NCBI GenBank assembly: GCA_003635195.1
Contig: PYIY01000195.1
Coordinates: 13,961-77,960, forward strand
DNA from: Candidatus Poribacteria bacterium
Lineage (GTDB): Bacteria; Poribacteria; WGA-4E; WGA-3G
DNA length: 64,000 bases
Direction: 5' to 3'
The notes under the pieces were generated by a model that made no database searches, was not told the DNA's origin, and worked only from the letters and a program-made list of their open reading frames with translations. Below are positions 1 to 64,000 of the stretch, piece by piece. The position numbers were made by a program, and so were the translations under genes. How positions within the stretch are numbered: the stretch's first letter is position 1; each line of letters starts with the position of its first letter.

Positions 1-1105
1 GTAACAATAGCGAAACCGAGTCCGAACCAGGTATCGTGATGTGGGGAGCGCATCAGTTCAACCGTTTTTTTCTTTAATATGCGGACACCGTTGAGTTCGC
101 CACCATTGAGCAACATCTGACAAAACCGCATGTAGTCTGGCGCCGTTGAGACGAGTTTACCACCACCTCCTGGAAAGAAACGGACTTCACCGTTCTTGAG
201 GGGTGGATCTTTCTCAACACGTTCCAACCTCATTTTTCGGTCTTTATCACCTTCGACCCGCTTTTCTTTAGCACCGGCCGTCTTTTTTTCTTTCTCTTTA
301 TCACCCTTCATCCGCCCTTCTTTGTGAAGTTGATACAGTGCGGCGAACCTGTCCAACTTCTCTAAAGGCACTGAAAATGCGGTATCCACCATACCGAGCG
401 GTTTAAAGAGACGGGTTTGGAGGAATTCTTCAAACGGCATCTCGGAAACCACCTCTACGAGGTAGCCGAGTACATCGGTAGATAACCCATAGGTCCACCT
501 TTCACCCGGTTCGTGAACGAGCGGAATAGCAGTAAGTTTTTTTGCCATATCCGCCAACGTTGCGCCGCGTTTAAAAATTTTCGCCTCCCGATAGCGTTTA
601 TCGACCGGTTCGCTGCCCCAGCCATAAGTTAACCCTGCGGTATGCGTGAGAAGGTGTTTGATCGTTACCTCTTTCTTTGCGTCCAAGATTTCCGTCTGGT
701 CGGCGTTGTAGACCTTCATGTTTTTAAATTCAGGGATAAACTCGGACACGGGTGTATCGAGCTGAAAATGTCCCTCCTCATAGAGCATCATGACTGCGAC
801 ACTGGTAATCGGTTTGGACATGGAGTGGATACGAAACAGTGTGTCTGCTTCCATGGGCTTTTTGTTTTCAACATCCCGCATGCCGATGGTTTCAAAATGA
901 ACGATTTTGCCGCGTCTCGCCACGACCGTTAGGAACCCTGCTATACGTCCGTGATCAACATAGCCTTGCATCACAGGACGGATGCGTTCAAGGCGTTCGG
1001 TGGAAACGCCTACCTCCTCTGGCACAACCATGGGAAGTCCTTGTCCGGATGCAAGTGTCGTGACGAAAAACAGCAGTAATGACGCACACGTTAATATTTT
1101 CAATG
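1..1105 (-). CDS. Beta-lactamase-related serine hydrolase (class C beta-lactamase/esterase fold), partial; C-terminus beyond window start
   Basis: Minus-strand translation begins MKILTCASLLLFFVTTLASGQGLP with a signal peptide. An S-x-x-K motif (HSMSKPITS) is present. ATG at 1103-1105 is preceded by a GGAGAG SD. The frame is open to the window edge. The + strand ORFs 642..932 and 839..1063 are antisense artefacts. Confidence 0.75.
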
Positions 1106-1117
1106 CCCTCTCCTTTA

Positions 1118-1200
1118 ATGGTTATCAGTTGTCGGTTGTTGGTTAACGGTTAAGAGTCCTTTCTGGCAGTGATACAATCTATAACCTACACAAGAACCCT
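1118..1200. repeat. Hexamer-repeat palindromic element
   Basis: gttatcagttgtcggttgttggttaacggttaagag ... cctcttaaccgaaaaccgaaagg. Confidence 0.4.
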
Positions 1201-1226
1201 CTTAACCGAAAACCGAAAGGATTTTT

Positions 1227-1345
1227 TGGATGAAGATTAATTTTTTAATTCGGTAATTTCTTGGCGAAGCCCGGTGGGGTTAGGAAACCGCACCTCCCGG
1301 GCCTGGGGAATGTAGAATTACCGATTTATTTTTTTAAACCTCATG
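1227..1345. repeat. MITE-like palindromic element (copy 1)
   Basis: Same architecture as 18913..19032, with the central hairpin CCGGTGGGGTTAGGAAACCGCACCTCCCGGGCCTGG. Confidence 0.55.
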
Positions 1346-1379
1346 GAAAAAATCCGTACTGAAAACCAGTAACTATAAA

Positions 1380-2192
1380 TTATTGTACGACCTTAAGGTA
1401 TCCCCAACGGGTTGCGAGTTTGCCGCCGGGTTCAACGTTGAGGATTTGTGCTAAGCCGACATCCATCGCTTCTTGAATTTCCGCTTCGGTTCGTTCAACA
1501 TTGGAGATGCGTATCTCTTCAATGATACCTTTTAATCCGTTTGCGTTATCAAGGTTGGGTACCCCGATTGTAATTGGATCGCCACTTTGAAACGTCTCCG
1601 CATTGGGTGCCTCGGTCTCTAATTCACCATCAACGTAAACGCGTCCCATCTTGCCATCATAGGTAAAGGCAAGATGGTGCCACTTGTTGTCGGTGATGTC
1701 GGTTTTGCCATTTATATTGAAGGCGCATCCACCGTTTGCCCCGATCTGTGCGTGCAAAACGCTCTGATCTACATGAACCCAGATGCCGTAGTTTCGATTG
1801 GTACATCCTGCCTGCTGTTTGCAGACCATGCCCTGCCATTTACCTGTGCTCTCCTTTACCTTAACCCATGCTTCAATACTGAGTGTTTCCAATTCCAGTT
1901 TTTTGGTAGAATCGACGACGATGTAGCCGCCAGCATCACCGGGGAACTCCAATCCTGTCCCGAACTTCGCTTTTACCCACTTGGGGCTTCCAGCGAATTT
2001 GCCATCGTGTCCATTTCCCGAAGCGTCTTTCACGATCTTTCCAGCACCTTCCTCAAAAAGCCAGACAGCGACTGTATTTTTATCAACCGCTGCATCGGCA
2101 AATCCACCGCCGAACAGGAGTGAAACCGCGAGTATAACCGAGATCCCGATGAGACTATAGAAGAATTTCGCATCAGTGATGTGCATAATCAT
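1380..2192 (-). CDS. Secreted LamG/concanavalin-A-like lectin fold protein (LamG_3-like)
   Basis: It has a signal peptide. The WLFEEGAGKIVKDASGNGHDGKFAGSPKWVKAKFGTGLEF segment is typical of LamG_3 domains. It is a paralog of 38924..39700 and shares the C-terminal tail motif K(L/V)AT.WG.(L/I)K. Confidence 0.7.
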   Translation of the reverse strand: MIMHITDAKFFYSLIGISVILAVSLLFGGGFADAAVDKNTVAVWLFEEGAGKIVKDASGNGHDGKFAGSPKWVKAKFGTGLEFPGDAGGYIVVDSTKKLELETLSIEAWVKVKESTGKWQGMVCKQQAGCTNRNYGIWVHVDQSVLHAQIGANGGCAFNINGKTDITDNKWHHLAFTYDGKMGRVYVDGELETEAPNAETFQSGDPITIGVPNLDNANGLKGIIEEIRISNVERTEAEIQEAMDVGLAQILNVEPGGKLATRWGYLKVVQ

Positions 2193-2448
2193 TCCCCCTT
2201 TTACTCAGGTATTTTATCAGAAAGAGAATTTTTAAGTCAAGGGATTTGAGGTTAGCAGCAGGGTGGTGTAGTTACAAAGTGCGCCTATCGGTAGCTGTCT
2301 GTCTCTCTTTACGTTTCACCATAAATGACCCCACCTAAGCGAGAAAAATGTTGACACGGGATTTCGTATGGCATATAATTTCGCAAGTCCTGTTAGACGC
2401 GTTGATGCGCGAATCGTGATTTGGACAGACACATAAGGAGGCTTTTAC

Positions 2449-3621
2449 ATGGCAGAACGAATTAAGATGGGCTTAGTCGGATGCGGCGGTATGTCCGGTG
2501 CCCACATGGGTGGATACCGTGAGTTATGGTCGAAAGATGTCCGAGACTTTGACATTGTCGCTGCGTGTGATATAGATAAAGGCAGGGCAGAGAATCGAGC
2601 GAATGAGGCACACGAGTTCCAAGGCGGTACAAAGCCTGCTGTTTATACGGAACTTGAGGAGATGCTTGATAAGCATCCGGATTTAGAGTGCGTTGATATA
2701 TGTGCACTTCATAGTGCACACCATGTGCTTGCTGTCCCTGCCTTGGAAGCGGGTAAACACGTCATCATAGAAAAGCCGTTTGGTATTACGATGCGTGCAT
2801 GCAAACTGATGATGGAAGCAGCAGACAAAAACGATAAGATTATTTCTGTGGCAGAAAACTATCGGTTGAGCCGTATGGAACGTACGCGTAGTTGGGTAAT
2901 TGCGCAAGGACGTGTCGGTGAACCGCGTATGTTCTTTTGGATTGAGGTCGGCGAGGCATTAGGCAAATGGGGTTGGCGCAACTTCAAGATGGATGCCGGC
3001 GGCGGTTGGGCATTAGATGGTGGCGTACATTTCACGGATCTAATGCGCTACATTCTCGGTTTGGAAGCCGAGGAGGTTTACGCGATCAACAAGGCGTATG
3101 AACCTTACCGTTACGATAACGCTGCTGAGCGTGAAGGCGGTTATTCAGTTGATGTCGAAGATGCGATGATTGCGACAATCAAGTTTGAACAAGGCGTTAC
3201 CGCACAGTGGACCTGGGTAGGCTCTGCGCCTGCACACGGTTTTGGACAGAAAGTGATCTACGGCAGTGAAGGCGCTCTTGATTGGGGTAGAGGTTTGGTA
3301 CCACGCGGCGGTGAATCTATTTCTAATGACGATTTACAGAAAGAATTCACGGAGAGCCTCAGTGATGATGAACGTGAATATTTCTTCCCTGCGGGAATCG
3401 GTAATACGGTTGCCATTGAGCTGAAATACTTCGCCGATGCGATTCGGAGCGGCGGCAAACCGGAGGTGGACGCTGTTGAAGGAATGCGGTCTGAAGCGAT
3501 CTGTATGGCGGCTTATGAATCCGGCTGGTTTGGTCGTCCCGTGACAATCGCCGAGATTGAAAACTGCGAACTCGAAGGCTATCAGAAAGAGATTAATGAT
3601 AAACTCGGGATTGGTGTGTAG
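2449..3621 (+). CDS. Gfo/Idh/MocA family NAD(P)-dependent oxidoreductase
   Basis: N-terminal Rossmann motif LVGCGGMSGAHMGGY is present. An EKP motif (IIEKPFGITM) matches the family. A strong SD AAGGAGG lies 7 nt upstream of the ATG at 2449. Confidence 0.85.
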   Translation: MAERIKMGLVGCGGMSGAHMGGYRELWSKDVRDFDIVAACDIDKGRAENRANEAHEFQGGTKPAVYTELEEMLDKHPDLECVDICALHSAHHVLAVPALEAGKHVIIEKPFGITMRACKLMMEAADKNDKIISVAENYRLSRMERTRSWVIAQGRVGEPRMFFWIEVGEALGKWGWRNFKMDAGGGWALDGGVHFTDLMRYILGLEAEEVYAINKAYEPYRYDNAAEREGGYSVDVEDAMIATIKFEQGVTAQWTWVGSAPAHGFGQKVIYGSEGALDWGRGLVPRGGESISNDDLQKEFTESLSDDEREYFFPAGIGNTVAIELKYFADAIRSGGKPEVDAVEGMRSEAICMAAYESGWFGRPVTIAEIENCELEGYQKEINDKLGIGV

Positions 3622-3699
3622 ATATAACTTCTACGATTGGATATTCGTTTTCTATGGGATTGGAAGGTTGGAAGACTGGAAAATCTTCCATCCCCGTAA

Positions 3700-4512
3700 T
3701 TGGTTGAAACTATGGAGCGATTGAAAGGGAAGGTTGCGATTGTCACGGGTGCCGGTAAAAAAGGTGAAGTTGATGGGACCGGCTATGCGACATCCATGCT
3801 TTTCGCGAGAGAAGGTGCGAAAGTACTTTTGGCGGACATCTCACCTGAGAACGCCAACGCCACGCTTGCCGAGATTGAGGCAGAAGGCGGTGAAGCCTCG
3901 GTGTTCATCGGCGATTTGTCTACAGAAGAAGCCTGTGCTGGCATGGTGAACGCTGCTGTTGAACGCTTTGGTAAAGTGAATGTCCTTTTTAATAATGTCG
4001 GACTCGGTGGCTCTGGGATGGTCACGGAGGTAGACGAGGCGAAATGGGACAGAGTGATGGATGTCAACCTCAAGAGCATGATTATGGCGTGTAAGCATGC
4101 TGTGCCTCAGATGGCTGAGGCGGGGGGTGGTTCTATTATTAATGTCTCGTCGATTGATGCGTTGCGCGCTGGTTGGGTTCGGAATGTGCCTTATGCCGCA
4201 GCGAAAGGTGGGATGATTTCGACGACGAAGGTGATGGCGGTTCATCACGGGCGCGATAACATTCGAGTGAATTGTATCGCGCCCGGGCATCTTTATGCCT
4301 CGTTCCCTGCACCGTATCTGAGTGAAGCGGAACGGGAACGCCGTCGCCTCATTGGCCCGCTCGGCACAGAGGGAACCGCATGGGACGTGGCGTGGGCGAC
4401 AGTTTTTCTTGCCAGCGACGAATCGAAATGGATTTCTGGAGTCGTTATTCCGATTGATGCAGGCTTACTGGCAGCAACGCCGCTTGCTGTTGTGCATCAA
4501 TTGGACGAATAA
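3700..4512 (+). CDS. SDR family short-chain dehydrogenase/reductase
   Basis: TGAGKKG glycine-rich motif, NNVG motif and catalytic YAAAK (YxxxK) are present. An alternative ATG start lies at 3712; the ORF track start at 3700 is a TTG. Confidence 0.85.
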   Translation: MVETMERLKGKVAIVTGAGKKGEVDGTGYATSMLFAREGAKVLLADISPENANATLAEIEAEGGEASVFIGDLSTEEACAGMVNAAVERFGKVNVLFNNVGLGGSGMVTEVDEAKWDRVMDVNLKSMIMACKHAVPQMAEAGGGSIINVSSIDALRAGWVRNVPYAAAKGGMISTTKVMAVHHGRDNIRVNCIAPGHLYASFPAPYLSEAERERRRLIGPLGTEGTAWDVAWATVFLASDESKWISGVVIPIDAGLLAATPLAVVHQLDE

Positions 4513-4555
4513 TAGGCAGTGGGCGACATAGAGATTCAATTGGTAGATAATGACA

Positions 4556-5542
4556 TTATTGCGAGTTCCACAAGTAGTTTATGTTGAATTTTACTGGATC
4601 CTCAGCAGCGACTACTCCTTCCATTCGCACTTTTAAATCTAAAAGCTCTGCGGATTGCGTTGGATAGAAGAACTGAACACCCACTTCGTTATCGGGACCA
4701 ATGAATTGTGCAAAACCGGTTATATCATCATCTGTTATCTGTCTTCCATTTATCGTAACTGTTACGCCGCTCTCGCTAAGTGTCGGTGGATTTTGGGCTA
4801 TTGTTCCCTCTGGGTAGTATACCCAGATAATCCATCCGTGTCCATCATTAGTATCATCTGGATTATTGCTGTTATCGCCGTTGTTATCACCATTGGTATT
4901 ATCTGGATTATCGCCATTGGGTGAACCGCCGTTATTGTTGCCGTTGTTCCCACCGTTGCCGTTATTACCGTTGTTCCCACCGTTATTATTGCCGTTGTTC
5001 CCACCGTTGCCGTTATTACCGTTGTTTCCACCATTATTATTGCCGTTGTTCCCACCGTTGCCGTTATTACCGTTGTTTCCACCGTTATTATTGCCGTTGT
5101 TGCCGTTATTACCCGCATTGCCGTCATTATTGTTATTTCCACCCTGTCCGTTAGGCGTTGATGGGTCTCCTGTCGTATCCGTCGGTGTCTGTGGGATCGG
5201 GACTCTTTCTGCGCGTACAACAGGTTTCCCTTCATGATAGAAGATATACAGCTGCCGCTCCGGATAGAGGTAGATAGCCGGTCCGTTGGTGGTATCTGCG
5301 CCTGTTGCGAGTGTAAGTTTTAGGCAGGTTGAATCAAGATCATCCTGAAAGCAGACAGCATTTCCATCGGTTGAGACAAGATAGCGATCCACTTCATGAA
5401 CAGTCAACGTTGAACCTGTATAAGGCATATCGGAGCATCCAGTGATAGCAAAAAGGATCACGAGGGTTCCGGTGATGAATTTCGCGGGTGTAGGTTTAAA
5501 TTTTTTCGGGTTCCGGGAATTCATTTGTGATGTTTTTCTCAC
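4556..5542 (-). CDS. Lipoprotein with expanded Asn/Gly-rich 17-aa tandem-repeat linker; paralog of 5846..6607
   Basis: Lipobox LFAITGC is present. A central (NNGNNGNGGNNGNNNGG)n low-complexity array is encoded by a 51-bp DNA tandem repeat. N- and C-terminal domains align with the neighbouring lipoprotein (CSDMPYTGS...VC..D..D..C.KL; GW.I.VYYP). Confidence 0.7.
   Translation of the reverse strand: MRKTSQMNSRNPKKFKPTPAKFITGTLVILFAITGCSDMPYTGSTLTVHEVDRYLVSTDGNAVCFQDDLDSTCLKLTLATGADTTNGPAIYLYPERQLYIFYHEGKPVVRAERVPIPQTPTDTTGDPSTPNGQGGNNNNDGNAGNNGNNGNNNGGNNGNNGNGGNNGNNNGGNNGNNGNGGNNGNNNGGNNGNNGNGGNNGNNNGGSPNGDNPDNTNGDNNGDNSNNPDDTNDGHGWIIWVYYPEGTIAQNPPTLSESGVTVTINGRQITDDDITGFAQFIGPDNEVGVQFFYPTQSAELLDLKVRMEGVVAAEDPVKFNINYLWNSQ
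4905..5110. repeat. 51-bp in-frame tandem repeat (about 3.5-4 units) inside lipoprotein gene
   Basis: The unit ccgttgttcccaccgttgccgttattaccgttgtttccaccgttattattg recurs in direct tandem. It encodes GNNGNNGNGGNNGNNNG units on the minus strand. Confidence 0.7.
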
Positions 5543-5617
5543 GATGCTACTCCTGTTCCATCGAAGTTTATACTATTGCTGCATAAAGTTTGAATTTGAA
5601 GGTATCTGCGAAGGTCG

Positions 5618-5790
5618 AGCGAGAAAACCTTGAAGAAATCCGCAGAATAGTTGTCAGTTGCCAGTTTTAGAAGTTTCCAGTTACCAGTTGCCAGTTACCA
5701 GAAAGAGAGTCTCGAACTATCAAAAACTTTTTTAGCTGGTTACTGGTCACTGGGTACTGGCGACTGCTACACTGGATGCTGTTAACTTCA
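5618..5790. repeat. Hexamer-repeat palindromic intergenic element between the two paralogous lipoprotein genes
   Basis: A left arm ccagttaccagttgccagttaccag and a right arm ctggttactggtcactgggtactggcgactg form a long imperfect inverted repeat. It is flanked by GAAGAAA.CCGCAG and CCCAAGCAAA module fragments. Confidence 0.5.
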
Positions 5791-5845
5791 AAAGCAAAAA
5801 CACCCTTATCAAAGCCCGCCAAGCAAATACCCCAAGCAAAATCCT

Positions 5846-6607
5846 TTACTGTATCGGTTGTAAGCGGAGGATATTTTGGGTATTGTCAGCTTCTACGCTG
5901 TCTCCGTTGACATGGAAGGTTGCTATATTGGCAGGTACGACTCCGTCTACCTGAATTGTTATTTCTGGAGTTTGCGTTTTGACGGAAAATCGAACGCCGC
6001 GTCTACCGTCGTTTTTGTTAATTTGGGTGAATTCGGTGATCTCCAGATCGCGTTGCCTATTGGTTGGGATTGTCTTTCCTTCGGCGATTCTGATGCCGAG
6101 TCCGCTGGTTTCGGGTGTGTTACCGCGGTTCGCTTCACGGAATTTGCTTGGATAATATACCTCAATGCTCCAACCTTCGGGTATATAGTTGGTATCACCA
6201 CCGTTCAGATCGACATTTGATGGCAGTTCGGCTTTGCCTGCCTCTACCAATTCCTGTACAATCTGGCTGGTATCCATGAGTCGTTTTGCTTCCAGTATGG
6301 TTCGCCCTTGATAATTAAAGACATAGGCGATGTTTGTTGGATGAACGTGGACAGTCGGTGTATAGTCTATACTCGTCGGGTCGATTTCTGTTTTATCCAA
6401 CAAAAGTTTTACACAGATTGCGTCGAATCCATCTTCCAAGCAGACGGTATCTTGTTCTATTGTGTTAAGATACTGGTCCAGGTCGCCGGAGGTTACTACG
6501 GGTCCTGAATAAGGGATGTCGGTGCAGCCTGCTATGCTGGTAAGTATAATGAGCAGGCTGCTGGTTAAAAAGGTTATGTTGCTAATTTTTATTTTTATTT
6601 TTTTCAT
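5846..6607 (-). CDS. Lipoprotein, paralog of 4556..5542 (no repeat linker)
   Basis: Signal peptide with lipobox SIAGC is present. Conserved N-terminal block CTDIPYSGP...LD.YL...E.D.VC.ED.FD.ICVKL and C-terminal block GWSIEVYYP are shared with the neighbour. Confidence 0.7.
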   Translation of the reverse strand: MKKIKIKISNITFLTSSLLIILTSIAGCTDIPYSGPVVTSGDLDQYLNTIEQDTVCLEDGFDAICVKLLLDKTEIDPTSIDYTPTVHVHPTNIAYVFNYQGRTILEAKRLMDTSQIVQELVEAGKAELPSNVDLNGGDTNYIPEGWSIEVYYPSKFREANRGNTPETSGLGIRIAEGKTIPTNRQRDLEITEFTQINKNDGRRGVRFSVKTQTPEITIQVDGVVPANIATFHVNGDSVEADNTQNILRLQPIQ

Positions 6608-6930
6608 GATGTTGCTCCTTTATTGGCATCGCAGCGCGAATTAGCCGATCTCAGTAGCGTCGGCTATCCTCAGGGTTTATATGATATCTCTAAGGTGCCT
6701 AAATTAGAATGAAACCCAAACGCTATAAATAAACGATGAGTACCGATGTTAGGTTTCACGAAGTTGGTTTTTCACTTCTGATGTGCTATAATTACGGCAA
6801 GTTATTACCTATTGAAAAGGTAAGGGCATTAGATCCAGATGTTAGAAAATGAGGCGAGAAGGAAAATCGAAATTGAATAAGTTGTGTTTGGTCAAACACA
6901 TTTTCAAGTGATTTCAAAGGAGGACAAATC

Positions 6931-7239
6931 GTGAAGGATTATGGATTCTATCAACATAGATTGGGTTTTGTTCTGATATGTATCTGTGTTTTAGGTCTAC
7001 TTGTATTGGGTATACAAGGTTGCCGCAGTGGCTCAGCACAAGACCTTGTACAGACGCAATCCACTTTTGAGTTTCAATCCAAAGATGATTTACAACGCGA
7101 ACTTGAGAGTCTATATGCCAGTGTTAAACAAACTCGAATCCTTACATCGGAAATAAAAGGGCAATATGCACAGATACAATTGGAAATTCTCAGAGAGATC
7201 AGGTTGTTGCGATTTGGCGAGTTAGTCGTCAGTGAATAG
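6931..7239 (+). CDS. Small putative lipoprotein, hypothetical
   Basis: GTG start follows a GGAGGA SD. Hydrophobic signal with GIQGC lipobox is present. No recognisable domain. Confidence 0.4.
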   Translation: MKDYGFYQHRLGFVLICICVLGLLVLGIQGCRSGSAQDLVQTQSTFEFQSKDDLQRELESLYASVKQTRILTSEIKGQYAQIQLEILREIRLLRFGELVVSE

Positions 7240-7414
7240 ACTTGACATCACCGTAAGTGAGTTTTACAGATTTCCGAAGGGTTTTATAGTAAAGTTTAGA
7301 ATTAATAAGGACACGCCACCCCGGTTCGGTTAGGAAACCGCGAAGAAACACCCCAGCAAAAACCCTACCGGGGGAGGAAAGTGTCTCTTTATTTTTAGGT
7401 TTCACTATAATCTC

Positions 7415-7944
7415 TTAGAACTGTGCGGGGAAGTTGCCGCGGGCGGCATCCATGACTTCGCCTGTAATTTCGTCATGTCCATTGTCTTTGGCGAAACTTT
7501 CAATCCCCATCTTCGCCATGGGACGGACGAAAGCAGGGATCCGCTCTAAGCGTTCGAGTGCCTCCGTTGTCCAGATGGGACCCTCCGATTCGGCAGGTTC
7601 TGGTTCTTCCTGAAAGGCATCCGAGATAACGCCAGTAAAGGGACATTTGCCGCCTTCAGTAGTCTCGCCTGAACTGGTTTCTGACGAAAACATATCAGGT
7701 ATGGATTCGCCCTTTGCTGTCTCTAACTGTGAGCGCACGAGCTGCATCGGTTGTGCTGCTTCGTTAGTGCCACCGAGTTTAAGGTCCAAGGATTTCAGCA
7801 TCTGGGTCTCCGACGGGTTGAGGTACATGGCGATCTCGGTAAAGCAGTCAGGACATTCAAAAAGTGCTGTCACGGAGCCTTGTTCAGGGCGGGTTACGTC
7901 TTTAAACTTCATCGCTGTGTCGCAGTCTGTACATAAAAATTTCA
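7415..7944 (-). CDS. Zinc-ribbon protein with C-terminal PCP_red (protochlorophyllide reductase subunit B C-terminal-like) domain
   Basis: The true start is taken as MKFLCTDCDTAMKF at 7944; the ORF-track N-terminal extension to 8056 runs through an intergenic repeat. CxxC...CPDC Zn ribbon is present. The C-terminal WTTEALERLERIPAFVRPMAKMGIESFAKDNGHDEITGEVMD matches the PCP_red consensus. Confidence 0.6.
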
Positions 7945-7954
7945 TATCTCTAAC

Positions 7955-8062
7955 TTTCCTTGCGGTTCGGTCAGGACGGGTTTGGAACTTGAAGTGCCCT
8001 TCCGTAGAACTGAAGAAACACCCAAGCAATACGCAGAAATACCCAAGCAAAAACACCCTTCC
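7955..8062. repeat. 110-bp intergenic repeat (leader module + 2x CCCAAGCAAA module), near-identical copy at 27100..27215
   Basis: The sequence ctttccttgcggttcggtcagg...gaagaaacacccaagcaatacgcagaaatacccaagcaaaaacaccctt is almost identical at both loci. Each directly abuts a minus-strand start codon. Confidence 0.6.
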
Positions 8063-8102
8063 ATTTCGTTTCAGGCTATGCGCTCCTTCAACCCAAATTG
8101 TG

Positions 8103-8984
8103 CTACATACTAAAAAAGTTTTGGATTTTTTTAGCTACTTGCCCGAGTGCCTGACTTGCGGGAGTATCTGGGCATTCGTCAATATAAAGGGTTCCATTGT
8201 CATTGCAACGTGCAAGTCTCGGATCAAAGGGGATGCTGCCGAGCAGGGTCTGCTGGAATGCCTTATCAGGGGTTTCGTTTGCGGAAAAGAGCGGTTCCTC
8301 TTCACCACAATGTTGACATACATGGTAAGCCATATTCTCGACGACACCGATGATCGGAACCTTCAAGACATCTCTCGCCATGGTCATTGATTTTTTGACG
8401 ATCAATTGCGAGACTTCAGAAGGGATTGTTACAACGACGACACCCCCAAGATTTGGGATAAGCTCTGCTACATTTGGAAGCCGATCGGTTCCGGGTGGCA
8501 GATCTAACAAGAGGTAATCCAAGTTGCCCCATTCGGTATCGGCGATAAACTCTCGGAGTGCGCCGACCTCCATCGTGCTGCGCCATGTGAATGCATCTTT
8601 TTGTGAGTGTGCATTCCAGATCACCGGCGCGTCATCTTCAGCTAAGAGTAGATCCATAGAGATCAGTTTGGTGCCGAGTGCGGTAATCGCAGGTTTGACC
8701 CCTGTAGGCGTGTATTCCAGTGTAGCATCACGGACACCCATCATTTTTGCGAGCGTCGGTCCATTAATATCAGCGTCAACGACTCCGACAGTGTTCCCCT
8801 TCAGCGTGAGTGCAGTGGCAAGGTTCGCAGTGAGCGCGCTTTTGCCGACACCGCCCTTCCCACTCATAATAGCCACAGTGTGTTTTACTGAGGTGAGCCG
8901 TTGTTGGATCCGGTTCACTTGTGCTGTGACTTGCCCGATAATGTTGGAACCGGCATCGCTCGGCAAATCGTTGTACGTTTTCAT
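8103..8984 (-). CDS. apbC: Mrp/NBP35/ApbC family Fe-S cluster carrier ATPase
   Basis: Deviant Walker A SGKGGVGKS is present. ParA/MinD-like fold and the C-terminal CQHCGEEEP cysteine pair are present. The stop overlaps the start of the upstream gene (ATGA). Confidence 0.9.
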   Translation of the reverse strand: MKTYNDLPSDAGSNIIGQVTAQVNRIQQRLTSVKHTVAIMSGKGGVGKSALTANLATALTLKGNTVGVVDADINGPTLAKMMGVRDATLEYTPTGVKPAITALGTKLISMDLLLAEDDAPVIWNAHSQKDAFTWRSTMEVGALREFIADTEWGNLDYLLLDLPPGTDRLPNVAELIPNLGGVVVVTIPSEVSQLIVKKSMTMARDVLKVPIIGVVENMAYHVCQHCGEEEPLFSANETPDKAFQQTLLGSIPFDPRLARCNDNGTLYIDECPDTPASQALGQVAKKIQNFFSM

Positions 8985-10255
8985 TCTTCTCCACCGATGG
9001 CATAGAGTGCCTGATAACTACGGAGATAAAGCGTTCCGTTTGCGATAGCGGGAGACGCAGCGATGACTTCCCCCAGCGAATTGCTGGCGACGATTTCAAA
9101 CTCGCGTCCTGTTTTTACAACATTGACAATACCGTCCCGAGATGTTAGATAGATGTGTCCATTCGCATAGACAGGTGAGGCACGATGCCGGTGTCGATGC
9201 GTTCGCTTGCGATAGAGTTGCTCCCCGGTTTCGGCGTCAAGACATATCAGATCACCTCTCTCTCGACAGAGGTAAACCAAGCCGTTATGAATAACTGGAG
9301 AGGGAACATCAGGTGTGCCTTGTGGAAGTTTCCAAAGTTGCCATTTGCTATCAGTGATGTCCCCCTGCGCAGCTGGATCAATGCCGACAACGGGTCCGTT
9401 TTTCGCGGAGGGAACAACGATGAGTCCCTCTGTTGCAACAGGAGAAGCGACGAATCGGAGGGAGGGGTTATAACCCGCCTCTGGGTTAAAGCCGCCACAT
9501 CGCCAGATTTCGCTGCCATCTTCGAGGTTGTGGGCTGTGACATAGTCCGCCCCGTGGACAACAAGGTATTCACGTTCTGCATCGCGATAGAGAATTGGAG
9601 AGGTATAAGCCTGTTCACATTCATCGGTCGCATCACTGTCCCGATTATGCTTCCAGATCTCTGTGCCAGTCATCTTGTCGAGTGCTAAGACAACCCATGC
9701 GTTGCTGTGGATGAGTTGGAAGTAGAGTCGGTCTTTGTCAAGGAGCGGGGTAGTGGACATGACAAAGTAGAGATTGAAGCTACCATAACGGTCAGCGAGA
9801 TTGGTGTGCCAGACCTGATTTCCCTCAAAATCGTAGCAGGCGAGGTCGCCGGTTCCGAGGAACGCCCAGACATGTTCGCCATCTGTTACAGGAGAGGGTG
9901 CGGCGGAATTACCTTCGCCGCCGCGGACATCTCGGTTGCCATGTCCTAAAGTCTGCTTCCAGAGCTCTTCACCCTCAGTACTGATACACATCAAAACAAG
10001 GGCATCGCCTTCAGCCGAAGTCAGGAAAATTTTGTCTTCCCAAATAATAGGGGTAGAGGCGGCTTCACCGGGGAGCGGTAAACGCCATTTGATATTTTCG
10101 GTTTGACTCCACTGAATGGGTGCCTTGGTTTCATTGCTAATCCCATCGTTGTGTGTCCCGCGCCACTGTTGCCAATTGTCAGCGAAACTGTTAGTTGTTA
10201 GGATAAACGCCACAAGTAAGAACGTTATCGTGTATCTCAAAGTCTGTTTTTGCAT
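8981..10255 (-). CDS. PQQ-like beta-propeller repeat protein (BamB/quinoprotein-like), secreted
   Basis: Signal peptide is present. Multiple W-containing propeller blades are present (NWQQWRG, IWRCGG, etc.). The architecture is typical of PQQ-repeat propeller proteins. Confidence 0.8.
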   Translation of the reverse strand: MQKQTLRYTITFLLVAFILTTNSFADNWQQWRGTHNDGISNETKAPIQWSQTENIKWRLPLPGEAASTPIIWEDKIFLTSAEGDALVLMCISTEGEELWKQTLGHGNRDVRGGEGNSAAPSPVTDGEHVWAFLGTGDLACYDFEGNQVWHTNLADRYGSFNLYFVMSTTPLLDKDRLYFQLIHSNAWVVLALDKMTGTEIWKHNRDSDATDECEQAYTSPILYRDAEREYLVVHGADYVTAHNLEDGSEIWRCGGFNPEAGYNPSLRFVASPVATEGLIVVPSAKNGPVVGIDPAAQGDITDSKWQLWKLPQGTPDVPSPVIHNGLVYLCRERGDLICLDAETGEQLYRKRTHRHRHRASPVYANGHIYLTSRDGIVNVVKTGREFEIVASNSLGEVIAASPAIANGTLYLRSYQALYAIGGEE

Positions 10256-10309
10256 AATCCACCTCCGTTTTCAGGGAACCTTGCTACGATTCCGTGCCTA
10301 TAGTAAGCT

Positions 10310-10738
10310 TCAACGTTTCTCGTCTGTCCATAAACCTCGATCGGGTCCCTTCCATTGATAAGGTACTATTTTCGACAGATCGCCAATATTATACTCCAGA
10401 AATTCACACCCTGCTTCTATAACATACCCTTCGTTTGTGAAAACAGGGAACTCTAATTTGGCGAGAGCATCAAAAGGTTCGATCTCCAGCTGGACATCAA
10501 GTTTACCTTCCACTGTCTTGTAAAAAAAATCTGCGGAATGGCTTTCATGTTTCAGGATCATGACAGTACCGGACTGCTGAACCTCGCCATTAGATGCGCA
10601 AACCTTCACGCTGACGAGAAGATTACTCGCCGGTGGGGGATCTGAATGCACCTTAAACCATAAACCTTTGTGTGAACCCTCTGCAACGCCCTCATTTGGA
10701 CCGAGGATTTGAAATGTGACCGTTGGAATATCGCTCAT
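10310..10738 (-). CDS. Hypothetical protein
   Basis: Clean 142-aa ORF with coding-like composition. No recognised motif. Confidence 0.45.
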   Translation of the reverse strand: MSDIPTVTFQILGPNEGVAEGSHKGLWFKVHSDPPPASNLLVSVKVCASNGEVQQSGTVMILKHESHSADFFYKTVEGKLDVQLEIEPFDALAKLEFPVFTNEGYVIEAGCEFLEYNIGDLSKIVPYQWKGPDRGLWTDEKR

Positions 10739-10916
10739 TATTTACCATCCTAAAAAATAGTCGTACCTATACGTCAATACCGAGAATAAGGACCGGGATA
10801 TCAATATCAGCAACGCCCCGCTGCTCTAAATCGTACACACCCAGTGATAGTAGCGAAAATCGCAACCGCAAAACTGAAAATCAAAACTTATTCTCACATC
10901 TATCGCACGCGAAAAC

Positions 10917-11294
10917 TTAATAGTAATGCTCACCATAATTATTACTGCCTGGCGTGCCGGGCAGACAACAAAGAATCACCAAAAGGACTATCCACCCAAT
11001 AATGGGAATCATGCCCAACAATAAACACCAACCTGATATATTAATATCTTGTAAGCGTTTTGTCGAAACAATGCAACTGATACAAAACCAGACAAGGAGA
11101 AAGGAAAGAACCAGAACTATCCAAATATCTACAGGCAAACCAACATGAAGAGCAACCTCCTCGATGAGAAAAAGAAGAACAAAGACAAGCAAGCACATCA
11201 GGAGATAGCACAAATATTGTAAACGGTTAATTCGACCTTTAAAGGAAAACAGAAATTCAGATAAAGGCATTGCGTCTTTCTTTGCTATTTTCAT
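10917..11294 (-). CDS. DUF805 family inner-membrane protein
   Basis: FKGRINRLQY...STKRLQDINISGW...IPIIGW...PGTPGSNNYGE matches the DUF805 (YhaH-like) consensus. It has 3-4 TM helices. Confidence 0.7.
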   Translation of the reverse strand: MKIAKKDAMPLSEFLFSFKGRINRLQYLCYLLMCLLVFVLLFLIEEVALHVGLPVDIWIVLVLSFLLVWFCISCIVSTKRLQDINISGWCLLLGMIPIIGWIVLLVILCCLPGTPGSNNYGEHYY

Positions 11295-11512
11295 TTCTTA
11301 AGTCCTCCGCATCGCCTACGCCATTCTTTGCCGTATCTTTCTTGGGATGGCTTTCTTCGCGGTGCCGGAGGCGGCTCCGTGAATGGTTCGCCTCGCGCCT
11401 TGGCTTGCTTTCTACGTTGATCCCAATCTTCGATCTCTTTGTAGACCTCATCTTTCGCCTTAGCGATAAGTCGTTCTTCTCTCTTGAGAGTATCTCTGAT
11501 ACGCTGAAACAT
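11291..11512 (-). CDS. Small basic hypothetical protein
   Basis: 73-aa Lys/Arg-rich ORF, 4-nt overlap with the downstream gene. Weak support. Confidence 0.3.
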   Translation of the reverse strand: MFQRIRDTLKREERLIAKAKDEVYKEIEDWDQRRKQAKARGEPFTEPPPAPRRKPSQERYGKEWRRRCGGLKK

Positions 11513-11517
11513 GCTGT

Positions 11518-13425
11518 CTATTCCTGATCCGGTTGTTGATAATACTGTCCGAGTACTTCATTGGCAAGGCTTCTGCCATCTTCAATGACGCGTGCTGCGA
11601 AATCAAGCGTAACTTGTTCAATGTTGCTCTCTTGCGCCCGCTGTTCAATTCGGGTCTGCGTAATATTCCGCATAAATCCAGCAGGTACTAAATTCAAGCG
11701 TTCGATTGCCTCTTCCGTCCATTTCACTGGACTTTCAAAACCTTGAACGGCTTCAGGACTCTGAGAGTCGGAAGTCTGTGTTTGCAAGGTTCTAAGCTCA
11801 GGGGCATCCTCACGCACTGCAGCTGCTTCCCCCATGCTGTCGTTGATAATCTCTGTTGCGAAGGCATTGGTGATAGTGCCAATTTTTTGGGCGCGTGCGG
11901 ATTTTTCGATGCGTGCTTTGACGTTTCGACGCATATAGCCGCGCGGCACCCCGCGCAGTGCCTTTTTCGCCTGTTCCGACCATTGGAGTCGGATGCCATC
12001 AAACGTTTCTTCTTCAGCAGCACCGCCTTCGTCTACGGCGATATTCTCCAGAGAATCCTTATCGACCATCTGAAAACGTTCCGGCGGTGAACTACAGACA
12101 GGACACTGGACAGGTTGCTGGTTGTGTGCGGCGTAGCCACATTCGCCGCAGATAAATGTTTGGACTGCATCTGATTCCAAGACTTTCTGTTCGGCGATCT
12201 CTTTTGCGACACGGGTGAGTTTTTCAGAGGCGCGTTGCGGCATAATCGCTTCCATCGCCATGTCAATGACACTCTCGGTAATAACAGAGTGCCCACGTTC
12301 TATAGCAAACCGATGGACGGCTGTTTTGGCGATGCCGCGCACCAAGGGTGGGGCTTTCTCCATTCTATCTAACGCCTCCTGCGTCCAGACGAGCGTTTCT
12401 TCCGCCTTCACATCTATTTGTGGGAAATAACGTTGACTGGATAAAAGGACATTGCAAGGCGCGAGACGTAAGAGATTCTCAGCAGTGCTTCCGATGTCCA
12501 TATCTTGTTCACTGTGGACACCGATTCTGCCTAAGACGAGGAGCCACGGGTTGGTTTTTCGGGCATATTGTAGAATTTTTTCGTAGGCTTTTCCATCAAG
12601 TAGGGTGATTTTTAGGGCATAGTCGTGTTCATCTTTTGCGATGGCGCGTGCGACTTCCAAATGTGACTGATAAATTTTAGCGAGTCCGGTATCAATGACC
12701 TCTTCGTGGAGTTGTTCTTGCTCTTTAAACCTGAAAGTTCTTGCGGCGCGCTCGGTTAGCACATTCACGACCGAATTGAAGACGATGTAGTGTAAATAAG
12801 GGTCATAGACGCCAACGGCTTCAACCTGTCTGTTGAACTTTTGTCCGAGTTGTATTGCGGTTTTCAAACCTGAGAAAGATTCAGGGCTACCATCAATTCC
12901 GACGAGGATATTTCCTTCATGTGCTTCAATGGGTTCAAGGTCCCGGACAACGAGCGTATCGGTATTAATACGACGGACGACGCGTTCAGTGACACCGCCG
13001 ATAAGGCTATCTTTGACTGCTCCCATCCCGAGTGCGCCCATAATGACGAGATCGTAATCGCTTTCTTGAATGTCTTCAACGAGTTTTATGTAGTGTTTAC
13101 CTTCCGGCATTTTGGGTTCAAACGGGATGTCAAATTCGGTGCACTTCTGTTTCATCACCTCAAGATAGGAATCGGAGATCAGTTGCAGTCCCATTGTAAT
13201 GAGCGTATCGTGGATTCGGCGTTGTTTTTCAAGTTCCACCTCGTCTTGATACTCCTCCGGGAGCGTGTATTCCATCTGCTTGAAGCGGACATCGTGCATC
13301 TTTGCGGCGTAAACGTGCGAGCCGACGAGATGTGAGCCGAATTTCTTCGCGAATTCAACCGCCAAAGCGATACTTGCATCCGAGTAGTCGGAATTATCAA
13401 CGGGCACGTAAATCTTTTTAATCAT
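11518..13425 (-). CDS. Tandem universal stress protein (UspA) domains fused to three PCP_red domains and a rubredoxin-like Zn ribbon
   Basis: There are two USP domains (KKIYVPVDNSDYS...DYDLVIMGALG...; ILVGIDGSPES...LLVLGRIGV). Three W(T/S).EA...L...P.F.R...... repeats match PCP_red. CGECGY...CPVCSS forms the Zn ribbon. Confidence 0.8.
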   Translation of the reverse strand: MIKKIYVPVDNSDYSDASIALAVEFAKKFGSHLVGSHVYAAKMHDVRFKQMEYTLPEEYQDEVELEKQRRIHDTLITMGLQLISDSYLEVMKQKCTEFDIPFEPKMPEGKHYIKLVEDIQESDYDLVIMGALGMGAVKDSLIGGVTERVVRRINTDTLVVRDLEPIEAHEGNILVGIDGSPESFSGLKTAIQLGQKFNRQVEAVGVYDPYLHYIVFNSVVNVLTERAARTFRFKEQEQLHEEVIDTGLAKIYQSHLEVARAIAKDEHDYALKITLLDGKAYEKILQYARKTNPWLLVLGRIGVHSEQDMDIGSTAENLLRLAPCNVLLSSQRYFPQIDVKAEETLVWTQEALDRMEKAPPLVRGIAKTAVHRFAIERGHSVITESVIDMAMEAIMPQRASEKLTRVAKEIAEQKVLESDAVQTFICGECGYAAHNQQPVQCPVCSSPPERFQMVDKDSLENIAVDEGGAAEEETFDGIRLQWSEQAKKALRGVPRGYMRRNVKARIEKSARAQKIGTITNAFATEIINDSMGEAAAVREDAPELRTLQTQTSDSQSPEAVQGFESPVKWTEEAIERLNLVPAGFMRNITQTRIEQRAQESNIEQVTLDFAARVIEDGRSLANEVLGQYYQQPDQE

Positions 13426-13439
13426 TTTTTTAATTTTCC

Positions 13440-13665
13440 TTGCGGTTTTTTAACTTTCCTTGCGGTAGAACAACGTAGGTTTCGTATTTCACGCGCCTTC
13501 CTCAAGAGCCGCCCTCCACTACGTTACGGGCTACGGTTTCGGTCTTTCAGGTTAGGATTTTTAATTTTCCTTGCGGTAGAACAGCGTAGGTTTCGTATTT
13601 CACGCGCCTTCCTCAAGAGCCGCCCTCCACTACGTTACGGGCTACGGTTTCTGTAACGCGCCCCC
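13440..13665. repeat. Tandem direct duplication (about 2 x 120 bp) carrying three TTTTCCTTGCGGT leader modules
   Basis: The unit ttttaattttccttgcggtagaaca(a/g)cgtaggtttcgtatttcacgcgccttcctcaagagccgccctccactacgttacgggctacggttt is repeated head-to-tail directly upstream of the 13425 start codon. Confidence 0.6.
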
Positions 13666-13901
13666 AGAAAACCACCAAGTATATGTGCGATTATCGTTGC
13701 TGGCCATAAGTAAACTATCGCAGTTTGCCACTTCCAATGAAGGATAAAGTGCCGAGCAACGATGTTAATTGTGATCGGAATATAGAGGCATCTGCTCCAC
13801 GGACGGCTGAATCGCTTGAACTGTCCACGAAAAAATCCGAAGGTGAAGTGAATCACAAAAGCCGCGAGGGAGATTAAGAGATTCAGATCAAAGTCTCTCA
13901 T
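13635..13901 (-). CDS. Small membrane protein, hypothetical
   Basis: 88 aa with 2 predicted TM helices. It is translationally coupled (ATGA overlap) to sco1 upstream. Confidence 0.4.
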   Translation of the reverse strand: MRDFDLNLLISLAAFVIHFTFGFFRGQFKRFSRPWSRCLYIPITINIVARHFILHWKWQTAIVYLWPATIIAHILGGFLGARYRNRSP

Positions 13902-14542
13902 TTTTTTAGGAGTGCTTTGATATCTCGCCGTAAACGCAGCATCGCGGGTTTGCTTCGACTATCGTAGAAGTCGTGAATGTTCCCATCCGCTTTGACGAGA
14001 ACAAACCGCGGACTATGGAGTATTTCGCTTCCTTTGTGGCCCGCGGCTAAACTAAATCCTTCTTTGGCTAATTGGTAGATCTGCGCTTTGTCGCCAGTGA
14101 GAAAGTGCCAACGTCTACTGTCTGCTCCATAAGCCGATGCGTAGCGGAAGAGGACCTTTGGTGTATCCCGCTCTGGATCTACGGAGAACGAGACGAAATA
14201 GACAAGGTCTGCAATAAATTCGGATTGTAGGCGCGCCATCTCTTGTGTCATCGCTGGGCAGATCGTTGGGCAATTGGTGAAGATGAAATCTGCGATCCAA
14301 ATTTTGCCTGCCATGTCGGATAGGCTTAACGACTGTCCTTGCTGATCCGTTAAATTAAAATCAGGTACGCGGGCTTCAACGAGCTTGGGAAGATTGGGCG
14401 ATTCCTCTAACTTCGTATCAAACGCCGACCACAAGTTAATCCCAGCGATAGTGATAATGATGACCCCGAGTCCTACCCAGATCAGGGTGCTTTTGTCAAA
14501 TTTGGGCCTCGTTTTAGCGGCATTATCGGCTTGTGCTTCCAT
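13898..14542 (-). CDS. sco1: SCO1/SenC family copper chaperone for cytochrome oxidase CuA assembly
   Basis: Thioredoxin fold with the CxxxC motif FIFTNCPTICP is present. N-terminal TM anchor is present. It sits in a cox cluster. Confidence 0.85.
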   Translation of the reverse strand: MEAQADNAAKTRPKFDKSTLIWVGLGVIIITIAGINLWSAFDTKLEESPNLPKLVEARVPDFNLTDQQGQSLSLSDMAGKIWIADFIFTNCPTICPAMTQEMARLQSEFIADLVYFVSFSVDPERDTPKVLFRYASAYGADSRRWHFLTGDKAQIYQLAKEGFSLAAGHKGSEILHSPRFVLVKADGNIHDFYDSRSKPAMLRLRRDIKALLKK

Positions 14543-14562
14543 ATTCCAAATCCAGTGGGTAG

Positions 14563-14907
14563 TTAGTGAGACGACGTATCCACAACTTCCGCCGCCGGTT
14601 TCTCTATGCCATCGAGTCGCGTATCTAATGTGAGGTCAGGCATCAGCATAATCACGAGAAAAACGCAGATAATAAAAGGTGTTAGCACGATAATTGTCAA
14701 CGTCCTTCTTTCAAATTTCAGATGCATGAAATAGATCGCGACTAAAGCAGCTTTAGAACAAGCTAATCCGATGAGCAGGATAGCTTTTAGCACGATTGCG
14801 TATTCCGGTATCGCCACGGCGACCTCAATAATAGTTAGCGCAAGCAGCCACCAGAAAATCCTAAAGTATTTTGGATGCTCTTTATGTCCGTTCTCTGCCA
14901 TTTTCAT
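14563..14907 (-). CDS. ctaF: Cytochrome c oxidase subunit IV (bacterial CoxD/CtaF family)
   Basis: HPKYFRIFWWLLALTIIEVAVAI matches COX4_pro. Start taken as MKMAENG at 14907 with an AGGAG SD; the ORF-track extension into coxIII is rejected. Confidence 0.65.
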   Translation of the reverse strand: MKMAENGHKEHPKYFRIFWWLLALTIIEVAVAIPEYAIVLKAILLIGLACSKAALVAIYFMHLKFERRTLTIIVLTPFIICVFLVIMLMPDLTLDTRLDGIEKPAAEVVDTSSH

Positions 14908-14912
14908 TTCTC

Positions 14913-15563
14913 CTATAGTAGATAGATGAAGGTAAAAACCATAATCCAGATAAGATCGACGAAGTGCCAATAGAGTCCAACGATTTCTACCTCATGGTTA
15001 AATTCGGCGGTATACCTACCAGACCATCCATTTCTCAATATAACAATGAGATAAATGACCCCACCAGTTACATGTAATCCATGGAAACCGGTGATAGCGT
15101 AGAAAGTGGGACCAAAAAGTGTTGAGCCGCTAATTGCTGCACCTGATAACCCGTGCTCGGGAATACCCGTAAGCGTCAACCCATGGTGAATCAGATGATA
15201 CCATTCATAAGCCTGCAATCCGAGGAAGATGACGCCGCCTAAAATCGTTAATCCCAGAAAGTCGCACATCCGTCCGACCTTACCGTCCTGAATAGACTCC
15301 AGTGCTTTTACCATTGTGACACTACTGCATATCAACAGAAATGTCATAAACGCGGTTAGGTTAATACCGAGGATTTCGTCCGGTGGTACCCAACCGACTA
15401 TGCCTGCGCCTGCTCGGATAGCCGCATAAGCCGCCAGTAACGCCCCAAATGACATGGTATCCCCAACGAGAAAAATCCACATACCGAGCTTGCCGAGGCT
15501 ATCCGGCGTAAGCGAAGGCTCGTATACGTCTTCAGTGTGGTCTAAAGTGGTAGCGTGTTCCAC
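14913..15563 (-). CDS. ctaE: Cytochrome c oxidase subunit III
   Basis: Cox3 fold with 7 TM and conserved HGLHVTGGVIYL and W.HFVD.IW segments. GTG start with an AAGGAG SD. Confidence 0.9.
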   Translation of the reverse strand: MEHATTLDHTEDVYEPSLTPDSLGKLGMWIFLVGDTMSFGALLAAYAAIRAGAGIVGWVPPDEILGINLTAFMTFLLICSSVTMVKALESIQDGKVGRMCDFLGLTILGGVIFLGLQAYEWYHLIHHGLTLTGIPEHGLSGAAISGSTLFGPTFYAITGFHGLHVTGGVIYLIVILRNGWSGRYTAEFNHEVEIVGLYWHFVDLIWIMVFTFIYLL

Positions 15564-15582
15564 TATATTTAAACTCCTTATA

Positions 15583-15682
15583 TTAGTTATCAGTTATCAG
15601 TTCTCGGTTATCAGTTAAAGAAGCGTTTGGAATTACCGGAATTCCGCTTTAAGTGGTTACTGATAACTAAGAACTATTTTTC
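15583..15682. repeat. Hexamer-repeat palindromic element in the coxIII leader
   Basis: gttatcagttatcagttctcggttatcagttaaag is followed after 40 nt by the inverted arm ggttactgataactaagaac. Confidence 0.45.
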
Positions 15683-15918
15683 GTAGATGATTCCTGATCG
15701 GTCGATTTTCTGTTTGCCCGTCGGTATTGTAAATAAACTGTGCTGCCGATGACTCCGAAGACTGTAAATGGCATTGCCATCAAGAAAAGGATACTGAAAT
15801 TAAAACCTTTAGCGATCGGGTCATCAAGTGTTTTACAAGCGGGACACGCCTCAAGATATGTCGGTACGATGAGCATAACGCATATCAAGAGGAAAACCCA
15901 GAAAAAAAATCTATACAT
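15667..15918 (-). CDS. Small membrane protein with CPAC motif, hypothetical (cox-cluster associated)
   Basis: Start MYRFFFWV at 15918 has an AAGGA SD. Two TM helices flank EACPACK. Confidence 0.4.
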   Translation of the reverse strand: MYRFFFWVFLLICVMLIVPTYLEACPACKTLDDPIAKGFNFSILFLMAMPFTVFGVIGSTVYLQYRRANRKSTDQESSTKNSS

Positions 15919-15940
15919 CCTAACAATCCTTTCATGATAT

Positions 15941-16534
15941 CTACGAGAGATATACCAAAACGTAGAGAATTGGCCAGAGTGCGACAACAAAAATCCAATA
16001 GATCATACAGGTATCAACGCCTGTGTAACGGTTTGCAGAGAACCGTCCTGCCATCGCCATTCCGAAAACAATAAACAACCAGATAACAGCACTCAGCACA
16101 TGAACAGCATGGCAGCCGATGAGCACATAAAAGATGCCGCCATACACACCCGACTGAAGCGTGAGCCCCTTGCGAATGAGTTGTACCCATTCGCTTCCCT
16201 GTACACCGAGGAAGAGGAGCCCAAGCACGCCTGTGATTAAAAGCCAATTACGGAGCTGCTTTACTCCGTCTTTTTGAATTGCGCGCCACGCTTGAAACAT
16301 TGTATAACCGCTGAGCAGAAGCAGTGCGGTATTAATGCCAGTTACGACACGTGGTAGCTCAATCCCGATATGCGATGGCGGGGGCCAGGTAACGTTCCCG
16401 ACCCGAAATACGAGAAATGTCCCGATAAGTCCAGAAAACAGCATCGTCTCTGCGCCGAGTAGGACCAATATCCCTAATCGTGCGTTGCTTAGCGGTTGGC
16501 GTTCCTGGACTTCAGAGTTATTATGTGTCATCAT
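15941..16534 (-). CDS. Cytochrome c oxidase subunit III-like protein (second, short Cox3 family member)
   Basis: 5 TM with Cox3-like GCHAVHVLSAVIWL and W.FV..LW segments. Distinct from ctaE. Confidence 0.7.
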   Translation of the reverse strand: MMTHNNSEVQERQPLSNARLGILVLLGAETMLFSGLIGTFLVFRVGNVTWPPPSHIGIELPRVVTGINTALLLLSGYTMFQAWRAIQKDGVKQLRNWLLITGVLGLLFLGVQGSEWVQLIRKGLTLQSGVYGGIFYVLIGCHAVHVLSAVIWLFIVFGMAMAGRFSANRYTGVDTCMIYWIFVVALWPILYVLVYLS

Positions 16535-16926
16535 TCGCGCACCCTGTTTTTTAGAATCCGCAGAACAATCTCAACTACCGCTGCAATAACCAATAGCAAG
16601 ACGATAATGCGAACGGCAACACCTAAAATCGTGGCAGTGACACCGCCTGCGATTGCTCCTATGACAAACAGAGCCGTCACAAGCAGAGATAGAATAACGG
16701 TAAGGCGGCGATTTTGAACAATTTCACCTATCGCTGCGATAATCAATAGCAACCCGATAATGCCCAGAACCGGGACAACCAGACTACTCACAACACCTTC
16801 AACAGATTGCGGTGCTTTGCTGCCTGTAATTATCGCTGCTGTCACAATAGTAAATAATCCGAAAAACAACAGTGCCAAGATAAGTCCGAGGCGGCGATTT
16901 CGCTTGCGATGCTCTGGTGCGTTCAT
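16531..16926 (-). CDS. Hydrophobic membrane protein with internal duplication, hypothetical
   Basis: 131 aa, 4 TM. Repeated ..IIAAIGEIVQNRR / ..VIAAVVEIVLRILKNR hairpins. ATGA overlap with the downstream gene. Confidence 0.45.
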   Translation of the reverse strand: MNAPEHRKRNRRLGLILALLFFGLFTIVTAAIITGSKAPQSVEGVVSSLVVPVLGIIGLLLIIAAIGEIVQNRRLTVILSLLVTALFVIGAIAGGVTATILGVAVRIIVLLLVIAAVVEIVLRILKNRVRE

Positions 16927-16974
16927 GAGTACTCCAATGGCTTCTGAGATAACGTCATTTGCTTCCTCGTTAAC

Positions 16975-17901
16975 CTAAATTTTATCCAATGCCATTGTGA
17001 TAAATACCACTGGCAGATAAAGCAACGATGCATATAACAGATAGCGTGCCGCTTTCACTGAGCGGGTGCGTTGTAGATAGATGCCGAACGCCAGAAATGT
17101 CCCACCTGCCAACAGTGCTGTGAAAAAGTAGATACTCCCTGCAACGTTGTACAAAGCAGGCAATAAACCGATCCCGAGGAGTGCGACGCAATTAATCACA
17201 ATTTGGCGGCACGTGCTTGATCCATCCGGATGAATGACCGGTAATAGACGGAATCCCGCTTTTGCGTAGTCTTCACGATAGATGTAGGCGATTGCGAGAG
17301 AATGCGGGAGTTGCCACAAAAAGAGTATCGCGAATAGCACCCATGCCTCACCTGTTAGTGTCCCTCTCGCCGCGACCCATCCAACGACTGGTGGCAGTGC
17401 GCCTGGCACCGCGCCGATAAGCGTGCACAGCGAGGTTTTCCGCTTGAGTGGCGTATAGAGGAATAGATAACTCACAACTATTAAGGAAATGACGAATCCG
17501 CTGAGTGTATTGACGATGAACGTCAGATAAAGCATTCCACCACCTGCGAGGGCAGCACCGACAAGTAGTGCCTCCAACGGTTTCATCCGACCATCTGGCA
17601 GCGGTCTTTCCTGCGTCCGTTTCATCTGTGCATCTACATCGCGTTCAAGGTATTGGTTAAGTCCTAACACACCCGCTGCTGTCAATCCAGCCCCGATAAG
17701 CGTATGCAAGCAGAGCATCCAGTTTACAGTCTGCTGCACGCCGAGATAGAAACCCGCAGCGGTTGTAATGAGTATCATCACCACCAATCGCGGTTTGATA
17801 AACTCAATATAGTCAGCGGCGCGTCGCACGAAAACCGTATGCTTCGACGGCGGATTTGCTGTATTCGTGTTGTCTGGTAAAGTTATTATTGTAGAACGCA
17901 T
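16975..17901 (-). CDS. ctaB: Protoheme IX farnesyltransferase (heme O synthase)
   Basis: UbiA-family prenyltransferase with N..LER DVD (NxxxDxxxD-like) motif and 8-9 TM. Cox-cluster context. Confidence 0.9.
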   Translation of the reverse strand: MRSTIITLPDNTNTANPPSKHTVFVRRAADYIEFIKPRLVVMILITTAAGFYLGVQQTVNWMLCLHTLIGAGLTAAGVLGLNQYLERDVDAQMKRTQERPLPDGRMKPLEALLVGAALAGGGMLYLTFIVNTLSGFVISLIVVSYLFLYTPLKRKTSLCTLIGAVPGALPPVVGWVAARGTLTGEAWVLFAILFLWQLPHSLAIAYIYREDYAKAGFRLLPVIHPDGSSTCRQIVINCVALLGIGLLPALYNVAGSIYFFTALLAGGTFLAFGIYLQRTRSVKAARYLLYASLLYLPVVFITMALDKI

Positions 17902-17911
17902 TATGTCTATC

Positions 17912-18880
17912 TCATTCGGTAGCTAACGCATCGCTTGCGTGCGTTTCAACAGTTACCGATGCATCAGTGAATCGGTAAATCTTTAAGGTAAGCACAAAAC
18001 TGCCCACCAACATGAGTGCACCAACAGCAACGTGTGCAGTGGTAATTGTTACCGTGAGCGCGGTTGCAAAGGTTTCGCCGAATGCGGTAAGCTTTGCGAA
18101 AAATGCCCCTGTGCCGAGCATCAACTGGACAGCGAGCAGACCGAGCAGTAGTAGTGGCATTGATTGTCCAATTCTCTCAGTGTCACCGTTCATCGCCAAA
18201 ATACGTCTCGCCAACAAAAAGATATGCAGCGCGACGAGAAAAGCGAAGATAAGATGTGCATCAAGCCTGCTCCCGGTATGCCGTAAAATAGCACCAAAAA
18301 TGAGCTGCATATAAATGAGGCATGTCGTAATCAGACTTAACCGGCGCAGTATGGGCGAGGAGACCTTGAAGAAACTCCCAAGCAAAAACCCCCTACGAAT
18401 CGGAGTTTCAGTTTTATCGTGCCACCAGTCCCGCGAGGTGAACCAAGCGATCCCACAGAGTAAAGCAAAAAACGCTTGAGCGAGACATGCATGTACGATC
18501 GCGAAGTTGCGGTTAATCTGCGTAACCCGAAGCCCACCAAGAACGCCCTGTACAACAACAGCGATAAGTGCAGCGAGTCCGAGCCATTTTAGCCATTTTC
18601 GGGAATCCTTTGCTAATATCAAGACAAAGAGCGCGATTGTCAAGAGTCCGACGAGTGAGCCCATGAGTCGATGACTATGTTCATACAAGATCCCCCCCAC
18701 CATCTCCGATAATGGATAGAGGAACATATTGTACCCGAAGGTTGTTGGCCAATCAGGGACAGCCAAGCCGGAATCTGTACTTGTAACAATCCCCCCGATG
18801 ACAATTAACAAGAAGGTCGCGCCTGCAGTGAGGCGTGCGATTCTGTGTAGCCATGGACTGTAATTAGCGTGATTTTCCAT
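17912..18880 (-). CDS. ctaA: Heme A synthase (COX15/CtaA family, type 2 without Cys loop)
   Basis: 8 TM with conserved EHSHRLMGS and HV.VGALML histidine sites. It contains an in-frame copy of the GAAGAAAC.CCCAAGCAAAAACCCCCTACG repeat module at 18361..18393 (see findings). Confidence 0.85.
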   Translation of the reverse strand: MENHANYSPWLHRIARLTAGATFLLIVIGGIVTSTDSGLAVPDWPTTFGYNMFLYPLSEMVGGILYEHSHRLMGSLVGLLTIALFVLILAKDSRKWLKWLGLAALIAVVVQGVLGGLRVTQINRNFAIVHACLAQAFFALLCGIAWFTSRDWWHDKTETPIRRGFLLGSFFKVSSPILRRLSLITTCLIYMQLIFGAILRHTGSRLDAHLIFAFLVALHIFLLARRILAMNGDTERIGQSMPLLLLGLLAVQLMLGTGAFFAKLTAFGETFATALTVTITTAHVAVGALMLVGSFVLTLKIYRFTDASVTVETHASDALATE

Positions 18881-18912
18881 GCTGCGTTTTCAGAATTTTA
18901 CAGAGGCATGGT

Positions 18913-19032
18913 TGAATGAAGATTAAAAAATTAATTCGGCAATTTCTTAGCGAAGTCCGGTGCGGTTGCAAACCGCACCTACCGGGCCTGGGAAGAATTA
19001 GAATTACCGATTTAAATACTGAAACTTCATAA
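18913..19032. repeat. MITE-like palindromic element (copy 2 of 1227..1345)
   Basis: gaatgaagattaaaaaattaattcggcaatttcttagcgaag-CCGGTGCGGTTgcaAACCGCACCTACCGGGCCTGG-gaagaattagaattaccgatttaaa. The terminal arms attaattcgg(t/c)aatt / aattaccgat are inverted repeats. Confidence 0.55.
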
Positions 19033-19050
19033 AACCGTGCCTACAACTGC

Positions 19051-20889
19051 TTAGTCTCCACTTGTTGCGGGTGCGTGTTCAGGTTGTGCCTGCGGGATCC
19101 AATCAGATTCTTCACCGGGTACACTATATTCATAGGGACCGCGGTAGACAGTAGGGATTTGACCGAAGTTGCCGTGTGGTACGGGTGTAGGAGCTTCCCA
19201 CTCGAGCGTATTGACCTGCCACGGATTCTGTTCAGCGACTTTCCCTTTGTACATGCTCCAGAAGAAGTTAAAGACGAGTATCAGTTGTGCGAAACCGAGT
19301 GTGAACGCACTCATTGTGATAAAGATGTTCATATCCTCAAAGCTTTGTTCTTGTGTGATTATCTCCACGGCTTCTGCCATCGGGTTAGATATACGCCGCC
19401 GATGCCCACCGACCCCGAGGATATGCATTGGGAAGAATGTGCAATTGAAGGCGATGAACGTCAACCAAAAGTGAATTTTAGAGAGTACATCGTTCATATA
19501 GCGTCCATACATTTTTGGGAACCAGAAGATGATGCCCCCGAAAATAGCGAACAGGCTTCCACCGAACACAACATAGTGAATATGCGCTACAATGAAGTAG
19601 GTATCGTGGATGTAGATATCAACGGGTGTGTTTGCCATGTAGATACCGCTGAGTCCACCGATCACGAACATCGAAACGAAAGCAATACCGTGGAGCATCG
19701 GGGTTGTAAATCGGATTGACCCGCGGAACATTGTTCCAAGCCAGTTAAATGTTTTAATGGCTGAAGGCACCGCAATGAGTATGGTTGTTGTCATGAATAT
19801 AGACCCCAAATCGTCGCGCATACCACTTTGGAACATATGATGTCCCCAGACAATCCATCCCAAAAACGCGATGGCAATCATTGCGTAGACCATGGAACGG
19901 TATCCGAAGATCGGTTTCCGTGAAAAGACGGGAATCAGTTCGGAAGCGATCCCCATTCCGGGCAAGATGAGGATATAGACTTCAGGGTGCCCGAAGAACC
20001 AGAAGAGATGTTGCCAGAGCAGCGGGTCCCCACCGCCTTCCGCGGTTGCAGTGAAGAACGTTGTTCCAGCGAGCCTATCAAAGATGAGAAGCGCGAGAGC
20101 AGAAGACAGTACCGGAAATGCAAGTAGCAAAAGAATCGCGACGATGAAAAGCGACCAGATGACTAACGGCATTCGGAAGAAGGTCATCCCGGGTGCGCGC
20201 ATATTGATAACCGTTGTGATGTAGTTAATAGAGCCGACCAGAGAGGAAAAGCCTTGAATGAGGAGACTGATCGCCCAGAGATTTTGTCCCCATCCGACAC
20301 CTGTCCACTGTGGATCAGCAGAGAGGGGGGCGTAGCCTGTCCATCCGGCTGCAGCGTGTCCGCCAGGCACAAAGAACCCGACTGTCATTAAAACGGCTGC
20401 GAGAACTGCGAGCCAAAAGGAGAGCATGTTGAGAACAGGAAACGCCATGTCCCGTGTTCCGATCATTAACGGGATCAAGAAGTTTCCAAAAGCACCGACC
20501 AAAATTGGAACAACGACGAAAAAGACCATGATAGTGGCATGCATCGTGAACAGCATGTTGTAAAATGCATCCGTCATGACTCCAGCTGGCATATTTACCT
20601 CAATCCATTCCTCTTTTTCAGATTCATAGATGCGTTCCCACATTCTGTCGGCACCGGTGACGACTTCACCATCGTCCATGTACTGTTGCGATACGCCGAT
20701 GATTGGTAGCGGCTTTTCCGGATAGGCGAGTTTCCATCTAAAAAGGAGCGCGAGCCCGCCACCGAGGAAGAACATAATCAGTCCATAGATAAGGAACTGC
20801 TTACCGATTGTCTTGTGGTCGAGCGAAAAGATGTATTTGCTAATAAAACTTTCTTCGTGATGATGTTCCGTATGTCCGTTATCGTGCAT
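19051..20889 (-). CDS. ctaD: Cytochrome c oxidase subunit I (heme-copper oxidase catalytic subunit)
   Basis: 12+ TM with conserved WFFGHPEVYILILP, CuB and heme ligand histidines (HHMF, GG.TG). 612 aa. Confidence 0.95.
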   Translation of the reverse strand: MHDNGHTEHHHEESFISKYIFSLDHKTIGKQFLIYGLIMFFLGGGLALLFRWKLAYPEKPLPIIGVSQQYMDDGEVVTGADRMWERIYESEKEEWIEVNMPAGVMTDAFYNMLFTMHATIMVFFVVVPILVGAFGNFLIPLMIGTRDMAFPVLNMLSFWLAVLAAVLMTVGFFVPGGHAAAGWTGYAPLSADPQWTGVGWGQNLWAISLLIQGFSSLVGSINYITTVINMRAPGMTFFRMPLVIWSLFIVAILLLLAFPVLSSALALLIFDRLAGTTFFTATAEGGGDPLLWQHLFWFFGHPEVYILILPGMGIASELIPVFSRKPIFGYRSMVYAMIAIAFLGWIVWGHHMFQSGMRDDLGSIFMTTTILIAVPSAIKTFNWLGTMFRGSIRFTTPMLHGIAFVSMFVIGGLSGIYMANTPVDIYIHDTYFIVAHIHYVVFGGSLFAIFGGIIFWFPKMYGRYMNDVLSKIHFWLTFIAFNCTFFPMHILGVGGHRRRISNPMAEAVEIITQEQSFEDMNIFITMSAFTLGFAQLILVFNFFWSMYKGKVAEQNPWQVNTLEWEAPTPVPHGNFGQIPTVYRGPYEYSVPGEESDWIPQAQPEHAPATSGD

Positions 20890-20909
20890 CGTTATTATCC
20901 TCCTTCAGC

Positions 20910-21575
20910 CTACTGAGGCCATCTTTCTTGTACCCAAGCATCGTAGTCGGTTTGTGCATGGACGTTGAGATAGCCGCGCATCTCTGAATGTCCGAATCCA
21001 CAGAGTTCTGCGCATGGAATCTCATAACGTCCTGCCTTTTCGGCCTCAAACCAGACGTTGATAAATCGGTTAGGCAATGCATCCTGTTTGAGACGTAATT
21101 GCGGCACAAAAAAGCTGTGGATGACATCCTCAGAGGTTAATCGGATATGCACGACCGCGTTGACTGGTACATGCAATTCGTTTTCCAATTCGAGGTCATC
21201 GTCAGTCCCGAATTCGTTATCGGGCCCGGGATACGTCATATCCCAGTTAAACTGTTTTCCGCTGACCTGGACGACAACATCTGGGTTTTCAGGAAATTGT
21301 GTTGGGGACTTAATCTTATTCCACTGCGGGTAACTGAGCATTGCGAGTACAAAGACAATCACCGTTGTTACCGCTGTCCAGATGATTTCCAGCGTTGTGC
21401 TCCCCTCAATGTAGTGTGCCTTCTTGCCTTCCTGATGTCGATATTTAATTAGGAAAACAATAAGGGTGCCGATTACAAGGATAAACACAACGAGCGTAAG
21501 CCAATAGATAGCGTGAAAGAGGTTATCAACGCCTTGCCCGAACGTTGATACGTTGTCTGGTAGCCAGTGAAGCAT
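20910..21575 (-). CDS. ctaC: Cytochrome c oxidase subunit II (CuA domain, no fused cytochrome c; aa3-type)
   Basis: Two N-terminal TM helices are present. The CuA site H...CAELCGFGHSEM is complete. Confidence 0.9.
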   Translation of the reverse strand: MLHWLPDNVSTFGQGVDNLFHAIYWLTLVVFILVIGTLIVFLIKYRHQEGKKAHYIEGSTTLEIIWTAVTTVIVFVLAMLSYPQWNKIKSPTQFPENPDVVVQVSGKQFNWDMTYPGPDNEFGTDDDLELENELHVPVNAVVHIRLTSEDVIHSFFVPQLRLKQDALPNRFINVWFEAEKAGRYEIPCAELCGFGHSEMRGYLNVHAQTDYDAWVQERWPQ

Positions 21576-21587
21576 CCAGTCCTCCTT

Positions 21588-21720
21588 TTAAGGGTTATCG
21601 GTTGTCAGTTGTCGGTTGTCGGTTAAGAGGTTTTGATGTAACAATTCACGACTTCTTGGCGTGTGCCCCGCTGGGGGAGATCGTTACAAACTGATCCCTG
21701 TAAACCGATAACCGATACCT
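21588..21720. repeat. Hexamer-repeat palindromic element (coxII leader / ABC permease 3' end)
   Basis: gttatcggttgtcagttgtcggttgtcggttaagaggttttgatg ... ctgtaaaccgataaccgatacc. Confidence 0.5.
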
Positions 21721-21722
21721 AT

Positions 21723-22508
21723 TTAATTCCTTTGTGCAGACGCTGTAAGCGTTGCGCCCACGTACGTCAAAATACAAAACAGACCAGTAATCAGTAGAGA
21801 GAGTGTCCAAGGCGTTCCCTCTCCGAAAGCCTTTGCGGTGGTGTCAAGGTAAAGGCTATGTCGAAAAGCCGCAAGCCCATACGTTAACGGATTGAATTTC
21901 ATTGTCCATGCTAACCAACCGGGTACGCCAGTACTCGGGAAAAACGCGCCAGAGAGAAGCCAAATCGGAATGAGTAAGAGATTCATAATTGCATGAAACC
22001 CTTGTGTTGAATCCATCCGCCACGCGATCAGTAATCCGAGATTTGTCAGACCAAACGCTAAAAGTGCCATCACACCGAGCGAGAGCAAGAAAGAGGTTAC
22101 GCCAAACCGAATGCCTATCATCGGTGTAAATAGTAGTAGCAACAAACCTTGCAAGAGTGCTAACGTTGTTCCGCCTAACGCCTGTGCGAAGACAATCTGC
22201 CACCTTGGCACAGGTGCGACGAGTACCCCTTGTAAGAAACCTTCGCGCCGATCATTCACAACAGAAATTGTAGCGAAAATGGACGTAAAAAGCAATACTA
22301 AAACGACGATACCCGGATAAAAGTATTCAATATAACTGGGTCCGTCCACTGCCCCAGAAGGTTGAAAAGAGGCACTTAAACCACTTCCGATGAGAATCCA
22401 AAAAACCAATGGTTGCGCAATAGCACTGAAGAGTCGACTCCGTTGGCGATAAAATCTGATGATTTCGCGCCACCAAATCGTCGTAATAGGCAGCAGAATG
22501 CCCTGCAC
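21723..22508 (-). CDS. ABC-2 type transporter permease
   Basis: 6 TM ABC-2 membrane domain; paired with the upstream ATPase. Confidence 0.8.
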   Translation of the reverse strand: MQGILLPITTIWWREIIRFYRQRSRLFSAIAQPLVFWILIGSGLSASFQPSGAVDGPSYIEYFYPGIVVLVLLFTSIFATISVVNDRREGFLQGVLVAPVPRWQIVFAQALGGTTLALLQGLLLLLFTPMIGIRFGVTSFLLSLGVMALLAFGLTNLGLLIAWRMDSTQGFHAIMNLLLIPIWLLSGAFFPSTGVPGWLAWTMKFNPLTYGLAAFRHSLYLDTTAKAFGEGTPWTLSLLITGLFCILTYVGATLTASAQRN

Positions 22509-22511
22509 GAA

Positions 22512-22650
22512 ATACTTCCTTTAATAGTTGTCGGCTGTCGGTTATCAGCCATCAGTTAAAGAGTGGTTCGTAACATTTTGCCCCAACTTGGAGTCCTTCA
22601 GAGAGGGGTAAATTGTCGCATCAAAGCCTCTTAGCCGACAGCTGACAACT
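22512..22650. repeat. Hexamer-repeat palindromic element between ABC ATPase and permease
   Basis: tagttgtcggctgtcggttatcagccatcagttaaagag ... cttagccgacagctgacaactattgg. Confidence 0.5.
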
Positions 22651-23629
22651 ATTGGACGAACGGATTTCCTGTCAACTTTACGAAAACATCCTCCAGTGTC
22701 GGTTTGCCAAGTCGAACGGATTGAATTTCATCAGGAAAAGCAGCGACCACATCCCGAACAAATTCATGTCCATGTTTACACTCAACGCGCAGTCGGTTAT
22801 CAGCGAATACGGTTGAAACACCGAACCTTTCGGCAATAGTGGTCCCAAGGGTTTCATTGTCTACACCCTCTATGAGGATAACATCACCACCCACTTGGTT
22901 TTTGAGTTCATCAGGTTGACCGAGAGCAACCAATTGACCTACATCCAAAATGCCGATCCGATTGCATGCCTCGGCATCATCCAAGAGATGTGTTGTCAGC
23001 AAAACGAGGATATTCTCTGCCTGTGCAGTTGTCCTGAGGTAATCGTTAAGTTGTCGCCGTGCGGTCACATCCAACCCACTGGTCGGTTCATCAAGGAGTA
23101 GAACGCGAGGGGAATGGAGCAAGGCTTTCGCGATTTCAACCCGTCTTTGCAAACCACCGGATAGGATTTCAACTCGCTCTTTTGCCCTATCGGAAACGCC
23201 AAAACGTTCAAGAAGTTCCGCAGTTCGGTAACGTAGGGTCTTACCAGTGAGTCTATATAGATGTCCGTGGTGTTTTAAATTTTCAACGACGGTAAGTTTG
23301 GTATCTAACCCTGGGTGTTGAAAAACGACCCCTAAAAGGTTCCTAATCGCTTTCACCTCGGTAGCTAAATCATGTCCGAGGATACGAACAGTGCCAGTGG
23401 TTGCTGGCATCAGTGTAGACAGGATTTTAAAAAGGGTCGTTTTCCCACTTCCGTTTGGTCCGAGGAGCCCAAAAATCTCGCCACATGAGACATCAAAACT
23501 TATATTGTCAAGTGCCTGCCGTTGCTGATAAGCATAGGAGAGATTCTCTACCTCAATTCGACTTTCGGAAACCTTCGGCTTTCGGCTTTCAGTATTTATG
23601 GAATGTAAAACATCCGTTTCTACCACCAT
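22649..23629 (-). CDS. ABC transporter ATP-binding protein
   Basis: Walker A GPNGSGKTT, signature LSGGLQRRV and Walker B LLLDEPTSGLD are present. Confidence 0.9.
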   Translation of the reverse strand: MVVETDVLHSINTESRKPKVSESRIEVENLSYAYQQRQALDNISFDVSCGEIFGLLGPNGSGKTTLFKILSTLMPATTGTVRILGHDLATEVKAIRNLLGVVFQHPGLDTKLTVVENLKHHGHLYRLTGKTLRYRTAELLERFGVSDRAKERVEILSGGLQRRVEIAKALLHSPRVLLLDEPTSGLDVTARRQLNDYLRTTAQAENILVLLTTHLLDDAEACNRIGILDVGQLVALGQPDELKNQVGGDVILIEGVDNETLGTTIAERFGVSTVFADNRLRVECKHGHEFVRDVVAAFPDEIQSVRLGKPTLEDVFVKLTGNPFVQ

Positions 23630-23669
23630 GAAAACCTCTTGCTGACCGCTGATCGCCGATTGCTGATGG

Positions 23670-24455
23670 CTACTTCAGTTTCAGCGTGAAATCTTGCGTG
23701 ACAGTGCCGCCGGCCTCTACGGTAACAGCGGCAGGAGCCTCGTTGTTCGTACCACAAGCTTCATGCCAATAGCCGAGCTTATATTCGCCCGCGGGAACAT
23801 CTTCAAGCGTGAATTCACCCTTTTCGTTGGTTACAGCAAAATAGGGGTGTGGTACATAAGCGACCCATGCGGACATCCACCCGTGAATATCGCATTTCAT
23901 GGGCACAGGGCCTTCCGCCTTTTTGACAGCCGCGAGCGGCATTTTCTTCCGGTTTTTTGTCTGCTGTTTGTTAACCGGGGTGTTGATGACACTGAAGATA
24001 TGAACGTTGTGATTAACTCTATCACTATTGAGCATCGTTAGCCGAGTATCAAGCGGAATAATCTGGACGTGAGGTTCAAACCTGCAGCCCTTTTGGTCGA
24101 TTTCTAACTTGGTCTTTTTGTCAAAATCTTTGCCCTCTGAAACATCGATTAGGTAGACGATTGTATTTTTTAAAGCGTTGCCTTCACCGACGACCAGTGA
24201 CTCATCAAACTTCTCCTCAGCCCCACAAACCTTCTGATCTTTGGTGATTTCAAGTTTCTTCATCTCAGGCACGTCCCCTTCAAACTTCACTACACCGCTA
24301 ATCGTGCCGCCATTGTTCACAGCCATGGGTTTATACTTTTTTTCAGGAAATATCAACGTTTCGACTTCGCCTGCATCGGAGTCAGCCGCGAAGACGCTAC
24401 CGACAAAGCAGCACGCGAGAAGTACCGTGAGACTTGCCAACAAATAGGATTTCAT
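23670..24455 (-). CDS. Secreted cupredoxin-like (type 1 copper motif) protein with C-terminal CarboxypepD_reg-like beta-sandwich; paralog of 31570..32319
   Basis: Signal peptide is present. HNVH upstream plus CDIHGWM (C-x2-H-x2-M) forms a blue-copper ligand set. The C-terminal GEFTLEDVPAGEYKLGYWHE is transthyretin/CarboxypepD_reg-like. Confidence 0.6.
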   Translation of the reverse strand: MKSYLLASLTVLLACCFVGSVFAADSDAGEVETLIFPEKKYKPMAVNNGGTISGVVKFEGDVPEMKKLEITKDQKVCGAEEKFDESLVVGEGNALKNTIVYLIDVSEGKDFDKKTKLEIDQKGCRFEPHVQIIPLDTRLTMLNSDRVNHNVHIFSVINTPVNKQQTKNRKKMPLAAVKKAEGPVPMKCDIHGWMSAWVAYVPHPYFAVTNEKGEFTLEDVPAGEYKLGYWHEACGTNNEAPAAVTVEAGGTVTQDFTLKLK

Positions 24456-24467
24456 TTTTTTCTCCTT

Positions 24468-24600
24468 TAATAGCCGTCAGCCATCAGCCTTCGGCTTTCA
24501 GTTAAGAGATTTGTTGTGACAGTAACAGTTAGCATAACCGCTACAAGTTGTTTACTGACTGCTGACTGCTGACAGCCGACAGCCATTGGGATTTACATGT
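24468..24600. repeat. Hexamer-repeat palindromic element
   Basis: tagccgtcagccatcagccttcggctttcagttaagagatttgttg ... ctgactgctgactgctgacagccgacagccattgg. Confidence 0.5.
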
Positions 24601-24602
24601 TT

Positions 24603-26339
24603 TTAGGCATTTTCCGAATTTTTCCGTTGTACGAACGCGCGTAAACCGAAGAGAAAGCCAACAGAGAGCAGTGCGATTAAGGGCGGATAAATGAACCGCT
24701 TTGAAGACGGTACAGGTTCAAGAACAAAAGTATACCAACTTGTTATGACCCGTTTTGTGTCAACATCACCGTTCGCGCCATCCCATGCCGAGAAAGCGAT
24801 CGGCACGAAAACACCGGGTTCAAGTTGCAAGTCCTTTTTGTCGTCGGTCTTTAAGGCGCGTTTCACCCATAATTTGTATTGCCCATCTGTGTAGATGCCT
24901 TGTGCCTTTAATTCGCCTTGTGCTTCCTGAACTTCAGCGTTGTTAATACCTTTGGCGGTGAACTCGGTCACCTGTTCAGGTGCTGAGGCTTTCCAGTGCC
25001 ATAGATAGACCGGTAGCCTCCCGCCCCACAAGAAATAGGGTTTCGGTGCGGTCGGTCCTTGGGGCACTTTCACAGGAAACTGAACTGCCAATGCATCCTC
25101 AAGCGGTTTCCCTGTTGTTTCATCCGTTTCATCGCCGGTTGTCTGTGTCCGGTCATCCCAGATAAAGAGGAAAGCGACCTCTGTGTCGTTGTAAAACGAC
25201 CTGACGTGTACGCCATCGATTGTTGGGTTAAACTGCCGCGGTTCAATGACCACCTGTCCAACGAGCGGGAAATATTTGGCTTCAAACGTTTCCCAAGCAG
25301 CATCATCAATAGGGGGTAGCGCGTCTTGAACGTATTGCGAACGTAGTACGTTATTGCCAATAGCGGGTTCAGGACGCTTTGCCGGCATAAGCGATTTTAC
25401 GTAGTTCGCCAGATGCCAACTCTTTTCATAGACGACTTTCATTGCGTCATTATAGGTCTGTATGTCAGCTGCACTGACCTCACCACCTTCCTTGATGGTG
25501 AGTGCGATGTCAACAGCAGCATCCATTTTTTCGTAAAATTTTCCAGATTCCTCTTCCTCCGCCTCTGTCATCTCGTCTTTATTTTCCAATTCAATGAGGC
25601 GTTTGGATTCTTCAGTCGTTAACCCAAAATTCAGGAAACTATCGCCTTCAAACGCAGGCATTGGTGAACCGGCGATCCCGCCGATAAATCGTTTGAAGAT
25701 GTCTTCAGTGTCTGCGCCGCCTCGGTAATTCCAACCCTGCGTCAGATTTGCGGGCCACGTCTGGAATCCCCAACTATCCTCAAGTGTCGGTGCGGAGGTT
25801 CCATCGCCGCGTCCGACGTTCCCGTGGCATTCAACACAACCGAGTTCAACATAAAGATCCTTTCCAGTTTCGACGCTCTGTTCAGCGTAAGGGATTTTTC
25901 CCGCCAAGGTAATCTGTTTTGGTGGATTTTCACTTTCCTTAAAGCCGTCGTAGAAGGTTTTGATGTAGGCGACGACTTCCCAGCGATCATTCGCACTTAA
26001 GGCAGTATCCCACGGTGGCATAGACGATCCGGGCATCCCATCAGTGATGATGTCAAACAGATCTTGATCCGTTGGGAGTTGCCCAGCTTCGGTAGACCGG
26101 ATTTTATACAACCCGCGTGTGAAATCTCTCGGTTTTGGGAGGAGGTTCTCAGCCGCGGATCCGTCGCCTCTACCTTCAACACCGTGGCAGTGTGCGCAGC
26201 TATCTTCATAAACCTCTTTGCCTTTTTCGGAAGCCTCCGGTGCATTTTGCGTATGCGCAAAGTTAAACACAACAAGTATTCCAAGAAAGGTGAGTAGGAG
26301 AGCAGTTGTTCTGATTCTCATTTTAGTGTGCCTCCCCAA
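24603..26339 (-). CDS. Dihaem c-type cytochrome fused to an EB_dh/DOMON-like haem-binding domain, C-terminal TM anchor
   Basis: Two CxxCH motifs are present (CAHCHG, CVECHG). The C-terminal ~280 aa resemble the ethylbenzene-dehydrogenase-like cytochrome domain. A terminal hydrophobic helix is present. Confidence 0.7.
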   Translation of the reverse strand: MGRHTKMRIRTTALLLTFLGILVVFNFAHTQNAPEASEKGKEVYEDSCAHCHGVEGRGDGSAAENLLPKPRDFTRGLYKIRSTEAGQLPTDQDLFDIITDGMPGSSMPPWDTALSANDRWEVVAYIKTFYDGFKESENPPKQITLAGKIPYAEQSVETGKDLYVELGCVECHGNVGRGDGTSAPTLEDSWGFQTWPANLTQGWNYRGGADTEDIFKRFIGGIAGSPMPAFEGDSFLNFGLTTEESKRLIELENKDEMTEAEEEESGKFYEKMDAAVDIALTIKEGGEVSAADIQTYNDAMKVVYEKSWHLANYVKSLMPAKRPEPAIGNNVLRSQYVQDALPPIDDAAWETFEAKYFPLVGQVVIEPRQFNPTIDGVHVRSFYNDTEVAFLFIWDDRTQTTGDETDETTGKPLEDALAVQFPVKVPQGPTAPKPYFLWGGRLPVYLWHWKASAPEQVTEFTAKGINNAEVQEAQGELKAQGIYTDGQYKLWVKRALKTDDKKDLQLEPGVFVPIAFSAWDGANGDVDTKRVITSWYTFVLEPVPSSKRFIYPPLIALLSVGFLFGLRAFVQRKNSENA

Positions 26340-27099
26340 AGGTTCGTGGCTGATAACCGGTGTAATCAGATAAAAATAGGATAACGTCCCAAATTTCGTC
26401 TTTTGTCAAGTGGTCCTCCCAAATAGGCATTGCTGAATCCCAGGGTGTGCCAGCTGCGGGTAACCCCGGTCCGCCTTTGGCAATCCGCCAGAAAAAGAAA
26501 GATTCCTGGAAGTTAGGAATAATTCCCGGGTCTTGGAAATTAGCGGGTAGCGGCTGGAGATACGGTGCGAAATGCCCCTGCCCATCTAAGTGGTCTCCGT
26601 GGCAGTAAAAGCAATTCTGATGATAGACCCGTCTACCGTTTTCAACATGTGCTTTGAACGCTTCAGGATCATCTTTTTCGTAATGCCGGAAGGGGTTAAC
26701 GACATCTTGCATCGTGCCGATGACCTCATCTTTGTAGGTTAATTCAAGCGGCGGCGATGGGTGTGCGTCACGCGGACTTCCAGGCGGATTCGCTCGCTGT
26801 GCGATAATCGAGTAGGTATAACCGAGTAGCAGGAGCGGGATTAACACCACAAGAACGCGGCGGTGGAGACGGCGTTTGTCATCCACCAACGTTTCAAGGA
26901 TAGGGCGGCGAAACTCTCGAAATAGCGAGTCCTCAACGGAGATATGTACCAAGATTGCGATGACTATCAGCCCCATATACATCGCAATCACGCTACCGGG
27001 TATCGGTACTGAAATGATACCGCCAATGACGAATCGCAGGAAGACCCAAGAACCCACCAGAATTATGAGACATATTGTGAAAAGCGACAACTTTTTCAT
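26323..27099 (-). CDS. Membrane-anchored monohaem cytochrome c (class I)
   Basis: Start MKKLSLF at 27099; the ORF-track extension to 27174 runs through the intergenic repeat. One CFYCHG motif. N-terminal TM helices are present. Confidence 0.75.
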   Translation of the reverse strand: MKKLSLFTICLIILVGSWVFLRFVIGGIISVPIPGSVIAMYMGLIVIAILVHISVEDSLFREFRRPILETLVDDKRRLHRRVLVVLIPLLLLGYTYSIIAQRANPPGSPRDAHPSPPLELTYKDEVIGTMQDVVNPFRHYEKDDPEAFKAHVENGRRVYHQNCFYCHGDHLDGQGHFAPYLQPLPANFQDPGIIPNFQESFFFWRIAKGGPGLPAAGTPWDSAMPIWEDHLTKDEIWDVILFLSDYTGYQPRTFGEAH

Positions 27100-27215
27100 T
27101 CTTTTAATTTTCCTTGCGGTTCGGTCAGGTGAGTTCAGGGTTTGACGTTCCGTGACGTATATCTGAAGAAACACCCAAGCAATACGCAGAAATACCCAAG
27201 CAAAAACACCCTTTC
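27100..27215. repeat. 110-bp intergenic repeat, second copy (see 7955..8062)
   Basis: Near-identical to 7955..8062 (attttccttgcggttcggtcagg...gaagaaacacccaagcaatacgcagaaatacccaagcaaaaacaccctt). Confidence 0.6.
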
Positions 27216-27265
27216 ATTACATTACTGGCTAAGTTTTCTGTTTTTTAACAACTATCCTTTATCTG

Positions 27266-28783
27266 TTATTCCGTGGGAGTCTCACCTGTTTCTTCAGTTA
27301 CTGCTTCTACTGCTTCTGCGGTTGCGCCAGTGAGCGTGCTTAAGAAAGAGAGTAGATTGGTCAAATCTGCGACCGATAAGAGTATCGGGAAGTTTTCAGG
27401 CATCGGCGATGTAACAAGCAACCTCTTGCCAGACGCACGGGTAACGGTAGTTTCATTAAGATCAAGACCATCATATATCTCTTCACTTCCATCAACGATT
27501 AAGACGATCTCGTCCTCTATCGTTCCTGAAACATATTCACCAACAATTTCATCGTCATCAAAAGTGACAACGGTCATCAGGCTTTTGACATCTGTTTTAG
27601 AAAACGTTCGATTTTCCTCACCAACCTTAAGCGTTACGGTTTCATCAGTTTCGGAAATCAATTGACCACTTACGGGTGCATCCGCATCCGCAGGCGTTAG
27701 AGTCAATGTAAAATAGCCCTTCGCTTCCAGATCCGTGAGTTCTTCAATTGGCTCATCATCAAATTCGCTGAATAAGATAGTGTGCTCTTCTTCCACGCCA
27801 TCTGCTGTTTTGGTTCGGACGACGATTTTTTCTTCGTCCTGTGAGACGAGCGTCCCTTGGAAAGTCGTTCCTTTGGCACGAACAGTAACTGCGCCGTAGC
27901 CACTGACAATTTGGGCACCGGGCACAAGGATTGACTCCTCAAGATACCGCATGTCGTTAAAGGCAGCAATTTCAGAGAGATCGGGTGCGGTGACGACTTC
28001 AAAGTCTTCACTTGTTGTTTCACCCGCTGCTGGACTCTCTATCCCTGTTACAGCGTGGCAGGAGATACACGCGGCATCTACAAAGACCTTTTTACCGAGT
28101 TCCGGGTCCCCAGTCAGCAATGGCGGGAGTGCTTCAGCAGTGGCCCCTACGTCCGCTCTATCTATGGGTTCATCAAACGGTGTTGGGTCAATTTCGCCGC
28201 CTTGGCTCTGGAGGTAAGCGATAACTGCTTCAATCTCCAATTTTGAGAGATTGATAGGTGCTTTCCATACCTCTGGCATAATTTTGCCGTAGCCGGGAAC
28301 AAGAAAGTTCGCCGGTTGATACATGGATTCAATCAAATACGCTTTGGCATCCATACCGGGTACACGGGTTGCAGCATTAACGCCGATGTCTGTCAAGTCG
28401 GGACACCTTCCTGGCGGCGCGGAGGTATCCACAGTATGACATGCGCTGCATTGCCCTTTTCCATTAAACACCAGGGCACCCTGCTCAGCGACAGCATCTG
28501 GATCGCTCCAATCCAGTTCAGTTAAATTTACCGCAGTGGAACTTTCGGGGACAAGCCCTGCGACAAAGGCGTAAAACCATATCACGGCAAGTGAGAACGT
28601 CAACAATCGCATGACACTGGTCCATAAGACGATGTTCACAATTACCGCGATCAGAAACCAGACCGACCAAGGGAGTAGATTCTCTGAGGCGATCGGGAAC
28701 GCAGATGCGCCAGCAATATAGGCGATGAAACTCACCACCATTAAAATTAGACTTGCGATTTTTATAAGCGTATTTCTCGACAT
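27266..28783 (-). CDS. Membrane-anchored dihaem cytochrome c
   Basis: 3 N-terminal TM helices. Two haem-binding motifs CSACHTV and CISCHAV. Acidic C-terminal tail. Confidence 0.75.
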   Translation of the reverse strand: MSRNTLIKIASLILMVVSFIAYIAGASAFPIASENLLPWSVWFLIAVIVNIVLWTSVMRLLTFSLAVIWFYAFVAGLVPESSTAVNLTELDWSDPDAVAEQGALVFNGKGQCSACHTVDTSAPPGRCPDLTDIGVNAATRVPGMDAKAYLIESMYQPANFLVPGYGKIMPEVWKAPINLSKLEIEAVIAYLQSQGGEIDPTPFDEPIDRADVGATAEALPPLLTGDPELGKKVFVDAACISCHAVTGIESPAAGETTSEDFEVVTAPDLSEIAAFNDMRYLEESILVPGAQIVSGYGAVTVRAKGTTFQGTLVSQDEEKIVVRTKTADGVEEEHTILFSEFDDEPIEELTDLEAKGYFTLTLTPADADAPVSGQLISETDETVTLKVGEENRTFSKTDVKSLMTVVTFDDDEIVGEYVSGTIEDEIVLIVDGSEEIYDGLDLNETTVTRASGKRLLVTSPMPENFPILLSVADLTNLLSFLSTLTGATAEAVEAVTEETGETPTE

Positions 28784-28789
28784 TATTTT

Positions 28790-28990
28790 ACTTTTCCTTG
28801 CGGTTCAGTGACCTGGGTTTGGATTTTTGAGGTGCCATTCTTAAATCCGCTCTCCATTCCATTACGAGTTACGCACTTTGTTCTACCGCTTTCTAACTAT
28901 TCCTTGCGGTCAAATGACCTGGGTTTGGATTTTTGAGGTGCCATTCTTAAATCCGCTCTCCATTTCATTACGAGCGGGTTTGTGATTAAT
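28790..28990. repeat. Tandem direct duplication (about 2 x 105 bp) with leader module
   Basis: The unit (t)tccttgcggt.a.tgacctgggtttggatttttgaggtgccattcttaaatccgctctccatt.cattacgag is repeated twice upstream of the 28783 start. Confidence 0.6.
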
Positions 28991-29026
28991 TACATCGGGG
29001 TTACTGACATCTTGCTTCATTACAGT

Positions 29027-29539
29027 TCACCAGTCTCTTATGACTGCCACGCGACTGATTCCAGTAAGAAGGACATTCAGACCGTGTCCGGACTTGTCAG
29101 TCGATTCCTGAAGTGCGGTTGACCATGGAGAGACACCAACAAGAGCCAGACAACCCGCCGTGGCTGCGCCCAAAGTACAACCGACCATTGTGGCACTTGC
29201 TGCAGTTGATCTCCTTCGTTCCTTATAGGTATCTATATAAACCGAAATATATTCAGGCGATTTCCCCACAAGTCGACTGAGCGGCGGAGAAGGTCGATAC
29301 GAATAAGACGGTATCAAACTGAGCGCACCTAAAAGGCATCCGCCACCAAGTGCGAGAGAAAAACCGCTACAAAACCATAAACATGCGTCCTCGTCAGCAT
29401 CAGTATTGGCATCATGTTTAGCGGCATTTGCAATTCGCTTTAGCACCTCCAATTCTGCTTGAGAGGCATCAGCAGTCGCTATAAAAGGAAAACCGAAAGT
29501 CAATCCTATTACCAAAAGAAGTATACCAATCCTTCTCAT
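29027..29539 (-). CDS. Secreted Cys-containing hypothetical protein
   Basis: Signal peptide is present. 170 aa. The start abuts the stop of the upstream membrane protein (coupled). Confidence 0.45.
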   Translation of the reverse strand: MRRIGILLLVIGLTFGFPFIATADASQAELEVLKRIANAAKHDANTDADEDACLWFCSGFSLALGGGCLLGALSLIPSYSYRPSPPLSRLVGKSPEYISVYIDTYKERRRSTAASATMVGCTLGAATAGCLALVGVSPWSTALQESTDKSGHGLNVLLTGISRVAVIRDW

Positions 29540-31441
29540 CTAATCATCACCTTCAGCAGTGACGGCTGCGTCGGCGACAGCTGCTGATGCTTGCTTCTTC
29601 TTTTCACCCCACAAACCGAGCCAGAAGATAAACCCGACGAGTGCGAAGAAGACTACCATAATGATTGCTACCATGTTTACTGCTTCGCTGAGAGGCGGTG
29701 TAAACGCGTCAGGGGATGTATCCGGCATGACCCCGAAGACATGCCACTGTTCTCGAAGTCCGGAGCGAGCGTAGCCCATCAAGCCCATCAAGGATGTAAA
29801 TGTAATTGCCAAGAGAATTAACACATATTGTGACCGGTCTGTCATCTCACCCCACTTGATAGTCCCCGATGTCTGCGCTCGCCTGTACATGAAAACATCA
29901 AGGACCGTCACGGCGAACATGACGACCAGGGCGATGACTACCTGCCACGGGGTTAGCACGTCGACACGAAATTCTGTCCGAACGGAAAATCCAACGATAC
30001 CGATAACCACAATTGCGACAACTCCGAAAAAGCAGATAGCAGAGATAGTGATATTCCCAACTTTTCGCCAACTTGCCGTTGGTGTTTTCCCGGAACGTCG
30101 ATAGAACAGAAAACTCAAGAAGGTAGTGAGGATAACGATATTCACTGCGGTATTCTTGGCAGTCATCAACCCAAAAAATCCGAGATGCGGGTGGTTCGCG
30201 CCGCCCATAGCACTCAGTTCACTGGCAGTTGAGATTTTAGAGAGTGTCCGCGGTGTCATCCAGATGGCGACAGAGACAATGATAGCGATGATCATCCATG
30301 GACGGTACCGGGCGTAGATTTCTGCGCCGTCAATCCGTCCCATACCTGACCAGAGGTAGTAATTCGCGCCGATGAATAGGACACCGATCATCACCGCCTG
30401 AATGATAAATAGCCAAGAGAAGAGGCTGCCCATCATGTTGATGCCCATCGTGTTATTGAACATGTAGATTTCGCGGCCAAGCCAATACCCTGCAAACGGT
30501 AAGGGAATGAGTCCACAGAGTGCGATGAAGTTTCCGGTATACCCCATCCAATCGTAGTGTGCTTTGTCCTCCTTCGTCTTGGCGACAAGAAATCGAAATG
30601 CGGCATAAGCTGCGACAATGGAACCCCCGAAAGCAATATTCCCGATCAGACGATGAATGTTAACCGGCATCCACGTAAAGTTGTTGACAGCGTCCCAAAC
30701 GGTTCCCATGAATTCGCCAGTTGCTTCATTGTGGAGTGGGACCATTGTATGGCTTGTAACGCCTTCCATAGCGGTTTCAGGTGTTAGTGCTGGATCGGCA
30801 GCCAATTTTTCTTGAATCCAAGACTTCCGCCTGCCTTCAGAGACCACACCGTGTTGTGTTGCCGGGCTCGTCTGATAAGTAAGCCACGAGTTAGAGACAA
30901 ACATAATCGCCGTGCCCCACACATTTAATAAAACACCGAGGAAGAGATGCCACCCTTTATGCCGTCCCTGCATCTTATCCCATCCGTAGGAATAGAGGTA
31001 GAGCGTAAAGGTTTCGCCGAAAAATAGGATGACGTAAAAAATCATCGTCGGTCCAAATATCCCGCTGAGCTTGCTCATCACTTTCGGATAGCACCAGATA
31101 AGAATGAAGACGAGAACACCACCGAGTAAGGCTGTTGTCGAAAACGCGCCCATACAGAGCTTAATAAACTCTTGTGCCATCCGGTCGTATCGTTCATCCT
31201 TGGTCTTCCAACCGATGAATTCAATGATAACGGCGAACATCGGGACCCCGAGAATAAAGGATCCGAACAATAGGTGGAGCTGCGCAGCGATCCATGCTGC
31301 GGTTCGGCTGCCGATCACTGGGAAAGGACGATATTCAGCCTCAGTCATGTCCTGTGCGAACGCTGGTGCGATAGCTAACACGGCATAAAAGACGAGTACA
31401 CAACCCAGTATGAGATAGAGCCTCTTCTTAGATATTTTCAT
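29540..31441 (-). CDS. Large polytopic integral membrane protein (about 14 TM), function unknown, embedded in the cytochrome cluster
   Basis: 633 aa, signal-like N-terminus and many hydrophobic helices. No CydA Q-loop, CcsA WWD or NrfD signature recognised by eye. Confidence 0.55.
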   Translation of the reverse strand: MKISKKRLYLILGCVLVFYAVLAIAPAFAQDMTEAEYRPFPVIGSRTAAWIAAQLHLLFGSFILGVPMFAVIIEFIGWKTKDERYDRMAQEFIKLCMGAFSTTALLGGVLVFILIWCYPKVMSKLSGIFGPTMIFYVILFFGETFTLYLYSYGWDKMQGRHKGWHLFLGVLLNVWGTAIMFVSNSWLTYQTSPATQHGVVSEGRRKSWIQEKLAADPALTPETAMEGVTSHTMVPLHNEATGEFMGTVWDAVNNFTWMPVNIHRLIGNIAFGGSIVAAYAAFRFLVAKTKEDKAHYDWMGYTGNFIALCGLIPLPFAGYWLGREIYMFNNTMGINMMGSLFSWLFIIQAVMIGVLFIGANYYLWSGMGRIDGAEIYARYRPWMIIAIIVSVAIWMTPRTLSKISTASELSAMGGANHPHLGFFGLMTAKNTAVNIVILTTFLSFLFYRRSGKTPTASWRKVGNITISAICFFGVVAIVVIGIVGFSVRTEFRVDVLTPWQVVIALVVMFAVTVLDVFMYRRAQTSGTIKWGEMTDRSQYVLILLAITFTSLMGLMGYARSGLREQWHVFGVMPDTSPDAFTPPLSEAVNMVAIIMVVFFALVGFIFWLGLWGEKKKQASAAVADAAVTAEGDD

Positions 31442-31568
31442 GGTTTTCGCTGTCAGCGGACTCCCTTTCGGTTTTCTGAACCTATCAAATCAAACAGACT
31501 ACCAGCCGTCAACTTTCGGTTTCCGTCAGCAAGGAAGGTTTCTTGCTGACCACCGATTGCTGACTGCT
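31440..31568. repeat. Hexamer-repeat palindromic element
   Basis: gctgtcagcggactccctttcggttttctg ... ccgtcagcaaggaaggtttcttgctgaccaccgattgctgactgc. Confidence 0.4.
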
Positions 31569-31569
31569 A

Positions 31570-32319
31570 TTATTTCGCTTTTTTCTTAAAATCAGTACTC
31601 GTGAAATTTACGGTAATATCACCACTTGCGGGCACTTCAACCCTTTTGTTTGCTGAACCGAGCTCTTCATGCCATGCGACAACACGTACTGTACCAGCAG
31701 GAACATCTTTAAGCGTATATTTTCCGGTGTCCGCTGACTTTTCATACGCGTCTGAACTGATCATTTCGTTTTCAGCGTTCTTGTAACCGGTGACAGTATA
31801 AAAGTTGCTGGGAACAGCGACGATGTAACCGGTCATCCACGCGTGGATATCACATGTGAACTTAATTTCTTCGGCCTTTTCAATTTTATGCGGGATAACT
31901 ACCCCGGGCTTCGGAATCAGCGTATTCACTGCCTCATTCTTCTGGGCATGTGAGTGGACGTTGTGCGCCACCGGATCACTGGAGACAAGATCCACTGTAG
32001 CACCGACAGGTACAACAAGCACGTGCGGGTAGTAAGCGCAACCCACTTGGTCCATCTTAGGGTTTTCTTTTGGCAAGGTCACTTTTGCGCCGCGGACGCG
32101 AGCATGAATAACAACGTTTTTAATGCCTTTGCCTTTTGAGACAACGAGCGCTTCGGATTTTGTGCCTTTTACAGCTGCAATGCAATGATCATCTTTGTTA
32201 GCTGCTAGTGCTGGACGCGCGGGTGCGTCGCCCTCATACGTTACGGTGCCAGTGATATTGCCTGCCAATGCAACGCTCGCCAGCATTCCAAAAACAAGCA
32301 AGGTCATTAGGGTTTTCAT
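31570..32319 (-). CDS. Secreted cupredoxin-like (type 1 copper motif) protein, paralog of 23670..24455
   Basis: Signal peptide is present. HNVH plus CDIHAWM is present. The C-terminal YTLKDVPAGTVRVVAWHEE is CarboxypepD_reg-like. Confidence 0.6.
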   Translation of the reverse strand: MKTLMTLLVFGMLASVALAGNITGTVTYEGDAPARPALAANKDDHCIAAVKGTKSEALVVSKGKGIKNVVIHARVRGAKVTLPKENPKMDQVGCAYYPHVLVVPVGATVDLVSSDPVAHNVHSHAQKNEAVNTLIPKPGVVIPHKIEKAEEIKFTCDIHAWMTGYIVAVPSNFYTVTGYKNAENEMISSDAYEKSADTGKYTLKDVPAGTVRVVAWHEELGSANKRVEVPASGDITVNFTSTDFKKKAK

Positions 32320-32436
32320 GATTATTTCTCCTTTTATATTAAATTTAGCCTGTAATATATTAACACTACAGGGATTAAGAACACAAATAAAAAGACCTAA
32401 AGTCTGAATGAATCTTTTCTGAAGATTACTGTTACG

Positions 32437-32793
32437 CTACGGACGAAATGTCTCCTTAATATAGGTGAGAATTTCACGTTGTTCTTCATCGCTGAGATAG
32501 TAGTAAAACGCCGGCATATCGTCCTTTCCAGCGTTAATGCTATTCAGCAATTGTTCATCGTCGTGCATCTCCCAGAGACTGTTGTCCGTTAGGTCTGCTG
32601 GGTCTAACTTTTTGAAACGACCGATACGTCCACTCCCCTCTCCGTTGTTCCCGTGACACCCTGCACAGTATCGTGCGTATTTGTATTCTACCTCCGACTG
32701 ATACTTCGTACTCGGATCGACCTGGTTACCCAACCAAATTAACCCGTTGAGCCACACAATAATCATGACGATGACGATCGCAAGGTGTCTCAT
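32437..32793 (-). CDS. Monohaem cytochrome c (class I, c552/c6-like)
   Basis: 118 aa, N-terminal TM/signal, CAGCHG haem site and a distal Met region. Confidence 0.8.
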   Translation of the reverse strand: MRHLAIVIVMIIVWLNGLIWLGNQVDPSTKYQSEVEYKYARYCAGCHGNNGEGSGRIGRFKKLDPADLTDNSLWEMHDDEQLLNSINAGKDDMPAFYYYLSDEEQREILTYIKETFRP

Positions 32794-32794
32794 A

Positions 32795-32908
32795 ATGGTT
32801 TTTAGTTATCAGTTATCAGTTGTCAGTTACAAGAGGTTTTGATAGTCCTAAAGTCTTTCTGAGAACTGAAAGGTTTTCGGAGAAAACCGCACTGACCACT
32901 GATAACTA
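32795..32908. repeat. Hexamer-repeat palindromic element with conserved core shared with 54698..54845
   Basis: gttatcagttatcagttgtcagttacaagaggttttgatagtcctaaagtctttctgagaactgaaaggttttcggagaaaaccgcactgaccactgataactatta. Confidence 0.55.
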
Positions 32909-35900
32909 TTAACGTCCCAACGAGATCATATAATCTCGGACGAGTTGAATCTGTTTTTCAGCATCATTGCCAGCGTAACCATCAACTGCCATATGTTGTC
33001 CGCCGACGAGTGGCCAGGCTTGTGGCATCGCCGTTCCGGGTTGGAACGACTGCGGGTCTTTCATCCAATCAATGAGCCAATCCGGCTTGAGACGTTCTTT
33101 TGCCAATGAAAGGTCGGGCCGTCCCGCCTTGTCACTTCCTTCAGGAATAACTTCGCCTTGTGAAGGGTGGCAGGAGATACACTGGAGCTCGTCAAAAATC
33201 TGTTTACCGACGCGCAATTCAGCACGCGTTGGGATTGGCACTTCAAGCGTCTCGTAAGGGTAGGGTTCGTCGTCAAGTGCAGAGAAGTATTCAACAAGCG
33301 TGGTTGCTTCATCATCAGATAGCCCAAATGTCGGCATCCGTACTTTGAGTCCGTAGCGGACATCAGACGGCTCCTTGAGGAAGGTAAACAACCAGTCTGG
33401 ATAGACTCTCGCGCCTTCAGCCTTCAACGGTGGCGGGGCAAACTGCTTGGCAACCATCTCACCCAGCCCCTCATGTGCGATGATAACGTCGCGATAATCG
33501 CCGCCTGCGCCTTCAATCTCGTGGCATCCGGCACAGTTGTATCTCTTCACCAGTCGTCTACCGGCATCAATACGGTTCAATTTCTCGGATCGGTTATGGA
33601 TATAACTGAGCGGGTACTTCTCGGGTTGGAAGCTCTTCAAAAGCACGGCGAGTGCCCTTGCATCTTCTTCGTTAATTTGGAAGACGGGCATCCGCGAGAT
33701 AATGCGCCGGGTTTGGTAACGCCGCGGGTTGGTAACCTTACCGATTGTCCACCCGGTCCAACTATGTTCAACGTCTACTGTATCGCCAAAGTCAAGTTCA
33801 TCAGCGAATTTCGCGCCGAATTCGCCAAGGTCCGCCCCGACTTTTGATTCATTCTCAAAGCCGGGAATTTCATGGCAACCGAAACATCCGTAAGTTCTAA
33901 CAAGTGCCTCACCCTCTTTCACGTCTACTTCACCGATAGACTCAGTCGTTGCATTAGGTGTCGCCTTCTGTAAACTCATCAAATAAGCGACGACGTTGTC
34001 AACTTCGCGAGTGCTTAGCCGCAAGCTCGGCATACTCGTATCGGGATCATAAGCCTTTGGATCGCGAATCCACTGCCGGAGATAACTGGGAGTGACCTTC
34101 GCGCCGACGCTATCGAGTGCTGGTGCGAAATCGCTGCCTAAGCCGTCAACGGCGTGACATGTGAGGCATCCGACGGTTTTAACGGTCTCCTCGCCTGCTT
34201 TAATAACGCTCTCAGATTTGGAATAGTTTACAGAGGCTTCATCAAGGTTTGCATCATGCATCGTTGCGAGATATGCTGCAATAGATTTCACTTCATCGAC
34301 GATACGGAGGACATAATCGTTGGAATAGGGATACTCCGTACCATCATCCGCTTTAACAATGATACCGTTGTCGGTTTTCGTGACAGCACCGGTGCGCGTT
34401 CCGCCGTTCTTGAGGTAGACGACTTGGCTCATACCTTCGGCGGGGAAGAAGTTCGGCATTGTTGCATTTGGCAGATGTGCCTCGGGTTTCTTAATCCAAC
34501 TTTCGAGCCAATCTGTATCTTTGACCTTACTACCGACTTTTGCGAGCGATGGACCGACCTTGTTAATGTTTTCGATTGCACTGTATCCCTCTACAGCGTG
34601 GCAACCGTGGCAACCGAGGTCTTCAAAGAGAGCCAACCCCTTCGTCAAATTTGGTGCATAATCCACAGGTTCATCTGTTTCAGGATCTACGCCGTAATCT
34701 AATTTCATGACCCCATCGTGGCAACGGCGGCAGTTAGATTCCATATACCCCTTCGTCTTTTCGGACGTTCTGCCGGTGTGTTCATCCAATCCGAGTACAG
34801 GACTGAGCCAGTATTCAGCATGCGTTAGGGCGTGGGCAGCTTTCGCTGTCAGTGCTTGCCCTTGTCCACCGTGGCACGGTGTACAGCCAAATCTATCAAT
34901 AGGATGCTTTTCAAGGAGGACATCGCGGTGCGGATGGGTCTGAAGGACGGACCGGTAGCCGGTTTCATAAGAAATTTCAACTTCACCGAAGACATCCACA
35001 TCACTGAAGGTAAGCGTCCCGTTCTCTTCCAGTGTATATTCGTCTGCTTCCGCATCAAATCCATCAATTATGATACTCTCACTACCCTCCTTAATACTTG
35101 CATGTTTGAGGCGTTGTACGACGGGATTTGCGCCATCACCTTCTACCTCAAATATCTCCTGTGCGGATTGTTCATAGCCGCTTCTATCAGCAGAAAAGTG
35201 GCATGTAGCACATCTATCTGCGGTGTAATCGAAGTCTTCAAGATAATATTGCGTGATCGTTCGGGTTTCACGGAAAGGGTTCTCTAATAGGCTACCGAGG
35301 AAGGTTCGTTTGATACCGCCAACGGAATGCAGTTTTTCTTGTAGACGTGCGACTTCGTCATACTTCTCCTTGTCGGCTTGTAGTGCCTGAAGGGATGCTT
35401 GCGCGGCAGCGATGCCTTCCGCTATCTCTGGATCTGTCGCATTATATTTCTGAGCGATGAGGTAGGTGCTGAGCGCCTGCTGTGGATCACCATTGGTTTG
35501 ATAGAATCGCGCCAAAGTTTTGTTGGCATCCGCGAAGACCGCCTCTGCTGCCAAGACAGCCTCAGTGAGTTCACTTTCAATTCGGGATTCAAGTTCATCT
35601 AATTTCTTTTTCCACTTGTCAACAGTTGCATTATATTTACCCTTTGCTTCGTGGAGGCTGTGCTGATATTTATAATTGATGGCATCCGATTCGCTCTGCC
35701 GGAATTTGCGTTCCTGCAGCGCTTCGTCAAGCGTAACCTGAGCGTTCGTTACCTCTTTAGTCAACCTCCCTAACTCTTTTGCGTCGGGTTCTTGAGGTGT
35801 AGAAAGTTCAGGCAAAGCGAGCTTTGCATTCTCCAATTCCGCGCGTGTTTTCTCATATTCATATTGATAAAACTGCTGCTGGATCTGCTTCCATGGACGG

Positions 35901-36019
35901 CGGGTGATCATCTCACTCCAGAACCCCCACAAGGTTACGAGTCCTAACAGTCCGGACAAGATAAAGAACAAAGCAGAATACGATTTATTTTCAGCGGGAA
36001 TTTCTTTTTTGTTCCTCAC
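32909..36019 (-). CDS. Membrane-anchored octahaem c-type cytochrome (bc-complex associated)
   Basis: GTG start with an AGGGAG SD. N-terminal TM and coiled-coil region. Eight CxxCH motifs (CATCHF, CTPCHG, CRRCHD, CHGCHA, CLTCHA, CFGCHE, CAGCHE, CISCHP). Confidence 0.85.
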   Translation of the reverse strand: MRNKKEIPAENKSYSALFFILSGLLGLVTLWGFWSEMITRRPWKQIQQQFYQYEYEKTRAELENAKLALPELSTPQEPDAKELGRLTKEVTNAQVTLDEALQERKFRQSESDAINYKYQHSLHEAKGKYNATVDKWKKKLDELESRIESELTEAVLAAEAVFADANKTLARFYQTNGDPQQALSTYLIAQKYNATDPEIAEGIAAAQASLQALQADKEKYDEVARLQEKLHSVGGIKRTFLGSLLENPFRETRTITQYYLEDFDYTADRCATCHFSADRSGYEQSAQEIFEVEGDGANPVVQRLKHASIKEGSESIIIDGFDAEADEYTLEENGTLTFSDVDVFGEVEISYETGYRSVLQTHPHRDVLLEKHPIDRFGCTPCHGGQGQALTAKAAHALTHAEYWLSPVLGLDEHTGRTSEKTKGYMESNCRRCHDGVMKLDYGVDPETDEPVDYAPNLTKGLALFEDLGCHGCHAVEGYSAIENINKVGPSLAKVGSKVKDTDWLESWIKKPEAHLPNATMPNFFPAEGMSQVVYLKNGGTRTGAVTKTDNGIIVKADDGTEYPYSNDYVLRIVDEVKSIAAYLATMHDANLDEASVNYSKSESVIKAGEETVKTVGCLTCHAVDGLGSDFAPALDSVGAKVTPSYLRQWIRDPKAYDPDTSMPSLRLSTREVDNVVAYLMSLQKATPNATTESIGEVDVKEGEALVRTYGCFGCHEIPGFENESKVGADLGEFGAKFADELDFGDTVDVEHSWTGWTIGKVTNPRRYQTRRIISRMPVFQINEEDARALAVLLKSFQPEKYPLSYIHNRSEKLNRIDAGRRLVKRYNCAGCHEIEGAGGDYRDVIIAHEGLGEMVAKQFAPPPLKAEGARVYPDWLFTFLKEPSDVRYGLKVRMPTFGLSDDEATTLVEYFSALDDEPYPYETLEVPIPTRAELRVGKQIFDELQCISCHPSQGEVIPEGSDKAGRPDLSLAKERLKPDWLIDWMKDPQSFQPGTAMPQAWPLVGGQHMAVDGYAGNDAEKQIQLVRDYMISLGR

Positions 36020-36060
36020 GAACTTTACTCCCTTTTTCTAATTTTCCTTGCGGTTCGTTC
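36020..36060 (-). promoter_or_regulatory. Conserved leader module ACCGAACCGCAAGGAAAATTA upstream of the octahaem cytochrome gene
   Basis: Plus-strand TAATTTTCCTTGCGGTTCG abuts the start codon region. The same module precedes minus-strand starts at 7944, 13425, 27099, 28783, 36968 and 53908. Confidence 0.4.
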
Positions 36061-36101
36061 AAGTGGGCTTAGACTCTGAGGTTTCTTTCCGTTAGCTATT
36101 C

Positions 36102-36968
36102 TTAGATGTTGAACCACGGGGATACCCAGATGTATTTTACATTGAAAAATATTCGCAAGATCATTTTGATTGGCAGTGCGAGCATAGTTAAGAACAGAAA
36201 CGAGACGATGATATATCGAACCAACCCCAGTTCTTGTAAGAAACGGTTACTATTCCGTTTCCAGAAATAGACAATCGGCCCGAGCGAGAAATAACCCGCG
36301 ACGACAGCGAAGCCGAAAAAGTTTGCGGTAACCTCATTACGAATGCCGAAAAGATAGGACAGATTCACGTTCGTCAGCGGTACAACGAGGTGTGGGTCCC
36401 ATGCTTCCCAGGGCGCGAAGAAGTTCCATCCGGGGCCTCTGAGGAATGTGCCGACGACCATCAAGACGATCCACAAAATGATAAATCCGAAGCTGAATAC
36501 AGCGAGTGCGAACGGACGTTCTTTGATGGTATAATAGCCTTTACCTTTTGGGTTTGTGTCGATGTAGGGAATAGCGATCAAGCCTGCAATAATGAGACCG
36601 GGCAGCACCACACCTGCAATCCAAGGATCAAAGTAAACGAGCATCTCTTGGAGTGCGAGAAAATACCAAGGTGCTTTAGAGGGATTGGGAGTTTTTGTCG
36701 GATCGCTCGGTTCTTCAAGTGGGGCATCAATCATAATCGACCAGACGCCTAACACAAGCATCACAATAATAGCGCAGATAAACTCGTTCCGACACAGGTA
36801 GGGCCACACATAGACTTTATCGTTGAGTGCGGCATCCGATGGCACACCTGTTTTATCCGTCTGGCGTGCCTGCCGGTACGAAAGCCAGATGAAATACGGT
36901 ATCAGAAAGAGAATAGCAACAATAGGGACGTTATCCGGCTTCGTCACCAGTGCTATAAAATGCTCCAT
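36102..36968 (-). CDS. petD: Cytochrome b C-terminal part / b6f subunit IV-like protein with extra C-terminal helices
   Basis: PNPSKAPWYFLALQEML corresponds to the PEWY quinone-site motif of PetD/cyt b C-terminal domain. 6-7 TM. Confidence 0.75.
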   Translation of the reverse strand: MEHFIALVTKPDNVPIVAILFLIPYFIWLSYRQARQTDKTGVPSDAALNDKVYVWPYLCRNEFICAIIVMLVLGVWSIMIDAPLEEPSDPTKTPNPSKAPWYFLALQEMLVYFDPWIAGVVLPGLIIAGLIAIPYIDTNPKGKGYYTIKERPFALAVFSFGFIILWIVLMVVGTFLRGPGWNFFAPWEAWDPHLVVPLTNVNLSYLFGIRNEVTANFFGFAVVAGYFSLGPIVYFWKRNSNRFLQELGLVRYIIVSFLFLTMLALPIKMILRIFFNVKYIWVSPWFNI

Positions 36969-37092
36969 ACAATTCTGCTCCTTCTTTTAATGTCCCTTGC
37001 GGTTCGGTTAGGATGCTTTTAGAAATAAGATCCTCGATGCTTGGGATACAACCTTGGTTAAAACTTGTAGCAGGAAATCCCAACCTTGACCG

Positions 37093-37863
37093 CTATAGCG
37101 GGCCGGAGATGCCTCCATCTTTACGGACACGCCAGAAATGCAAAGCCATCAAGACACTTGCCAAAAGTGGCACAGCGACACAATGTAGAATATAGAACCT
37201 CAAAAGCGTTGAGGGGCCTACAATCGTCCCTGCGAGAAGTGCGAATCGGACATCGTTGGATTGTGTGATGTCTTGCGGTGCGAATGGCCCTTCATGCCCT
37301 AATACCGGTGTTGCGCGTGCCATGTTTGTTCCGACGGTCACAGCCCAAAAAGCCAATTGATCCCAAGGTAACAGATAGCCAGTGAAACTCAGGAAAAATG
37401 TTACGAGTAGTAAGATGACCCCGACGGCCCAATTGAATTCGCGTGGCTTCTTGTAGGAACCGGTCAAAAAGACTCTGAACATGTGTAACATTACGGAAAT
37501 AACCATCCCGTGTGCTGCCCAGCGGTGCATGTTCCGTAGGAGCATCCCGAAGGGAATGTCAAATTCGAGGTATTGTACATCGTGGAAGGCGTATTCAGCG
37601 GTCGGACGATAATAGAACATCAGGAGCACGCCTGTGACGGCTGTCACAAGGAACATAAGGAAGGTGATGCCGCCCATGCACCATGTAAAACGGAAGTTGA
37701 GTGCATGGCGAGAAACCCGAGGAGGATGGAGATGCAACCAGACGTTTTGGAGGATTTGTAAGGTGTACCGACGCCCTGTGTCTTCATATCCGTGGCGGAA
37801 TATAGAGCGCCAAATGTCGGAGTTGGTAATCTTTTCTTTGAGCCCTTTACGTTCTTCGTTCAT
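37093..37863 (-). CDS. petB: Cytochrome b6-like (cytochrome b N-terminal, haem b-binding) subunit of a bc/b6f-type complex
   Basis: HRWAAHGMVISVMLHMFRVFLTGSYKKPREFNWAVGVILLLVTFFLSFTGYLLPWDQLAFWAVTV aligns closely with cytochrome b6. The four His ligands are present. Confidence 0.9.
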   Translation of the reverse strand: MNEERKGLKEKITNSDIWRSIFRHGYEDTGRRYTLQILQNVWLHLHPPRVSRHALNFRFTWCMGGITFLMFLVTAVTGVLLMFYYRPTAEYAFHDVQYLEFDIPFGMLLRNMHRWAAHGMVISVMLHMFRVFLTGSYKKPREFNWAVGVILLLVTFFLSFTGYLLPWDQLAFWAVTVGTNMARATPVLGHEGPFAPQDITQSNDVRFALLAGTIVGPSTLLRFYILHCVAVPLLASVLMALHFWRVRKDGGISGPL

Positions 37864-37980
37864 ACTTTTTATAGCAAGTTCCGACGCGTACGTTGCAACA
37901 AAGCCTATTCAAAATACGCCCTATAACGCCGAAACGCCTTTTCTACCTGACCGAAGCCAAGCACAAATGCTCTCCTTTCT

Positions 37981-38475
37981 TTAGACCTTCAAAAAGGAGC
38001 CTGGGTCGGTCCACTGCCCCTTCTCACCTAAAAACTTCACGGACTTATCAATTTCGATCTGACCATCTTCTGCCAATGTAATTTTAACGCGTTCAAGGGG
38101 TCGTGGTGCGGGGCCTTCGTAGTTAATACCTTCCCGGTCAAAGCCGCTGCCGTGGCAGGGGCATTTGAATTTGTTTTCAGAACCGAGCCAGCGCGGTGTG
38201 CATCCGAGATGTGTGCAAATGGTTAAGAGTGCATAGAATTCGCCATCCTGTTTCCGGACGATCCAAACACCGTAGGGTTCCTTTTTGTACTTTTCGCTAA
38301 CGCTGCCCGGCGGATACTCTGCCGGGAATCCTGCTTTAAAAATAGAGGACGGTTCAAACAGCACACGCGGATACAGATACCGAACCAGTCCTGGTCCCAA
38401 AGTCAGCCCCAGTGCTGCAGTGAAATTTCCCCAACCGAGGAATTTGAAAAATTTACGTCGAGATACCACTTCCAC
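37981..38475 (-). CDS. petC: Rieske [2Fe-2S] iron-sulfur protein
   Basis: N-terminal TM/Tat-like anchor is present. Rieske boxes CTHLGC and CPCHGS are present. Confidence 0.9.
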   Translation of the reverse strand: MEVVSRRKFFKFLGWGNFTAALGLTLGPGLVRYLYPRVLFEPSSIFKAGFPAEYPPGSVSEKYKKEPYGVWIVRKQDGEFYALLTICTHLGCTPRWLGSENKFKCPCHGSGFDREGINYEGPAPRPLERVKITLAEDGQIEIDKSVKFLGEKGQWTDPGSFLKV

Positions 38476-38690
38476 CCCCGATTTAGTAGATGAACGCTCA
38501 CGCGTCAGTTCTACAAAACAGCCTAATTTCTAATTTCAAACAAATACTATCAAAATCTTCTGATTTGAAAGTTATCCCTGCGCTGGTAAAACACACTCGC
38601 CAATCCGAGATTGGTTTGACTATACAAGGCACAAAATTCAGCCAATGCGATCTTGCACCGTGAGCGTTAAATATTATAACACGTCCTTAA

Positions 38691-38780
38691 AGATTTGTCA
38701 ACCAATTTTTTCAATTTTTTCACAGAATTTTGAAAAATTTTAGGGAAATGCTTCGTATTTTTTGATTCGCATCTCAATGG
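38691..38780. repeat. ~85-bp imperfect direct repeat, left copy (partner at 49850..49924)
   Basis: agatttgtcaaccaattttttcaattttttcacagaattttgaaaaattttagggaaatgcttcg...tctcaatgg versus agatttgtcaactattttcaatttccccatagaatttgaaaaactttaagaaaatgatttcactctctcaatgtg. Confidence 0.5.
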
Positions 38781-38923
38781 GGTTATATTACGCAGCAAAC
38801 ACAACAAATCAGATGAAATCAGCACAATTTTGTTCAATTTTCTGTCAATCTGTGCTACAATCTACTGCAGGAATATCTTGAGTCTTCAGAAAATTAACAA
38901 CTGATAAACAGAGGAGAATTAAA

Positions 38924-39700
38924 ATGACTCGCTTTACAATCAGTTTAATCATTGTAGTTTGTGTGTTTGTGCAACTCAGTAACGCTGAAATCGATCCGGA
39001 ATCTATTGTTGGTGCGTGGTTGTTTGATGAAACGAATGGAAAAGTTGCCGCAGATTCATCTGGCAACGATAACGACGGTAAGCTTGTCGGCGGTGCGAAA
39101 TGGGTGAAAGGTAAATTCGGCAACGCTATTGAACTCAATGGAAAGGACGCTTGGGTCACTGTCCCAGAGATCGGACCGCTTGAAGACTTTACGCTCATTA
39201 AATGGTTCAATTCAACAGGGAGAGTTGGCGCGTGGAGATGTTTTTTTAACCGCGACGGTTGGGCAGCGGGGTATGTCCATTATCAATTCCGACCCGATAA
39301 TAAGATGGAGATGGCTATTCACTCCAACAACCCTGTTCGTCATCCGGGTTGGCCCGATTCGGATTTTACAGCGGATAAGGGTATCTTGAATAAATGGTTT
39401 CATCTCGCGGTCGCTTATAGTAGCAACGAAGAATTTGTCCGCGTCTACTTCGACGGTGAACTGGATGCTGAGGGTAAATGGGGTCCCTTACCGGGCGCAT
39501 TTGGACCTGGACGCATCGGTTCATGGAGCGGCGGTGGTAGAGAGTGGGAAGGCATGTTCGATGAAATGATACTCTTCGATGTCGCACTTGAGGAAGATGA
39601 TATCCAGACGCTTATGGATAACGGTTTAGAAGCGGCACTATCAGTTGATCCCGTAGGTAAAGTCGCAACTATTTGGGGTACAATTAAGCAAGGCAGATAG
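38924..39700 (+). CDS. Secreted LamG/concanavalin-A-like lectin fold protein, paralog of 1380..2192
   Basis: GAGGAG SD. Signal peptide is present. WLFDETNGKVAADSSGNDNDGKLVGGAKWVKGKFGNAIEL is LamG_3-like. C-terminal KVATIWGTIK tail motif is present. Confidence 0.7.
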   Translation: MTRFTISLIIVVCVFVQLSNAEIDPESIVGAWLFDETNGKVAADSSGNDNDGKLVGGAKWVKGKFGNAIELNGKDAWVTVPEIGPLEDFTLIKWFNSTGRVGAWRCFFNRDGWAAGYVHYQFRPDNKMEMAIHSNNPVRHPGWPDSDFTADKGILNKWFHLAVAYSSNEEFVRVYFDGELDAEGKWGPLPGAFGPGRIGSWSGGGREWEGMFDEMILFDVALEEDDIQTLMDNGLEAALSVDPVGKVATIWGTIKQGR

Positions 39701-40231
39701 GGCCGCACAGCAGACGGTAATCTTTGGTAAATGTGCTTGGATAGAGATTACAGACTTAATTTGGTAATGTGCGGTGTTAATTGTCAGAATCAGGATTTAC
39801 AGGGTTCAAGGATTTTCAGGATTAGGGGGTATTCTGGAAGAAAACTTGCTTTCGACCAGATAAAGGTTCTCAAAACGGATGGACGCTTGTCTGCTTTAAG
39901 AACATTCATACCCCCAACAATCCCATAAATCCTACAATCTTGCCAATCTCGGTCTATCTGTGTTCAGGGGCATTTAGTTTTAAATATTCACTTTATTTCT
40001 CTGAATATACTTCTTCTGTAGGAGCGAGCTGTGCTCGCGATATTGCGTCCAAAATTTAACATCTGTTAACCAAAATCAAGATTGGAACCGAAAACTGAAT
40101 AGTCCTGATCTGCGTTAAACTTCATATATGATGAAACTACTTGATACTGTCGCACTTTTGGAAGATATACCCATACACAATTCTTTAGTCGGGTAGGAAA
40201 GATAGCTGTATAGAAGCACGAGGTCACAATT

Positions 40232-41788
40232 ATGAAATTAAGCACTGTCGAAGCTAAAAAACGCCCCTCCTTCAACTATATTGAATATTTTGAAACGCAG
40301 CTCTATTATCAATGCATCACGTGTTCAACGGTTGTAGAACCTGAAATGGGGTACTGTCGAGAATGCAATGCAGAGTTAAATCCAAATAATAGGCAGCAGC
40401 TATTTTGCTATGAGTGCAGAAAGCCAATCATCTACAAAAGAGACTATTTCATAAACAAAAAACACTTTGTCTCACACTATCCTGTTAATTACTTAGCATG
40501 CCAATGTCCAGGAAACCTCTGGATACCATTCATAAAAAATCAGAATTTTAGTGATCCTGCTACAGGATTAGTGAGGATCACAGTAGATAATATGTACATT
40601 TGGACTATTTGCTGTGCCGAATCTTCTCGATATAGCAATAATGAAGATATTTACTTCATTAATTGCCAACAGCAAGAAGATGATCTATTCCTAAAGCCCT
40701 ATATAAGATACAATATAGGAAAGACAAAATTATCTACATCAGAACGTAATGAATTTACTGGTAGATACTATAGAATATGCACGGATGTCATATCGTTAGG
40801 TATCAAATTGGGTATTTTAAGAGAATTAATGCGTGATGAAACATTTGCTAGGCGGGGGTGGGTTCGGTTAGAAAATCGGATACAAGAAATATTAGACTTT
40901 TCTGGAATATACTTTAGTAATGAGTTAATATCTAGCCTATTGGAAAATTGTTTTGCCAGATTACGGAGGCTTTTTAATCCAGCCCCCAAAGATAAAGAGA
41001 ACACTGTTGAACGATACAGAAATGACTTTCTCAAAACTTCTTACCCCAAAACACATAAGTTTGAACGTAAGAAATACGGGATCGCAAAACTAATTGGAAG
41101 GCTGAAAATATTAACAAACAAAAGTATATTACACGACGACATTGATTTTAACAGCAATATTTTCCTTGGAGATTGTCGAACCCTATTCGATTTCTACGAC
41201 GACACAGTTCTGAAAACTATAGATATCCTCAACAAGATGCACCGGTTCAAATTGTTCTTTAATCACGAAGACTCATTAAGGTCCTTAGGTTTACATAATA
41301 CTGGTGGAGAGATAGCACTGGCTTACTTGAGATTGGGAGATGAAGCCTTAACCGCATATAAACAAAAACAAGCACTCGAACTATTACGTTTTGACAACTA
41401 CATTGACAATGGAAACCTATCTCCTGAAGAACGTGAAAGTTATGAAAAGAAAAGAGATATTTATGAACGTAACCTTAACTCCTTCTTTGACCGCTGGATT
41501 ATCTGGGATCACCAAACATCTTTAAATATAATCCTTCCAGACGGTCAACATATTGAGATGCCCTATGGTTTCAAGAGTATGCGCCTCACAAAAACCCATG
41601 ATGGCGATTATATTATTTACATTAAAACCCCGGGTATTACCCTATGTCCTAATTACCGTATAGAGTACTTTGGCAATAACGAAAATTTCGCAAGACAGGT
41701 ATTTAGAGTAATTGATAAACAAAGGTATGAACACGAAACTATAGACTTAAGCAATTTCACATACGATTCCTCACTAACTATATTCTGA
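40232..41788 (+). CDS. Hypothetical protein with N-terminal multi-CxxC zinc-ribbon region, encoded in AT-rich DNA
   Basis: 518-aa ORF, about 36-38% GC against about 50% in the flanks. CITCSTV...CRECNAEL...CYECRKP Cys pairs are present. No recognisable catalytic motif. Confidence 0.5.
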   Translation: MKLSTVEAKKRPSFNYIEYFETQLYYQCITCSTVVEPEMGYCRECNAELNPNNRQQLFCYECRKPIIYKRDYFINKKHFVSHYPVNYLACQCPGNLWIPFIKNQNFSDPATGLVRITVDNMYIWTICCAESSRYSNNEDIYFINCQQQEDDLFLKPYIRYNIGKTKLSTSERNEFTGRYYRICTDVISLGIKLGILRELMRDETFARRGWVRLENRIQEILDFSGIYFSNELISSLLENCFARLRRLFNPAPKDKENTVERYRNDFLKTSYPKTHKFERKKYGIAKLIGRLKILTNKSILHDDIDFNSNIFLGDCRTLFDFYDDTVLKTIDILNKMHRFKLFFNHEDSLRSLGLHNTGGEIALAYLRLGDEALTAYKQKQALELLRFDNYIDNGNLSPEERESYEKKRDIYERNLNSFFDRWIIWDHQTSLNIILPDGQHIEMPYGFKSMRLTKTHDGDYIIYIKTPGITLCPNYRIEYFGNNENFARQVFRVIDKQRYEHETIDLSNFTYDSSLTIF

Positions 41789-42234
41789 CCAGTCGCGTAG
41801 GTTGGGTTGAACGGATACCCCCAAACCCTGATAGATCGGCAGGAGAATGAGTTTTCCATAGATGTTAGGTCAGACAAAAACCAAGTGAAACCCAACATTT
41901 TTGCTGATGGTCTGAAGTTGGGTTTCACTGCGTTCTTGATTTCGGATGCCAATATGTTAAATTTACGTGTATTTGGTGCAGCACATCTATTTTCTCAGTT
42001 CCGTTCAACTTGGGGGAGACACCCAAGCAAAACACCTACGCGGCTGTCAACGGCTAAAATTACGGATTTTTCACCGCCTTTCTGTCTAGCGGAATATAGC
42101 GAAATGCCGCGACAGTTGTAAAGGTTACTGCCAATCGACTGTAAGAATATGCCACCTTTCCTGTGGCTGTCGCCGCGGAGGATTTTCGTTTCTATACACC
42201 TGTCGCACGACTGGTACTAAATACGTCCCGATGG

Positions 42235-45200
42235 CTATTGAAAATCAAGCACTTCATCAATCTCTGCCATAATCCGCAGCGTTTCTCCTACTGCAACCAA
42301 AATTCCAGAATACTGCCGCACCTCCGCATGGGTTAACGCCGTGTTTTTTCTATCCTGCAACCACTTCTTACACACCTGATACGCCCCAATCTTATATTCC
42401 CACACCTCAGCAGGTACATCCGTGAAATGTTGATCGTCATTAATCCAAACGTGTCCACCCGCATAGCGAACTTTTGAGACAACGGCATTGCCTTCACCTT
42501 CAAACCGATGTAGCGGTGAAATCTGTACATCTTTCAAAAGATGCCAATCAATCAAATTCTGCCCCAACGCTGCAAGTTTTCGGAAGTATTCAATATCTTG
42601 CGGCAAAGGGATATATGGAAATCCATATTTCAAAAACTCATAGTAACTTTCACGATAGATAGGGCTATAAAGATGGGCGTAGATATAGGCGATAATTTCC
42701 TCTGATGAAACGCCTTGAGGGGGTTTTGATAATGCAGTTTGCGGCAAATCGAATTTTTCTGAGAGCACTTTAAGGAAATCAGGGTTGAAATTATGTTGGC
42801 GTTCTGTTGTCAATTCTGCCCTATTGGGATCCTCATAAATATAGAGCGGGAATACGTGTACAGACTCACTTGATCCACTTGAGAGATAACAATTCTCTGT
42901 AATTTCGTCGGTTATTAAAATATGTTGCCACTGCTTGCCTCCTTTGACTATACGACAGACACAAAGAGCAATATTTTCGTTTAGCAAATGAGGCATAATA
43001 TCATTGCGTGGACTCGTGTGAAATCCGCAGGATCGTCCAGTATAGTAGGTTTTACGAACATCAAAAGGACGGTGTCGAATAGGTACAATATACTGTTTTG
43101 CATTGGAGTGGTCGCGGAGATCTTGTTGTGCCAGATGGACTTTCCAATATCGGTTGTCCAAATCATATTTTTTCTGCACCTCGTTTTCGGAGAGTGACAC
43201 AAAGTTTTGTACAGTCTCGCGTAACGTATTCTCTGTGCGATGAATAGTTACTTCGTTACGTCCGGTGACAATTCCGCTTGAACCGGACTGGAAAATCTCA
43301 TTTAGCTGCCATCCATGTTTGTATATTGCCTCGCGGTTTGGGACAGAATCTTGAGGGACAAAAAGGTAGAGCGGAGATGCGGGATGCAATTCACACCAAT
43401 CAGTTTTTTGGACATCAGTTTCCAAAAGTGTTCTATATTTTTCCTCTCGATTTCCCCACATATCCGCGTAGTAGCATGTTGCTTTGCCCGGAGTGCTGCT
43501 TTCTTTGACGCATAATAGAATCGCAACCCCCACTTCTATGTCAAATACGTTCTGATCCTCTTTTCCATCTGGAATAGCTTCCTCTACTATTATACTGCCG
43601 TGCAAATTAAGTAGGTATATGGAGTCAAAACTGTCTAATAAACTCTGCCGCATCCTACGAAAAGTTAAACCGTCAAGGAAGCTATTATTCACAATGTAAC
43701 CAACAACACCTTCGCCATTTTTATCAATTCGCCACTGTGCCCACCGGATAAACTTAACATAATCGGATTGCAGTGATTTTTTCTGGTCCCAGATCCCCAA
43801 CAGTTGTCCATCTACTGGTTTGTAATCCTCAATGAGCTGTCCAATAAAAGTTGGTTGGTCATCATTATCGCTACTCGGATTTGCCGAGGCTAGGGGATAG
43901 GGTGGATTACCAAGAATGACGAGGAGTGGTTCGTCCCGCTTTACTGAAACCGCTGCATTTGCCTCATCAGAGATAAATCCTGCAAAAGGTAAACGTTGCT
44001 CGCGCTCTATAGGTTCCTCTAACGTATTAGTAAGATAGACGCGGAGACGTTCGGTTGCCTGCCATCCTTGCGCTTGTAGAAACAGACTCAACTTCAGATG
44101 TGCAATCGTATAGGGTGCAACCAACAACTCAAATCCGAAAAGTCGTTTGACCAATTGTGCATTGATATACCGGTTCCAGTCGCCTGTACCGTAGGTCGTT
44201 GTGACGTATTCACGGATGTGGTCAAGTACTGCAAAAAGAAAACCTCCGGTGCCCGTCGCGGGATCAAGAATGAGCGTGTTGTCATCGGAAAGCCCATCAG
44301 ATCTGTTAAGTGCTGTCTTGAGCAAAACATCAACAGATCGAACAATGTAGGAGATAACCTGTGGCGGTGTATAATAGACCCCGCGTTCCACGCGCAGCTG
44401 CGGGTCATATTCAGCAAGAAATGTCTCATAGAAATGGATCACTGGATCTTCAAGATGAGTTCTCGCAATAAACGCCGTGCGAAGCATCTCTGTAGGGACA
44501 TTTTGAAGAAGGTTTGCAATGTCCTCCAAAATATAAGTAATGTTTGCATTAAGATTTGGCGAATCTATTTGGTGGAAAAGTTGTCGCAAAAATGGATTTG
44601 ACTGCGGGAGCGCGCTGGCGGCAGTTTCTCGTGAGAAGTTTGTCGCGTTAGGTAACGCGCAGCGTGCAGCGAAGAGTCCATACGCTAGTGTCTGTGCGTA
44701 CATATCCGCAAACTTGCCAGGAGTCAATGTAGAGAGGAGAAGTTCCTTAAAGGCCGAGAACATCGCGTAGGTGTCGCTGTTTTCATCGGTGAGCCTCGTT
44801 TCGATTTGTGTTTGGAGTTCACGGGTTCGGCGTGCAAGATGCTTCGCGAGTGCCTCCGGAGTGGTGATTTGCATGGAGCCCGCACTGAAAAATCCATCTA
44901 ACAGGCTTTCCAGATTTTCAATTCCGTTGTCAATTAGTGCTATCGCGCGCGATGTCCCATTCGTATATAACCGAAACTCCACGAAATTGGTGAGGATAAA
45001 GTTATCAAGGTTCTCAATAAAACGTTCATTCTGCACCTTGGCGTGCCCAGTGAGTGCATCAAGGTTCCTGCCATAAGCCTCCGCCTCAATATAACCGAGA
45101 GGGAATAGACCTTCTCTGACAACAAAATCCGGTCTGCCGATTTCTAACTGTCGCGGCTCGTGGGTAATCCTGATAGTATATTCTAAAAGTTCAGCGGTCT

Positions 45201-45314
45201 GTTCCAAAAAGTCTTTGAGATGTCCGTGTAAGGAGAGTTCAGCGGTAGCATCGCCCTGTTCTCGGGTCTGTTGGATGTTTTGCCTGTACGTTCTACAAAT
45301 CTGTTGAAATAACA
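42235..45314 (-). CDS. MmeI-family (Type IIL) single-chain restriction-modification enzyme homolog: N-terminal PD-ExK-like domain + N6-adenine DNA methyltransferase + TRD
   Basis: MTase motif I ILDPATGTGGFLFAV and motif IV LGNPPYP are present. The N-terminus GRPDFVVREGLFPLGYIEAEAYGRNLD...LTNFVEFRLY parallels MmeI GFVDLFWPGILLIEMKSRGKDLD...LVCDFQRFRLT (from memory). Start taken as MLFQQIC at 45314 (GGAG SD); the ORF track extends to 45432. Confidence 0.75.
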
Positions 45315-45499
45315 TTAGGCTCCTTTTTAATTCAGATAGTTTTAGAATCGAATATAAATCGCGTTTGTCCTCTCTACTACCAGTACTATTTGTTGAAAAT
45401 GAAAACAGTTGATAATGTTTTGGTAACAACAATACATTAAAACCCTAAGTATGGTAGTGGTATCTGAACGAGCTTTAACTCTGTTCACTGTTAGGAATA

Positions 45500-47449
45500 T
45501 TATCTTCCCCGATTGAGATCTTCAACAGTTTTCTTGATACCTCTTGCAATATTTGTAAATGCCTCATCCTGATTTTCCCATAGCGTCACAGCCTTCACAC
45601 CTCTCGGTAATGCCTGAAGTTTACCAAAGGGTGCCTCTTCCCAATCAACAGGACGCAGTATTATAGGAATTACCCGGGCCTCTCCGACACTGTGTCGTTC
45701 CATAGCACGCTTCATTTCAATATCATAACAATAATCGGATGCAAGGAAATCAGCACTAACAAGCAGAAGTATTATGTGAGCAGTATTCAAGTGTTCATGA
45801 ATCTCTCCTTCCCATTCTCTACCAGCACTTATTTTCCGATCATGCCAATCTGTAATAACTCCCTGTCTTCTCAAAATGGAGAGGTGGTTCTCAAGTTGTT
45901 CTCGTAACTCCTCATCTCTGTGGGAATAAGAATAAAAAAGCTCAACCCCACCCGGTTGCGATCCTGAACCGATTGTTTGATCCTGTTGTTCTTGAATTAA
46001 ATTGGATAAATACTCCCTCTCTGCAATCATTTGGAGAAACGAACCCTCTGGTAATGGAAGAAAAGGATCATCATGTATTGCTTGCATTCTGCGGATGGCG
46101 GCCTCCACTTGTTCACCATGTCGATGACAGACTTTCCAAACTTTCTCCACCTTCTCTTTTTCACTCGTCCCAGGTATATAATCAATGAGATCAATTAACT
46201 CATTGAGCATCTTATAATAAAAATTATCATAATTTAGCGCAGTAAAGTGCTTTGCTTGGCGAACATAATCAATCAGCGTAGTTCTGACTTCATCCTTCCC
46301 AACACCTTCCTTAATAAAATCAAACGTGTAAATACCACTGTCATCTACATCATCTAATTCCGAGCCATAAGCGGCAAATCTTCGATCTATACATTGCGAA
46401 CAACCACCACAATGAGTTGCTTGGCCTGTATGTTGAAGTGTTTGACTGCAAGACACTGTGCTTGTGATCAAATCCTCTCGTCCAGCTTCAGATAGAATCT
46501 GGTAGATTTCTGTTTTGGTTTTCCATAAGAAAGGGGTGGCGATTTTAACTTTCGGTTCATAGATTGTTGCAAAGAAATTCTCAAGACACATTATCGTTTT
46601 TGGATGTGTCGTCCGGCTAGCTCTTGCATTCATCAGATCTTGTCTCTTTGGAAAGTTAATCGAAGTGATTCCATTTTCATAAACAAAAATCTCCCTCTGG
46701 GAAAGAGCATGTGACAAAGCGTAAGCGATAGCAGTATACAAAAAAGAACGAGTTCGTTGCGTTTCCTCCCTCGCTCGAATTTGGCGTAAACTACAATAAA
46801 ATTTGTAATGTCTGATCCGATTCGGATAACGTTGATGAAGTGCTCTAACTAACTGGTCCTGTGTTCTTGCAGTCTCTGGCTGACCAGAACGGTGACTAAT
46901 GAGGCAGAGTTGATCAGAAGAATTTTCAAGACAGTCAACAATCCCAGCCAAGGAATCAAGTCCTCCTGAAAAAAGAATCACTTTTGTATTTTGCTGGGGT
47001 TCAATTTGAAACGTTTCCTGATCAAACAAGTTTGTCGGGTCAGTTGAGTGCCCGGATTGAAAAGAGAAATGATACGTCTGATCGCCGGACATAAAGACGA
47101 GTGTTTCTTTGAGTCTTTCCTTGACATCAGCCCTATCCCAGAAAGCAAAATCTCGAACTTTAATGACAAAGTAAAATGACCTTGCCCAACTATGGGACTC
47201 TACACTGGCTTTATTTCCACGAGAGGTTAACCTATCGGCACAAAAAACATAGGCAGCAATCTCTAACAAATCAAGGATACGATCAGGAAAATGAGATACA
47301 TAGTGTATAAAACTAGGCAGGCCAAGTTTTACATTTGGGATCTTGTTGGAAAATTCTCGATATTCAAGGACTAAATTATCATCTTGAGCCCATTGCTGAG
47401 GTGGATCTGCACCATTACATAGTACAATTCGTGGAGGGACATCTCTCAC
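45500..47449 (-). CDS. Fusion protein: unknown N-terminal domain + QueC-like PP-loop ATP pyrophosphatase domain + C-terminal TIR domain
   Basis: PP-loop KVILFSGGLDSLAGI is present. The QueC-type C-terminal Zn motif reads LWKTKTEIYQIL...STVSCSQTLQHTGQATHCGGCSQCIDRRFA; compare E. coli QueC LMWIDKAETW...[21 protein letters not shown]. The final ~140 aa are a bacterial TIR domain (LFYSYSHRDEE...W...LLLVSADFLASDYCYDIEM with the conserved Glu). Confidence 0.7.
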   Translation of the reverse strand: MRDVPPRIVLCNGADPPQQWAQDDNLVLEYREFSNKIPNVKLGLPSFIHYVSHFPDRILDLLEIAAYVFCADRLTSRGNKASVESHSWARSFYFVIKVRDFAFWDRADVKERLKETLVFMSGDQTYHFSFQSGHSTDPTNLFDQETFQIEPQQNTKVILFSGGLDSLAGIVDCLENSSDQLCLISHRSGQPETARTQDQLVRALHQRYPNRIRHYKFYCSLRQIRAREETQRTRSFLYTAIAYALSHALSQREIFVYENGITSINFPKRQDLMNARASRTTHPKTIMCLENFFATIYEPKVKIATPFLWKTKTEIYQILSEAGREDLITSTVSCSQTLQHTGQATHCGGCSQCIDRRFAAYGSELDDVDDSGIYTFDFIKEGVGKDEVRTTLIDYVRQAKHFTALNYDNFYYKMLNELIDLIDYIPGTSEKEKVEKVWKVCHRHGEQVEAAIRRMQAIHDDPFLPLPEGSFLQMIAEREYLSNLIQEQQDQTIGSGSQPGGVELFYSYSHRDEELREQLENHLSILRRQGVITDWHDRKISAGREWEGEIHEHLNTAHIILLLVSADFLASDYCYDIEMKRAMERHSVGEARVIPIILRPVDWEEAPFGKLQALPRGVKAVTLWENQDEAFTNIARGIKKTVEDLNRGR

Positions 47450-48231
47450 TTCTTACTGCTCTCCCGTTGTAATTCCTCACGCATCTTTCCAAAAGCGTGC
47501 CATAAAAATCCTTGAACCTCTTTTTTGCTAGGAATACCTTTTTTCGTATGTTGATTAAACCAACCTGCTGCGAAAGACTGTGTAATCTTCGCTGTTTCAA
47601 AGGCATTTGAAGAAATAGCATCAATGTGTTTTTCAAGATACTGCCCAAATTTAATTCGTTCATCAATACTACCTAAAGCTGCAGAAATTTCTCTTTCCAA
47701 AAAATACTCTAAATACCCCTGTGTAAATTTTCCGAAAAACAGACGCGATAATTCACAGAATCCCGCACCATTCCCTGCTTTACGCCATACTTCAAAAGGA
47801 TCTTTCAATGAATCCAAAAGACTAAGTGAATTCACGTGATTTTGATCATACCAAATAGAAATTGCTTCACTAGCAGCCTTTTGGGCAATTCCACTATATT
47901 CAAAAGAATCTTTTTGAGATGCAACATAAGCATTGACAGCTTTCGCAAAAGAAAGTGGTGTTGGATTATTAGGAAGTTCAATCCCAATATCCAACAACCA
48001 AACTTGTGGGTTTTCTTCACGCGAAGCAACAGCAAGATTGACTAGGAATTGAAACGTACCCAAAACACCACTATCTCGCTCAATATGACGAAATCGTGAT
48101 CTAACATTCTGAATTGTCTTTTGCGTAATATCCTCGATTTCAGTATCAGATACATGCCTTCCAGCAATCTGTTCAAAAATATCTCGCCACTTTTTCGTTT
48201 GGGGAAGAACAGACATTCGTTCATGACCCAT
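47446..48231 (-). CDS. Hypothetical 261-aa protein translationally coupled to the QueC-TIR gene (ATGA overlap)
   Basis: AT-rich coding ORF with no recognised domain. A possible R-x4-H (RSRFRH) motif is present. Confidence 0.5.
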   Translation of the reverse strand: MGHERMSVLPQTKKWRDIFEQIAGRHVSDTEIEDITQKTIQNVRSRFRHIERDSGVLGTFQFLVNLAVASREENPQVWLLDIGIELPNNPTPLSFAKAVNAYVASQKDSFEYSGIAQKAASEAISIWYDQNHVNSLSLLDSLKDPFEVWRKAGNGAGFCELSRLFFGKFTQGYLEYFLEREISAALGSIDERIKFGQYLEKHIDAISSNAFETAKITQSFAAGWFNQHTKKGIPSKKEVQGFLWHAFGKMREELQRESSKK

Positions 48232-48372
48232 TACTTGATCTCCATATCACAATTTCTTATCGGATTCCCTTATTCCTTGCGTATATTGACAAGGACTTTC
48301 CTTTCTGGCTTTAGCTATCAGAAATCAGAGCCAGTTGTTGACTCCGTGTGGTTCAACAGCATAAGTCCACCT

Positions 48373-49293
48373 TTAATCTTGGTTTTTGACAAGAACTACC
48401 TTAATAGCAGATAAACCTCTATCCGTATGATGGATGTCAAATTTCACTTTTTGACCTTGTTGAAGCAAATTGACTTTTTCATTCAAAATTTGTGACTCAT
48501 GCACAAATATATCCGGATCATGTTCCTCACACGTTATGAAGCCGTACCCTTTGATTGTGTCGAACCATTTTACCTCTCCTTGTGTCCGGATTAAAAGCGG
48601 CGAAATTTCTCTTTCGATCATTTTAACGGCTTTTGAAAATGGAATCTGAAAAAATTCTCTATCCATTCGTATTCGATAATCACTCAGTAGTTTGAAAACG
48701 AGATTTTCTGCCTCTTTGGCATCTTCCACTTCAAAAACTGCTTTTGCAGAATACGGTATTAACACACCTGTTGCTGAGTTTATCTCCTTAACTCTGTCTT
48801 CTACAGAACGAGTAGTCATTCCGATCTTTAGAACATCAGGTTCATCTTTCCTTGACAAAATATACAACCAACCATGTTTCCCCTGAGAGACACGAATTTT
48901 TCTATGATTTTTCCAATGACTAAGGTAGGTCGGAAGGGTCCCGCTAATCAAAGTCCCACGTATCAAAAGTGCTTGTTCAAAATCACGTCCCTTTAGACTT
49001 TCCCGGAGCTTAACTAATAGGGAAACAATGGAATTCATTTCACTTCTAGGCGGATGGCCAAGTCTATCATAGACAGTAAACCAATTCCATTGGTCTTTCC
49101 TTAATGACCGATTAAACATACCTTTCAGTTCTGAAATAGCATCCAAATCTACCTGGTCTGGAGGAATTCCATCACTTAAAAAAAGAGATACAACATCTAC
49201 GGCATTATCAAAACGTCTTCTCATAGTTACCGACAAATCTGACATTCCAAATCCATATTTATGTATAGTCATCGGCGTTATCTTCTTTATCAA
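48373..49293 (-). CDS. T5orf172/MUG113 (GIY-YIG superfamily) domain protein with C-terminal cold-shock (CspA-like S1) DNA-binding domain
   Basis: GWLYILSRKDEPDVLKIGMTTRSVEDRVKEINSATGVLIPY...REFF matches T5orf172. The C-terminal GEVKWFDTIKGYGFITCEEHDPDIFVHESQI...GQKVKFDI is a cold-shock domain. Confidence 0.65.
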   Translation of the reverse strand: MIKKITPMTIHKYGFGMSDLSVTMRRRFDNAVDVVSLFLSDGIPPDQVDLDAISELKGMFNRSLRKDQWNWFTVYDRLGHPPRSEMNSIVSLLVKLRESLKGRDFEQALLIRGTLISGTLPTYLSHWKNHRKIRVSQGKHGWLYILSRKDEPDVLKIGMTTRSVEDRVKEINSATGVLIPYSAKAVFEVEDAKEAENLVFKLLSDYRIRMDREFFQIPFSKAVKMIEREISPLLIRTQGEVKWFDTIKGYGFITCEEHDPDIFVHESQILNEKVNLLQQGQKVKFDIHHTDRGLSAIKVVLVKNQD

Positions 49294-49384
49294 TCTTGGT
49301 TTGGTGTATTTGAAGCGGCTACTGCCAGTCTGTCATCAGAATCAAACTATGGTACAGGGTCATTACAATTTTAAGAAATTATAG

Positions 49385-49835
49385 AGTTTCTTGTCCTTTT
49401 TCAGGATCCGGTGCGGTTAGGAAACCGCACCATAGGTGTCAATTTAGTGATTTTCACGATGTTTTTGTAGCATCATCTCTTCAAATGCTGCAGAAATCCG
49501 CAGAAATACCCAAGCAAAGACACCTATCAAAAACCCCCTACGGGGCTTAGATGTGTGAGGTCCCGTTTTTCTACAGAGATGCTTAAAGAAATACCCAAGC
49601 AAATAAACCCTACGGGATTCAAGAGGTTTTTGAAGTCTTCAAGATTTCCGCGTAGTATCCGGTTCGGTTAGGAAACCGAACCTACCGGGCCTGGATACCC
49701 AAGCAGTTATTTTTTCTAAAATTGACACCTATGGTGCGGTTAGGAAACCGCACCTACCGGGTCTGGGAGTCTAAAATTGGACGAAAAAACCGAGAACTGA
49801 ATAGCTCTGGACTATGGTATAAAACATTGACTATT
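49385..49835. repeat. Composite cluster of modular repeats (three hairpin modules, two CCCAAGCAAA modules); homologous to 58310..58700
   Basis: GGTGCGGTTAGGAAACCGCACC occurs at 49410 and 49733. The variant GGTTCGGTTAGGAAACCGAACC occurs at 49661. gcagaaatacccaagcaaagacacctatcaaaaaccccctacgggg occurs at 49500. About 80-90% identity to the 58.3-58.7 kb copy. Confidence 0.6.
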
Positions 49836-49849
49836 ATCTCAAATCTCCA

Positions 49850-49924
49850 AGATTTGTCAACTATTTTCAATTTCCCCATAGAATTTGAAAAACTTTAAGA
49901 AAATGATTTCACTCTCTCAATGTG
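49850..49924. repeat. ~85-bp imperfect direct repeat, right copy (partner at 38691..38780)
   Basis: See 38691..38780. Same orientation. Together they bracket the AT-rich accessory segment. Confidence 0.5.
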
Positions 49925-49946
49925 AAAATTCTTCACCTAAAAACAT

Positions 49947-50579
49947 TCAAAAAAGGGTGAGTCTCGGTGTTTCGGATGCGTCTTGTAGTTTTTGTGCTGC
50001 CTCGGCAATATCATCAACGAGGATTTGACGCATTGCGGTGAAATCCTCACCTTCTTGTCGTAGGATATAAGCCGGGTTAAACGTTGCCATAGCAAAGGGT
50101 GCGTACTGGGTATCTGTAAACCAGATGCCGCGTTCTTCCGTGATGCGGAAACCTCTGTGAATCAGCACTTTCGCTGCGGGTGCACCCATGCAGAGAATCA
50201 CCGAAGGTTGTATGAGGGTGAGCTCTCCATCAAGCCATTTGGAGCAGGCTTTAATCTCTGATGCTTTCGGTGGGCGGTTTTTCAATACACCCCCTTTAAG
50301 CCCTGCTGCTCGGCACTTAATAATGTTGGTGAGCCAGATGTCCCTGCGCGTTAAGTCGTTTATTGTCAGCACTTCATCAAGCAAATCCCCAGTAGGTCCT
50401 GAAAACGGCAATGTTGTGTGATTATCTGCAGCGGAGGGTCCCTCTGCAACAAGTACCAATTTCGCAGCGGCATCCCCACTGCCGAAAACGACGTTCGCAC
50501 GGGTTTTCGCTAAGTCACAATCCGTACAAACGCTGGCGCGCGCTTTGAGAGTGTGCATTTGTGTATGAACAGTGCTCAT
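49947..50579 (-). CDS. Uracil-DNA glycosylase, family 4-like
   Basis: CTDCDLAKTRANVVFGSGDAAAKLVLVAEGPSAADNHTTLPFSGPTGDLL matches the family-4 UDG N-terminal consensus (C..C.L...R...VfG.G....lm.vGEaPG...d..G.PF.G..G.LL). Confidence 0.75.
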   Translation of the reverse strand: MSTVHTQMHTLKARASVCTDCDLAKTRANVVFGSGDAAAKLVLVAEGPSAADNHTTLPFSGPTGDLLDEVLTINDLTRRDIWLTNIIKCRAAGLKGGVLKNRPPKASEIKACSKWLDGELTLIQPSVILCMGAPAAKVLIHRGFRITEERGIWFTDTQYAPFAMATFNPAYILRQEGEDFTAMRQILVDDIAEAAQKLQDASETPRLTLF

Positions 50580-50603
50580 GTTCTGACCCCGACTTTCCTA
50601 AAG

Positions 50604-53201
50604 TTACACGGTGCCTCCGGAAGTTTTTGCGAAGTGAATACTGGCATGTACCAATTGATCGGGTTGCGTCTCGGTAAATGTCAGTTGATAAATCGGTTTG
50701 TCCCAATTATATTCATAATCGCTGCCGTAAGTCGCTACACTTATGGGTAGATAATCCTCTGGCACATGGATAAAGCAGGTGCCCTCAGCTTGTCTAAGCG
50801 GTTTACAAACGAGTAGATAACTCTGGCTGTGCCGGTCCCAACCGGCAGATAGTATCTCGGCACTGCCCTGTGTATAGTGGATATCGGTTGCGAGCAATTG
50901 CGGAACCTCTTGCTCCTCACGGAAGCAAAGCAGCTTCGCGGAACGGGGCGGAATATTCAATAAGTTTACACTTTGTGAAACCTTGCCGAGGTATTGACGC
51001 ATCCAGAAGTCGTGGACAAGGAACCCATTAGATTCCGGCACCCCAAGCGTATCCAGTTGAAAATAAACGTCGTCTTCACGATCATTCCAATTGAAGACTG
51101 CGGCGAGATACCATGTTTCACGAGGTGTTGAAATAGGGAGGCTCCAAATTTTAGGGAAAGGTTCGTCGTAAATGTCTACGGGAGTGGCGGCTTTATTGAT
51201 AAGTGGGAAGATTTTTGCTAAGTATGCCGCCCGCAATGGTGTAAGTGTTGCGATCGAGTCAGCACAAAGCACAGTCCCTCCACTGAGTGCAGCGGCTGTC
51301 ATCTCCACGATTGCCTCGTTGATGGGTCGTGGTTCATCGACAGCAAGTTCGCCAAAGAGATGGTTCCAGAGGACATTATGCTCTCGTAGATACGCTGCAT
51401 ATCTGCTCAAACGATGCTTTGTACCGCGCTGATGATGCCACTGATCGCTTGCTCGGTTGGAGGTGCCACCAGTGAATGGTGCGTTAAGGAGCGGTGCGTT
51501 GACGGCAATACTACCGACACACAAGTCTGAAATAGCATTGTATCCTGCCAACATAACGTTTTGTTTCGTTGGCACGTTTTCCAAACGCACTTCATTAATT
51601 ATATCTCTTAGCAGCTCCGCGGCAAAACGATAGAGCTGTACAGCTGTTAGACTGTCATCATGCCATTGCAGGTTGTGTGAAGCGTTAGTAAGTCCTATTG
51701 TATACGCGGTGAAGTCCACATCAATGAGCGAATACCCACAATCGCTCACGATGTGTTTAATCTGTTCACGAACCCGTGCCTGTACTTCCGGATGGGAAAC
51801 ATCTAAGAGTGCGACCTCTTTGCCAGTGTCTGGCAGATGGATTGTTGCGGGTTTGGACCTGTTATGTGCAGTGCGTTTACGTGGCTGTCTCTTTCCGCCG
51901 CGAGTTTCAGCCTGTTCCTGTATGCAATAGTCTGGATGGTTCTGTACAAGTTCTGAATCAAGTGTTAGAGCGAACGGGTTAACCCGGATTCCTGTCTTAA
52001 AACCTTTTGCGTGAACCTGATTGAGAGTTTCTGGACTTTGTAATCCTGACGCTGTGTCAAGTTGAATATAACAGATACCCCCCGGGGCGTTGGGTTGAAA
52101 TAGGGGGTGCTCGACGAGTGCCTCCGCTTGGGTTAATATAGCATCAGGCTCAAGTGGTTCTGACGTGTTGGAAAAGGACCAGGCAGCAAATGAATCCTCA
52201 CGAACCATCGTAGATTGAACATCCGTGAGTCCACTTTTTTTTGCCCTGAGTGCCGTATAGTGCTCATAGGCAGCCTTAGCCCCGCCCGTAAAGTTTATAT
52301 AGACGGTTTCGGAGAGGATTTCCTCACCAGCGTCGCAGTGCTGCCTACACTGATGATAAAGTGCCCACGGGTTAACGCCGGATACCGATGCCTTTTTAGC
52401 ATTGGATTGTGAACGTTGTCCCCCATTCCCTTGACAACCGACTTGAATTCGGGGCCACCACTTCTCAGTAGTTAGGAAACCGAAGACGAGTGCTTTGCCA
52501 CTCTGTGTATCGTGAAGGACACCATCATGGCTGGGATGCATAGCATCGGTCTCGCTGAGAAGGAACCCGTCATAGAGTCTTTTACTGACACCGGGGGAGA
52601 TAGGCGGCATATTGATAAAGAGGTGGCACTCCGATGGTGTTGTCCCGAGCAAAGCGGCACCTCGGTTTGCCGAAACACCGAGCACCGTTACGCTGTCGAG
52701 TTGCAACGGTTCAGGTTTTAGGTTTTCAATGCCAACTTTGAGGTGTATGGCGGGATGCGCGCTATAACAATTGAGGTATGTATTTATCCGAATGCCTTTA
52801 CCCGTTGCCTCATGTGAGAAACGGAGCTGATGATAATCACCGAAAACATCGGTTTTAGGAAGTTCGGTAATAAATTCACGGGTGCCAGTGTCTTCGGTTT
52901 TGATGACACTTCCATCGTCAAAGGTTACCTGTGTACACCCGTTTCGGATAATTGTGTCGCCGCTTTCATCAACATAATCCCATGTTCCTTTTGAAAGGTT
53001 GAATTTAATCTCAAAAAATTTATTGTGGTTTACCACGACGAGGTCGCCCTGCCGTGAGACTGTTACATCATCTGATCTCATCCATTGTTTTCCTTTTTGA
53101 TCTTGGCGCGAGTGTATAGACTGAGTTTGGAAACTTTCGCGGGCAACCCTTAAAATTCGGAGGACATCATGATTTATATAGCGGCGGCAACTGCCCGACA
53201 A
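50604..53201 (-). CDS. Glycoside hydrolase family 36-like protein (alpha-galactosidase/raffinose-synthase superfamily)
   Basis: HAKGFKTGIRVNPFALTLDSELVQNHPDYCIQ resembles the GH36 K.GLW.EPE.V...S.L...HPDW block. GYSLIDVDF resembles the GIDYVKWDMN nucleophile region. The real start is probably internal, around MRSDDVTV. Confidence 0.45.
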   Translation of the reverse strand: MSGSCRRYINHDVLRILRVARESFQTQSIHSRQDQKGKQWMRSDDVTVSRQGDLVVVNHNKFFEIKFNLSKGTWDYVDESGDTIIRNGCTQVTFDDGSVIKTEDTGTREFITELPKTDVFGDYHQLRFSHEATGKGIRINTYLNCYSAHPAIHLKVGIENLKPEPLQLDSVTVLGVSANRGAALLGTTPSECHLFINMPPISPGVSKRLYDGFLLSETDAMHPSHDGVLHDTQSGKALVFGFLTTEKWWPRIQVGCQGNGGQRSQSNAKKASVSGVNPWALYHQCRQHCDAGEEILSETVYINFTGGAKAAYEHYTALRAKKSGLTDVQSTMVREDSFAAWSFSNTSEPLEPDAILTQAEALVEHPLFQPNAPGGICYIQLDTASGLQSPETLNQVHAKGFKTGIRVNPFALTLDSELVQNHPDYCIQEQAETRGGKRQPRKRTAHNRSKPATIHLPDTGKEVALLDVSHPEVQARVREQIKHIVSDCGYSLIDVDFTAYTIGLTNASHNLQWHDDSLTAVQLYRFAAELLRDIINEVRLENVPTKQNVMLAGYNAISDLCVGSIAVNAPLLNAPFTGGTSNRASDQWHHQRGTKHRLSRYAAYLREHNVLWNHLFGELAVDEPRPINEAIVEMTAAALSGGTVLCADSIATLTPLRAAYLAKIFPLINKAATPVDIYDEPFPKIWSLPISTPRETWYLAAVFNWNDREDDVYFQLDTLGVPESNGFLVHDFWMRQYLGKVSQSVNLLNIPPRSAKLLCFREEQEVPQLLATDIHYTQGSAEILSAGWDRHSQSYLLVCKPLRQAEGTCFIHVPEDYLPISVATYGSDYEYNWDKPIYQLTFTETQPDQLVHASIHFAKTSGGTV

Positions 53202-53908
53202 GATATGACGGCGGTCTGCTCATTCCCAGCATGTGAAAGTGAAAAGGAGTCTCCAGGGGAGAGGCAGAGGACATCATGTCGTTGAAGTGTGTGCGCCTCC
53301 CCATTGTCATCCTTCACTTCAGCACATCCATCCTTTAGCACATAGATTGATTCGCTGTGTATCGGTTCGTGCGTAAAGTGTTGTCCCTTGTCAAGACAGA
53401 TGTAATCTAAGGAGAGATGTACAGAGCCTTTTTGCGGTGAGACGACGCTTCGCCAATCGGCAGCTTTTCCGAACACAGGTCCACACCGTGCCATATTGAG
53501 TACCTGAACGCTGCTCCGATGCCCATTTTGCGGCGTTGGGGCTTCGTCTGGTGTATCGCGTTCGCCCCGGTAGAGTGCCATGTCTGGGGGTGCTTGGAAA
53601 CTAATCAAACGTGCCTTGTTCGGTGTCGTATTGACCGTTCCGTGGACCTCGCCTGCGGGTACAAAAATAACATCGCCTGCAGTAATCGGTGTATAGACAC
53701 TCCCTTGTCGGATAGCACCACCGCCTTCTAAGACGACGATAGCGTCTTCGGATGCGTCATGATAGTGCTGTGTAAATTCTTGACCGGGAGCGTGGAGTCC
53801 GTGGTTTAGCGTCAACTGCGTTGATCCCATATCCGGATGTACGACACGCCAATTTTTGCCTTTGCCCATCTGAAAGGGTGTTCCGGATTGGAGGTTCAAA
53901 ATCTTCAT
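53174..53908 (-). CDS. Bicupin (two cupin barrels) protein
   Basis: Two cupin motifs are present: G..F..HYHDASEDAIVVLEGGG in the N-terminal barrel and a second barrel with H.EPIHSESIYVLKDG. Confidence 0.7.
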   Translation of the reverse strand: MKILNLQSGTPFQMGKGKNWRVVHPDMGSTQLTLNHGLHAPGQEFTQHYHDASEDAIVVLEGGGAIRQGSVYTPITAGDVIFVPAGEVHGTVNTTPNKARLISFQAPPDMALYRGERDTPDEAPTPQNGHRSSVQVLNMARCGPVFGKAADWRSVVSPQKGSVHLSLDYICLDKGQHFTHEPIHSESIYVLKDGCAEVKDDNGEAHTLQRHDVLCLSPGDSFSLSHAGNEQTAVISCRAVAAAI

Positions 53909-53950
53909 TATTTTTTAAATTTCCTTGCGGTTCGGTGAGGTCCATTGGTG
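53909..53950 (-). promoter_or_regulatory. Conserved leader module upstream of the bicupin gene (second copy at 54070..54095)
   Basis: ttttttaaatttccttgcggttcggtgagg directly follows the start codon on the plus strand. A second module aaaagtttccttgcggttcggttag lies 160 nt further on. Confidence 0.4.
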
Positions 53951-54092
53951 GCTTGATGTCTCTCTCCGTATATCCGCCTTCCATTTCATTACAGGCTACG
54001 GTTGTTTACTATTTTTCATCGGAAACCCGATTTTGACATCGGAAAAATCGGAGCAGAACCCTACATATTTAAAAAGTTTCCTTGCGGTTCGG

Positions 54093-54695
54093 TTAGAAGA
54101 GAGAATAAAATGATACTACCGTATCCCCATAATTCGCCTGCCGAGTCCGAGTCAAACTCCCAACTGTGTCAGGTATAACATACTGCTTTGCATGTTCAAC
54201 AAGTAGTATGCCGTTAGAGCAGAGCAGCGAGCTCTCAGCCAGCAATGCTAAACAGACAGTGTATATTTCTGAGCTATCCTCTAAACCTGTACCGTAGGGT
54301 GGGTCGAAATAGATAATTTCAAACACAGCAGCCTGTTTCTGGAGATATGTAATCCCTTTCACAGCATCGCGACGAAGCAGAGATATTGTATCAGTCGGCT
54401 TGCGGGCTGCGCGAGGTTCAGTCGTAAGTCCACATGCCCGAAGGTTTTGTTCTATAATCTGGATACACCGTGGGTCGCGCTCCAAAAAGGTGACATGCTT
54501 CGCGCCACGGCTCAACGCTTCGATTCCTATATTCCCTGTACCGGCACAAAGGTCGAGGAAGTTTGCATCAATAATTTGTTCGCGCAGAATACTGAAGACA
54601 GATTCTTTAACGCGATCCGCAGTAGGACGGACGACACGATTTCCCTTCGGTGCGACCAAGCGTCTGCCTCTGAATGCGCCAGCGATAACTCTCAT
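54093..54695 (-). CDS. rsmD: 16S rRNA (guanine966-N2)-methyltransferase
   Basis: MRVIAGAFRGRRL N-terminus, LDLCAGTGNIGIEALSRGA SAM motif and IYFDPPY motif IV are present. Confidence 0.85.
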   Translation of the reverse strand: MRVIAGAFRGRRLVAPKGNRVVRPTADRVKESVFSILREQIIDANFLDLCAGTGNIGIEALSRGAKHVTFLERDPRCIQIIEQNLRACGLTTEPRAARKPTDTISLLRRDAVKGITYLQKQAAVFEIIYFDPPYGTGLEDSSEIYTVCLALLAESSLLCSNGILLVEHAKQYVIPDTVGSLTRTRQANYGDTVVSFYSLF

Positions 54696-54697
54696 TT

Positions 54698-54845
54698 TTT
54701 ATTAGTTACCAGTTGTCAGTTGTCAGTTACAAGAGGTTTTAGATAATCCTGAAGTCTCTTTCTGACAACTGAAAGGTTTTCCGGAGAAGACCACACTGAC
54801 AACTGAAAGGTTTTCGGAGAAAACCGTACTGATAACTGACAACTA
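54698..54845. repeat. Hexamer-repeat palindromic element, extended copy of the 32795..32908 type (core duplicated)
   Basis: ttattagttaccagttgtcagttgtcagttacaagaggttttagataatcctgaagtctctttctgacaactgaaaggttttccggagaagaccacactgacaactgaaaggttttcggagaaaaccgtactgataactgacaactatta. Confidence 0.55.
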
Positions 54846-56168
54846 TTAGATTTTAAACAATTCCTCTACTATCGATCCATCGTTGACGACTCGAATCGGT
54901 CGCCCGGAGCGGGAGTAGTTCTCTTCATTACCATCAATTCCGAGTGCGAAGCAGAGGGATGCGAACAAGTCTGGTACACCGACAGCCCCACTGACAACTT
55001 CGCTACCATCTTCATTCGTATTACCGACGATTTGCCCACCGCGGGTGCCACCGCCTGCGACGACAGCCGACCAACCGTTGGTATGATGATCCCGTCCATC
55101 GTTTTCATTGATTCTCGGTGTACGTCCGAATTCACCGAGCCAGAGCACAAGCGTATCTTCGAGGAGATCCCGCTCGGATAAGTCTTTCAGGAGCATCGCG
55201 AACGCTGGGTCCACCATATCAAGAAGTTCTTTTGTCCGCTCAAAGTTATTTTGGTGTGTATCCCATCCATCGAGTGAGACTTCTACAAATTTGATGCCAG
55301 CCTCCACGAGTCGTCGTGCCATGAGACACCCTTGACCGAATCTGTTCATACCGTACGCTTCGCGGACGGCGATTGGCTCTTCGTCGAGCTGAAAAGCGTC
55401 TATTTTGGGGGAGTTGATGAGCTCGTCTGCTTTTTTATAAATGGCTTCGTGTGCTTCCGTGCTGCGTCCGGTCCGTTTCGCGATAAAATCTTTTTCAATT
55501 GTCCTGAGCATCTTAAGCCGTTCTTTAAAACGGTGTGTGTCCATCTGTGCCGGATAGGAGATGTCTTCCACAGGTTCCATCGGATTTTTGATGACAAACG
55601 GATCGTGCGCTGCACCGAGGAAACCGCCCGAGTACATCGGCGAATTGATGTTAACACAACTCGGTAGGTCCAAAAGTTCATCTTCAAGATAGTAAGAGGT
55701 GATTGATCCGAAGGTAGGATGCCGCACTGCACCGCCAGGCGCATACCCGGTATGTAGCAGATAACGGGCGCGTTCATGGTTCCCTTCACGCGAAACCATT
55801 GAACGGATAATAGAAAGATGGTGTGCTTGTTCCGCAACGTTCGGCAGATGTTCGGAAACCTGTATATCCTTCGCACTTGTCGGAATCGCTGCGAAGGGAC
55901 CTCCGTTTTTGGTGCCGGGTTTGGGATCAAATGTATCTAACTGACTGGCACCGCCACTCATAAAAAGAACGATACAATGCTTCGCGCGCGGCACGATATC
56001 CTCAAGCTGCGCGAGGCTGCCGGAGCCGAAGTGCTGCATCGCAATAAGTCCCAGAAAACTGCTGATACCCGTCTTGACAAAACTGCGTCGCGAGATCTCT
56101 GTGTGCCATAATTCTGGTGTGTCGTATTCTGGTACCCACAATTTTGTATCCATATTTATTCTCCTCAA
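54846..56168 (-). CDS. DUF1501 domain protein (sulfatase-like, Tat-exported; Planctomycetes-type)
   Basis: Twin-arginine signal RRSFVKTGISSFLG and FMSGGASQLDTFDPKPG are diagnostic of DUF1501. Confidence 0.85.
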   Translation of the reverse strand: MRRINMDTKLWVPEYDTPELWHTEISRRSFVKTGISSFLGLIAMQHFGSGSLAQLEDIVPRAKHCIVLFMSGGASQLDTFDPKPGTKNGGPFAAIPTSAKDIQVSEHLPNVAEQAHHLSIIRSMVSREGNHERARYLLHTGYAPGGAVRHPTFGSITSYYLEDELLDLPSCVNINSPMYSGGFLGAAHDPFVIKNPMEPVEDISYPAQMDTHRFKERLKMLRTIEKDFIAKRTGRSTEAHEAIYKKADELINSPKIDAFQLDEEPIAVREAYGMNRFGQGCLMARRLVEAGIKFVEVSLDGWDTHQNNFERTKELLDMVDPAFAMLLKDLSERDLLEDTLVLWLGEFGRTPRINENDGRDHHTNGWSAVVAGGGTRGGQIVGNTNEDGSEVVSGAVGVPDLFASLCFALGIDGNEENYSRSGRPIRVVNDGSIVEELFKI

Positions 56169-56322
56169 TTATTTCATCTATACCATTTTAACATGCTTCG
56201 GCATTTATAAACAAGGGAAAAATTTTAAGCGATTTTCAATTTTCATCTGCTGAGCGGATTGAGAAGGAATGGAAGGGTGGCGTGCCCCTTCCTCGTGAGT
56301 CGTGAGGTGTCTGGATAGTTTT

Positions 56323-57312
56323 TTACTTTAAGTCCTGCTGTTTGAGTTTCCCCCAGAGGGTGGTAAGTTTATTCATGGGTTCAACGGCATACGGAACATC
56401 AGTATGGGTCCAATCGAATAACCACACGCCTTCCCCATGCTTATCGAGAAATTCTTCATGAGGGCCTCCGTTGATAGGTGCTGCGAAGTTGCGATATACC
56501 TCATCTACTTCTATTGTGTAAACAACGTACTGTCCATCAGGGGACCATTTGAGCCCCAAAAAGCCAGGCTCGGCTTCTCGAGTTTCTATAGACTTCAAGT
56601 TTGATCGTCCGGTAAGTGAGACAATGCTAATTGTATACGTAGTTGCCCAACGCCCGTGTGCAAAAGCCCTATCCGCAAAAGCGAGGTATCTCCCATCTGG
56701 TGAGAAGGCGGGGTTAAAACCATCTTGGGTTATCTGTAAAACTTCTTGGGTTAAGATATTGAAGATACAAATGCCGTCGGAGGTGCCATACACGATATGT
56801 CTTCCACTTGATGACCATTCTACAGTATACGCCTCACCTTCTTTTAGCAGTTGGACTTTCGGGCGCGATTTCTTTAATTCATGTTTTGGAATGAGATATA
56901 TCCCAGTCGCTGGTGCCGGTCCTGTCCGCTCATGCGTGAAGACGATATCACCGTTTTGTGAGATGTCAAGACCCCAAATAAGACTAAATTGCTGACGTGT
57001 AAGGTCTCGTACTTTTGGAAAATCAGCCTTTTTATCAAAAAGATAGATGTCGTTACCGAACATTAGTTGATGGTGCCAAGCGGTCGTAACAACGAGATTC
57101 CCATTTGGCTGTACGGCGAGGCCTTCTGGCGAATATCTCAGGTTAAAAAATGGGCGATCATCGCGCGCTTTCTCCACGTTGGTGACCCAGAGTTCGTTGA
57201 AGGCATTAATTGGGGGTCTAAAGATGATTTCTCCGGTAAGTTCTGCCTGTACTGTTGTGAGTGGCAGGAGAGAAGTCAGACAGAAACAGAGGCATTTGAA
57301 AAAGTGTCTCAT
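56323..57312 (-). CDS. Secreted WD40-like/TolB-like beta-propeller repeat protein
   Basis: Signal peptide is present. PD40-like repeats are present (YSPEGLAVQPNGN, FSPDGRYLAF, WSPDGQYVVY). C-terminal KLTTLWGKLK tail motif is shared with the LamG proteins. Confidence 0.6.
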   Translation of the reverse strand: MRHFFKCLCFCLTSLLPLTTVQAELTGEIIFRPPINAFNELWVTNVEKARDDRPFFNLRYSPEGLAVQPNGNLVVTTAWHHQLMFGNDIYLFDKKADFPKVRDLTRQQFSLIWGLDISQNGDIVFTHERTGPAPATGIYLIPKHELKKSRPKVQLLKEGEAYTVEWSSSGRHIVYGTSDGICIFNILTQEVLQITQDGFNPAFSPDGRYLAFADRAFAHGRWATTYTISIVSLTGRSNLKSIETREAEPGFLGLKWSPDGQYVVYTIEVDEVYRNFAAPINGGPHEEFLDKHGEGVWLFDWTHTDVPYAVEPMNKLTTLWGKLKQQDLK

Positions 57313-57408
57313 GATAACTCCTATTGCGATGAGGTTATGTATTGGATCGATGCCTGTTTTGAATCCTGCTATTTTGGGGTGTTTTCACACATCATCTGCC
57401 CAATCGCC

Positions 57409-58179
57409 TCAAATATTTGAGTGTGATTGACATCCATCAACATTCACACAGGCACCCGTTACAAGGCTTGCACGTTCCGATGCGAGGAAAACGACGACGT
57501 TCGCGATTTCTTCAGGTTTTCCGAATCTACCGAGGGGCATATCGCTTTTTACAAAGGCCTCCATCGCCTCCGGATCTGCCGCTATGCGCCGCGCCCAACC
57601 GCCACCGGGGAAAAGGATTGAACCCGGAGCGACACTATTCACGCGGATATTGTCCGGTGCGAGTTCCTTTGCCAAAGATTTTGTCATACTAATCTCGGCG
57701 GCTTTCGCGGCGTTATACGTAATGTGTCCACCGCCTTCCCGACCATAGATAGACGTTATCATCAAGATCACACCACCACCTTGTTTTTTCATTTCAGGGA
57801 TGGCGAGTTTGTTAACGCGTGCAGCGGAAACCAGATTCAGATCAAGGATTTCGTGCCACTCGGTATCCGAAATCTCCTCGAGAGGGGTCCATCGGCTGCC
57901 GCCGACATTGTTCACAACGACATCGATTCTGCCGTAGGTTTCGACTGTTTCTGCCATAAACGCTTCAACCTGCTCTGTATCCGTAACATCTGTGAGCTTG
58001 GCGAAAACTGGCGCGCCCTTTGTAGCGAGTTCGTCTGTTACGCTTTGGAGTGTCCCTTCGGTTCTACCACAGATGCTCAGTTGCGCGCCTTCTTCAGCAA
58101 ATCCGTGCGCGATGGCGCGTCCGATACCGCGGCTCGCTCCTGTTACAACGACGACTTTATCCTTTAATCCTAAATCCAT
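57409..58179 (-). CDS. SDR family oxidoreductase (3-oxoacyl-ACP reductase-like)
   Basis: TGASRGIGRAIA, NNVG and YNAAKAA motifs are present. Confidence 0.85.
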   Translation of the reverse strand: MDLGLKDKVVVVTGASRGIGRAIAHGFAEEGAQLSICGRTEGTLQSVTDELATKGAPVFAKLTDVTDTEQVEAFMAETVETYGRIDVVVNNVGGSRWTPLEEISDTEWHEILDLNLVSAARVNKLAIPEMKKQGGGVILMITSIYGREGGGHITYNAAKAAEISMTKSLAKELAPDNIRVNSVAPGSILFPGGGWARRIAADPEAMEAFVKSDMPLGRFGKPEEIANVVVFLASERASLVTGACVNVDGCQSHSNI

Positions 58180-58309
58180 TAGATTCTATGTCCTTTTTAT
58201 ATACGAGTTTGAAAGTAACCCTTTAATATTTCTATGTTGTTATTATAAGCGAGAATCTCTGAAATGTCAACCGAATAGCGGATGTGTAATAGAACCATTC
58301 AATTCTCCA

Positions 58310-58700
58310 TTTTCCGATCGAATCTTCACCACCAGGCCCGGTAGGTGCGGTTTTGCGGTGTACCATAGGTGTCAATTTAGCGATTTTCACGGTATTTTAG
58401 CAAGTGTGGATATAAACATGCTGAAGAAATACGCAGAAACACCCAAGCAAAGACACCTATCAAAAACCCCCCTACGGGGCTTAGGAGACGGAGGAGATAT
58501 ATTTCTATAAACATGCTGAAGAAACACCCAAGCAAATAAACCCTACGGGACTGCAGAGGTTTTTTGAAGTCTTCAAGGTTTCCGCGTAAGATCCGGTTCG
58601 GTGTTTTTGCTGGGGTGTTTCTTCTAGGAAACCGAACCTACCGGCCTGGGGATCTAAAATTGGATTAAAAAACCGAGAACTGAATGGTTCTGGCTTGAAA
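58310..58700. repeat. Composite modular repeat cluster, second copy (see 49385..49835)
   Basis: It contains an inverted-orientation hairpin-module fragment caggcccggtaggtgcggtt. Two CCCAAGCAAA modules are present. One hairpin has a reverse-orientation CCCCAGCAAAAAC module inserted in its loop (58595..58660). Confidence 0.6.
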
Positions 58701-58795
58701 TAAAATTGATTTGACAATATATCATGACTGTGGTAAAATATATGTGTTAAGGAAATAGAAAAGTTCTGTCCGACTCAAAAACAGGAAAAGGACCT

Positions 58796-59269
58796 ATGGC
58801 ATACTATATCACCGACGAATGTATTGGGTGTATGGCGTGTTTGACGAATTGTCCCGTTGATGCGATCACAGGGGATAGGAACATGCTGCACATCATTGAT
58901 CCAGACGTATGTATTGATTGTAGTGCGTGCGGGATGGTCTGTCCCGTCGAAGCGATCCGTGATCAGTTTGGCGAGGTGTGTAAGTTCATTCGCCGCCCCA
59001 CACATCGTCCTATCGCCGTTATCTACGAAGAACTCTGCTCTGGCTGTGATTTCTGCGTCCATATCTGTCCTTGGGACTGCCTTGAACTCAAGGATCCAGA
59101 CACTGGCGAACATGCCGAAAGTTTCTTCGGTATTTGTGAACTTGTTAAACCGAAGGAATGTGTCGGTTGCAAGTTATGCGAAGAAGTCTGCATCAAGGAC
59201 GCTATTCGCATTGAGTCGCCTGTGCTGGTAGAACTTGCTGAAGCAGCAGAAGCGGAAGCAGCAGATTAG
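58796..59269 (+). CDS. Ferredoxin with four 4Fe-4S-type Cys motifs (tandem dicluster)
   Basis: CIGCMACLTNCP, CIDCSACGMVCP, CSGCDFCVHICP and CVGCKLCEEVC are present. Confidence 0.8.
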   Translation: MAYYITDECIGCMACLTNCPVDAITGDRNMLHIIDPDVCIDCSACGMVCPVEAIRDQFGEVCKFIRRPTHRPIAVIYEELCSGCDFCVHICPWDCLELKDPDTGEHAESFFGICELVKPKECVGCKLCEEVCIKDAIRIESPVLVELAEAAEAEAAD

Positions 59270-59273
59270 CGTT

Positions 59274-59945
59274 ATGGGAGCGGCGCTTCCAATGGCGAAC
59301 ATACATCTCTATAGACCGGATCTTGTCATCGTCATTTCCGGACCGTCTGGTTCAGGAAAAAGCACCGTCATTGATGCGCTCTGCAAATCGGATGAAACGC
59401 TGCGGCTATCCGTCTCAGCGACAACGAGGAAGCCTCGTCCGCGTGAAGTAGATGGCGTTGACTATCACTTCCTGTCAAAATCGGAATTTGAGACGCATAT
59501 TCAACAAGACGATTTCCTTGAATGGGCAGAATACGGAGACAACTGTTACGGAACGCTCAAATCTGAAATAGCCACTGCAGGTGAAGTGAAAAAAGATACT
59601 ATTTTAGAAATTGAGGTAAAAGGTGCCTTGCAAATCCGAGCGCAAGATCTGTCCCCGACGAGAAGTGTCCTTATCTTCATCATACCCCCATCGTTCGCCA
59701 TCCTGGAGAAACGCCTTCGTTGTAGAAAAACAGAATCGGAAATGGAACTCAAAAAGCGCCTCGCTATCGCGAAATCCGAAGTCCTTGAGATTGAACACTA
59801 CGATTATTGGGTTAGTAATCCACAAAACGCGATCCAAGACGCAGTTCAGCAGATTCAGGCCATCATTGCCGCAGAACGTTCCCGTATTGATAGTAAATTA
59901 ATAGAGACAATTAATCCCCTGCTCGGTGTTGACAAGGTAAATTAG
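59274..59945 (+). CDS. gmk: Guanylate kinase
   Basis: P-loop ISGPSGSGKST is present. Gmk-type GMP-binding segment SATTRKPRPREVDGVDYHF is present. An alternative start is ATG 59292; the ORF track begins at 59235, overlapping the ferredoxin. Confidence 0.85.
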   Translation: MGAALPMANIHLYRPDLVIVISGPSGSGKSTVIDALCKSDETLRLSVSATTRKPRPREVDGVDYHFLSKSEFETHIQQDDFLEWAEYGDNCYGTLKSEIATAGEVKKDTILEIEVKGALQIRAQDLSPTRSVLIFIIPPSFAILEKRLRCRKTESEMELKKRLAIAKSEVLEIEHYDYWVSNPQNAIQDAVQQIQAIIAAERSRIDSKLIETINPLLGVDKVN

Positions 59946-60012
59946 TTGTTGTACTTGGCTCATGTAGAAGTTGTGTGCTATTTTTATTTGACCAACATCC
60001 TCCCATAATCAA

Positions 60013-60810
60013 ATGGAGAGCACCATGGATACCGTAAACGACTTTGGATTCAAACAGAGAAAATATATGCCAGTCTTTCCAAAAGCGAACGGCAAAACGA
60101 CTGTCTATATTGAAGGTTATCCGTGTGAAGATGACGAACCTATGTCCGCAACCGGTTTTCACGGCGAACAGATTGCAGCAATTTACGAACAGTTCAAGCG
60201 ATACTTCGCAATCAACGAACTTGTTTATATTGGGATTGACAGTTTTATCTACTATAGCGAAGGCGACATCACAAAATGTGTCGCGCCAGATATTTACGTC
60301 GTTTTCGGCGTTGCGAAGTATCCGCTACGGCGTAGCTTCTATACGTGGGCAGAAGGCACCGCCCCGGTTGCTGTCTTTGAGTTCCTGTCTGACGCGACGG
60401 CACGTCAAGATCGGAATGAAAAAGTCGGCGTGTATCTCAATGATATAGGTGTCCAAGAGTACTTTATACATCAACCGGAGTTGAAGAAACCTGCAGAGTT
60501 TCGCGGGTGGGGGCAGGATCCGTCAGGTGGTATTGTTGAGATGGAACCGGATGCGGAAGGCGGTCTGTTCAGCGAAGCGTTAAATCTCTACTTTCGCTGC
60601 GAGGAACAACATCGGACGCACGTTAGACTGTTGCGTCCGTATCTGCCAGATGGCACGCCGATTACAACATCTCTGGAGGAACAGCACCTGAAAGAGGCAG
60701 CAGAAGCACGCGCAGAAACAGCAGAAGCACGCGCAGAAGAAGAAGTACTACGCAGACAGCAGGCTGAAGCAGAATTGGAAGAACTCCGCGCACAAATGGC
60801 TAAATCTTAA
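60013..60810 (+). CDS. Uma2 family (DUF820) PD-(D/E)xK-type putative endonuclease
   Basis: PDIYVVFG ... VAVFEFLSD ... EK core is typical of Uma2. Ala/Glu-rich coiled-coil tail. Confidence 0.7.
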   Translation: MESTMDTVNDFGFKQRKYMPVFPKANGKTTVYIEGYPCEDDEPMSATGFHGEQIAAIYEQFKRYFAINELVYIGIDSFIYYSEGDITKCVAPDIYVVFGVAKYPLRRSFYTWAEGTAPVAVFEFLSDATARQDRNEKVGVYLNDIGVQEYFIHQPELKKPAEFRGWGQDPSGGIVEMEPDAEGGLFSEALNLYFRCEEQHRTHVRLLRPYLPDGTPITTSLEEQHLKEAAEARAETAEARAEEEVLRRQQAEAELEELRAQMAKS

Positions 60811-60824
60811 CACTCATAAAAAAT

Positions 60825-62045
60825 ATGGAATTCAGAGAGCGGACGATTATCTTAGGTGTTACAGGTGGGATAGCGATTCACAAATCACTTGACTTAGCGA
60901 GTCAACTCGTGAAGAGTGGTGCATCTGTTCATGTGGTGATGACGGAAAACGCCACACGACTTGTCCAGCCTTTGCAATTCCAAGTTATCTCACGGAACCC
61001 TGTCCTGCTGAACCTATTTGACGCGGGTACAGATTGGAAACCGCCGCACATCGATCTCGCTGACCGTGCTGATCTGCTCGCAATTGTCCCGGCAACGGCG
61101 AACATCATCGGTAAACTCGCAAATGGTATCGCTGACGATGCGCTCTCTACAGTTGCTGTTTCTGTCCACTGTCCGATACTCCTCGCCCCCGCGATGAACG
61201 GTCACATGTATCAAAACCCTTTCGTCCAACGCAACCTTTCCACCCTAAAAACACACGGTGTTCATTTTATTGAACCGGCAAGCGGCGATCTCGCCTGTGG
61301 TTATGAAGGCGTAGGACGTTTGAATAAAGTAGAGATGATCCTTGAAAGAGCAAGCAATATTCTGGTTTCAACTGCAAGTTTGGAAACACAAGATTTGCAA
61401 GGCACACGTATCCTCGTCACGGCAGGGGCAACCCGCGAATATATTGATCCAGTCAGATTCATTACCAATCGTTCCAGCGGTAAGATGGGATACGCCATTG
61501 CTGAGGCAGCGGCACAGCGTGGTGCTGAAGTGCAGTTGATTAGCGGTACGGCTACTGTGCCGCCACCTATCGGGATTGAGATCCAGCACGTTGAAACAAC
61601 CGTTGAGATGCACGATGCGGTTCTGCAGGCGTTCAATGAGACGAACATTATTATCATGGCAGGCGCGCCTGCTGACTATCGTCCGAGTGAATATACACCG
61701 CATAAAATCAAAAAGAGTGCTGATACATTGACGCTTCCGCTTGAAAGAAACCCAGACATCGCGCAGGCACTTGGCGAACAGAAAACGGATCAAACCCTCG
61801 TCTGTTTTGCCGCGGAGACGAACGATCTTCTTGAAAACGCTCAAGAGAAGTTGGTACGCAAGAACTGCGATCTGATTGTAGCAAATGACATTCTTGAAGA
61901 AGGCGCGGGCTTCCAATCGGATACGAATATCGTTACCCTGCTGGACCGGGATGGTACCTGCGAACAACTACCCCGTTCCTCAAAACGAGATGTGGCAGAT
62001 GCCATTCTGACAAAGGTCGTTTCTATACGAAGCGGCACGAAATAG
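60825..62045 (+). CDS. coaBC: Bifunctional phosphopantothenoylcysteine decarboxylase / phosphopantothenate-cysteine ligase
   Basis: N-terminal flavoprotein domain ILGVTGGIAIHKS. C-terminal CoaB domain LVTAGATREYIDPVRFITNRSSGKMG. Confidence 0.9.
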   Translation: MEFRERTIILGVTGGIAIHKSLDLASQLVKSGASVHVVMTENATRLVQPLQFQVISRNPVLLNLFDAGTDWKPPHIDLADRADLLAIVPATANIIGKLANGIADDALSTVAVSVHCPILLAPAMNGHMYQNPFVQRNLSTLKTHGVHFIEPASGDLACGYEGVGRLNKVEMILERASNILVSTASLETQDLQGTRILVTAGATREYIDPVRFITNRSSGKMGYAIAEAAAQRGAEVQLISGTATVPPPIGIEIQHVETTVEMHDAVLQAFNETNIIIMAGAPADYRPSEYTPHKIKKSADTLTLPLERNPDIAQALGEQKTDQTLVCFAAETNDLLENAQEKLVRKNCDLIVANDILEEGAGFQSDTNIVTLLDRDGTCEQLPRSSKRDVADAILTKVVSIRSGTK

Positions 62046-62087
62046 ACTATTCAGGAAATCGGGCTTACAAGGTTTCCTTCCTACAAG

Positions 62088-62960
62088 ATGAATCACCAAC
62101 AGATCCGTGCCTTTTTCGCGCTAAATCATACCCGTCCTAAAAAGCAGTTAGGTCAAAATTTCCTCGTTAATCCAGAAGCACTCAAAATCATTCTTGAAGC
62201 TGGCGCGCCGACAGCGGACGACACGGTCATAGAAATTGGTGCCGGGTTAGGGTGTCTTACCGATGTGTTAGCGCAGCATGCCAAACGCGTTATTGCTATT
62301 GAAGTAGACGAACTCTTATACAATACCTTAGTGGCCGAATTTTCGACAAATTCATGTGTCCAACTTCTTAATGCCGATGTTCTTAAATTGGAACTTAATT
62401 CACTGTTGTCGGACGGCACAGGGACTGTGCCTACTACATTTAAAGTTATAGCGAACCTACCTTATAGTATTACAACTCCCATCTTGTGGAAACTCCTTGC
62501 ACATCATAAACAAATTCATAGTTGTATATTAATGATGCAAAAAGAAGTAGCGGAAAGAATTATTGCGGGCCCCGGCGGGAAGGATTACGGTGCTTTGACA
62601 ATCGGTGTCGGCTATTACGCCGAGGCCACACTGATTGCCACGCTGCCGCCAGAGAATTTTTATCCTGCCCCGAAGGTAGATTCCGCGCTCCTAAAACTGG
62701 AAATGCTCGAAACGCCAAAGGTTGTGGTAGAAAATGAGGAATTTTTCTTTAAAGTAGTACGTACCGCATTTCGGACGCGACGGAAGATGTTAAAAAATGC
62801 TTTAGCCAGAGGTAGATTTGCTTCAGACGAAGTATTGACAACCGCATTTAAGGAACTCGGTATAGCCCCACAACGGCGCGCCGAAACATTGGATATCACC
62901 GAATTTGCAGCACTTGCGAATTTTTTATCTCAAGCCGCATCAACGAAGGCGGGCGTTTGA
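62088..62960 (+). CDS. rsmA: 16S rRNA (adenine1518/1519-N6)-dimethyltransferase
   Basis: KKQLGQNFLVNP, EIGAGLGCLT SAM motif and NLPYSITTPIL are present. Confidence 0.9.
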   Translation: MNHQQIRAFFALNHTRPKKQLGQNFLVNPEALKIILEAGAPTADDTVIEIGAGLGCLTDVLAQHAKRVIAIEVDELLYNTLVAEFSTNSCVQLLNADVLKLELNSLLSDGTGTVPTTFKVIANLPYSITTPILWKLLAHHKQIHSCILMMQKEVAERIIAGPGGKDYGALTIGVGYYAEATLIATLPPENFYPAPKVDSALLKLEMLETPKVVVENEEFFFKVVRTAFRTRRKMLKNALARGRFASDEVLTTAFKELGIAPQRRAETLDITEFAALANFLSQAASTKAGV

Positions 62961-62977
62961 GACGTATAATTTTGCGT

Positions 62978-63763
62978 TTACAACCGGATGTCTAACTCAA
63001 TCAGCTGCCAATAGACGATCTTCCAATCTGCACCTTCACGGCGGAACTCAAATTTACAATGTGCTTTGAGTTCCCTCGGATCCCGTTGTTCACCCTTCTC
63101 AGCGTTAATATCAAGTCGAAGCGTTACTGCCATTTTCCGTGCATGCGTCACATCTATTTCTATATCCTTGAACAGGAATTCAAGGAAGACATACTCCTCA
63201 AAGAGTTGCGTTATCGCCGGAACGACATCCTCATAATTTTCGGGAATAATACCTGATGCGACACCGAAGAGTGTCGCGGCATCGTCTGCAGCGACGTAGG
63301 TCTCCGAAAAGAGTGCTTGGATCGCTTCAATGTTCTCCATATCCAAGGATTCGAGGAGGTCAGAAAAATTGTCAAAGAATTCTCGTGTCTCCACTACTGG
63401 ATCCTTTAGTGGTGTCAATGCAACGTCCATAACCAAGCGTTCTTGATTAAGCACAAAGGGTTGGCTATAGGGTTTGTAATCTACATCTTCGACAATTAGT
63501 GTGTGCGCATCGCCGTAAACAACACCTTGAAAAGCATAAACACCCTCCGCGCCAGTTTCAACTGATGCTTCTAACAGTTTTACAACAGCCCCCGGAATAG
63601 GGTTTCCCGTCCCGGCATCGGTGACGGTACCAGAGACTGTCCCGTATTGGAGCACGACCGGTTTTTCAGGTTCCGGTTCCGGTTCAAGTGGATCTTCAGC
63701 GTTTTCACATGCAAAAATACATACCACGAATAATAAAAATAAAACCATTTTTTTGCGTATCAT
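62978..63763 (-). CDS. Lipoprotein with N-terminal CarboxypepD_reg-like domain, hypothetical
   Basis: Lipobox CIFAC is present. GTVSGTVTDAGTGNPIPGAVVKL...GVYAF is present. C-terminal unknown domain. Confidence 0.55.
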   Translation of the reverse strand: MIRKKMVLFLLFVVCIFACENAEDPLEPEPEPEKPVVLQYGTVSGTVTDAGTGNPIPGAVVKLLEASVETGAEGVYAFQGVVYGDAHTLIVEDVDYKPYSQPFVLNQERLVMDVALTPLKDPVVETREFFDNFSDLLESLDMENIEAIQALFSETYVAADDAATLFGVASGIIPENYEDVVPAITQLFEEYVFLEFLFKDIEIDVTHARKMAVTLRLDINAEKGEQRDPRELKAHCKFEFRREGADWKIVYWQLIELDIRL

Positions 63764-63844
63764 AATTTATCTACTGCTCCTTCATAATACTGTCGAAGCG
63801 AGGTCCCTGCCTCGCTACTGCACGTTTTCCACGAAACTCGTCAA

Positions 63845-64000
63845 TCAAAAAACTTCTCAAGGGTCTGTGAACTCGGCGGTTTCGTGAGTAGAGAAACGAT
63901 TATCAAAGTAACAGACGAAACAGCGATCAGGATCGTAACAGGCATAATCCCAGTTCCGCCTACAGTATATCCGGGTGTCTGCCAGTTGCGGAGAAAGAAA
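63845..64000 (-). CDS. C-terminal fragment of a membrane protein (gene continues beyond window end)
   Basis: The minus-strand frame reads ...RNWQTPGYTVGGTGIMPVTILIAVSSVTLIIVSLLTKPPSSQTLEKFFD-stop. The hydrophobic helix suggests a transporter C-terminus. Confidence 0.3.

Follow-up and report, generated by a model that had tools for sequence, protein, structure and literature searches.

In a Candidatus Poribacteria genome, the spacers between genes of the same operons carry a family of 95-150 bp palindromes (n=10 in the 64-kb stretch of DNA analyzed here, hereafter the window) whose arms are arrays of tandem heptamers. We regard them as probably constituting a lineage-specific palindromic repeat family that is maintained at the DNA level and co-transcribed in the form of intercistronic hairpins. 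A first-pass annotation of the same DNA had listed ten such loci, each described as an arm of tandem short units and its reverse complement on either side of an interior of about 40-90 nt; all ten are real, the inverted partner arm being present at a distance of 40-100 nt in at least nine of them, and the broader proposal of a dispersed hairpin-forming family in intercistronic spacers is supported. The unit had been read as a hexamer, which has to be corrected: both Tandem Repeats Finder and period scans returned a period of 7, the former with period-7 arrays at 5649, 15581, 21593, 21703, 24555, 32804 and 54710, and in a self-match scan of periods 4 to 12 the period-7 runs outnumbered those of every other period. 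On the mRNA strand the consensus of the unit is YAACYGA. The forward arrays comprise 12 different units, the commonest being TAACTGA (7/29), followed by CAACTGA, CAACCGA and TAACCGA. The ten elements are given below with their gene context and the z-score of their predicted RNA fold relative to shuffled versions of the same element.

e1118, 1119-1222, minus strand: start-proximal arm of about five heptamers (1119-1154), short stop-proximal arm (1203-1218), inner stem TTAAGAG/CTCTTAA, Shine-Dalgarno (SD) sequence AAGGAG downstream; z -2.24.

e5618, 5646-5772, minus strand: variant unit YAACTGG/CCAGTTR; annotated start codon at 5542; z -4.32.

e15583, 15583-15677, minus strand: between a 107-aa ORF and cox3; upstream TAG inside the stop-proximal arm; forward array TAACTGA TAACCGA GAACTGA TAACTGA TAACTAA, then TAAGGAG; z -4.57.

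e21588, the element originally flagged, 21590-21722, minus strand: fills the spacer from an ABC-2 permease gene (21723-22508) to cox2 (20910-21575); stop-proximal arm 21697-21722 (AAACCGA TAACCGA as complement); start-proximal arm 21593-21629 (TAACCGA CAACCGA CAACTGA CAACCGA TAACCC), then AAAAGGAGG and ATG; RNA fold -36.2 kcal/mol, z -2.43.

e22512, 22520-22652, minus strand: from an ABC ATPase gene to the permease gene; arm opening with the TAG stop codon; core TAAGAG on both sides; z -4.70.

e23637, 23569-23672, minus strand: variant unit GCNRTCR; core AAGAGGTTTTC in mRNA sense; z -2.06.

e24468, 24469-24588, minus strand: GGC/GCC variant of the unit (TGGCTGA/GGCTGAY), then ATTAAAGGAGAAAAAAATG; longest stem of the family, with 20 consecutive pairs; z -6.73.

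e31440, 31500-31569, minus strand: compact hairpin of the variant unit GCNRTCR right after a TAA stop (TAGCAGTCAGCAATCGGTGGTCAGCAAG ... CTTGCTGAC ...); stop-proximal arm similar to that of e23637; z -3.24.

e32795, 32798-32912, minus strand: from the gene of a 1036-aa multihaem cytochrome to that of a 118-aa cytochrome c; 5' end TAA TAG TTATCAG, forward array TAACTGA CAACTGA TAACTGA TAACTAA; no SD; z -4.91.

e54698, 54700-54848, minus strand: from a DUF1501 gene to an RsmD-like methyltransferase gene; 33-bp internal tandem duplication; no SD; z -3.80.

Read in mRNA sense, the elements follow a common plan, in which the upstream stop codon is followed by an array (TCRGTTR)n, often by TTAAGAG, by an interior of 40-90 nt, often by CTCTTAA, by an array (YAACYGA)n and finally by an SD sequence or the start codon itself. 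The regular pairing of the array with an inverted copy lets the spacer between the two cistrons fold as a whole into one long imperfect hairpin. On the plus strand the flagged stretch (21588-21720) accordingly reads GGTTATC GGTTGTC AGTTGTC GGTTGTC GGTTAAGAGGTTTTGATG and, about 70 nt later, AAACCGATAACCGATACC. In seven of the ten elements the stop-proximal arm, which is often opened by the upstream TAG itself, either starts within 0-7 nt downstream of that gene's stop codon or overlaps or contains it. At the other end, the strict forward arrays (2-4 units) stop 13-26 nt short of the start codon in 7/8 elements with such an array, degenerate units extending nearer to the start codon; e5618 is the positional exception, with 111 nt between forward array and start codon. 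All neighboring genes are on the minus strand and 10/10 elements lie between co-directional genes, so that both the siting and the usual span from stop to start described in the first pass hold. AAGGAG-type sites follow the array in six or seven of the ten elements. An SD-like sequence is missing from the 19 nt before the start codon in three (e31440, e32795 and e54698), and in e32795 and e54698 these 19 nt contain only heptamers. The conserved core that had been proposed stands in part: TTAAGAG is frequent among the copies, whereas the longer AAGAGGTTTT is exact in only four of the ten, at 21625, 32831 and 54731 on the plus strand and at 23631 on the minus strand, most of the remaining elements having TTAAGAG-like forms. 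The core of e23637 and that of e31440 are on the opposite strand, and the AAGAGGTTTT 10-mer also recurs in an unrelated repeat at 49621.

In e23637 the core AAGAGGTTTTC is immediately 5' of the only canonical start codon of an ABC ATPase gene (22649-23629), the ATG at 23629, which thus lies in the loop of the element; given this start, the start-proximal arm (23569-23598) would be translated. The arm heptamers would then form an N-terminal extension, TESRKPKV, that is missing in two other genomes (L001 and L002), and the gene call in the related genome L161 begins like that of the window. Either the element has supplied the N-terminus of this protein or the start has been mis-called. The repeat families in Poribacteria operon spacers can create false N-terminal extensions as well as spurious ORFs. 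Small antisense ORFs begun by AAGAGG-N5-ATG (for example ATG TAA in e21588) were also considered and judged incidental.

The arrays are far more frequent than expected by chance. Searching the window for two or more consecutive NRRCYGR units yielded 18 arrays, as compared to 1.7 +/- 1.3 (maximum 6) in 100 dinucleotide shuffles, an approximately tenfold excess. Fourteen of these 18 arrays are intergenic, intergenic DNA making up 10.8% of the window. The YAACYGA doublet YAACYGAYAACYGA gave eight matches against 0.02 expected, and 8/8 are on the minus strand, which is the coding and mRNA strand. Arrays of at least three units occur 7 times per 64 kb in the window and 0.24 times per 64 kb in a comparison set of 1.86 Mb of loci from other bacteria. 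Among spacers of at least 40 nt, an element was found in 10/33 co-directional spacers and in 0/7 divergent or convergent ones, numbers that are too small for significance and that fit with an operon-internal position.

All ten elements fold better than their own shuffles, with z-scores ranging from -2.06 to -6.73. Stable hairpins after stop codons would be expected of intrinsic terminators or attenuators separating transcription units, and the elements share this property. We nevertheless consider such a function extremely unlikely: no U-tract follows the arms, the stems are long and AT-rich, the next gene starts within about 20 nt and leaves no room for a promoter, and terminator-like matches between 14.5 and 33.5 kb number 19 as against 18.7 by chance, with one weak match inside an element. 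Promoter-like and terminator-like sites were both found at chance level only. The first-pass view that the elements are neither REP sequences nor classic terminators agrees with these results.

Are the hairpins selected as RNA? Duplexes between an arm and its own partner are more stable on average than duplexes with arms of other elements (-27.0 vs -22.8 kcal/mol; permutation p = 0.01), a modest advantage in a comparison that is blurred by tolerance of G.U pairs. Moreover, template switching in quasi-palindromes makes matching between own arms equally expected without selection at the RNA level. Over 21 elements, we counted 62 G.U pairs and 11 A.C mismatches in the sense strand and 84 and 13, respectively, in the antisense strand, and detected no mRNA-strand bias in G.U pairs, A.C mismatches or minimum free energy; the palindromes therefore behave as symmetric DNA, and RNA-level selection is not demonstrable from them, although transcripts would still be expected to form the hairpin. 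A search of the whole window against Rfam returned 0 matches at the gathering score. With a variable number of units and an interior that can be inverted (see below), a single covariance model for the family would be meaningless.

The history of the elements was followed in related genomes, the comparison covering 64 kb of the window genome and 13-23 kb per relative. The closest relatives by COX1 are two Candidatus Poribacteria genomes; exact look-ups of two other proteins encoded in the window yielded no match. Gene order in the respiratory cluster (8981-32319 in the window) is kept in both, in metagenome contig L081 and likewise in the loci fetched via orthologues of the 1036-aa cytochrome, amounting to at least nine Poribacteria genomes. 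Integron attC sites were rejected as candidates, given this conserved gene order in at least nine genomes, the respiratory operon nature of the genes, the lack of an integrase in the ORFs scanned, and arm ends (GTTATCA/GTTGTCA) that do not fit the GTTRRRY core site. Heptamer arrays are found in L081, L161, L162, L286, L287 and L288, whose orthologues are 87-93% identical, and are absent or nearly absent from the same sites in L163 (85%), L164 (81%), L165 (78%), L001 and L083. Relatives devoid of heptamer arrays carry other palindromic repeats in the same spacers, and L165 has a different repeat unit elsewhere. Within the clade, the spacers turn over far faster than the genes that flank them, and the operon spacers of Poribacteria are landing pads for several fast-turnover repeat families. 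One such other family, a long palindromic repeat (TGTAGGTCGGGTAGAGGAACGAAACCCGACA ... TGTCGGGTTTCGCTCTACCCGACCTACAA), occupies two spacers of the same gene cluster (L001:6330-6425 and L001:11890-12010) in L001, a more distant Poribacteria genome without heptamer arrays, and L164 has yet another family at two sites.

Individual elements are gained and lost even between close relatives. The site orthologous to e21588 is occupied in L081 by an unrelated spacer of 73 nt and that of e22512 by another unrelated spacer, the element being missing in both cases, and the site of e15583 also has a heptamer hairpin in L081. At the e24468 site (site C), a forward array beside the ribosome-binding site (...CYGATAACTATTAAAAAGGAGAAAAAAATG) is present in the window and in six close relatives, and the rest of the spacer differs; in L162 this site consists of a 24-nt spacer with the direct array alone and no inverted partner. 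At the e31440 site, three extra forward heptamers stand just before the ATG in L162, L287 and L288. Finally, the hairpin that L162 has at the site of e54698 is built from another unit, AAGTTAT, and its core is TTAAGAGG.

At the site of e32795, four relatives share the interior found in the window (ACAAGAGGTTTTGATAGT ... ACTGAAAGATTTTTCGCAGAAAAATCG), in mRNA sense in the relatives and antisense in the window. Alignment of the e32795 interior to L287, L288 and L161 gave scores of 91, 78 and 56 as plus strand and of 16-17 as minus strand, and the outer arms and flanking genes have the same orientation as in the relatives. The interior is inverted in place, a pattern that would be the product of recombination between the inverted arms. 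It follows that no constraint acts on the direction in which the interior lies. Together with lineage restriction and rapid turnover, this inversion argues against a conserved, oriented structured-RNA motif; the data favor a repeat at the DNA level, whose only persistent features seem to be the hairpin and the start-proximal array.

Dispersed intergenic palindromes of about 30-150 bp are well known in bacteria, among them Correia/NEMIS in Neisseria, ERIC/IRU in enterobacteria and REP/BIME; they are co-transcribed with their neighbors and their RNA hairpins alter processing and stability. These families have a fixed consensus, and their arms are not made of tandem short units. Correia elements have 26-bp termini and TA duplications, and REP sequences are short (20-40 nt), GC-rich imperfect palindromes with a conserved head, often arranged in alternating clusters and linked to RAYT. 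The Poribacteria elements sit singly in their spacers, over 95-150 nt, with arms of AT-rich heptamers. They could in principle be REP/BIME-like DNA sites for gyrase, IHF or nucleoid organization whose RNA has no role, as their symmetry, the lack of strand bias and the free orientation of the interior would allow. This is very unlikely in our opinion, however, as the elements fit exactly between stop codon and ribosome-binding site, the location of all YAACYGA doublets on the coding strand points to constraints set by translation, and neither the REP hallmarks nor a RAYT gene were found in the window.

Mobility of a more classical kind also has to be weighed. The near-identical loops that had been noted for e32795 and e54698 are part of a longer match: blastn aligns the two elements over their whole length, with 88.6% identity across 105 nt. 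Both have sharp ends (TTAGTTA ... AACTATTA) within unrelated flanks, and e54698 is a paralogous copy of e32795. A whole-length paralogous pair at unrelated loci, inverted termini and presence or absence differing between species are all features of MITEs, and the heptamer arrays could be the terminal inverted repeats of a non-autonomous transposon with a transposase encoded elsewhere; TnpB and group II intron genes are indeed found near the cluster in relatives. We consider this reading improbable. No transposase is encoded in the 64-kb window, and the loci compared revealed neither a clean empty site nor a target-site duplication; at the sites without the element in L081, the spacer differs as a whole. 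A TA dinucleotide flanks 5/9 elements on both sides but continues the heptamer pattern, and being part of the repeat unit it cannot be claimed as a target-site duplication. Arm length and unit type vary from copy to copy, unlike MITE termini, and apart from the single whole-length pair most copies share arms and a short core only. The strict readings as MITE, REP sequence, terminator and integron attC site each fail in at least one defining feature. The mobile-element genes seen in relatives comprise TnpB (OrfB_IS605) and a group II intron reverse transcriptase (L163:17010-18122, L286:2489-3604 and L286:4975-6633), in or beside the respiratory cluster of the relatives, and none is present in the window.

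Under the DNA-level repeat that we prefer, replication slippage would alter the number of units, template switching within the quasi-palindrome would keep the arms matched, recombination from arm to arm would flip the interior, and recombination or transposition would copy whole elements between sites. Slippage, arm matching, inversion, copying and gain or loss have the support of the comparisons as dynamics at the DNA level. Lying inside co-directional gene runs, the elements would be co-transcribed with the genes, and the hairpin would then juxtapose the upstream stop codon and the downstream ribosome-binding region. The elements may affect processing or translation. Stems of about 20 bp are plausible determinants of processing or stability, as substrates of RNase III or otherwise. 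The part likeliest to affect translation initiation would be the YAACYGA tract, which is A/C-rich and unstructured and adjoins the start codon; it is the best-conserved half of the element, can stand alone, and replaces the SD sequence at some genes.

Tandem heptanucleotides are not new as such. The cyanobacterial STRR sequences reportedly described by Mazel et al. in 1990 (CCCCAGT, TTGGTCA and CAACAGT) are abundant in intergenic DNA of particular lineages; they resemble the Poribacteria arrays in being tandem 7-nt intergenic units and differ in the units themselves. We know of no description of STRR as paired inverted arrays bracketing intercistronic spacers, and our search of the literature on Poribacteria repeats and on STRR stem-loops found nothing relevant.

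Once the unit is read as a heptamer, the start-proximal arm can be related to the TAACTGA direct repeats already described upstream of start codons (MacGregor 2015; PMC4679880). These are intergenic sets of 2-6 tandem copies, sometimes overlapping the end of the upstream ORF, that are mostly forward, most often end 1 nt before a start codon and usually leave no RBS; related heptamers are rarely repeated, and the distribution outside the Beggiatoaceae is scattered over Cyanobacteria and five Bacteroidetes (PMC4679880). The Poribacteria arrays are similar in their unit with its near variants, in copy number, in forward orientation and placement upstream of start codons, in sometimes overlapping the end of the upstream ORF, and in the variation of presence and copy number between close relatives. 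As to the RBS, three of the ten elements lack an SD-like sequence. In contrast, they have as a rule an inverted counterpart next to the stop codon of the upstream gene, for which BOGUAY offers one inverted case among 170 sets (PMC4679880); their units are much more heterogeneous, most of the genes keep an SD after the array, and a TTAAGAG/CTCTTAA inner stem recurs among the copies. The systematic inverted partner of a TAACTGA-type array is new, as is the phylum Poribacteria for this repeat.

Two other systems offer partial parallels. In Haemophilus influenzae, the 5'-UTR of hmw forms a hairpin with a heptamer-repeat arm that is an RNase III substrate and alters expression (PMC12721329). As in Poribacteria, tandem 7-nt units make up one side of a long hairpin in the mRNA immediately 5' of a gene; unlike in Poribacteria, this is a single locus, the other arm is G-rich and non-repeated, and the system is a phase-variation switch. 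It nevertheless provides a tested precedent for the RNA-level consequence proposed here. In Geobacter metallireducens, tandem heptanucleotide sites with the consensus MTYCTGA have been annotated as DNA binding sites (PMC2700814). These share with the Poribacteria elements the organization in tandem heptamers ending in CTGA (five in that case), a dispersed multicopy family and a proposed regulatory role; the unit is however different and no hairpin architecture was reported.

For the Beggiatoaceae, a site for an RNA-binding protein or the ribosome has been proposed (PMC4679880), and a dedicated post-transcriptional control of the same kind deserves consideration in Poribacteria. The YAACYGA arrays would bind an RNA-binding protein or the ribosome (S1, a cold-shock-domain protein or a CsrA-like protein), and the inverted arm would mask them in cis until the ribosome finishing the upstream gene melts the hairpin, an unmasking that would couple translation across long spacers. 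Much of the geometry is consistent with this: forward arrays always face a start codon, at 13-26 nt in 7/8 cases, the stop-proximal arm abuts the stop codon in 7/10, no SD-like sequence occurs within 19 nt of the start codon on its 5' side in e31440, e32795 and e54698, the window and six close relatives retain the forward array of site C while the rest of the spacer changes, and the array can stand alone, as in L162. In addition, an unrelated contig, L228, has four consecutive units with G.U wobble pairing in the sense strand only, and a similar idea was reached for the direct repeats (PMC4679880). On the other hand, units as heterogeneous as TAACTGA, CAACCGA, TGGCTGA, TAACTGG and AAGTTAT fit poorly with a single sequence-specific binder, close relatives lack elements at orthologous sites with no visible change to the operon, and the clade has no sense-strand wobble bias. 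We therefore hold this explanation to be unlikely overall. Persistence of the forward array beside the RBS at the e24468 site could nonetheless reflect selection for function instead of neutral persistence.

A bolder version, which we offer as a long shot, is that the paired arrays are a heptamer-coded device for translational coupling, in which a protein or the 30S subunit reads YAACYGA unit by unit. The inverted arm would keep the tract masked within a hairpin with its foot at the stop codon of the upstream gene; a ribosome terminating there would unmask it and hand over to the next cistron across 100-150 nt. Slippage in one arm or the other would adjust the ratio between neighboring gene products. 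Such a device, if real, would be a new and evolvable means of setting stoichiometry inside operons. The occurrence of the array alone and of the array plus its mask at the same gene in sister genomes could make the function of the repeat directly testable.

A single scan of IMG/VR gave at least 120 contigs with arrays of three YAACYGA units, and 6/120 of these have inverted pairs; the repeat class is thus widespread, and the hairpin form exists elsewhere as a minority. TAACTGA-type repeats were earlier assigned to a narrow set of phyla, and together with the Poribacteria elements these matches make the class far wider. Two of the IMG/VR hairpins, in unrelated contigs, are worth describing. At L228:3886-3955, in a contig with a GC content of 0.66, the stem joins four GTTGTCG to four CTGACAA units with consistent G.U wobbles on one strand only and is followed by AGGAATTACCATG, and L183:6126-6247 is a near-perfect heptamer palindrome with 5-6 units per arm.

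The window contains several other repeats. A second palindromic family is organized round the hairpin CCCGGTAGGTGCGGTTTCCTAACCGCACCGG, at 1245-1328, 18931-19014, 49408-49431, 49666-49694, 49733-49767, 58332-58353 and 7321-7340; the first two copies are 88% identical over 86 nt, and three copies lie in a 653-nt spacer (49294-49946). A third, with GAAGAAACACCCAAGCAAA(A/G)ACCCC, occurs at 27181-27210, 49485-49550, 58418-58484 and 5780-5850 and also in a related Poribacteria genome (L161:14560-14600), the copies at 49485-49550 and 58418-58484 being 94% identical over 67 nt. Other duplications comprise a tandem one of a 111-bp unit at 13447-13651 (1.8 copies, 97% matches), a direct one of 75 nt (95%) at 28794-28974 in another intercistronic spacer, and a 51-bp tandem repeat at 4929-5101 (3.4 copies, 96% matches) inside the 328-aa ORF 4556-5542, the gene downstream of e5618, which is without Pfam match. 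A leader motif, CCGCAAGGAAAGTTAAAAAA on the mRNA strand, stands directly 5' of three start codons (13426-13466, 36034-36055 and 53911-53932), and start codons of more distant Poribacteria are preceded by a similar ACTCCGCAAGGAAT (sites A and B of L163 and L164); these motifs may be a ribosome-binding leader typical of the lineage. Finally, the cluster is interrupted at 42235-49293 by a defense island of low GC content (0.40-0.44) encoding a Type ISP restriction-modification enzyme, a TIR plus QueC-like protein and, at 48373-49293, a T5orf172/GIY-YIG-like protein with a C-terminal cold-shock domain; the same position is occupied by SIR2 plus NACHT in L164 and by nothing in L162.

What the first reader, a model, noticed from the sequence alone, without database searches (positions are those of the whole stretch)
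38691..49924. AT-rich ~11-kb accessory segment bracketed by imperfect 85-bp direct repeats
Two same-orientation copies of a motif (agatttgtcaac..attttcaattt...agaatttgaaaaa.ttta.g.aaatg...tctcaatg) lie at 38691-38780 and 49850-49924. The first is just after the Rieske gene, the end of the respiratory supercluster. The second is just before the UDG gene. Between them lie a LamG gene, an AT-rich Zn-ribbon ORF, the MmeI-like RM gene, the QueC-TIR operon and a 450-bp block of modular repeats. GC drops visibly to about 36-40% at 39.9-42.1 kb and 47.4-49.3 kb, against about 50% elsewhere. This pattern fits an integrated or horizontally acquired defense island with duplicated boundary sequence. No integrase or tRNA is seen.
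Basis: seen in the sequence. Interest (0 to 1): 0.6.

Follow-up and report, generated by a model that had tools for sequence, protein, structure and literature searches.

The report
Defence island with copied core promoter
A 10-kb AT-rich block of anti-phage genes fills a variable slot between two conserved genes in a sponge-symbiont (Poribacteria) genome, and its supposed boundary repeats are a respiratory-operon promoter plus a copy of it facing into the defence genes, so this is an ordinary island with one neat twist.

Summary
The two repeats are real. The core is 38690-38753 vs 49849-49908, 51/60 identical, with no other copy in the window. They are not island boundaries.

Comparison with about 90 Poribacteria loci shows that the variable segment is 39732-49946 (10.2 kb, GC 40.7% vs 47.7%). 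It lies between the stop codons of the convergent core genes UDG and LamG. LamG is a core gene, not cargo.

The left repeat is the near-invariant sigma-70 promoter of the Rieske/cytochrome b operon (A/T tract + TTGACA-17-TATAAT, minus strand). It is present in genomes with and without the island and lies about 1 kb outside it. The right repeat is a roughly 100-nt paralogue of that promoter (TTGACA-16-GATAAT). It sits just inside the island's UDG edge and points into the defence genes.

The slot is a hotspot: 23 of 36 relatives are empty and 13 carry varied cargo. The island here is a mosaic:
- a type IIG RM gene paired with a Poribacteria-only zinc-ribbon ORF;
- a QatB-like + QatC-TIR pair;
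- a T5orf172-CSD gene;
- REP-like repeats.

The Qat-like pair shows 93-99% identity tracts against 75-86% flanks, which indicates recent recombinational exchange. No integrase or tRNA is present.

Verdict: the island is an ordinary core-flanked defence hotspot. The copied promoter and the QatC-TIR variant are the interesting parts.

The parts
37981..38475 (-). Rieske [2Fe-2S] gene, the first gene of a Rieske / cytochrome b (N and C parts) / multihaem cytochrome c operon. Core gene.
   Evidence: Pfam Rieske hit, 6.8e-12. Operon content comes from the annotated orthologous locus L083. It is 93-99% aa conserved in relatives.
38672..38779 (-). Left repeat: the promoter region of the Rieske operon. 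It consists of an A/T-rich tract with the dyad TTTTCAAAATT-N8-AAATTGAAAA, the -35 box TTGACA (38701-38696), a 17-nt spacer and an extended -10 box TG-TATAAT (38678-38673). It lies outside the island.
   Evidence: 12/12 consensus match, the best in 38.4-50.1 kb. It is one of only five sites matching at 11/12 or better in the 64-kb window. It is near-invariant across 29 orthologous intergenic regions.
38924..39700 (+). LamG / concanavalin-like gene, a core gene convergent with UDG in relatives. It is not part of the island.
   Evidence: Pfam Laminin_G_3 hit, 1.4e-18. Orthologues at 82-93% aa lie next to UDG in 36 loci. GC is 47.5%.
39732..49946 (.). The true variable segment: a 10.2-kb composite defence island in the UDG/LamG hotspot.
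   Evidence: Breakpoints against empty-site relatives L001, L002, L005-L008, L011, L015 and L018. GC is 40.7% with a tetranucleotide anomaly.
39732..40231 (.). Decayed left edge. It holds a dispersed 45-nt motif (39780-39825) and a truncated DUF4926 pseudogene (about 40110-40180).
   Evidence: BLAST hits to other loci. An intact DUF4926 lies upstream of the DZR gene in L085 and L090. Read directly from the sequence.
40232..41788 (+). 518-aa ORF with an N-terminal double zinc ribbon, from a Poribacteria-only family. It always lies tail-to-tail with the type IIG RM gene. This is the most AT-rich part of the island (35.7% GC).
   Evidence: Weak Pfam DZR hits. 42 homologues, all Poribacteria, with no Pfam domain. 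The conserved pairing with the RM gene is seen in L085, L090 and L091/L092. The AF2 model was poor, pLDDT 53.
41807..42121 (+). 104-aa ORF of uncertain reality. The DNA is 80% conserved in L030.
   Evidence: Only a marginal PADLOC hit.
42235..45432 (-). Type IIG restriction-modification enzyme (N6 methyltransferase + Type_ISP_C specificity domain). The real start is probably near 45330-45357. The specificity region, about 42780-43980, is hypervariable.
   Evidence: PADLOC REase_MTase_IIG hit, 4.5e-240; Pfam. Orthologues lie directly next to UDG in L012, L020, L026, L028 and L030. Specificity-region identity is 57-68%, against 83-94% for the rest of the gene.
45500..47449 (-). QatC-like (QueC-family, PP-loop SGGLDS) protein fused to a C-terminal TIR domain.
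   Evidence: NCBIfam QatC hit, 2.5e-58 but below the curated cut-off. PADLOC QatC 3.2e-50 and ThsB1 TIR 4.8e-64. PDB QatC 9vlk, 2.6e-23. Sequence shown.
47446..48231 (-). QatB-like partner of 261 aa. Its invariant N-terminus is M-G-H-x-R...LP....W. It overlaps the QatC-TIR gene by 4 nt.
   Evidence: AF2 model with pLDDT 82.9. Foldseek finds QatB chains 9y01_A/9y02_A at probability 0.96-0.97 and TM 0.51-0.54.
48373..49272 (-). T5orf172 (GIY-YIG-like) + cold-shock-domain protein, a candidate defence gene. The start codon ATG is at 49272-49270.
   Evidence: Pfam T5orf172 and CSD hits. PADLOC PDC-S57, 1.3e-21. The start was set by comparison with L004.
49300..49830 (.). Block of REP/MITE-like hairpin repeats (GGTGCGGTTAGGAAACCGCACC...). 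It belongs to a family dispersed through Poribacteria genomes.
   Evidence: Copies in the window lie at 1271-1306, 8025-8057, 18956-18993, 27178-27210 and 58291-58693, and there are copies in many loci.
49833..49924 (-). Right repeat (R): a paralogous copy of the Rieske promoter region. It has the -35 box TTGACA (49860-49855), a 16-nt spacer and an extended -10 box TG-GATAAT (49838-49833). It sits inside the island, 23 nt from the UDG stop, and faces the defence genes.
   Evidence: 11/12 consensus match. Alignment to the left repeat and its orthologues. It is present at the same place in L085 (96% identical) and L083/L084, partly in L004, and absent from empty sites.
49947..50579 (-). Family-4 uracil-DNA glycosylase, the core gene flanking the island on the right. 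Cargo starts within 0-15 nt of its stop codon in all occupied relatives.
   Evidence: Pfam UDG hit; NCBIfam UDG_fam4. 80 orthologous loci. Breakpoints.

Best explanation
The segment contains two separate things.

(1) Window 39732-49946 is a composite, AT-rich anti-phage island. It lies in a hypervariable slot between the convergent 3' ends of two core Poribacteria genes, family-4 UDG and a LamG-domain gene. It carries no integrase, transposase or tRNA. Its modules are gained, lost and swapped by recombination with DNA from other Poribacteria, using the conserved flanks and resident modules as homology. Insertion sequences add occasional noise. This mechanism is inferred.

The modules are:
- an older type IIG RM gene paired tail-to-tail with a Poribacteria-specific zinc-ribbon ORF;
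- a two-gene QatB-like + QatC-TIR unit that has been exchanged recently between lineages;
- a T5orf172-CSD gene;
- REP-like repeats.

(2) The 'direct repeats' are promoter DNA read on the minus strand. The left copy is the conserved sigma-70-type promoter of the core Rieske/cytochrome b operon, made of an A/T-rich upstream tract, TTGACA, a 17-nt spacer and TG-TATAAT. It lies about 1 kb outside the island. The right copy is a roughly 100-nt paralogue of that promoter at the UDG-proximal edge of the island. From there it would transcribe T5orf172-CSD, then the QatB-like gene, then QatC-TIR, and possibly RM.

Shown: the coordinates, the indel, the hotspot, the conservation, the homology of the two copies, their orientation relative to the genes, and the high-identity exchange tracts.

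Inferred: that both copies fire as promoters, that the right copy arose by ectopic duplication of the left one, and that exchange is by homologous recombination.
For: Boundaries. Homology to nine empty-site relatives ends at the UDG stop (49945-49949) and resumes at 39699-39731. Composition changes exactly there, and LamG is core-like.

Hotspot. Of 36 loci with UDG and LamG, 23 have a 27-293 bp spacer and 13 have 1.5-8.9 kb of cargo. The cargo includes type IIG RM, N6_N4 methyltransferases, IS630/IS4 transposases, an HD protein, PD40 propellers, an ECF-sigma fusion and a peptidase. Occupancy is patchy on a flank tree, and the window's nearest neighbours are empty.

Promoter.
- The two repeats are the two best sigma-70 matches in 11.7 kb (12/12 and 11/12, both with an extended -10 TG). 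They are two of only five sites at 11/12 or better in the 64-kb window.
- The left copy is the conservation peak of the LamG-Rieske spacer across 29 orthologues (alignment).
- The upstream tracts of the other strong promoters are unrelated, scoring 12-19 against 45 for the repeat pair.

Right copy (R).
- It sits at the same island edge in the window, in L085 (96% identical) and in L083/L084, and partly in L004.
- It is absent from empty sites and from relatives that carry RM only.
- It is absent upstream of the same Qat-like module in other genomic contexts (L086-L089).
- R shares the distal CATTGAGA stretch, which is otherwise seen only in the Rieske promoters of the window's own clade.

Exchange.
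- Window vs L085: 96-99% identity from the UDG stop to the QatC/TIR linker, against 82-86% in UDG.
- Window vs L083: 93-97% across exactly the QatB-like + QatC-TIR genes, against 75-83% flanks.
- RM is at flank-level identity, with a 57-68% specificity region.
Against: - No transcription data exist, and Poribacteria promoters have never been mapped. Promoter function rests on the consensus match and on conservation.
- How a roughly 100-nt promoter copy was placed at the island edge is unexplained. No repeat, insertion sequence or junction signature was found.
- R in L083 is only about 75-78% identical to R in the window. R is therefore old, and its origin by intragenomic duplication rather than transfer cannot be dated.
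- The RM module's flank-level divergence fits long vertical residence with repeated loss. The island is therefore not simply 'recently acquired'.
- The genome-wide copy number of the motif in the source genome could not be checked.
Confidence: 0.8

Rival explanations
1. The repeats are attL/attR, or a target duplication, of an element integrated by a site-specific recombinase.
For: There are two same-orientation imperfect repeats about 11 kb apart around AT-rich defence genes.
Against: - The left copy is present at the same place in about 45 relatives, including all empty sites.
- The indel boundaries are 39732 and 49946, not the repeats.
- LamG, which lies between the repeats, is a core gene.
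- There is no integrase, transposase or tRNA.
- The repeats are only about 85% identical, with indels.
- Genomes that lack LamG (L016, L081, L082) keep an RM remnant between UDG and the promoter. They arose by other deletions, not by R x L recombination.
Confidence: 0.03
2. The shared 45-60 nt are mainly an operator for a dimeric transcription factor (dyad TTTTCAAATT-N8-AAATTGAAAA centred near -50). On this reading the duplication puts the defence operon in the same regulon as the cytochrome bc operon. A passive UP element would be the lesser part of the story.
For: The dyad is conserved in the orthologous Rieske promoters and retained in R of the window, L085 and L083. Conservation extends well beyond the -35 box.
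Against: - No regulator has been identified.
- The tract is A/T-rich, as an UP element is.
- The TGTGA of the left copy is not kept in R (TATGG).
- This rival modifies the best explanation rather than replacing it, because both need the promoter-copy interpretation.
Confidence: 0.25
3. The similarity is chance, or convergence of two strong A/T-rich promoters, with no common descent.
For: Both copies are A/T-rich and contain consensus hexamers that selection could create independently.
Against: - With the hexamer excluded, the upstream alignment scores 45, against a maximum of 34 in 5000 shuffles.
- The three other near-consensus promoters in the window score 12-19 against either copy.
- The similarity also covers the distal CATTGAGA stretch and the discriminator region.
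Confidence: 0.03
4. The whole island is ancestral at this locus and inherited vertically. Its patchy distribution reflects loss only, with no horizontal exchange.
For: RM is about 77% identical to RM in L012, L020, L026, L028 and L030, which is similar to the flank divergence. RM remnants occur in L004, L016, L081 and L082.
Against: - The QatB-like/QatC-TIR tract is 93-99% identical to that of L083 and L085, while the flanks are 74-86%.
- The tract ends differ between the two comparisons and fall at module or domain boundaries.
- The window's nearest neighbours on the flank tree are clean empty sites.
- A strong compositional anomaly persists.
Confidence: 0.08

Closest known systems
Core-gene-flanked defence hotspots (for example Pseudomonas aeruginosa cDHS1/cDHS2, PMC10250203)
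   Same: Conserved core genes flank a slot that is empty in some genomes and filled with different, mostly defence, cargo in others. The composition is atypical and the slot has no dedicated integrase.
   Different: - The phylum is different: uncultured sponge symbionts.
- The slot is tiny, 27-33 bp between two convergent stop codons when empty.
- The comparison here is across species-level genomes, not strains.
- Some of the cargo is not defence (PD40 propellers, an ECF-sigma fusion).
Integrase-borne genomic islands with attL/attR direct repeats at tRNA genes
   Same: Direct repeats lie near an AT-rich accessory block.
   Different: There is no integrase and no tRNA, and the repeats are not at the junctions. 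One repeat is core DNA present in empty sites.
Strong sigma-70 promoters with an A/T-rich UP element (E. coli rrnB P1 type; from general knowledge, not tested here)
   Same: There is a consensus -35 box, a 16-17 nt spacer, an extended -10 box and an A/T tract from about -40 to -60.
   Different: The organism is one in which promoters are uncharacterised. The tract also contains a dyad that could be an operator. No transcription data exist.
QatABCD anti-phage system (QatB-QatC core unit; PMC13279940, PMC13376578)
   Same: - The QueC-family protein matches the QatC models and solved QatC structures.
- The upstream helical partner has a disordered N-terminus that begins Met-Gly, followed by conserved Pro and Trp.
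- That partner's best structural match is QatB.
   Different: - There is no QatA ATPase and no QatD TatD nuclease.
- QatC is fused to a TIR domain, and in relatives outside Poribacteria to a DpnII/MboI-like nuclease.
- The NCBIfam QatC score of 198 bits is below the 280-bit cut-off.
- The partner has no sequence match to QatB.
Thoeris (ThsB TIR + ThsA effector)
   Same: The TIR domain scores 4.8e-64 against the PADLOC ThsB1 model.
   Different: There is no ThsA-type effector (SIR2, Macro or SLOG) in the island. The TIR is fused to a QatC-like enzyme.

Membership tests
Integrase-mediated genomic island (att-flanked) | Tyrosine or serine recombinase gene in or next to the island | tested here: not met
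   No such domain occurs in any island ORF (Pfam, NCBIfam, PADLOC).
Integrase-mediated genomic island (att-flanked) | Direct repeats exactly at the two junctions, with a single copy at the empty site junction | tested here: not met
   The junctions are 39731/39732 and 49946/49947. The left repeat is about 1 kb away and is present in all empty sites. The right repeat is absent from empty sites.
Integrase-mediated genomic island (att-flanked) | Insertion at a tRNA or tmRNA gene | tested here: not met
   ARAGORN finds no tRNA or tmRNA in the 64-kb window.
Core-gene-flanked defence hotspot | The same conserved flanking genes across many genomes | tested here: met
   p865-UDG on one side and LamG-Rieske-cytochrome b on the other side in 36 loci.
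Core-gene-flanked defence hotspot | The slot is variably empty or filled with different cargo | tested here: met
   23 loci are empty (27-293 bp) and 13 are occupied (1.5-8.9 kb) with different gene sets. The window carries 10.2 kb.
Core-gene-flanked defence hotspot | Cargo dominated by defence systems | tested here: inconclusive
   Defence-type cargo includes type IIG RM, N6_N4 methyltransferases, QatC-TIR, T5orf172/PDC-S57 and an HD protein. The slot also holds PD40 propellers, an ECF-sigma fusion, a metallopeptidase and insertion sequences.
Sigma-70 promoter with upstream A/T element | -35 and -10 hexamers at 16-18 nt spacing | tested here: met
   TTGACA-17-TATAAT (12/12) and TTGACA-16-GATAAT (11/12), both with an upstream TG.
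Sigma-70 promoter with upstream A/T element | Conservation of the elements in orthologous regions | tested here: met
   The hexamers and the discriminator are near-invariant in 29 orthologues, while the surrounding spacer varies. R keeps them in three lineages.
Sigma-70 promoter with upstream A/T element | A mapped transcription start, and activity that depends on the elements | not testable with these tools
   No transcript data are available. This needs 5'-RACE, a metatranscriptome or reporter fusions.
QatABCD | QatC: a QueC-family PP-loop enzyme with Qat-specific extensions | tested here: inconclusive
   NCBIfam QatC gives 2.5e-58, but 197.9 bits is below the 280-bit cut-off. PADLOC QatC gives 3.2e-50 and PDB QatC gives 2.6e-23. 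The SGGLDS motif is present.
QatABCD | QatB partner with an essential N-terminal Met-Gly motif and a helical core | tested here: inconclusive
   The N-terminus MGHxR..LP....W is invariant in 34 homologues. The fold match to QatB has probability 0.96-0.97 and TM 0.51-0.54, but E is 0.24-0.28. There is no sequence match.
QatABCD | QatA ATPase and QatD TatD-like nuclease in the operon | tested here: not met
   Neither domain is in the island, nor next to the module in L083 or L085-L089.
Thoeris | ThsA-type effector next to the TIR protein | tested here: not met
   No SIR2, Macro or SLOG protein is present. The TIR is the C-terminal domain of the QatC-like protein.
Type IIG restriction-modification | A single polypeptide with nuclease, gamma-class N6 methyltransferase and specificity domains | tested here: met
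   PADLOC REase_MTase_IIG gives 4.5e-240. Pfam finds N6_Mtase, Eco57I and Type_ISP_C.

The most novel reading that the evidence does not exclude
The mobile core of the island is an undescribed two-gene branch of the Qat family. In this reading, a QatB-like protein with an invariant N-terminal Met-Gly is the substrate of a QatC-like enzyme. That enzyme carries its own effector domain: TIR here, and a DpnII/MboI-like nuclease in relatives from other phyla. N-terminal (deazaguanine-type) modification would then directly gate a TIR NADase. In this Poribacteria clade the pair is expressed from a captured copy of the respiratory Rieske-operon promoter.
Probability: 0.4. Interest if true: 0.7.

Novelty: new member of a known kind. 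Interest (0 to 1): 0.42.

Why it matters
- For genome annotation: a pair of direct repeats around AT-rich genes is not enough to call an integrated element. Here one 'repeat' is a housekeeping promoter, and the true boundaries are a kilobase away.
- For Poribacteria biology: the work defines a reusable landmark, the UDG/LamG slot next to the cytochrome bc operon, where defence genes turn over by recombination among uncultured sponge symbionts. It also gives the first strong promoter candidates for this phylum.
- For phage-defence research: the cargo includes a widespread QatB-like + QatC-effector fusion (about 1300 partner homologues). This could make the open question of how the QatBC reaction restricts phage (PMC13279940) directly testable, because the output domain is attached to the enzyme.

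Tried and rejected
- The exact-protein look-up of UDG found nothing.
- Rfam on 38.3-50.1 kb gave only one sub-threshold miRNA hit, so there is no known RNA in either repeat or in the repeat block.
- The metagenome scan with a degenerate motif gave only two hits. Both are orthologous Rieske promoters of the L016 type, so it told us little about copy number.
- PDB sequence searches gave nothing for the QatB-like protein or for the DZR ORF.
- The AF2 model of the DZR ORF was too poor (pLDDT 53) to search with.
- I considered a CRP- or FNR-type site in the shared tract and rejected it. TGTGA is not kept in R, and the half-sites do not fit either consensus.
- I considered R x L recombination as the origin of the LamG-less genomes and rejected it, because an RM remnant remains between UDG and the promoter.
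- I considered that R is part of the mobile Qat-like module and rejected it. The module in L086-L089 has unrelated upstream DNA, and R in L083 lies outside the high-identity tract.
- I considered an assembly artefact and rejected it, because independent assemblies (L083/L084, L085, L004) reproduce the junctions.
- A literature search for QueC-like proteins with a TIR domain found nothing.

Full report
**1. Checking the observation**

The two sequences are at the stated coordinates and in the same orientation. A local alignment gives a core of 38690-38753 vs 49849-49908, 51 of 60 positions identical with two small indels. Its score is 61. The best score of the left copy anywhere else in the window is 32, and the maximum in 2000 shuffles is 30. 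No third copy exists in the 64-kb window.

The gene content between the copies is as described: LamG, a zinc-ribbon ORF, a type IIG RM enzyme, a QueC-TIR protein with an upstream partner, a T5orf172-CSD protein and a block of hairpin repeats. GC and tetranucleotide composition are anomalous from about 39.7 to 49.9 kb. There is no tRNA and no recombinase domain.

**2. What the repeats are**

Read on the minus strand, both copies contain the two best sigma-70-type promoter matches in the 11.7-kb region:
- TTGACA-17-TATAAT (12/12, with an upstream TG) at 38701..38673;
- TTGACA-16-GATAAT (11/12, with TG) at 49860..49833.

Only five sites in the whole window reach 11/12. The repeat consists of the -35 box plus about 50 nt of A/T-rich DNA upstream of it, with patchy similarity through the -10 box and discriminator.

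The Rieske gene (37981-38475) is on the minus strand. It is the first gene of a Rieske / cytochrome b / multihaem cytochrome c operon. The left copy is therefore that operon's promoter region, not the end of the cluster.

Across 29 orthologous LamG-Rieske spacers, the stretch 38735-38660 is the conservation peak, and the hexamers and the following ATTTAACGCTC are nearly invariant. The upstream tracts of the three other near-consensus promoters in the window are unrelated to it. They score 12-19, whereas the left and right copies score 45 against each other with the hexamer excluded. The maximum in 5000 shuffles is 34. The similarity is therefore common descent, not promoter convergence.

**3. 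Where the island really is**

The UDG protein retrieved 80 orthologous loci, all Candidatus Poribacteria. Protein and nucleotide comparisons show the common arrangement: p865, UDG, LamG (convergent with UDG), a spacer of about 450 bp, Rieske, cytochrome b.

In nine relatives with an empty site, homology to the window runs to 49945-49949 (the UDG stop codon is 49947-49949) and resumes at 39699-39731 (the LamG stop codon is 39698-39700). In L003, L005 and L018 the two stop codons are only about 30 nt apart. The variable segment is therefore 39732-49946, or 10.2 kb.

LamG is core. It is present in 36 loci at 82-93% amino-acid identity and has a GC of 47.5%, against 40.7% for the island. The left repeat is about 1 kb outside the island. 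Its orthologue is found in about 45 loci regardless of occupancy. The right repeat (R) lies inside the island, 23 nt from the UDG stop, and is absent from every empty site. This rules out attL/attR or a target duplication.

**4. The slot is a hotspot**

Among 36 loci with both flanking genes, 23 have a spacer of 27-293 bp and 13 carry 1.5-8.9 kb. The cargo differs between loci:
- the same type IIG RM gene (L012, L020, L026, L028, L030);
- N6_N4 methyltransferases;
- IS630- and IS4-type transposases;
- an HD-domain protein;
- PD40 propeller proteins, an ECF-sigma fusion and a metallopeptidase.

In all occupied loci the cargo starts within 0-15 nt of the UDG stop. On a neighbour-joining tree of the p865-UDG flank, occupancy is patchy and the window's nearest neighbours (L003, L018) are empty. 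A second, less used insertion zone is the LamG-Rieske spacer (L012, L018, L027). In L027 a transposase gene splits the promoter's upstream tract.

**5. The island is a mosaic with different histories**

Closer relatives were found through homologues of the QueC-TIR protein.
- L085 carries the same composite island: UDG, R, REP repeats, T5orf172/CSD, partner gene, QatC-TIR, RM, DZR, DUF4926, LamG.
- L083/L084 have UDG, R, about 320 bp, partner gene, QatC-TIR, RM, LamG. They lack T5orf172-CSD and DZR.
- L004 has a decayed version with IS630 copies and an internally deleted RM.

Sliding identity shows the following.
- Against L085, identity is 96-99% from the UDG stop, R included, to about 46080 (the linker before the TIR domain). 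UDG is 82-86%, the TIR part 77-80% and DZR 77-85%.
- Against L083, identity is 93-97% over about 48100-45650. That is exactly the partner + QatC-TIR genes. UDG is 78-83%, R about 75% and LamG 82-85%.
- RM sits at flank-level identity (77-81% overall). Its specificity region (about 43980-42780) is hypervariable at 57-68%.

The Qat-like pair has thus been exchanged recently between lineages. The tract ends fall in homologous neighbouring DNA, which is the signature expected of homologous recombination. RM looks like an old resident that has been lost repeatedly, since remnants survive in L004, L016, L081 and L082.

The zinc-ribbon ORF belongs to a family of 42 proteins found only in Poribacteria. 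It is always tail-to-tail with the type IIG gene, even in unrelated contexts (L090 between two diverged IS3 copies; L091/L092).

**6. Origin and role of the right copy**

R occupies the same position in the window, L085, L083/L084 and (its distal half) L004, whatever lies downstream of it. It is not found in relatives where RM abuts UDG. It is also not found upstream of the same Qat-like module in other contexts (L086-L089), where different promoter-like DNA is present. R is therefore not intrinsic to the mobile module.

R shares with the left copy the distal CATTGAGA stretch. That stretch is otherwise conserved only in the Rieske promoters of the window's own clade. The simplest reading is an ectopic duplication of about 100 nt of the neighbouring core promoter, which now heads the co-directional defence genes. 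The mechanism of that duplication is unknown.

The shared tract contains an imperfect dyad (TTTTCAAATT-N8-AAATTGAAAA). It could be an UP element, an operator or both. If it is an operator, the defence operon would be co-regulated with the cytochrome bc operon.

**7. The cargo**

The 649-aa protein combines two parts:
- a QatC-like QueC-family domain (PADLOC 3.2e-50; NCBIfam QatC 2.5e-58 but below the curated cut-off; solved QatC structures 2.6e-23; PP-loop SGGLDS present);
- a TIR domain (PADLOC ThsB1 4.8e-64).

The overlapping upstream 261-aa gene starts MGHERMSVLPQTKKW. In 34 homologues M1, H3, R5, L9, P10 and W15 are invariant and G2 is nearly so. Its AF2 model (pLDDT 82.9) is helical with a disordered N-terminus. 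The only structural matches with TM above 0.3 are QatB chains of the QatB-QatC complex (probability 0.96-0.97, TM 0.51-0.54, E 0.24-0.28).

Published work shows that QatB-QatC is the minimal functional unit of QatABCD. It also shows that QatB's N-terminal Met-Gly motif is essential, and that the way the reaction restricts phage is unknown (PMC13279940).

Here QatA and QatD are absent and QatC carries an effector domain. Relatives in other phyla carry a DpnII/MboI-like nuclease instead of TIR. I found no paper describing a QueC-like protein fused to TIR. This is a lead, not a demonstrated system.

**8. Verdict**

There is an accessory, compositionally foreign, horizontally exchanged defence island, and it is the largest filling of a Poribacteria hotspot. 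It is not bracketed by its repeats and was not integrated through them.

The repeats are a conserved respiratory-operon promoter and a captured copy of it at the island's edge. As a kind of thing, the island is a new member of a known class, the core-flanked defence hotspot. The promoter copy and the QatB-like/QatC-TIR pair are the parts worth a follow-up.

Noticed in passing
window 47446-48231 and 45500-47449 (minus strand): A two-gene unit: a QatB-like protein with an invariant N-terminal Met-Gly, plus a QatC-like enzyme fused to TIR, with no QatA or QatD. The partner family has about 1300 homologues. Relatives outside Poribacteria replace TIR with a DpnII/MboI-like nuclease. No description was found in the searchable literature.
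   Followed up: partly
window 49300-49830; also 1271-1306, 8025-8057, 18956-18993, 27178-27210, 58291-58693: A mosaic of REP/MITE-like hairpin repeats (GGTGCGGTTAGGAAACCGCACCTACCGGG...). The family is dispersed through the window and through many Poribacteria loci, often next to promoters. One example is the repeat upstream of the near-consensus promoter at 58711.
   Followed up: partly
window 40232-41788 with 42235-45432; L085, L090, L091, L092: A Poribacteria-only 518-aa zinc-ribbon ORF is always tail-to-tail with the type IIG RM gene, in four different genomic contexts. This suggests a functional pair. Its structure could not be predicted with confidence.
   Followed up: partly
window about 42780-43980: The specificity (Type_ISP_C) part of the type IIG enzyme is only 57-68% identical to L083 and L085, while the rest of the gene is 82-94%. 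This is the pattern expected of swapping of the target-recognition domain.
   Followed up: partly
window about 46080 (the QatC/TIR linker), compared with L085: The 96-99% identity tract shared with L085 ends at the linker before the TIR domain, and the TIR part is only 77-80% identical. Recombination therefore shuffles the effector domain separately from the enzyme domain.
   Followed up: partly
window 40110-40180: A truncated DUF4926 pseudogene (MMKLLDTVALLEDIPIHNSLVG*). The intact gene precedes the zinc-ribbon ORF in L085 and L090.
   Followed up: partly
window 39780-39825: A short dispersed motif (CAGGATTTACAGGGTTCAAGGATTTTCAGGATT) has copies in unrelated places in L031, L042 and L065.
   Followed up: no
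window 38643-38660 (minus strand, 5' leader of the Rieske operon): A small hairpin followed by a T-rich run lies just downstream of the predicted start, within a conserved leader of about 190 nt. It could be a regulatory or attenuator element. Covariation is not obvious.
   Followed up: no
L027 13251-14597: A DDE_Tnp_1 transposase gene is inserted inside the upstream tract of the Rieske promoter and splits the motif. The two halves overlap by about 7 nt, possibly a target duplication.
   Followed up: no
L016, L081, L082 (and probably L013): These lineages lack LamG. A 60-aa remnant of the type IIG gene abuts the Rieske promoter, which shows that RM was once present and was removed by deletions that also took LamG.
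   Followed up: partly
L086 10076-12884: Three tandem LamG paralogues lie between the Qat-like pair and the Rieske promoter. L086 and L087 have no UDG at this locus but still keep the Qat-like pair next to the Rieske operon.
   Followed up: no
L090 5801-6631 vs 11938-12204 and 13448-13941: The DUF4926-DZR-RM module is flanked by direct repeats of about 0.8 kb (87-94% identical) and by two diverged inverted IS3 copies. This is a possible vehicle for moving the module between loci.
   Followed up: no
window 2351 (+), 58270 (-), 58711 (+): Three further near-consensus sigma-70 promoter matches (11-12 of 12). These are candidate strong promoters in a phylum with no mapped promoters.
   Followed up: no

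What the first reader, a model, noticed from the sequence alone, without database searches (positions are those of the whole stretch)
42235..45432. MmeI-family Type IIL R-M enzyme homolog with an apparent Lys-to-Glu change in the PD-ExK nuclease motif
The MTase motifs (ILDPATGTGGFLFAV; NPPY) and the N-terminal block PDFVVREGLFPLGYIEAEAYGRNLD...LTNFVEFRLY parallel MmeI. In MmeI the catalytic triad is D..E-M-K (LLIEMKSRGKDLD). The MmeI sequence used here is recalled from memory, so residue-level equivalence needs checking. Here the equivalent position reads IEAEA, so the catalytic Lys appears to be replaced by Glu.

That would predict a nuclease-dead, modification-only or differently targeted enzyme. 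Alternatively the register of my by-eye alignment is off. Either way it is a single-chain RM-like enzyme immediately downstream of the QueC-TIR operon. It may mark self DNA for that system.
Basis: partly seen in the sequence, partly recalled or inferred. Interest (0 to 1): 0.55.

Follow-up and report, generated by a model that had tools for sequence, protein, structure and literature searches.

The report
DrdV-like restriction-methylase with conserved Glu-for-Lys nuclease site
This is an intact single-chain restriction-modification enzyme from a sponge-symbiont (Poribacteria) genome whose nuclease active site carries a glutamate where relatives have an essential lysine, and because that change is conserved across a whole old subfamily it looks like a remodelled (BamHI-like) site rather than a broken one.

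Summary
[quoted passage not shown] The residue aligned to the essential PD-ExK lysine is glutamate (D63...E77-A-E79). A profile alignment to DrdV (7lo5; D64/E79/K81) confirms the register.

The family label is wrong. The protein is DrdV/Type ISP-related (Type_ISP_C domain), not MmeI-family; MmeI-specific Pfam models and the MmeI and BpuSI structures do not match.

The "nuclease-dead" reading is not supported, though it is not excluded:
- E79 occurs in 223 of 316 homologous N-domains, in every one at 45% identity or more, and down to about 33% identity.
- E26, D63 and E77 stay invariant, and clade-specific residues co-vary with E79 (N110, N96, D104, R162/R163).
- The nuclease domain is as conserved as the methyltransferase domain (dN/dS 0.25) and is the most conserved domain among paralogues within a genome.
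- BamHI (E77/D94/E111/E113) is a precedent for an active ExE site.

QueC-TIR is adjacent only at one orthologous locus (three related contigs) and at none of 20 other Poribacteria loci, so coupling is unsupported.

Verdict: a new variant of a known kind, of moderate interest. Biochemistry is needed to settle nuclease activity.

The parts
42235..45315 (-). Complete gene for a 1026-aa single-chain restriction-modification enzyme (DrdV-like Type IIL/IIG); stop codon at 42235-42237
   Evidence: ORF, translation, ATG after AGGAG, N-termini of homologues, PADLOC REase_MTase_IIG E=3.8e-240, thousands of ~1025-aa homologues
45320..45324 (-). AGGAG ribosome-binding site 4 nt upstream of the ATG
   Evidence: read directly from the sequence
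44935..45315 (-). N-terminal PD-(D/E)xK-fold nuclease domain (aa 1-127)
   Evidence: AF2 model, pLDDT 86.7, alpha-alpha-beta-beta-beta-alpha-beta-beta-beta topology. Foldseek: top 8 hits are DrdV; isolated DrdV nuclease chains 7lvv_C/D give target-normalised TM 0.72-0.76, rmsd 3.4-3.9 A
45238..45240 (-). E26 codon, aligned to DrdV E25 (auxiliary active-site Glu; comparable to BamHI E77)
   Evidence: profile alignment; 100% conserved in the ExE clade
45127..45129 (-). D63 codon (GAT), the Asp of the 'PD' motif, aligned to DrdV D64
   Evidence: invariant in all 316 homologues
45079..45087 (-). E77-A78-E79 codons (GAG GCG GAG). E77 aligns to DrdV E79; E79 occupies the position of the essential DrdV K81 / MmeI K82
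   Evidence: Census: 223 ExE against 87 ExK
45028..45033 (-). Q95-N96 in helix alpha3. Q95 is invariant in the ExE clade; N96 is clade-specific
44986..44988 (-). N110 codon (LTN motif after beta4). N in 100% of ExE proteins, D in 62% of ExK proteins; the profile alignment puts DrdV D108 here
44446..44934 (-). Helical connector region (aa 128-290), including the clade-specific R162-R163
   Evidence: AF2 secondary structure, DrdV domain description
43306..44445 (-). Gamma-class N6-adenine DNA methyltransferase domain (aa 291-670)
   Evidence: Pfam N6_Mtase; alignment to DrdV, LlaBIII and LlaGI
44239..44268 (-). SAM-binding motif I, LDPATGTGGF (aa 350-359)
   Evidence: D351, P352, G355 and F359 invariant in 59 homologues
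43897..43908 (-). Catalytic motif IV, NPPY (aa 470-473), aligned to DrdV N448-Y451, which contact the flipped adenine
42268..43299 (-). C-terminal target-recognition domain (Type_ISP_C, aa 673-1016); the most variable domain among paralogues
   Evidence: Pfam E=1.5e-76; domain identities

Best explanation
The gene encodes an intact, stand-alone, DrdV-like Type IIL/IIG restriction-modification enzyme of a Candidatus Poribacteria bacterium. The domain order is N-terminal PD-(D/E)xK-fold nuclease, helical connector, gamma-class N6-adenine methyltransferase, and a Type ISP-type target-recognition domain.

Shown: the domain architecture, full-length homology to DrdV, intact SAM-binding and NPPY motifs, and an acidic active-site set E26/D63/E77/E79 in which E79 replaces the canonical lysine.

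Inferred mechanism: as in DrdV, the enzyme binds an asymmetric site through its recognition domain. [quoted passage not shown]

Inferred chemistry: the nuclease uses a remodelled, all-acidic 'PD-ExE' site like BamHI (E77/D94/E111/E113). E79 would act as an extra metal ligand or general base in place of the lysine, supported by clade-specific residues (N110, Q95/N96, D104, S28, R162/R163). On this reading the K-to-E change defines an old, functional subfamily and is not an inactivating mutation.
For: Architecture and homology:
- Pfam Type_ISP_C E=1.5e-76 plus N6_Mtase; PADLOC Type IIG model E=3.8e-240.
- DrdV matches at E=4e-46 by phmmer and at E=1.5e-104 over residues 4-981 by profile.
- The N-domain model (pLDDT 86.7) matches DrdV nuclease chains with TM 0.72-0.76.

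E79 is a clade trait:
- 223 of 316 N-domains are ExE, including all 196 at 45% identity or more, and the trait reaches down to about 33% identity.
- All 21 Poribacteria genomic loci are ExE.
- E26, D63, E77 and E79 are 100% conserved within the clade, alongside clade-specific invariants.
- Positions 79/110 pair as E/N 228, E/D 0, K/D 68, K/N 41.
- On an N-domain tree with column 79 masked, the ExE sequences form one bipartition in 96% of bootstraps.

Constraint on the nuclease domain:
- Mean identity is 72%, against 75% for the MTase and 64% for the TRD, across 118 homologues.
- dN/dS is 0.25 against the 92%-identical orthologue L001.
- Within one genome the nuclease domain is 0.89-0.98 identical, higher than the MTase at 0.80-0.88 and the TRD at 0.76-0.84.

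No conserved partner nuclease or helicase lies next to the paralogues.

Precedent: the BamHI active site is PD94-E111xE113 plus E77, and E113K is inactive (PMC8845596).
Against: - No member of the ExE clade has been characterised biochemically, as far as I could find.
- In the two closest studied systems the lysine is essential: mutating DrdV K81 abolishes catalysis, and MmeI K82 is fully conserved with mutations that abolish cleavage.
- Conservation of the N-domain could reflect a non-catalytic role such as oligomerisation, DNA clamping or autoinhibition.
- Nuclease-domain dN/dS (0.25) is about twice that of the MTase (0.11).
- K93, a candidate relocated lysine near DrdV K94, is not conserved in Poribacteria (K in 66 of 183).
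- I had no model coordinates, so I could not verify that the co-varying residues lie in the active site.
- The BamHI analogy rests on active-site composition, not on homology beyond the shared fold.
Confidence: 0.55

Rival explanations
1. One reading: the nuclease is catalytically dead and the enzyme acts only as a methyltransferase. The conserved N-domain would be kept as a structural, oligomerisation or DNA-binding module. The protein would then be an orphan or epigenetic methyltransferase, or a specificity/modification subunit for something else.
For: - The aligned lysine is essential in DrdV and MmeI.
- MmeI homologues lacking the motif (YeeA) showed no endonuclease activity.
- Nuclease-domain dN/dS is higher than that of the MTase.
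- Poribacteria carry several paralogues per genome, which would be easier to tolerate if they were harmless.
Against: - A dead site has no reason to keep E26, D63, E77 and E79 at 100% across 197 sequences down to about 33% identity, or to fix Glu specifically rather than drift.
- The nuclease domain is the best-conserved domain among paralogues in one genome.
- No conserved partner helicase or nuclease is present, unlike the YeeA-type loci.
- BamHI shows that ExE sites can be fully active.
Confidence: 0.3
2. The enzyme is functionally coupled to the upstream QueC(QatC-like)-TIR operon, for example by methylating self DNA so that this system can tell self from non-self.
For: - It lies on the same strand, 184 bp downstream of the QueC-TIR gene.
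- The block orf261, QueC-TIR, RM recurs in L001 and L081.
- All of these genes sit in a low-GC island.
Against: - The three instances are one orthologous locus in closely related genomes (RM 90-92% identical), so the adjacency is explained by descent.
- Twenty other Poribacteria loci with this RM family lack QueC-TIR, orf261 and T5orf172-CSD.
- Seven of those loci sit among housekeeping genes.
- None of 79 loci with TIR-domain relatives has this RM nearby.
- Type IIL enzymes are self-contained systems.
Confidence: 0.05
3. The remodelled site is active but with altered chemistry or substrate, for example strand-specific nicking, a different metal requirement, or cleavage only as a hetero-oligomer with nuclease domains of co-resident paralogues.
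For: - Near-identical nuclease domains among paralogues in one genome (up to 98%) would allow mixed assemblies of the DrdV type, where nuclease domains from different molecules pair.
- There are many clade-specific substitutions around the site.
Against: There is no direct evidence. The high within-genome similarity could equally come from gene conversion.
Confidence: 0.1

Closest known systems
DrdV (Type IIL RM enzyme of Deinococcus wulumuqiensis; PDB 7lo5/7lvv)
   Same: - Nearly the same length (1029 vs 1026 aa) and the same domain order.
- The family profile aligns over DrdV residues 4-981, E=1.5e-104.
- The nuclease fold matches, TM 0.72-0.76.
- E25/D64/E79 correspond to E26/D63/E77, with similar D-to-E spacing (15 vs 14 residues).
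- The NPPY and adenine-pocket residues are conserved.
   Different: - The essential K81 is Glu here, and DrdV D108 is Asn (N110) here.
- Identity is low: about 16-21% in the N-domain, and single-sequence phmmer aligns only residues 294-1001.
- The recognition sequence and cut distance of this enzyme are unknown.
Type ISP enzymes LlaGI / LlaBIII (PDB 5ffj, 4xqk)
   Same: The methyltransferase and Type_ISP_C recognition domains are homologous (profile E=1e-84 to 4e-92). PGAP names plasmid-borne relatives 'type ISP restriction/modification enzyme'.
   Different: There is no SF2 helicase-like ATPase domain or coupler (1026 aa against 1406-1578 aa; no helicase Pfam hit). The alignment starts only at the connector/MTase (profile position 221). 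Translocation-collision cleavage is therefore not expected.
MmeI family (Type IIL; MmeI D70/E80/K82)
   Same: The overall design is the same: an N-terminal PD-ExK-fold nuclease, a gamma-class N6-adenine MTase and a C-terminal TRD in one chain, with no second methyltransferase gene.
   Different: - MmeI_Mtase is below the Pfam cut-off, and no MmeI_N, helical, TRD or C-terminal model matches.
- No MmeI or BpuSI chain is found by the family profile at E<=10.
- D-to-E spacing is 14 residues rather than 10.
- The lysine that is completely conserved in that family is Glu here.
BamHI (Type IIP; active site E77, D94, E111, E113)
   Same: It is a PD-(D/E)xK-fold nuclease whose third motif residue is Glu rather than Lys, and it has an upstream helix Glu. 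The composition matches E26/D63/E77/E79. E113K inactivates BamHI, which shows that the Glu is functional in such sites.
   Different: There is no detectable sequence homology beyond the fold, and BamHI has a different architecture (a small homodimeric endonuclease with a separate methyltransferase). This is an analogy about chemistry only.

Membership tests
DrdV-like Type IIL/IIG single-chain RM enzymes | One polypeptide with N-terminal nuclease, helical connector, gamma-class N6-adenine MTase and C-terminal TRD, homologous to DrdV along its length | tested here: met
   Profile against PDB: 7lo5 E=1.5e-104, aligned 5-994 / 4-981. Pfam domains. Foldseek of the N-domain.
DrdV-like Type IIL/IIG single-chain RM enzymes | Canonical PD-ExK catalytic triad (DrdV D64, E79, K81) | tested here: not met
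   D63 and E77 are present, but the K81 position holds E79. This is a clade-wide trait.
DrdV-like Type IIL/IIG single-chain RM enzymes | Intact SAM-binding motif I and catalytic NPPY motif | tested here: met
   LDPATGTGGF (aa 350-359) and NPPY (aa 470-473). These residues are invariant in 59 homologues and align to DrdV N448-Y451.
DrdV-like Type IIL/IIG single-chain RM enzymes | Methylation of one strand only, and cleavage at a fixed distance that requires several bound sites | not testable with these tools
   Requires biochemistry or methylome data.
MmeI family (Type IIL) | Similarity to MmeI along the whole length / the MmeI-specific Pfam domains (MmeI_N, MmeI_hel, MmeI_Mtase, MmeI_TRD, MmeI_C) | tested here: not met
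   Only MmeI_Mtase matches, at 20.6 bits against a cut-off of 27. The N-domain has no MmeI_N hit at E<=10. No MmeI or BpuSI chain appears among PDB matches at E<=10.
MmeI family (Type IIL) | Completely conserved D...E-x-K aligned with MmeI D70, E80, K82 | tested here: not met
   D63-x13-E77-A-E79: the spacing differs and Glu stands in place of Lys.
Type ISP RM enzymes | An SF2 helicase-like ATPase and coupler between the nuclease and the methyltransferase | tested here: not met
   No helicase domain in Pfam. The protein is 1026 aa. LlaBIII and LlaGI align only from their MTase onward.
Type ISP RM enzymes | Type_ISP_C target-recognition domain | tested here: met
   PF18135, E=1.5e-76, aa 673-1016.
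PD-(D/E)xK nuclease fold superfamily | Core alpha-beta-beta-beta-alpha-beta fold, with Asp at the start of beta2 and (D/E)-x-K at the end of beta3 | tested here: met
   In the AF2 model D63 precedes beta 64-68 and E77/E79 lie at the end of beta 71-78. Foldseek hits include DrdV, an HsdR fragment, Hjc and EcoRV. The third motif residue is the BamHI-type Glu variant.

The most novel reading that the evidence does not exclude
The PD-ExE clade could be a large, ancient family of naturally disarmed Type IIL enzymes. Their strictly conserved pseudo-nuclease domain would no longer cut DNA and would instead serve as an oligomerisation or DNA-sensing module. The several paralogues per Poribacteria genome would then be site-specific epigenetic methyltransferases, or decoy/regulatory subunits that co-assemble with each other, rather than restriction enzymes.
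Probability: 0.25. Interest if true: 0.55.

Novelty: new variant of a known kind. Interest (0 to 1): 0.4.

Why it matters
Type IIL enzymes such as MmeI and DrdV are models for how a single protein chooses between protecting host DNA and destroying foreign DNA, and they are platforms for engineering new specificities. In every characterised member the PD-ExK lysine is essential.

This finding points to a populous natural subfamily in which that lysine is replaced by glutamate together with a set of co-varying residues. In my sample it accounts for 223 of 316 N-domains and is expanded to several copies per Poribacteria genome. One lysine-bearing relative (P0261) sits inside the clade. Together these offer a natural experiment on how PD-(D/E)xK active sites switch between Lys-type and BamHI-type chemistry.

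If the nuclease is instead inactive, this would be a large class of disarmed RM enzymes retained in sponge symbionts, a group already known to be enriched in RM genes (PMC5649159). Either result would also improve annotation: these proteins are currently labelled 'N-6 DNA methylase', 'type ISP enzyme' or 'predicted helicase'.

Tried and rejected
- **N-domain alone against PDB.** phmmer with the N-terminal 290 aa found nothing even at E<=10. A family profile was needed.
- **Split or short architecture.** The first homologue search returned only proteins of 506 aa or less, which suggested a split gene. The full-length query found thousands of ~1025-aa homologues, so I rejected this. Some short hits are truly disrupted copies, such as L019.
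- **A third 'DExD' class**. I rejected it as a BLAST gap-placement artefact: the MAFFT alignments show only E or K at this column.
- **K93 as a relocated catalytic lysine** (near DrdV K94). Rejected as a general explanation, because K occurs in only 66 of 183 close homologues.
- **Single origin of ExE from a tree of the MTase+TRD region.** The tree is star-like and inconclusive. The first bootstrap attempt timed out. The N-domain tree resolved the question.
- **Promoter and terminator scan around the gene.** Counts were at chance level, so it says nothing about whether the gene shares an operon with QueC-TIR.
- **Phase-variable homopolymer at the NPPY region**, as an explanation for truncated homologues. 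None is present in this gene.
- **Second copy in the window.** None found. The neighbouring 1036-aa ORF is a multi-haem cytochrome c.
- **Metagenome scan with QueC-TIR.** It returned mostly TIR-only relatives, and only one true QueC-TIR relative at the same syntenic locus.
- **Conserved partner genes beside the paralogues.** None found apart from housekeeping synteny.
Full report
**1. What is there**

The minus strand carries an uninterrupted ORF at 42235-45432. The mechanical TTG start is probably not the real one. An ATG at 45313-45315 lies 4 nt after an AGGAG, and homologues begin at exactly that point (MxFQ...). The gene is therefore 42235-45315 and encodes 1026 aa. It is the only copy in the window.

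**2. Which family**

Pfam finds a strong C-terminal Type_ISP_C specificity domain (aa 673-1016, E=1.5e-76) and an N6_Mtase domain. Eco57I and MmeI_Mtase fall below their curated cut-offs, and no other MmeI-specific model matches. The N-terminal 290 aa match no Pfam nuclease model even at E<=10. PADLOC classifies the protein as a Type IIG restriction enzyme-methyltransferase (E=3.8e-240).

Among solved structures the best match is DrdV (7lo5/7lvv), a 1029-aa Type IIL enzyme. The Type ISP enzymes LlaBIII and LlaGI follow, matching only from the methyltransferase onward. A 59-sequence family profile extends the DrdV match to residues 4-981 (E=1.5e-104). It finds no MmeI or BpuSI chain even at E<=10. 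There is no helicase domain, so this is not a Type ISP enzyme. By sequence it is DrdV-like, not MmeI-family; it resembles MmeI only in overall design.

**3. The Lys-to-Glu observation is correct**

The DrdV preprint gives the active site as follows: D64 and E79 bind the metal, K81 is the canonical PD-ExK lysine whose mutation abolishes catalysis, and E25 and K94 complete the site. The profile alignment places our RPD63 on RPD64, GYIE77-A-E79 on GYWE79-S-K81, and E26 on E25. The codons are GAT at 45127-45129 and GAG GCG GAG at 45079-45087.

An AlphaFold model of residues 1-290 (pLDDT 86.7, pTM 0.82) has the PD-(D/E)xK topology, with D63 at the start of beta2 and E77/E79 at the end of beta3. Its eight best Foldseek hits are all DrdV. 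The D-to-E spacing here (14 residues) matches DrdV (15) rather than MmeI (10).

**4. The substitution is a conserved clade trait, not a private lesion**

I mapped the catalytic positions in 316 homologous N-domains, drawn from two homologue searches and an exhaustive search of 1.84 billion cluster representatives.
- 223 read D...E-x-E and 87 read D...E-x-K.
- All 196 sequences at 45% identity or more are ExE, and ExE persists down to about 33% identity.
- All 21 Poribacteria loci in the GTDB species-representative genomes are ExE, while nearly all of the 59 other genomic homologues are ExK.
- Within the ExE clade E26, D63, E77, E79 and Q95 are 100% conserved.
- A set of residues is clade-specific: L27, S28, L88, G90, A92, N96, F99, D104, F106, N110, L116, R162 and R163.
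- E79 occurs only with N110 (228 cases, never with D110). ExK proteins have D110 in 68 cases and N110 in 41, and the alignment puts DrdV D108 at this position.

With column 79 masked, an N-domain NJ tree places all 37 sampled ExE sequences on one side of a single bipartition together with one ExK protein, P0261. This recurs in 96% of bootstraps at Jaccard >=0.95. P0261 carries the clade's Q95/N96/N110 signature but keeps the lysine, so it is either a basal intermediate or a revertant. A tree of the MTase+TRD region was star-like and uninformative.

**5. The nuclease domain is under constraint**
- Among 118 full-length ExE homologues at 60% identity or more, mean identity to the query is 72% in the nuclease domain, 75% in the MTase and 64% in the TRD.
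- Against the 92%-identical orthologue L001, dN/dS is 0.25 (nuclease), 0.11 (MTase), 0.22 (TRD) and 0.16 overall.
- Among four paralogues in one 7-Mb Poribacteria chromosome, the nuclease domain is the most conserved part (0.89-0.98). The MTase is at 0.80-0.88 and the TRD at 0.76-0.84.

This pattern fits the DrdV authors' point that Type IIL nuclease domains are constrained by the protein-protein contacts needed for cleavage. It also fits TRD diversification towards different target sequences. It is not what a decaying, functionless domain would show.

**6. Does ExE mean dead?**

Evidence for inactivity is real. The aligned lysine is essential in DrdV and MmeI, and no ExE member has been tested as far as I could find. 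Three points weigh against it:
- BamHI is a fully active PD-(D/E)xK enzyme with the site PD94-E111-x-E113 plus E77. Putting a lysine at that position (E113K) destroys its activity (PMC8845596).
- The set here, E26/D63/E77/E79, has the same composition.
- The fixation of Glu specifically, the retained metal ligands and the co-varying neighbours look like remodelling rather than loss.

I therefore favour an active BamHI-like site (about 0.55) over a methylation-only enzyme (about 0.3). This is an inference, not a demonstration. K93, a possible relocated lysine, is not conserved (K in 66 of 183).

**7. Context and the QueC-TIR idea**

The gene lies in a low-GC stretch (0.37-0.45 against about 0.48). 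Upstream on the same strand are three genes: a T5orf172/MUG113+cold-shock-domain protein, a 261-aa ORF with no family match, and a QatC-like QueC+TIR fusion.
- The same block recurs in L001 and in the short contig L081. These are one orthologous locus in close relatives.
- None of the other 20 Poribacteria loci carrying this gene family has those neighbours.
- Seven of those loci share a different, housekeeping synteny, and no partner nuclease or helicase is conserved.
- None of 79 loci with TIR-domain relatives has this RM nearby.
- Promoter and terminator scans were at chance level.

The enzyme is best read as a self-contained system that happens to sit in a defence island. Functional coupling to QueC-TIR is unsupported.

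**8. Organism and biology**

The closest loci are all Candidatus Poribacteria MAGs, with several paralogues per genome: at least 4 in OZ240244.1 and 3 in OY764061.1. More distant ExE members come from Planctomycetota (Gemmatales), Verrucomicrobiota and Armatimonadota MAGs. Sponge symbionts are known to be enriched in RM genes (PMC5649159). Some copies are disrupted, for example L019 at 496 aa. The copy in the window is intact.

**9. Verdict**

The family label should be DrdV-like Type IIL/IIG, not MmeI-family. The 'nuclease-dead' and 'marks self for QueC-TIR' interpretations are not supported by comparative evidence, though inactivity cannot be excluded without biochemistry. What remains is a previously unremarked, conserved PD-ExE variant of a known enzyme kind: a new variant of a known kind, of moderate interest.

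Noticed in passing
window 45500-48231 (-): A 649-aa fusion of a QatC-like QueC domain (NCBIfam QatC E=2.5e-58, below the curated cut-off) with a C-terminal ThsB-like TIR domain. A 261-aa ORF with no hit in Pfam, NCBIfam or PADLOC precedes it and overlaps it by 4 nt. In L001 these two genes are only 68% and 72% identical, while the flanking RM gene (92%) and T5orf172-CSD gene (91%) are much better conserved, so this looks like a fast-evolving candidate defence pair.
   Followed up: partly
window 48373-49293 (-): A 306-aa protein that fuses a T5orf172/MUG113 (GIY-YIG-like) domain to a C-terminal cold-shock domain. It has PADLOC hits to PDC-S57 and CSD_V and sits at the head of the same low-GC island.
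   Followed up: no
window 40232-42121 (+): A 518-aa protein with an N-terminal double zinc ribbon and a 104-aa ORF lie in the lowest-GC segment of the window (0.37). They are absent from the orthologous locus L001, where the LamG-domain gene directly abuts the RM gene. This looks like a recent insertion between the RM gene and the LamG gene.
   Followed up: partly
L002, L003, L006, L014 (OZ240244.1); L008, L011, L019 (OY764061.1): Single Poribacteria chromosomes carry 3-4 or more paralogues of this enzyme. Their nuclease domains are nearly identical (up to 98%) while their TRDs are more divergent, which could reflect gene conversion or selection for cross-compatible nuclease domains. L019 is disrupted (its ORF ends at 496 aa), and many ORFs truncated near the NPPY motif appear on megabase contigs.
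   Followed up: partly
protein P0261 (1122 aa): An ExK protein that nests inside the ExE clade on the N-domain tree. It carries the clade's Q95/N96/N110 signature, so it is either a transitional form or a revertant in the K/E switch.
   Followed up: partly
window 32909-38475 (-): An operon with a Rieske protein, split cytochrome b (N- and C-terminal parts as separate genes) and a 1036-aa multi-haem cytochrome c. This is an ordinary respiratory bc-type complex flanking the island. The 1036-aa ORF is not a second RM gene.
   Followed up: yes
plasmid hits H7, H10-H15: Distant relatives of the N-terminal domain (about 26% identity) are encoded on Borrelia plasmids (23 Borrelia or Borreliella records among the 54 hits) and are annotated 'type ISP restriction/modification enzyme'. 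I did not check whether they have a helicase domain or which motif variant they carry. The window protein, which PGAP would probably name the same way, has no helicase domain.
   Followed up: no
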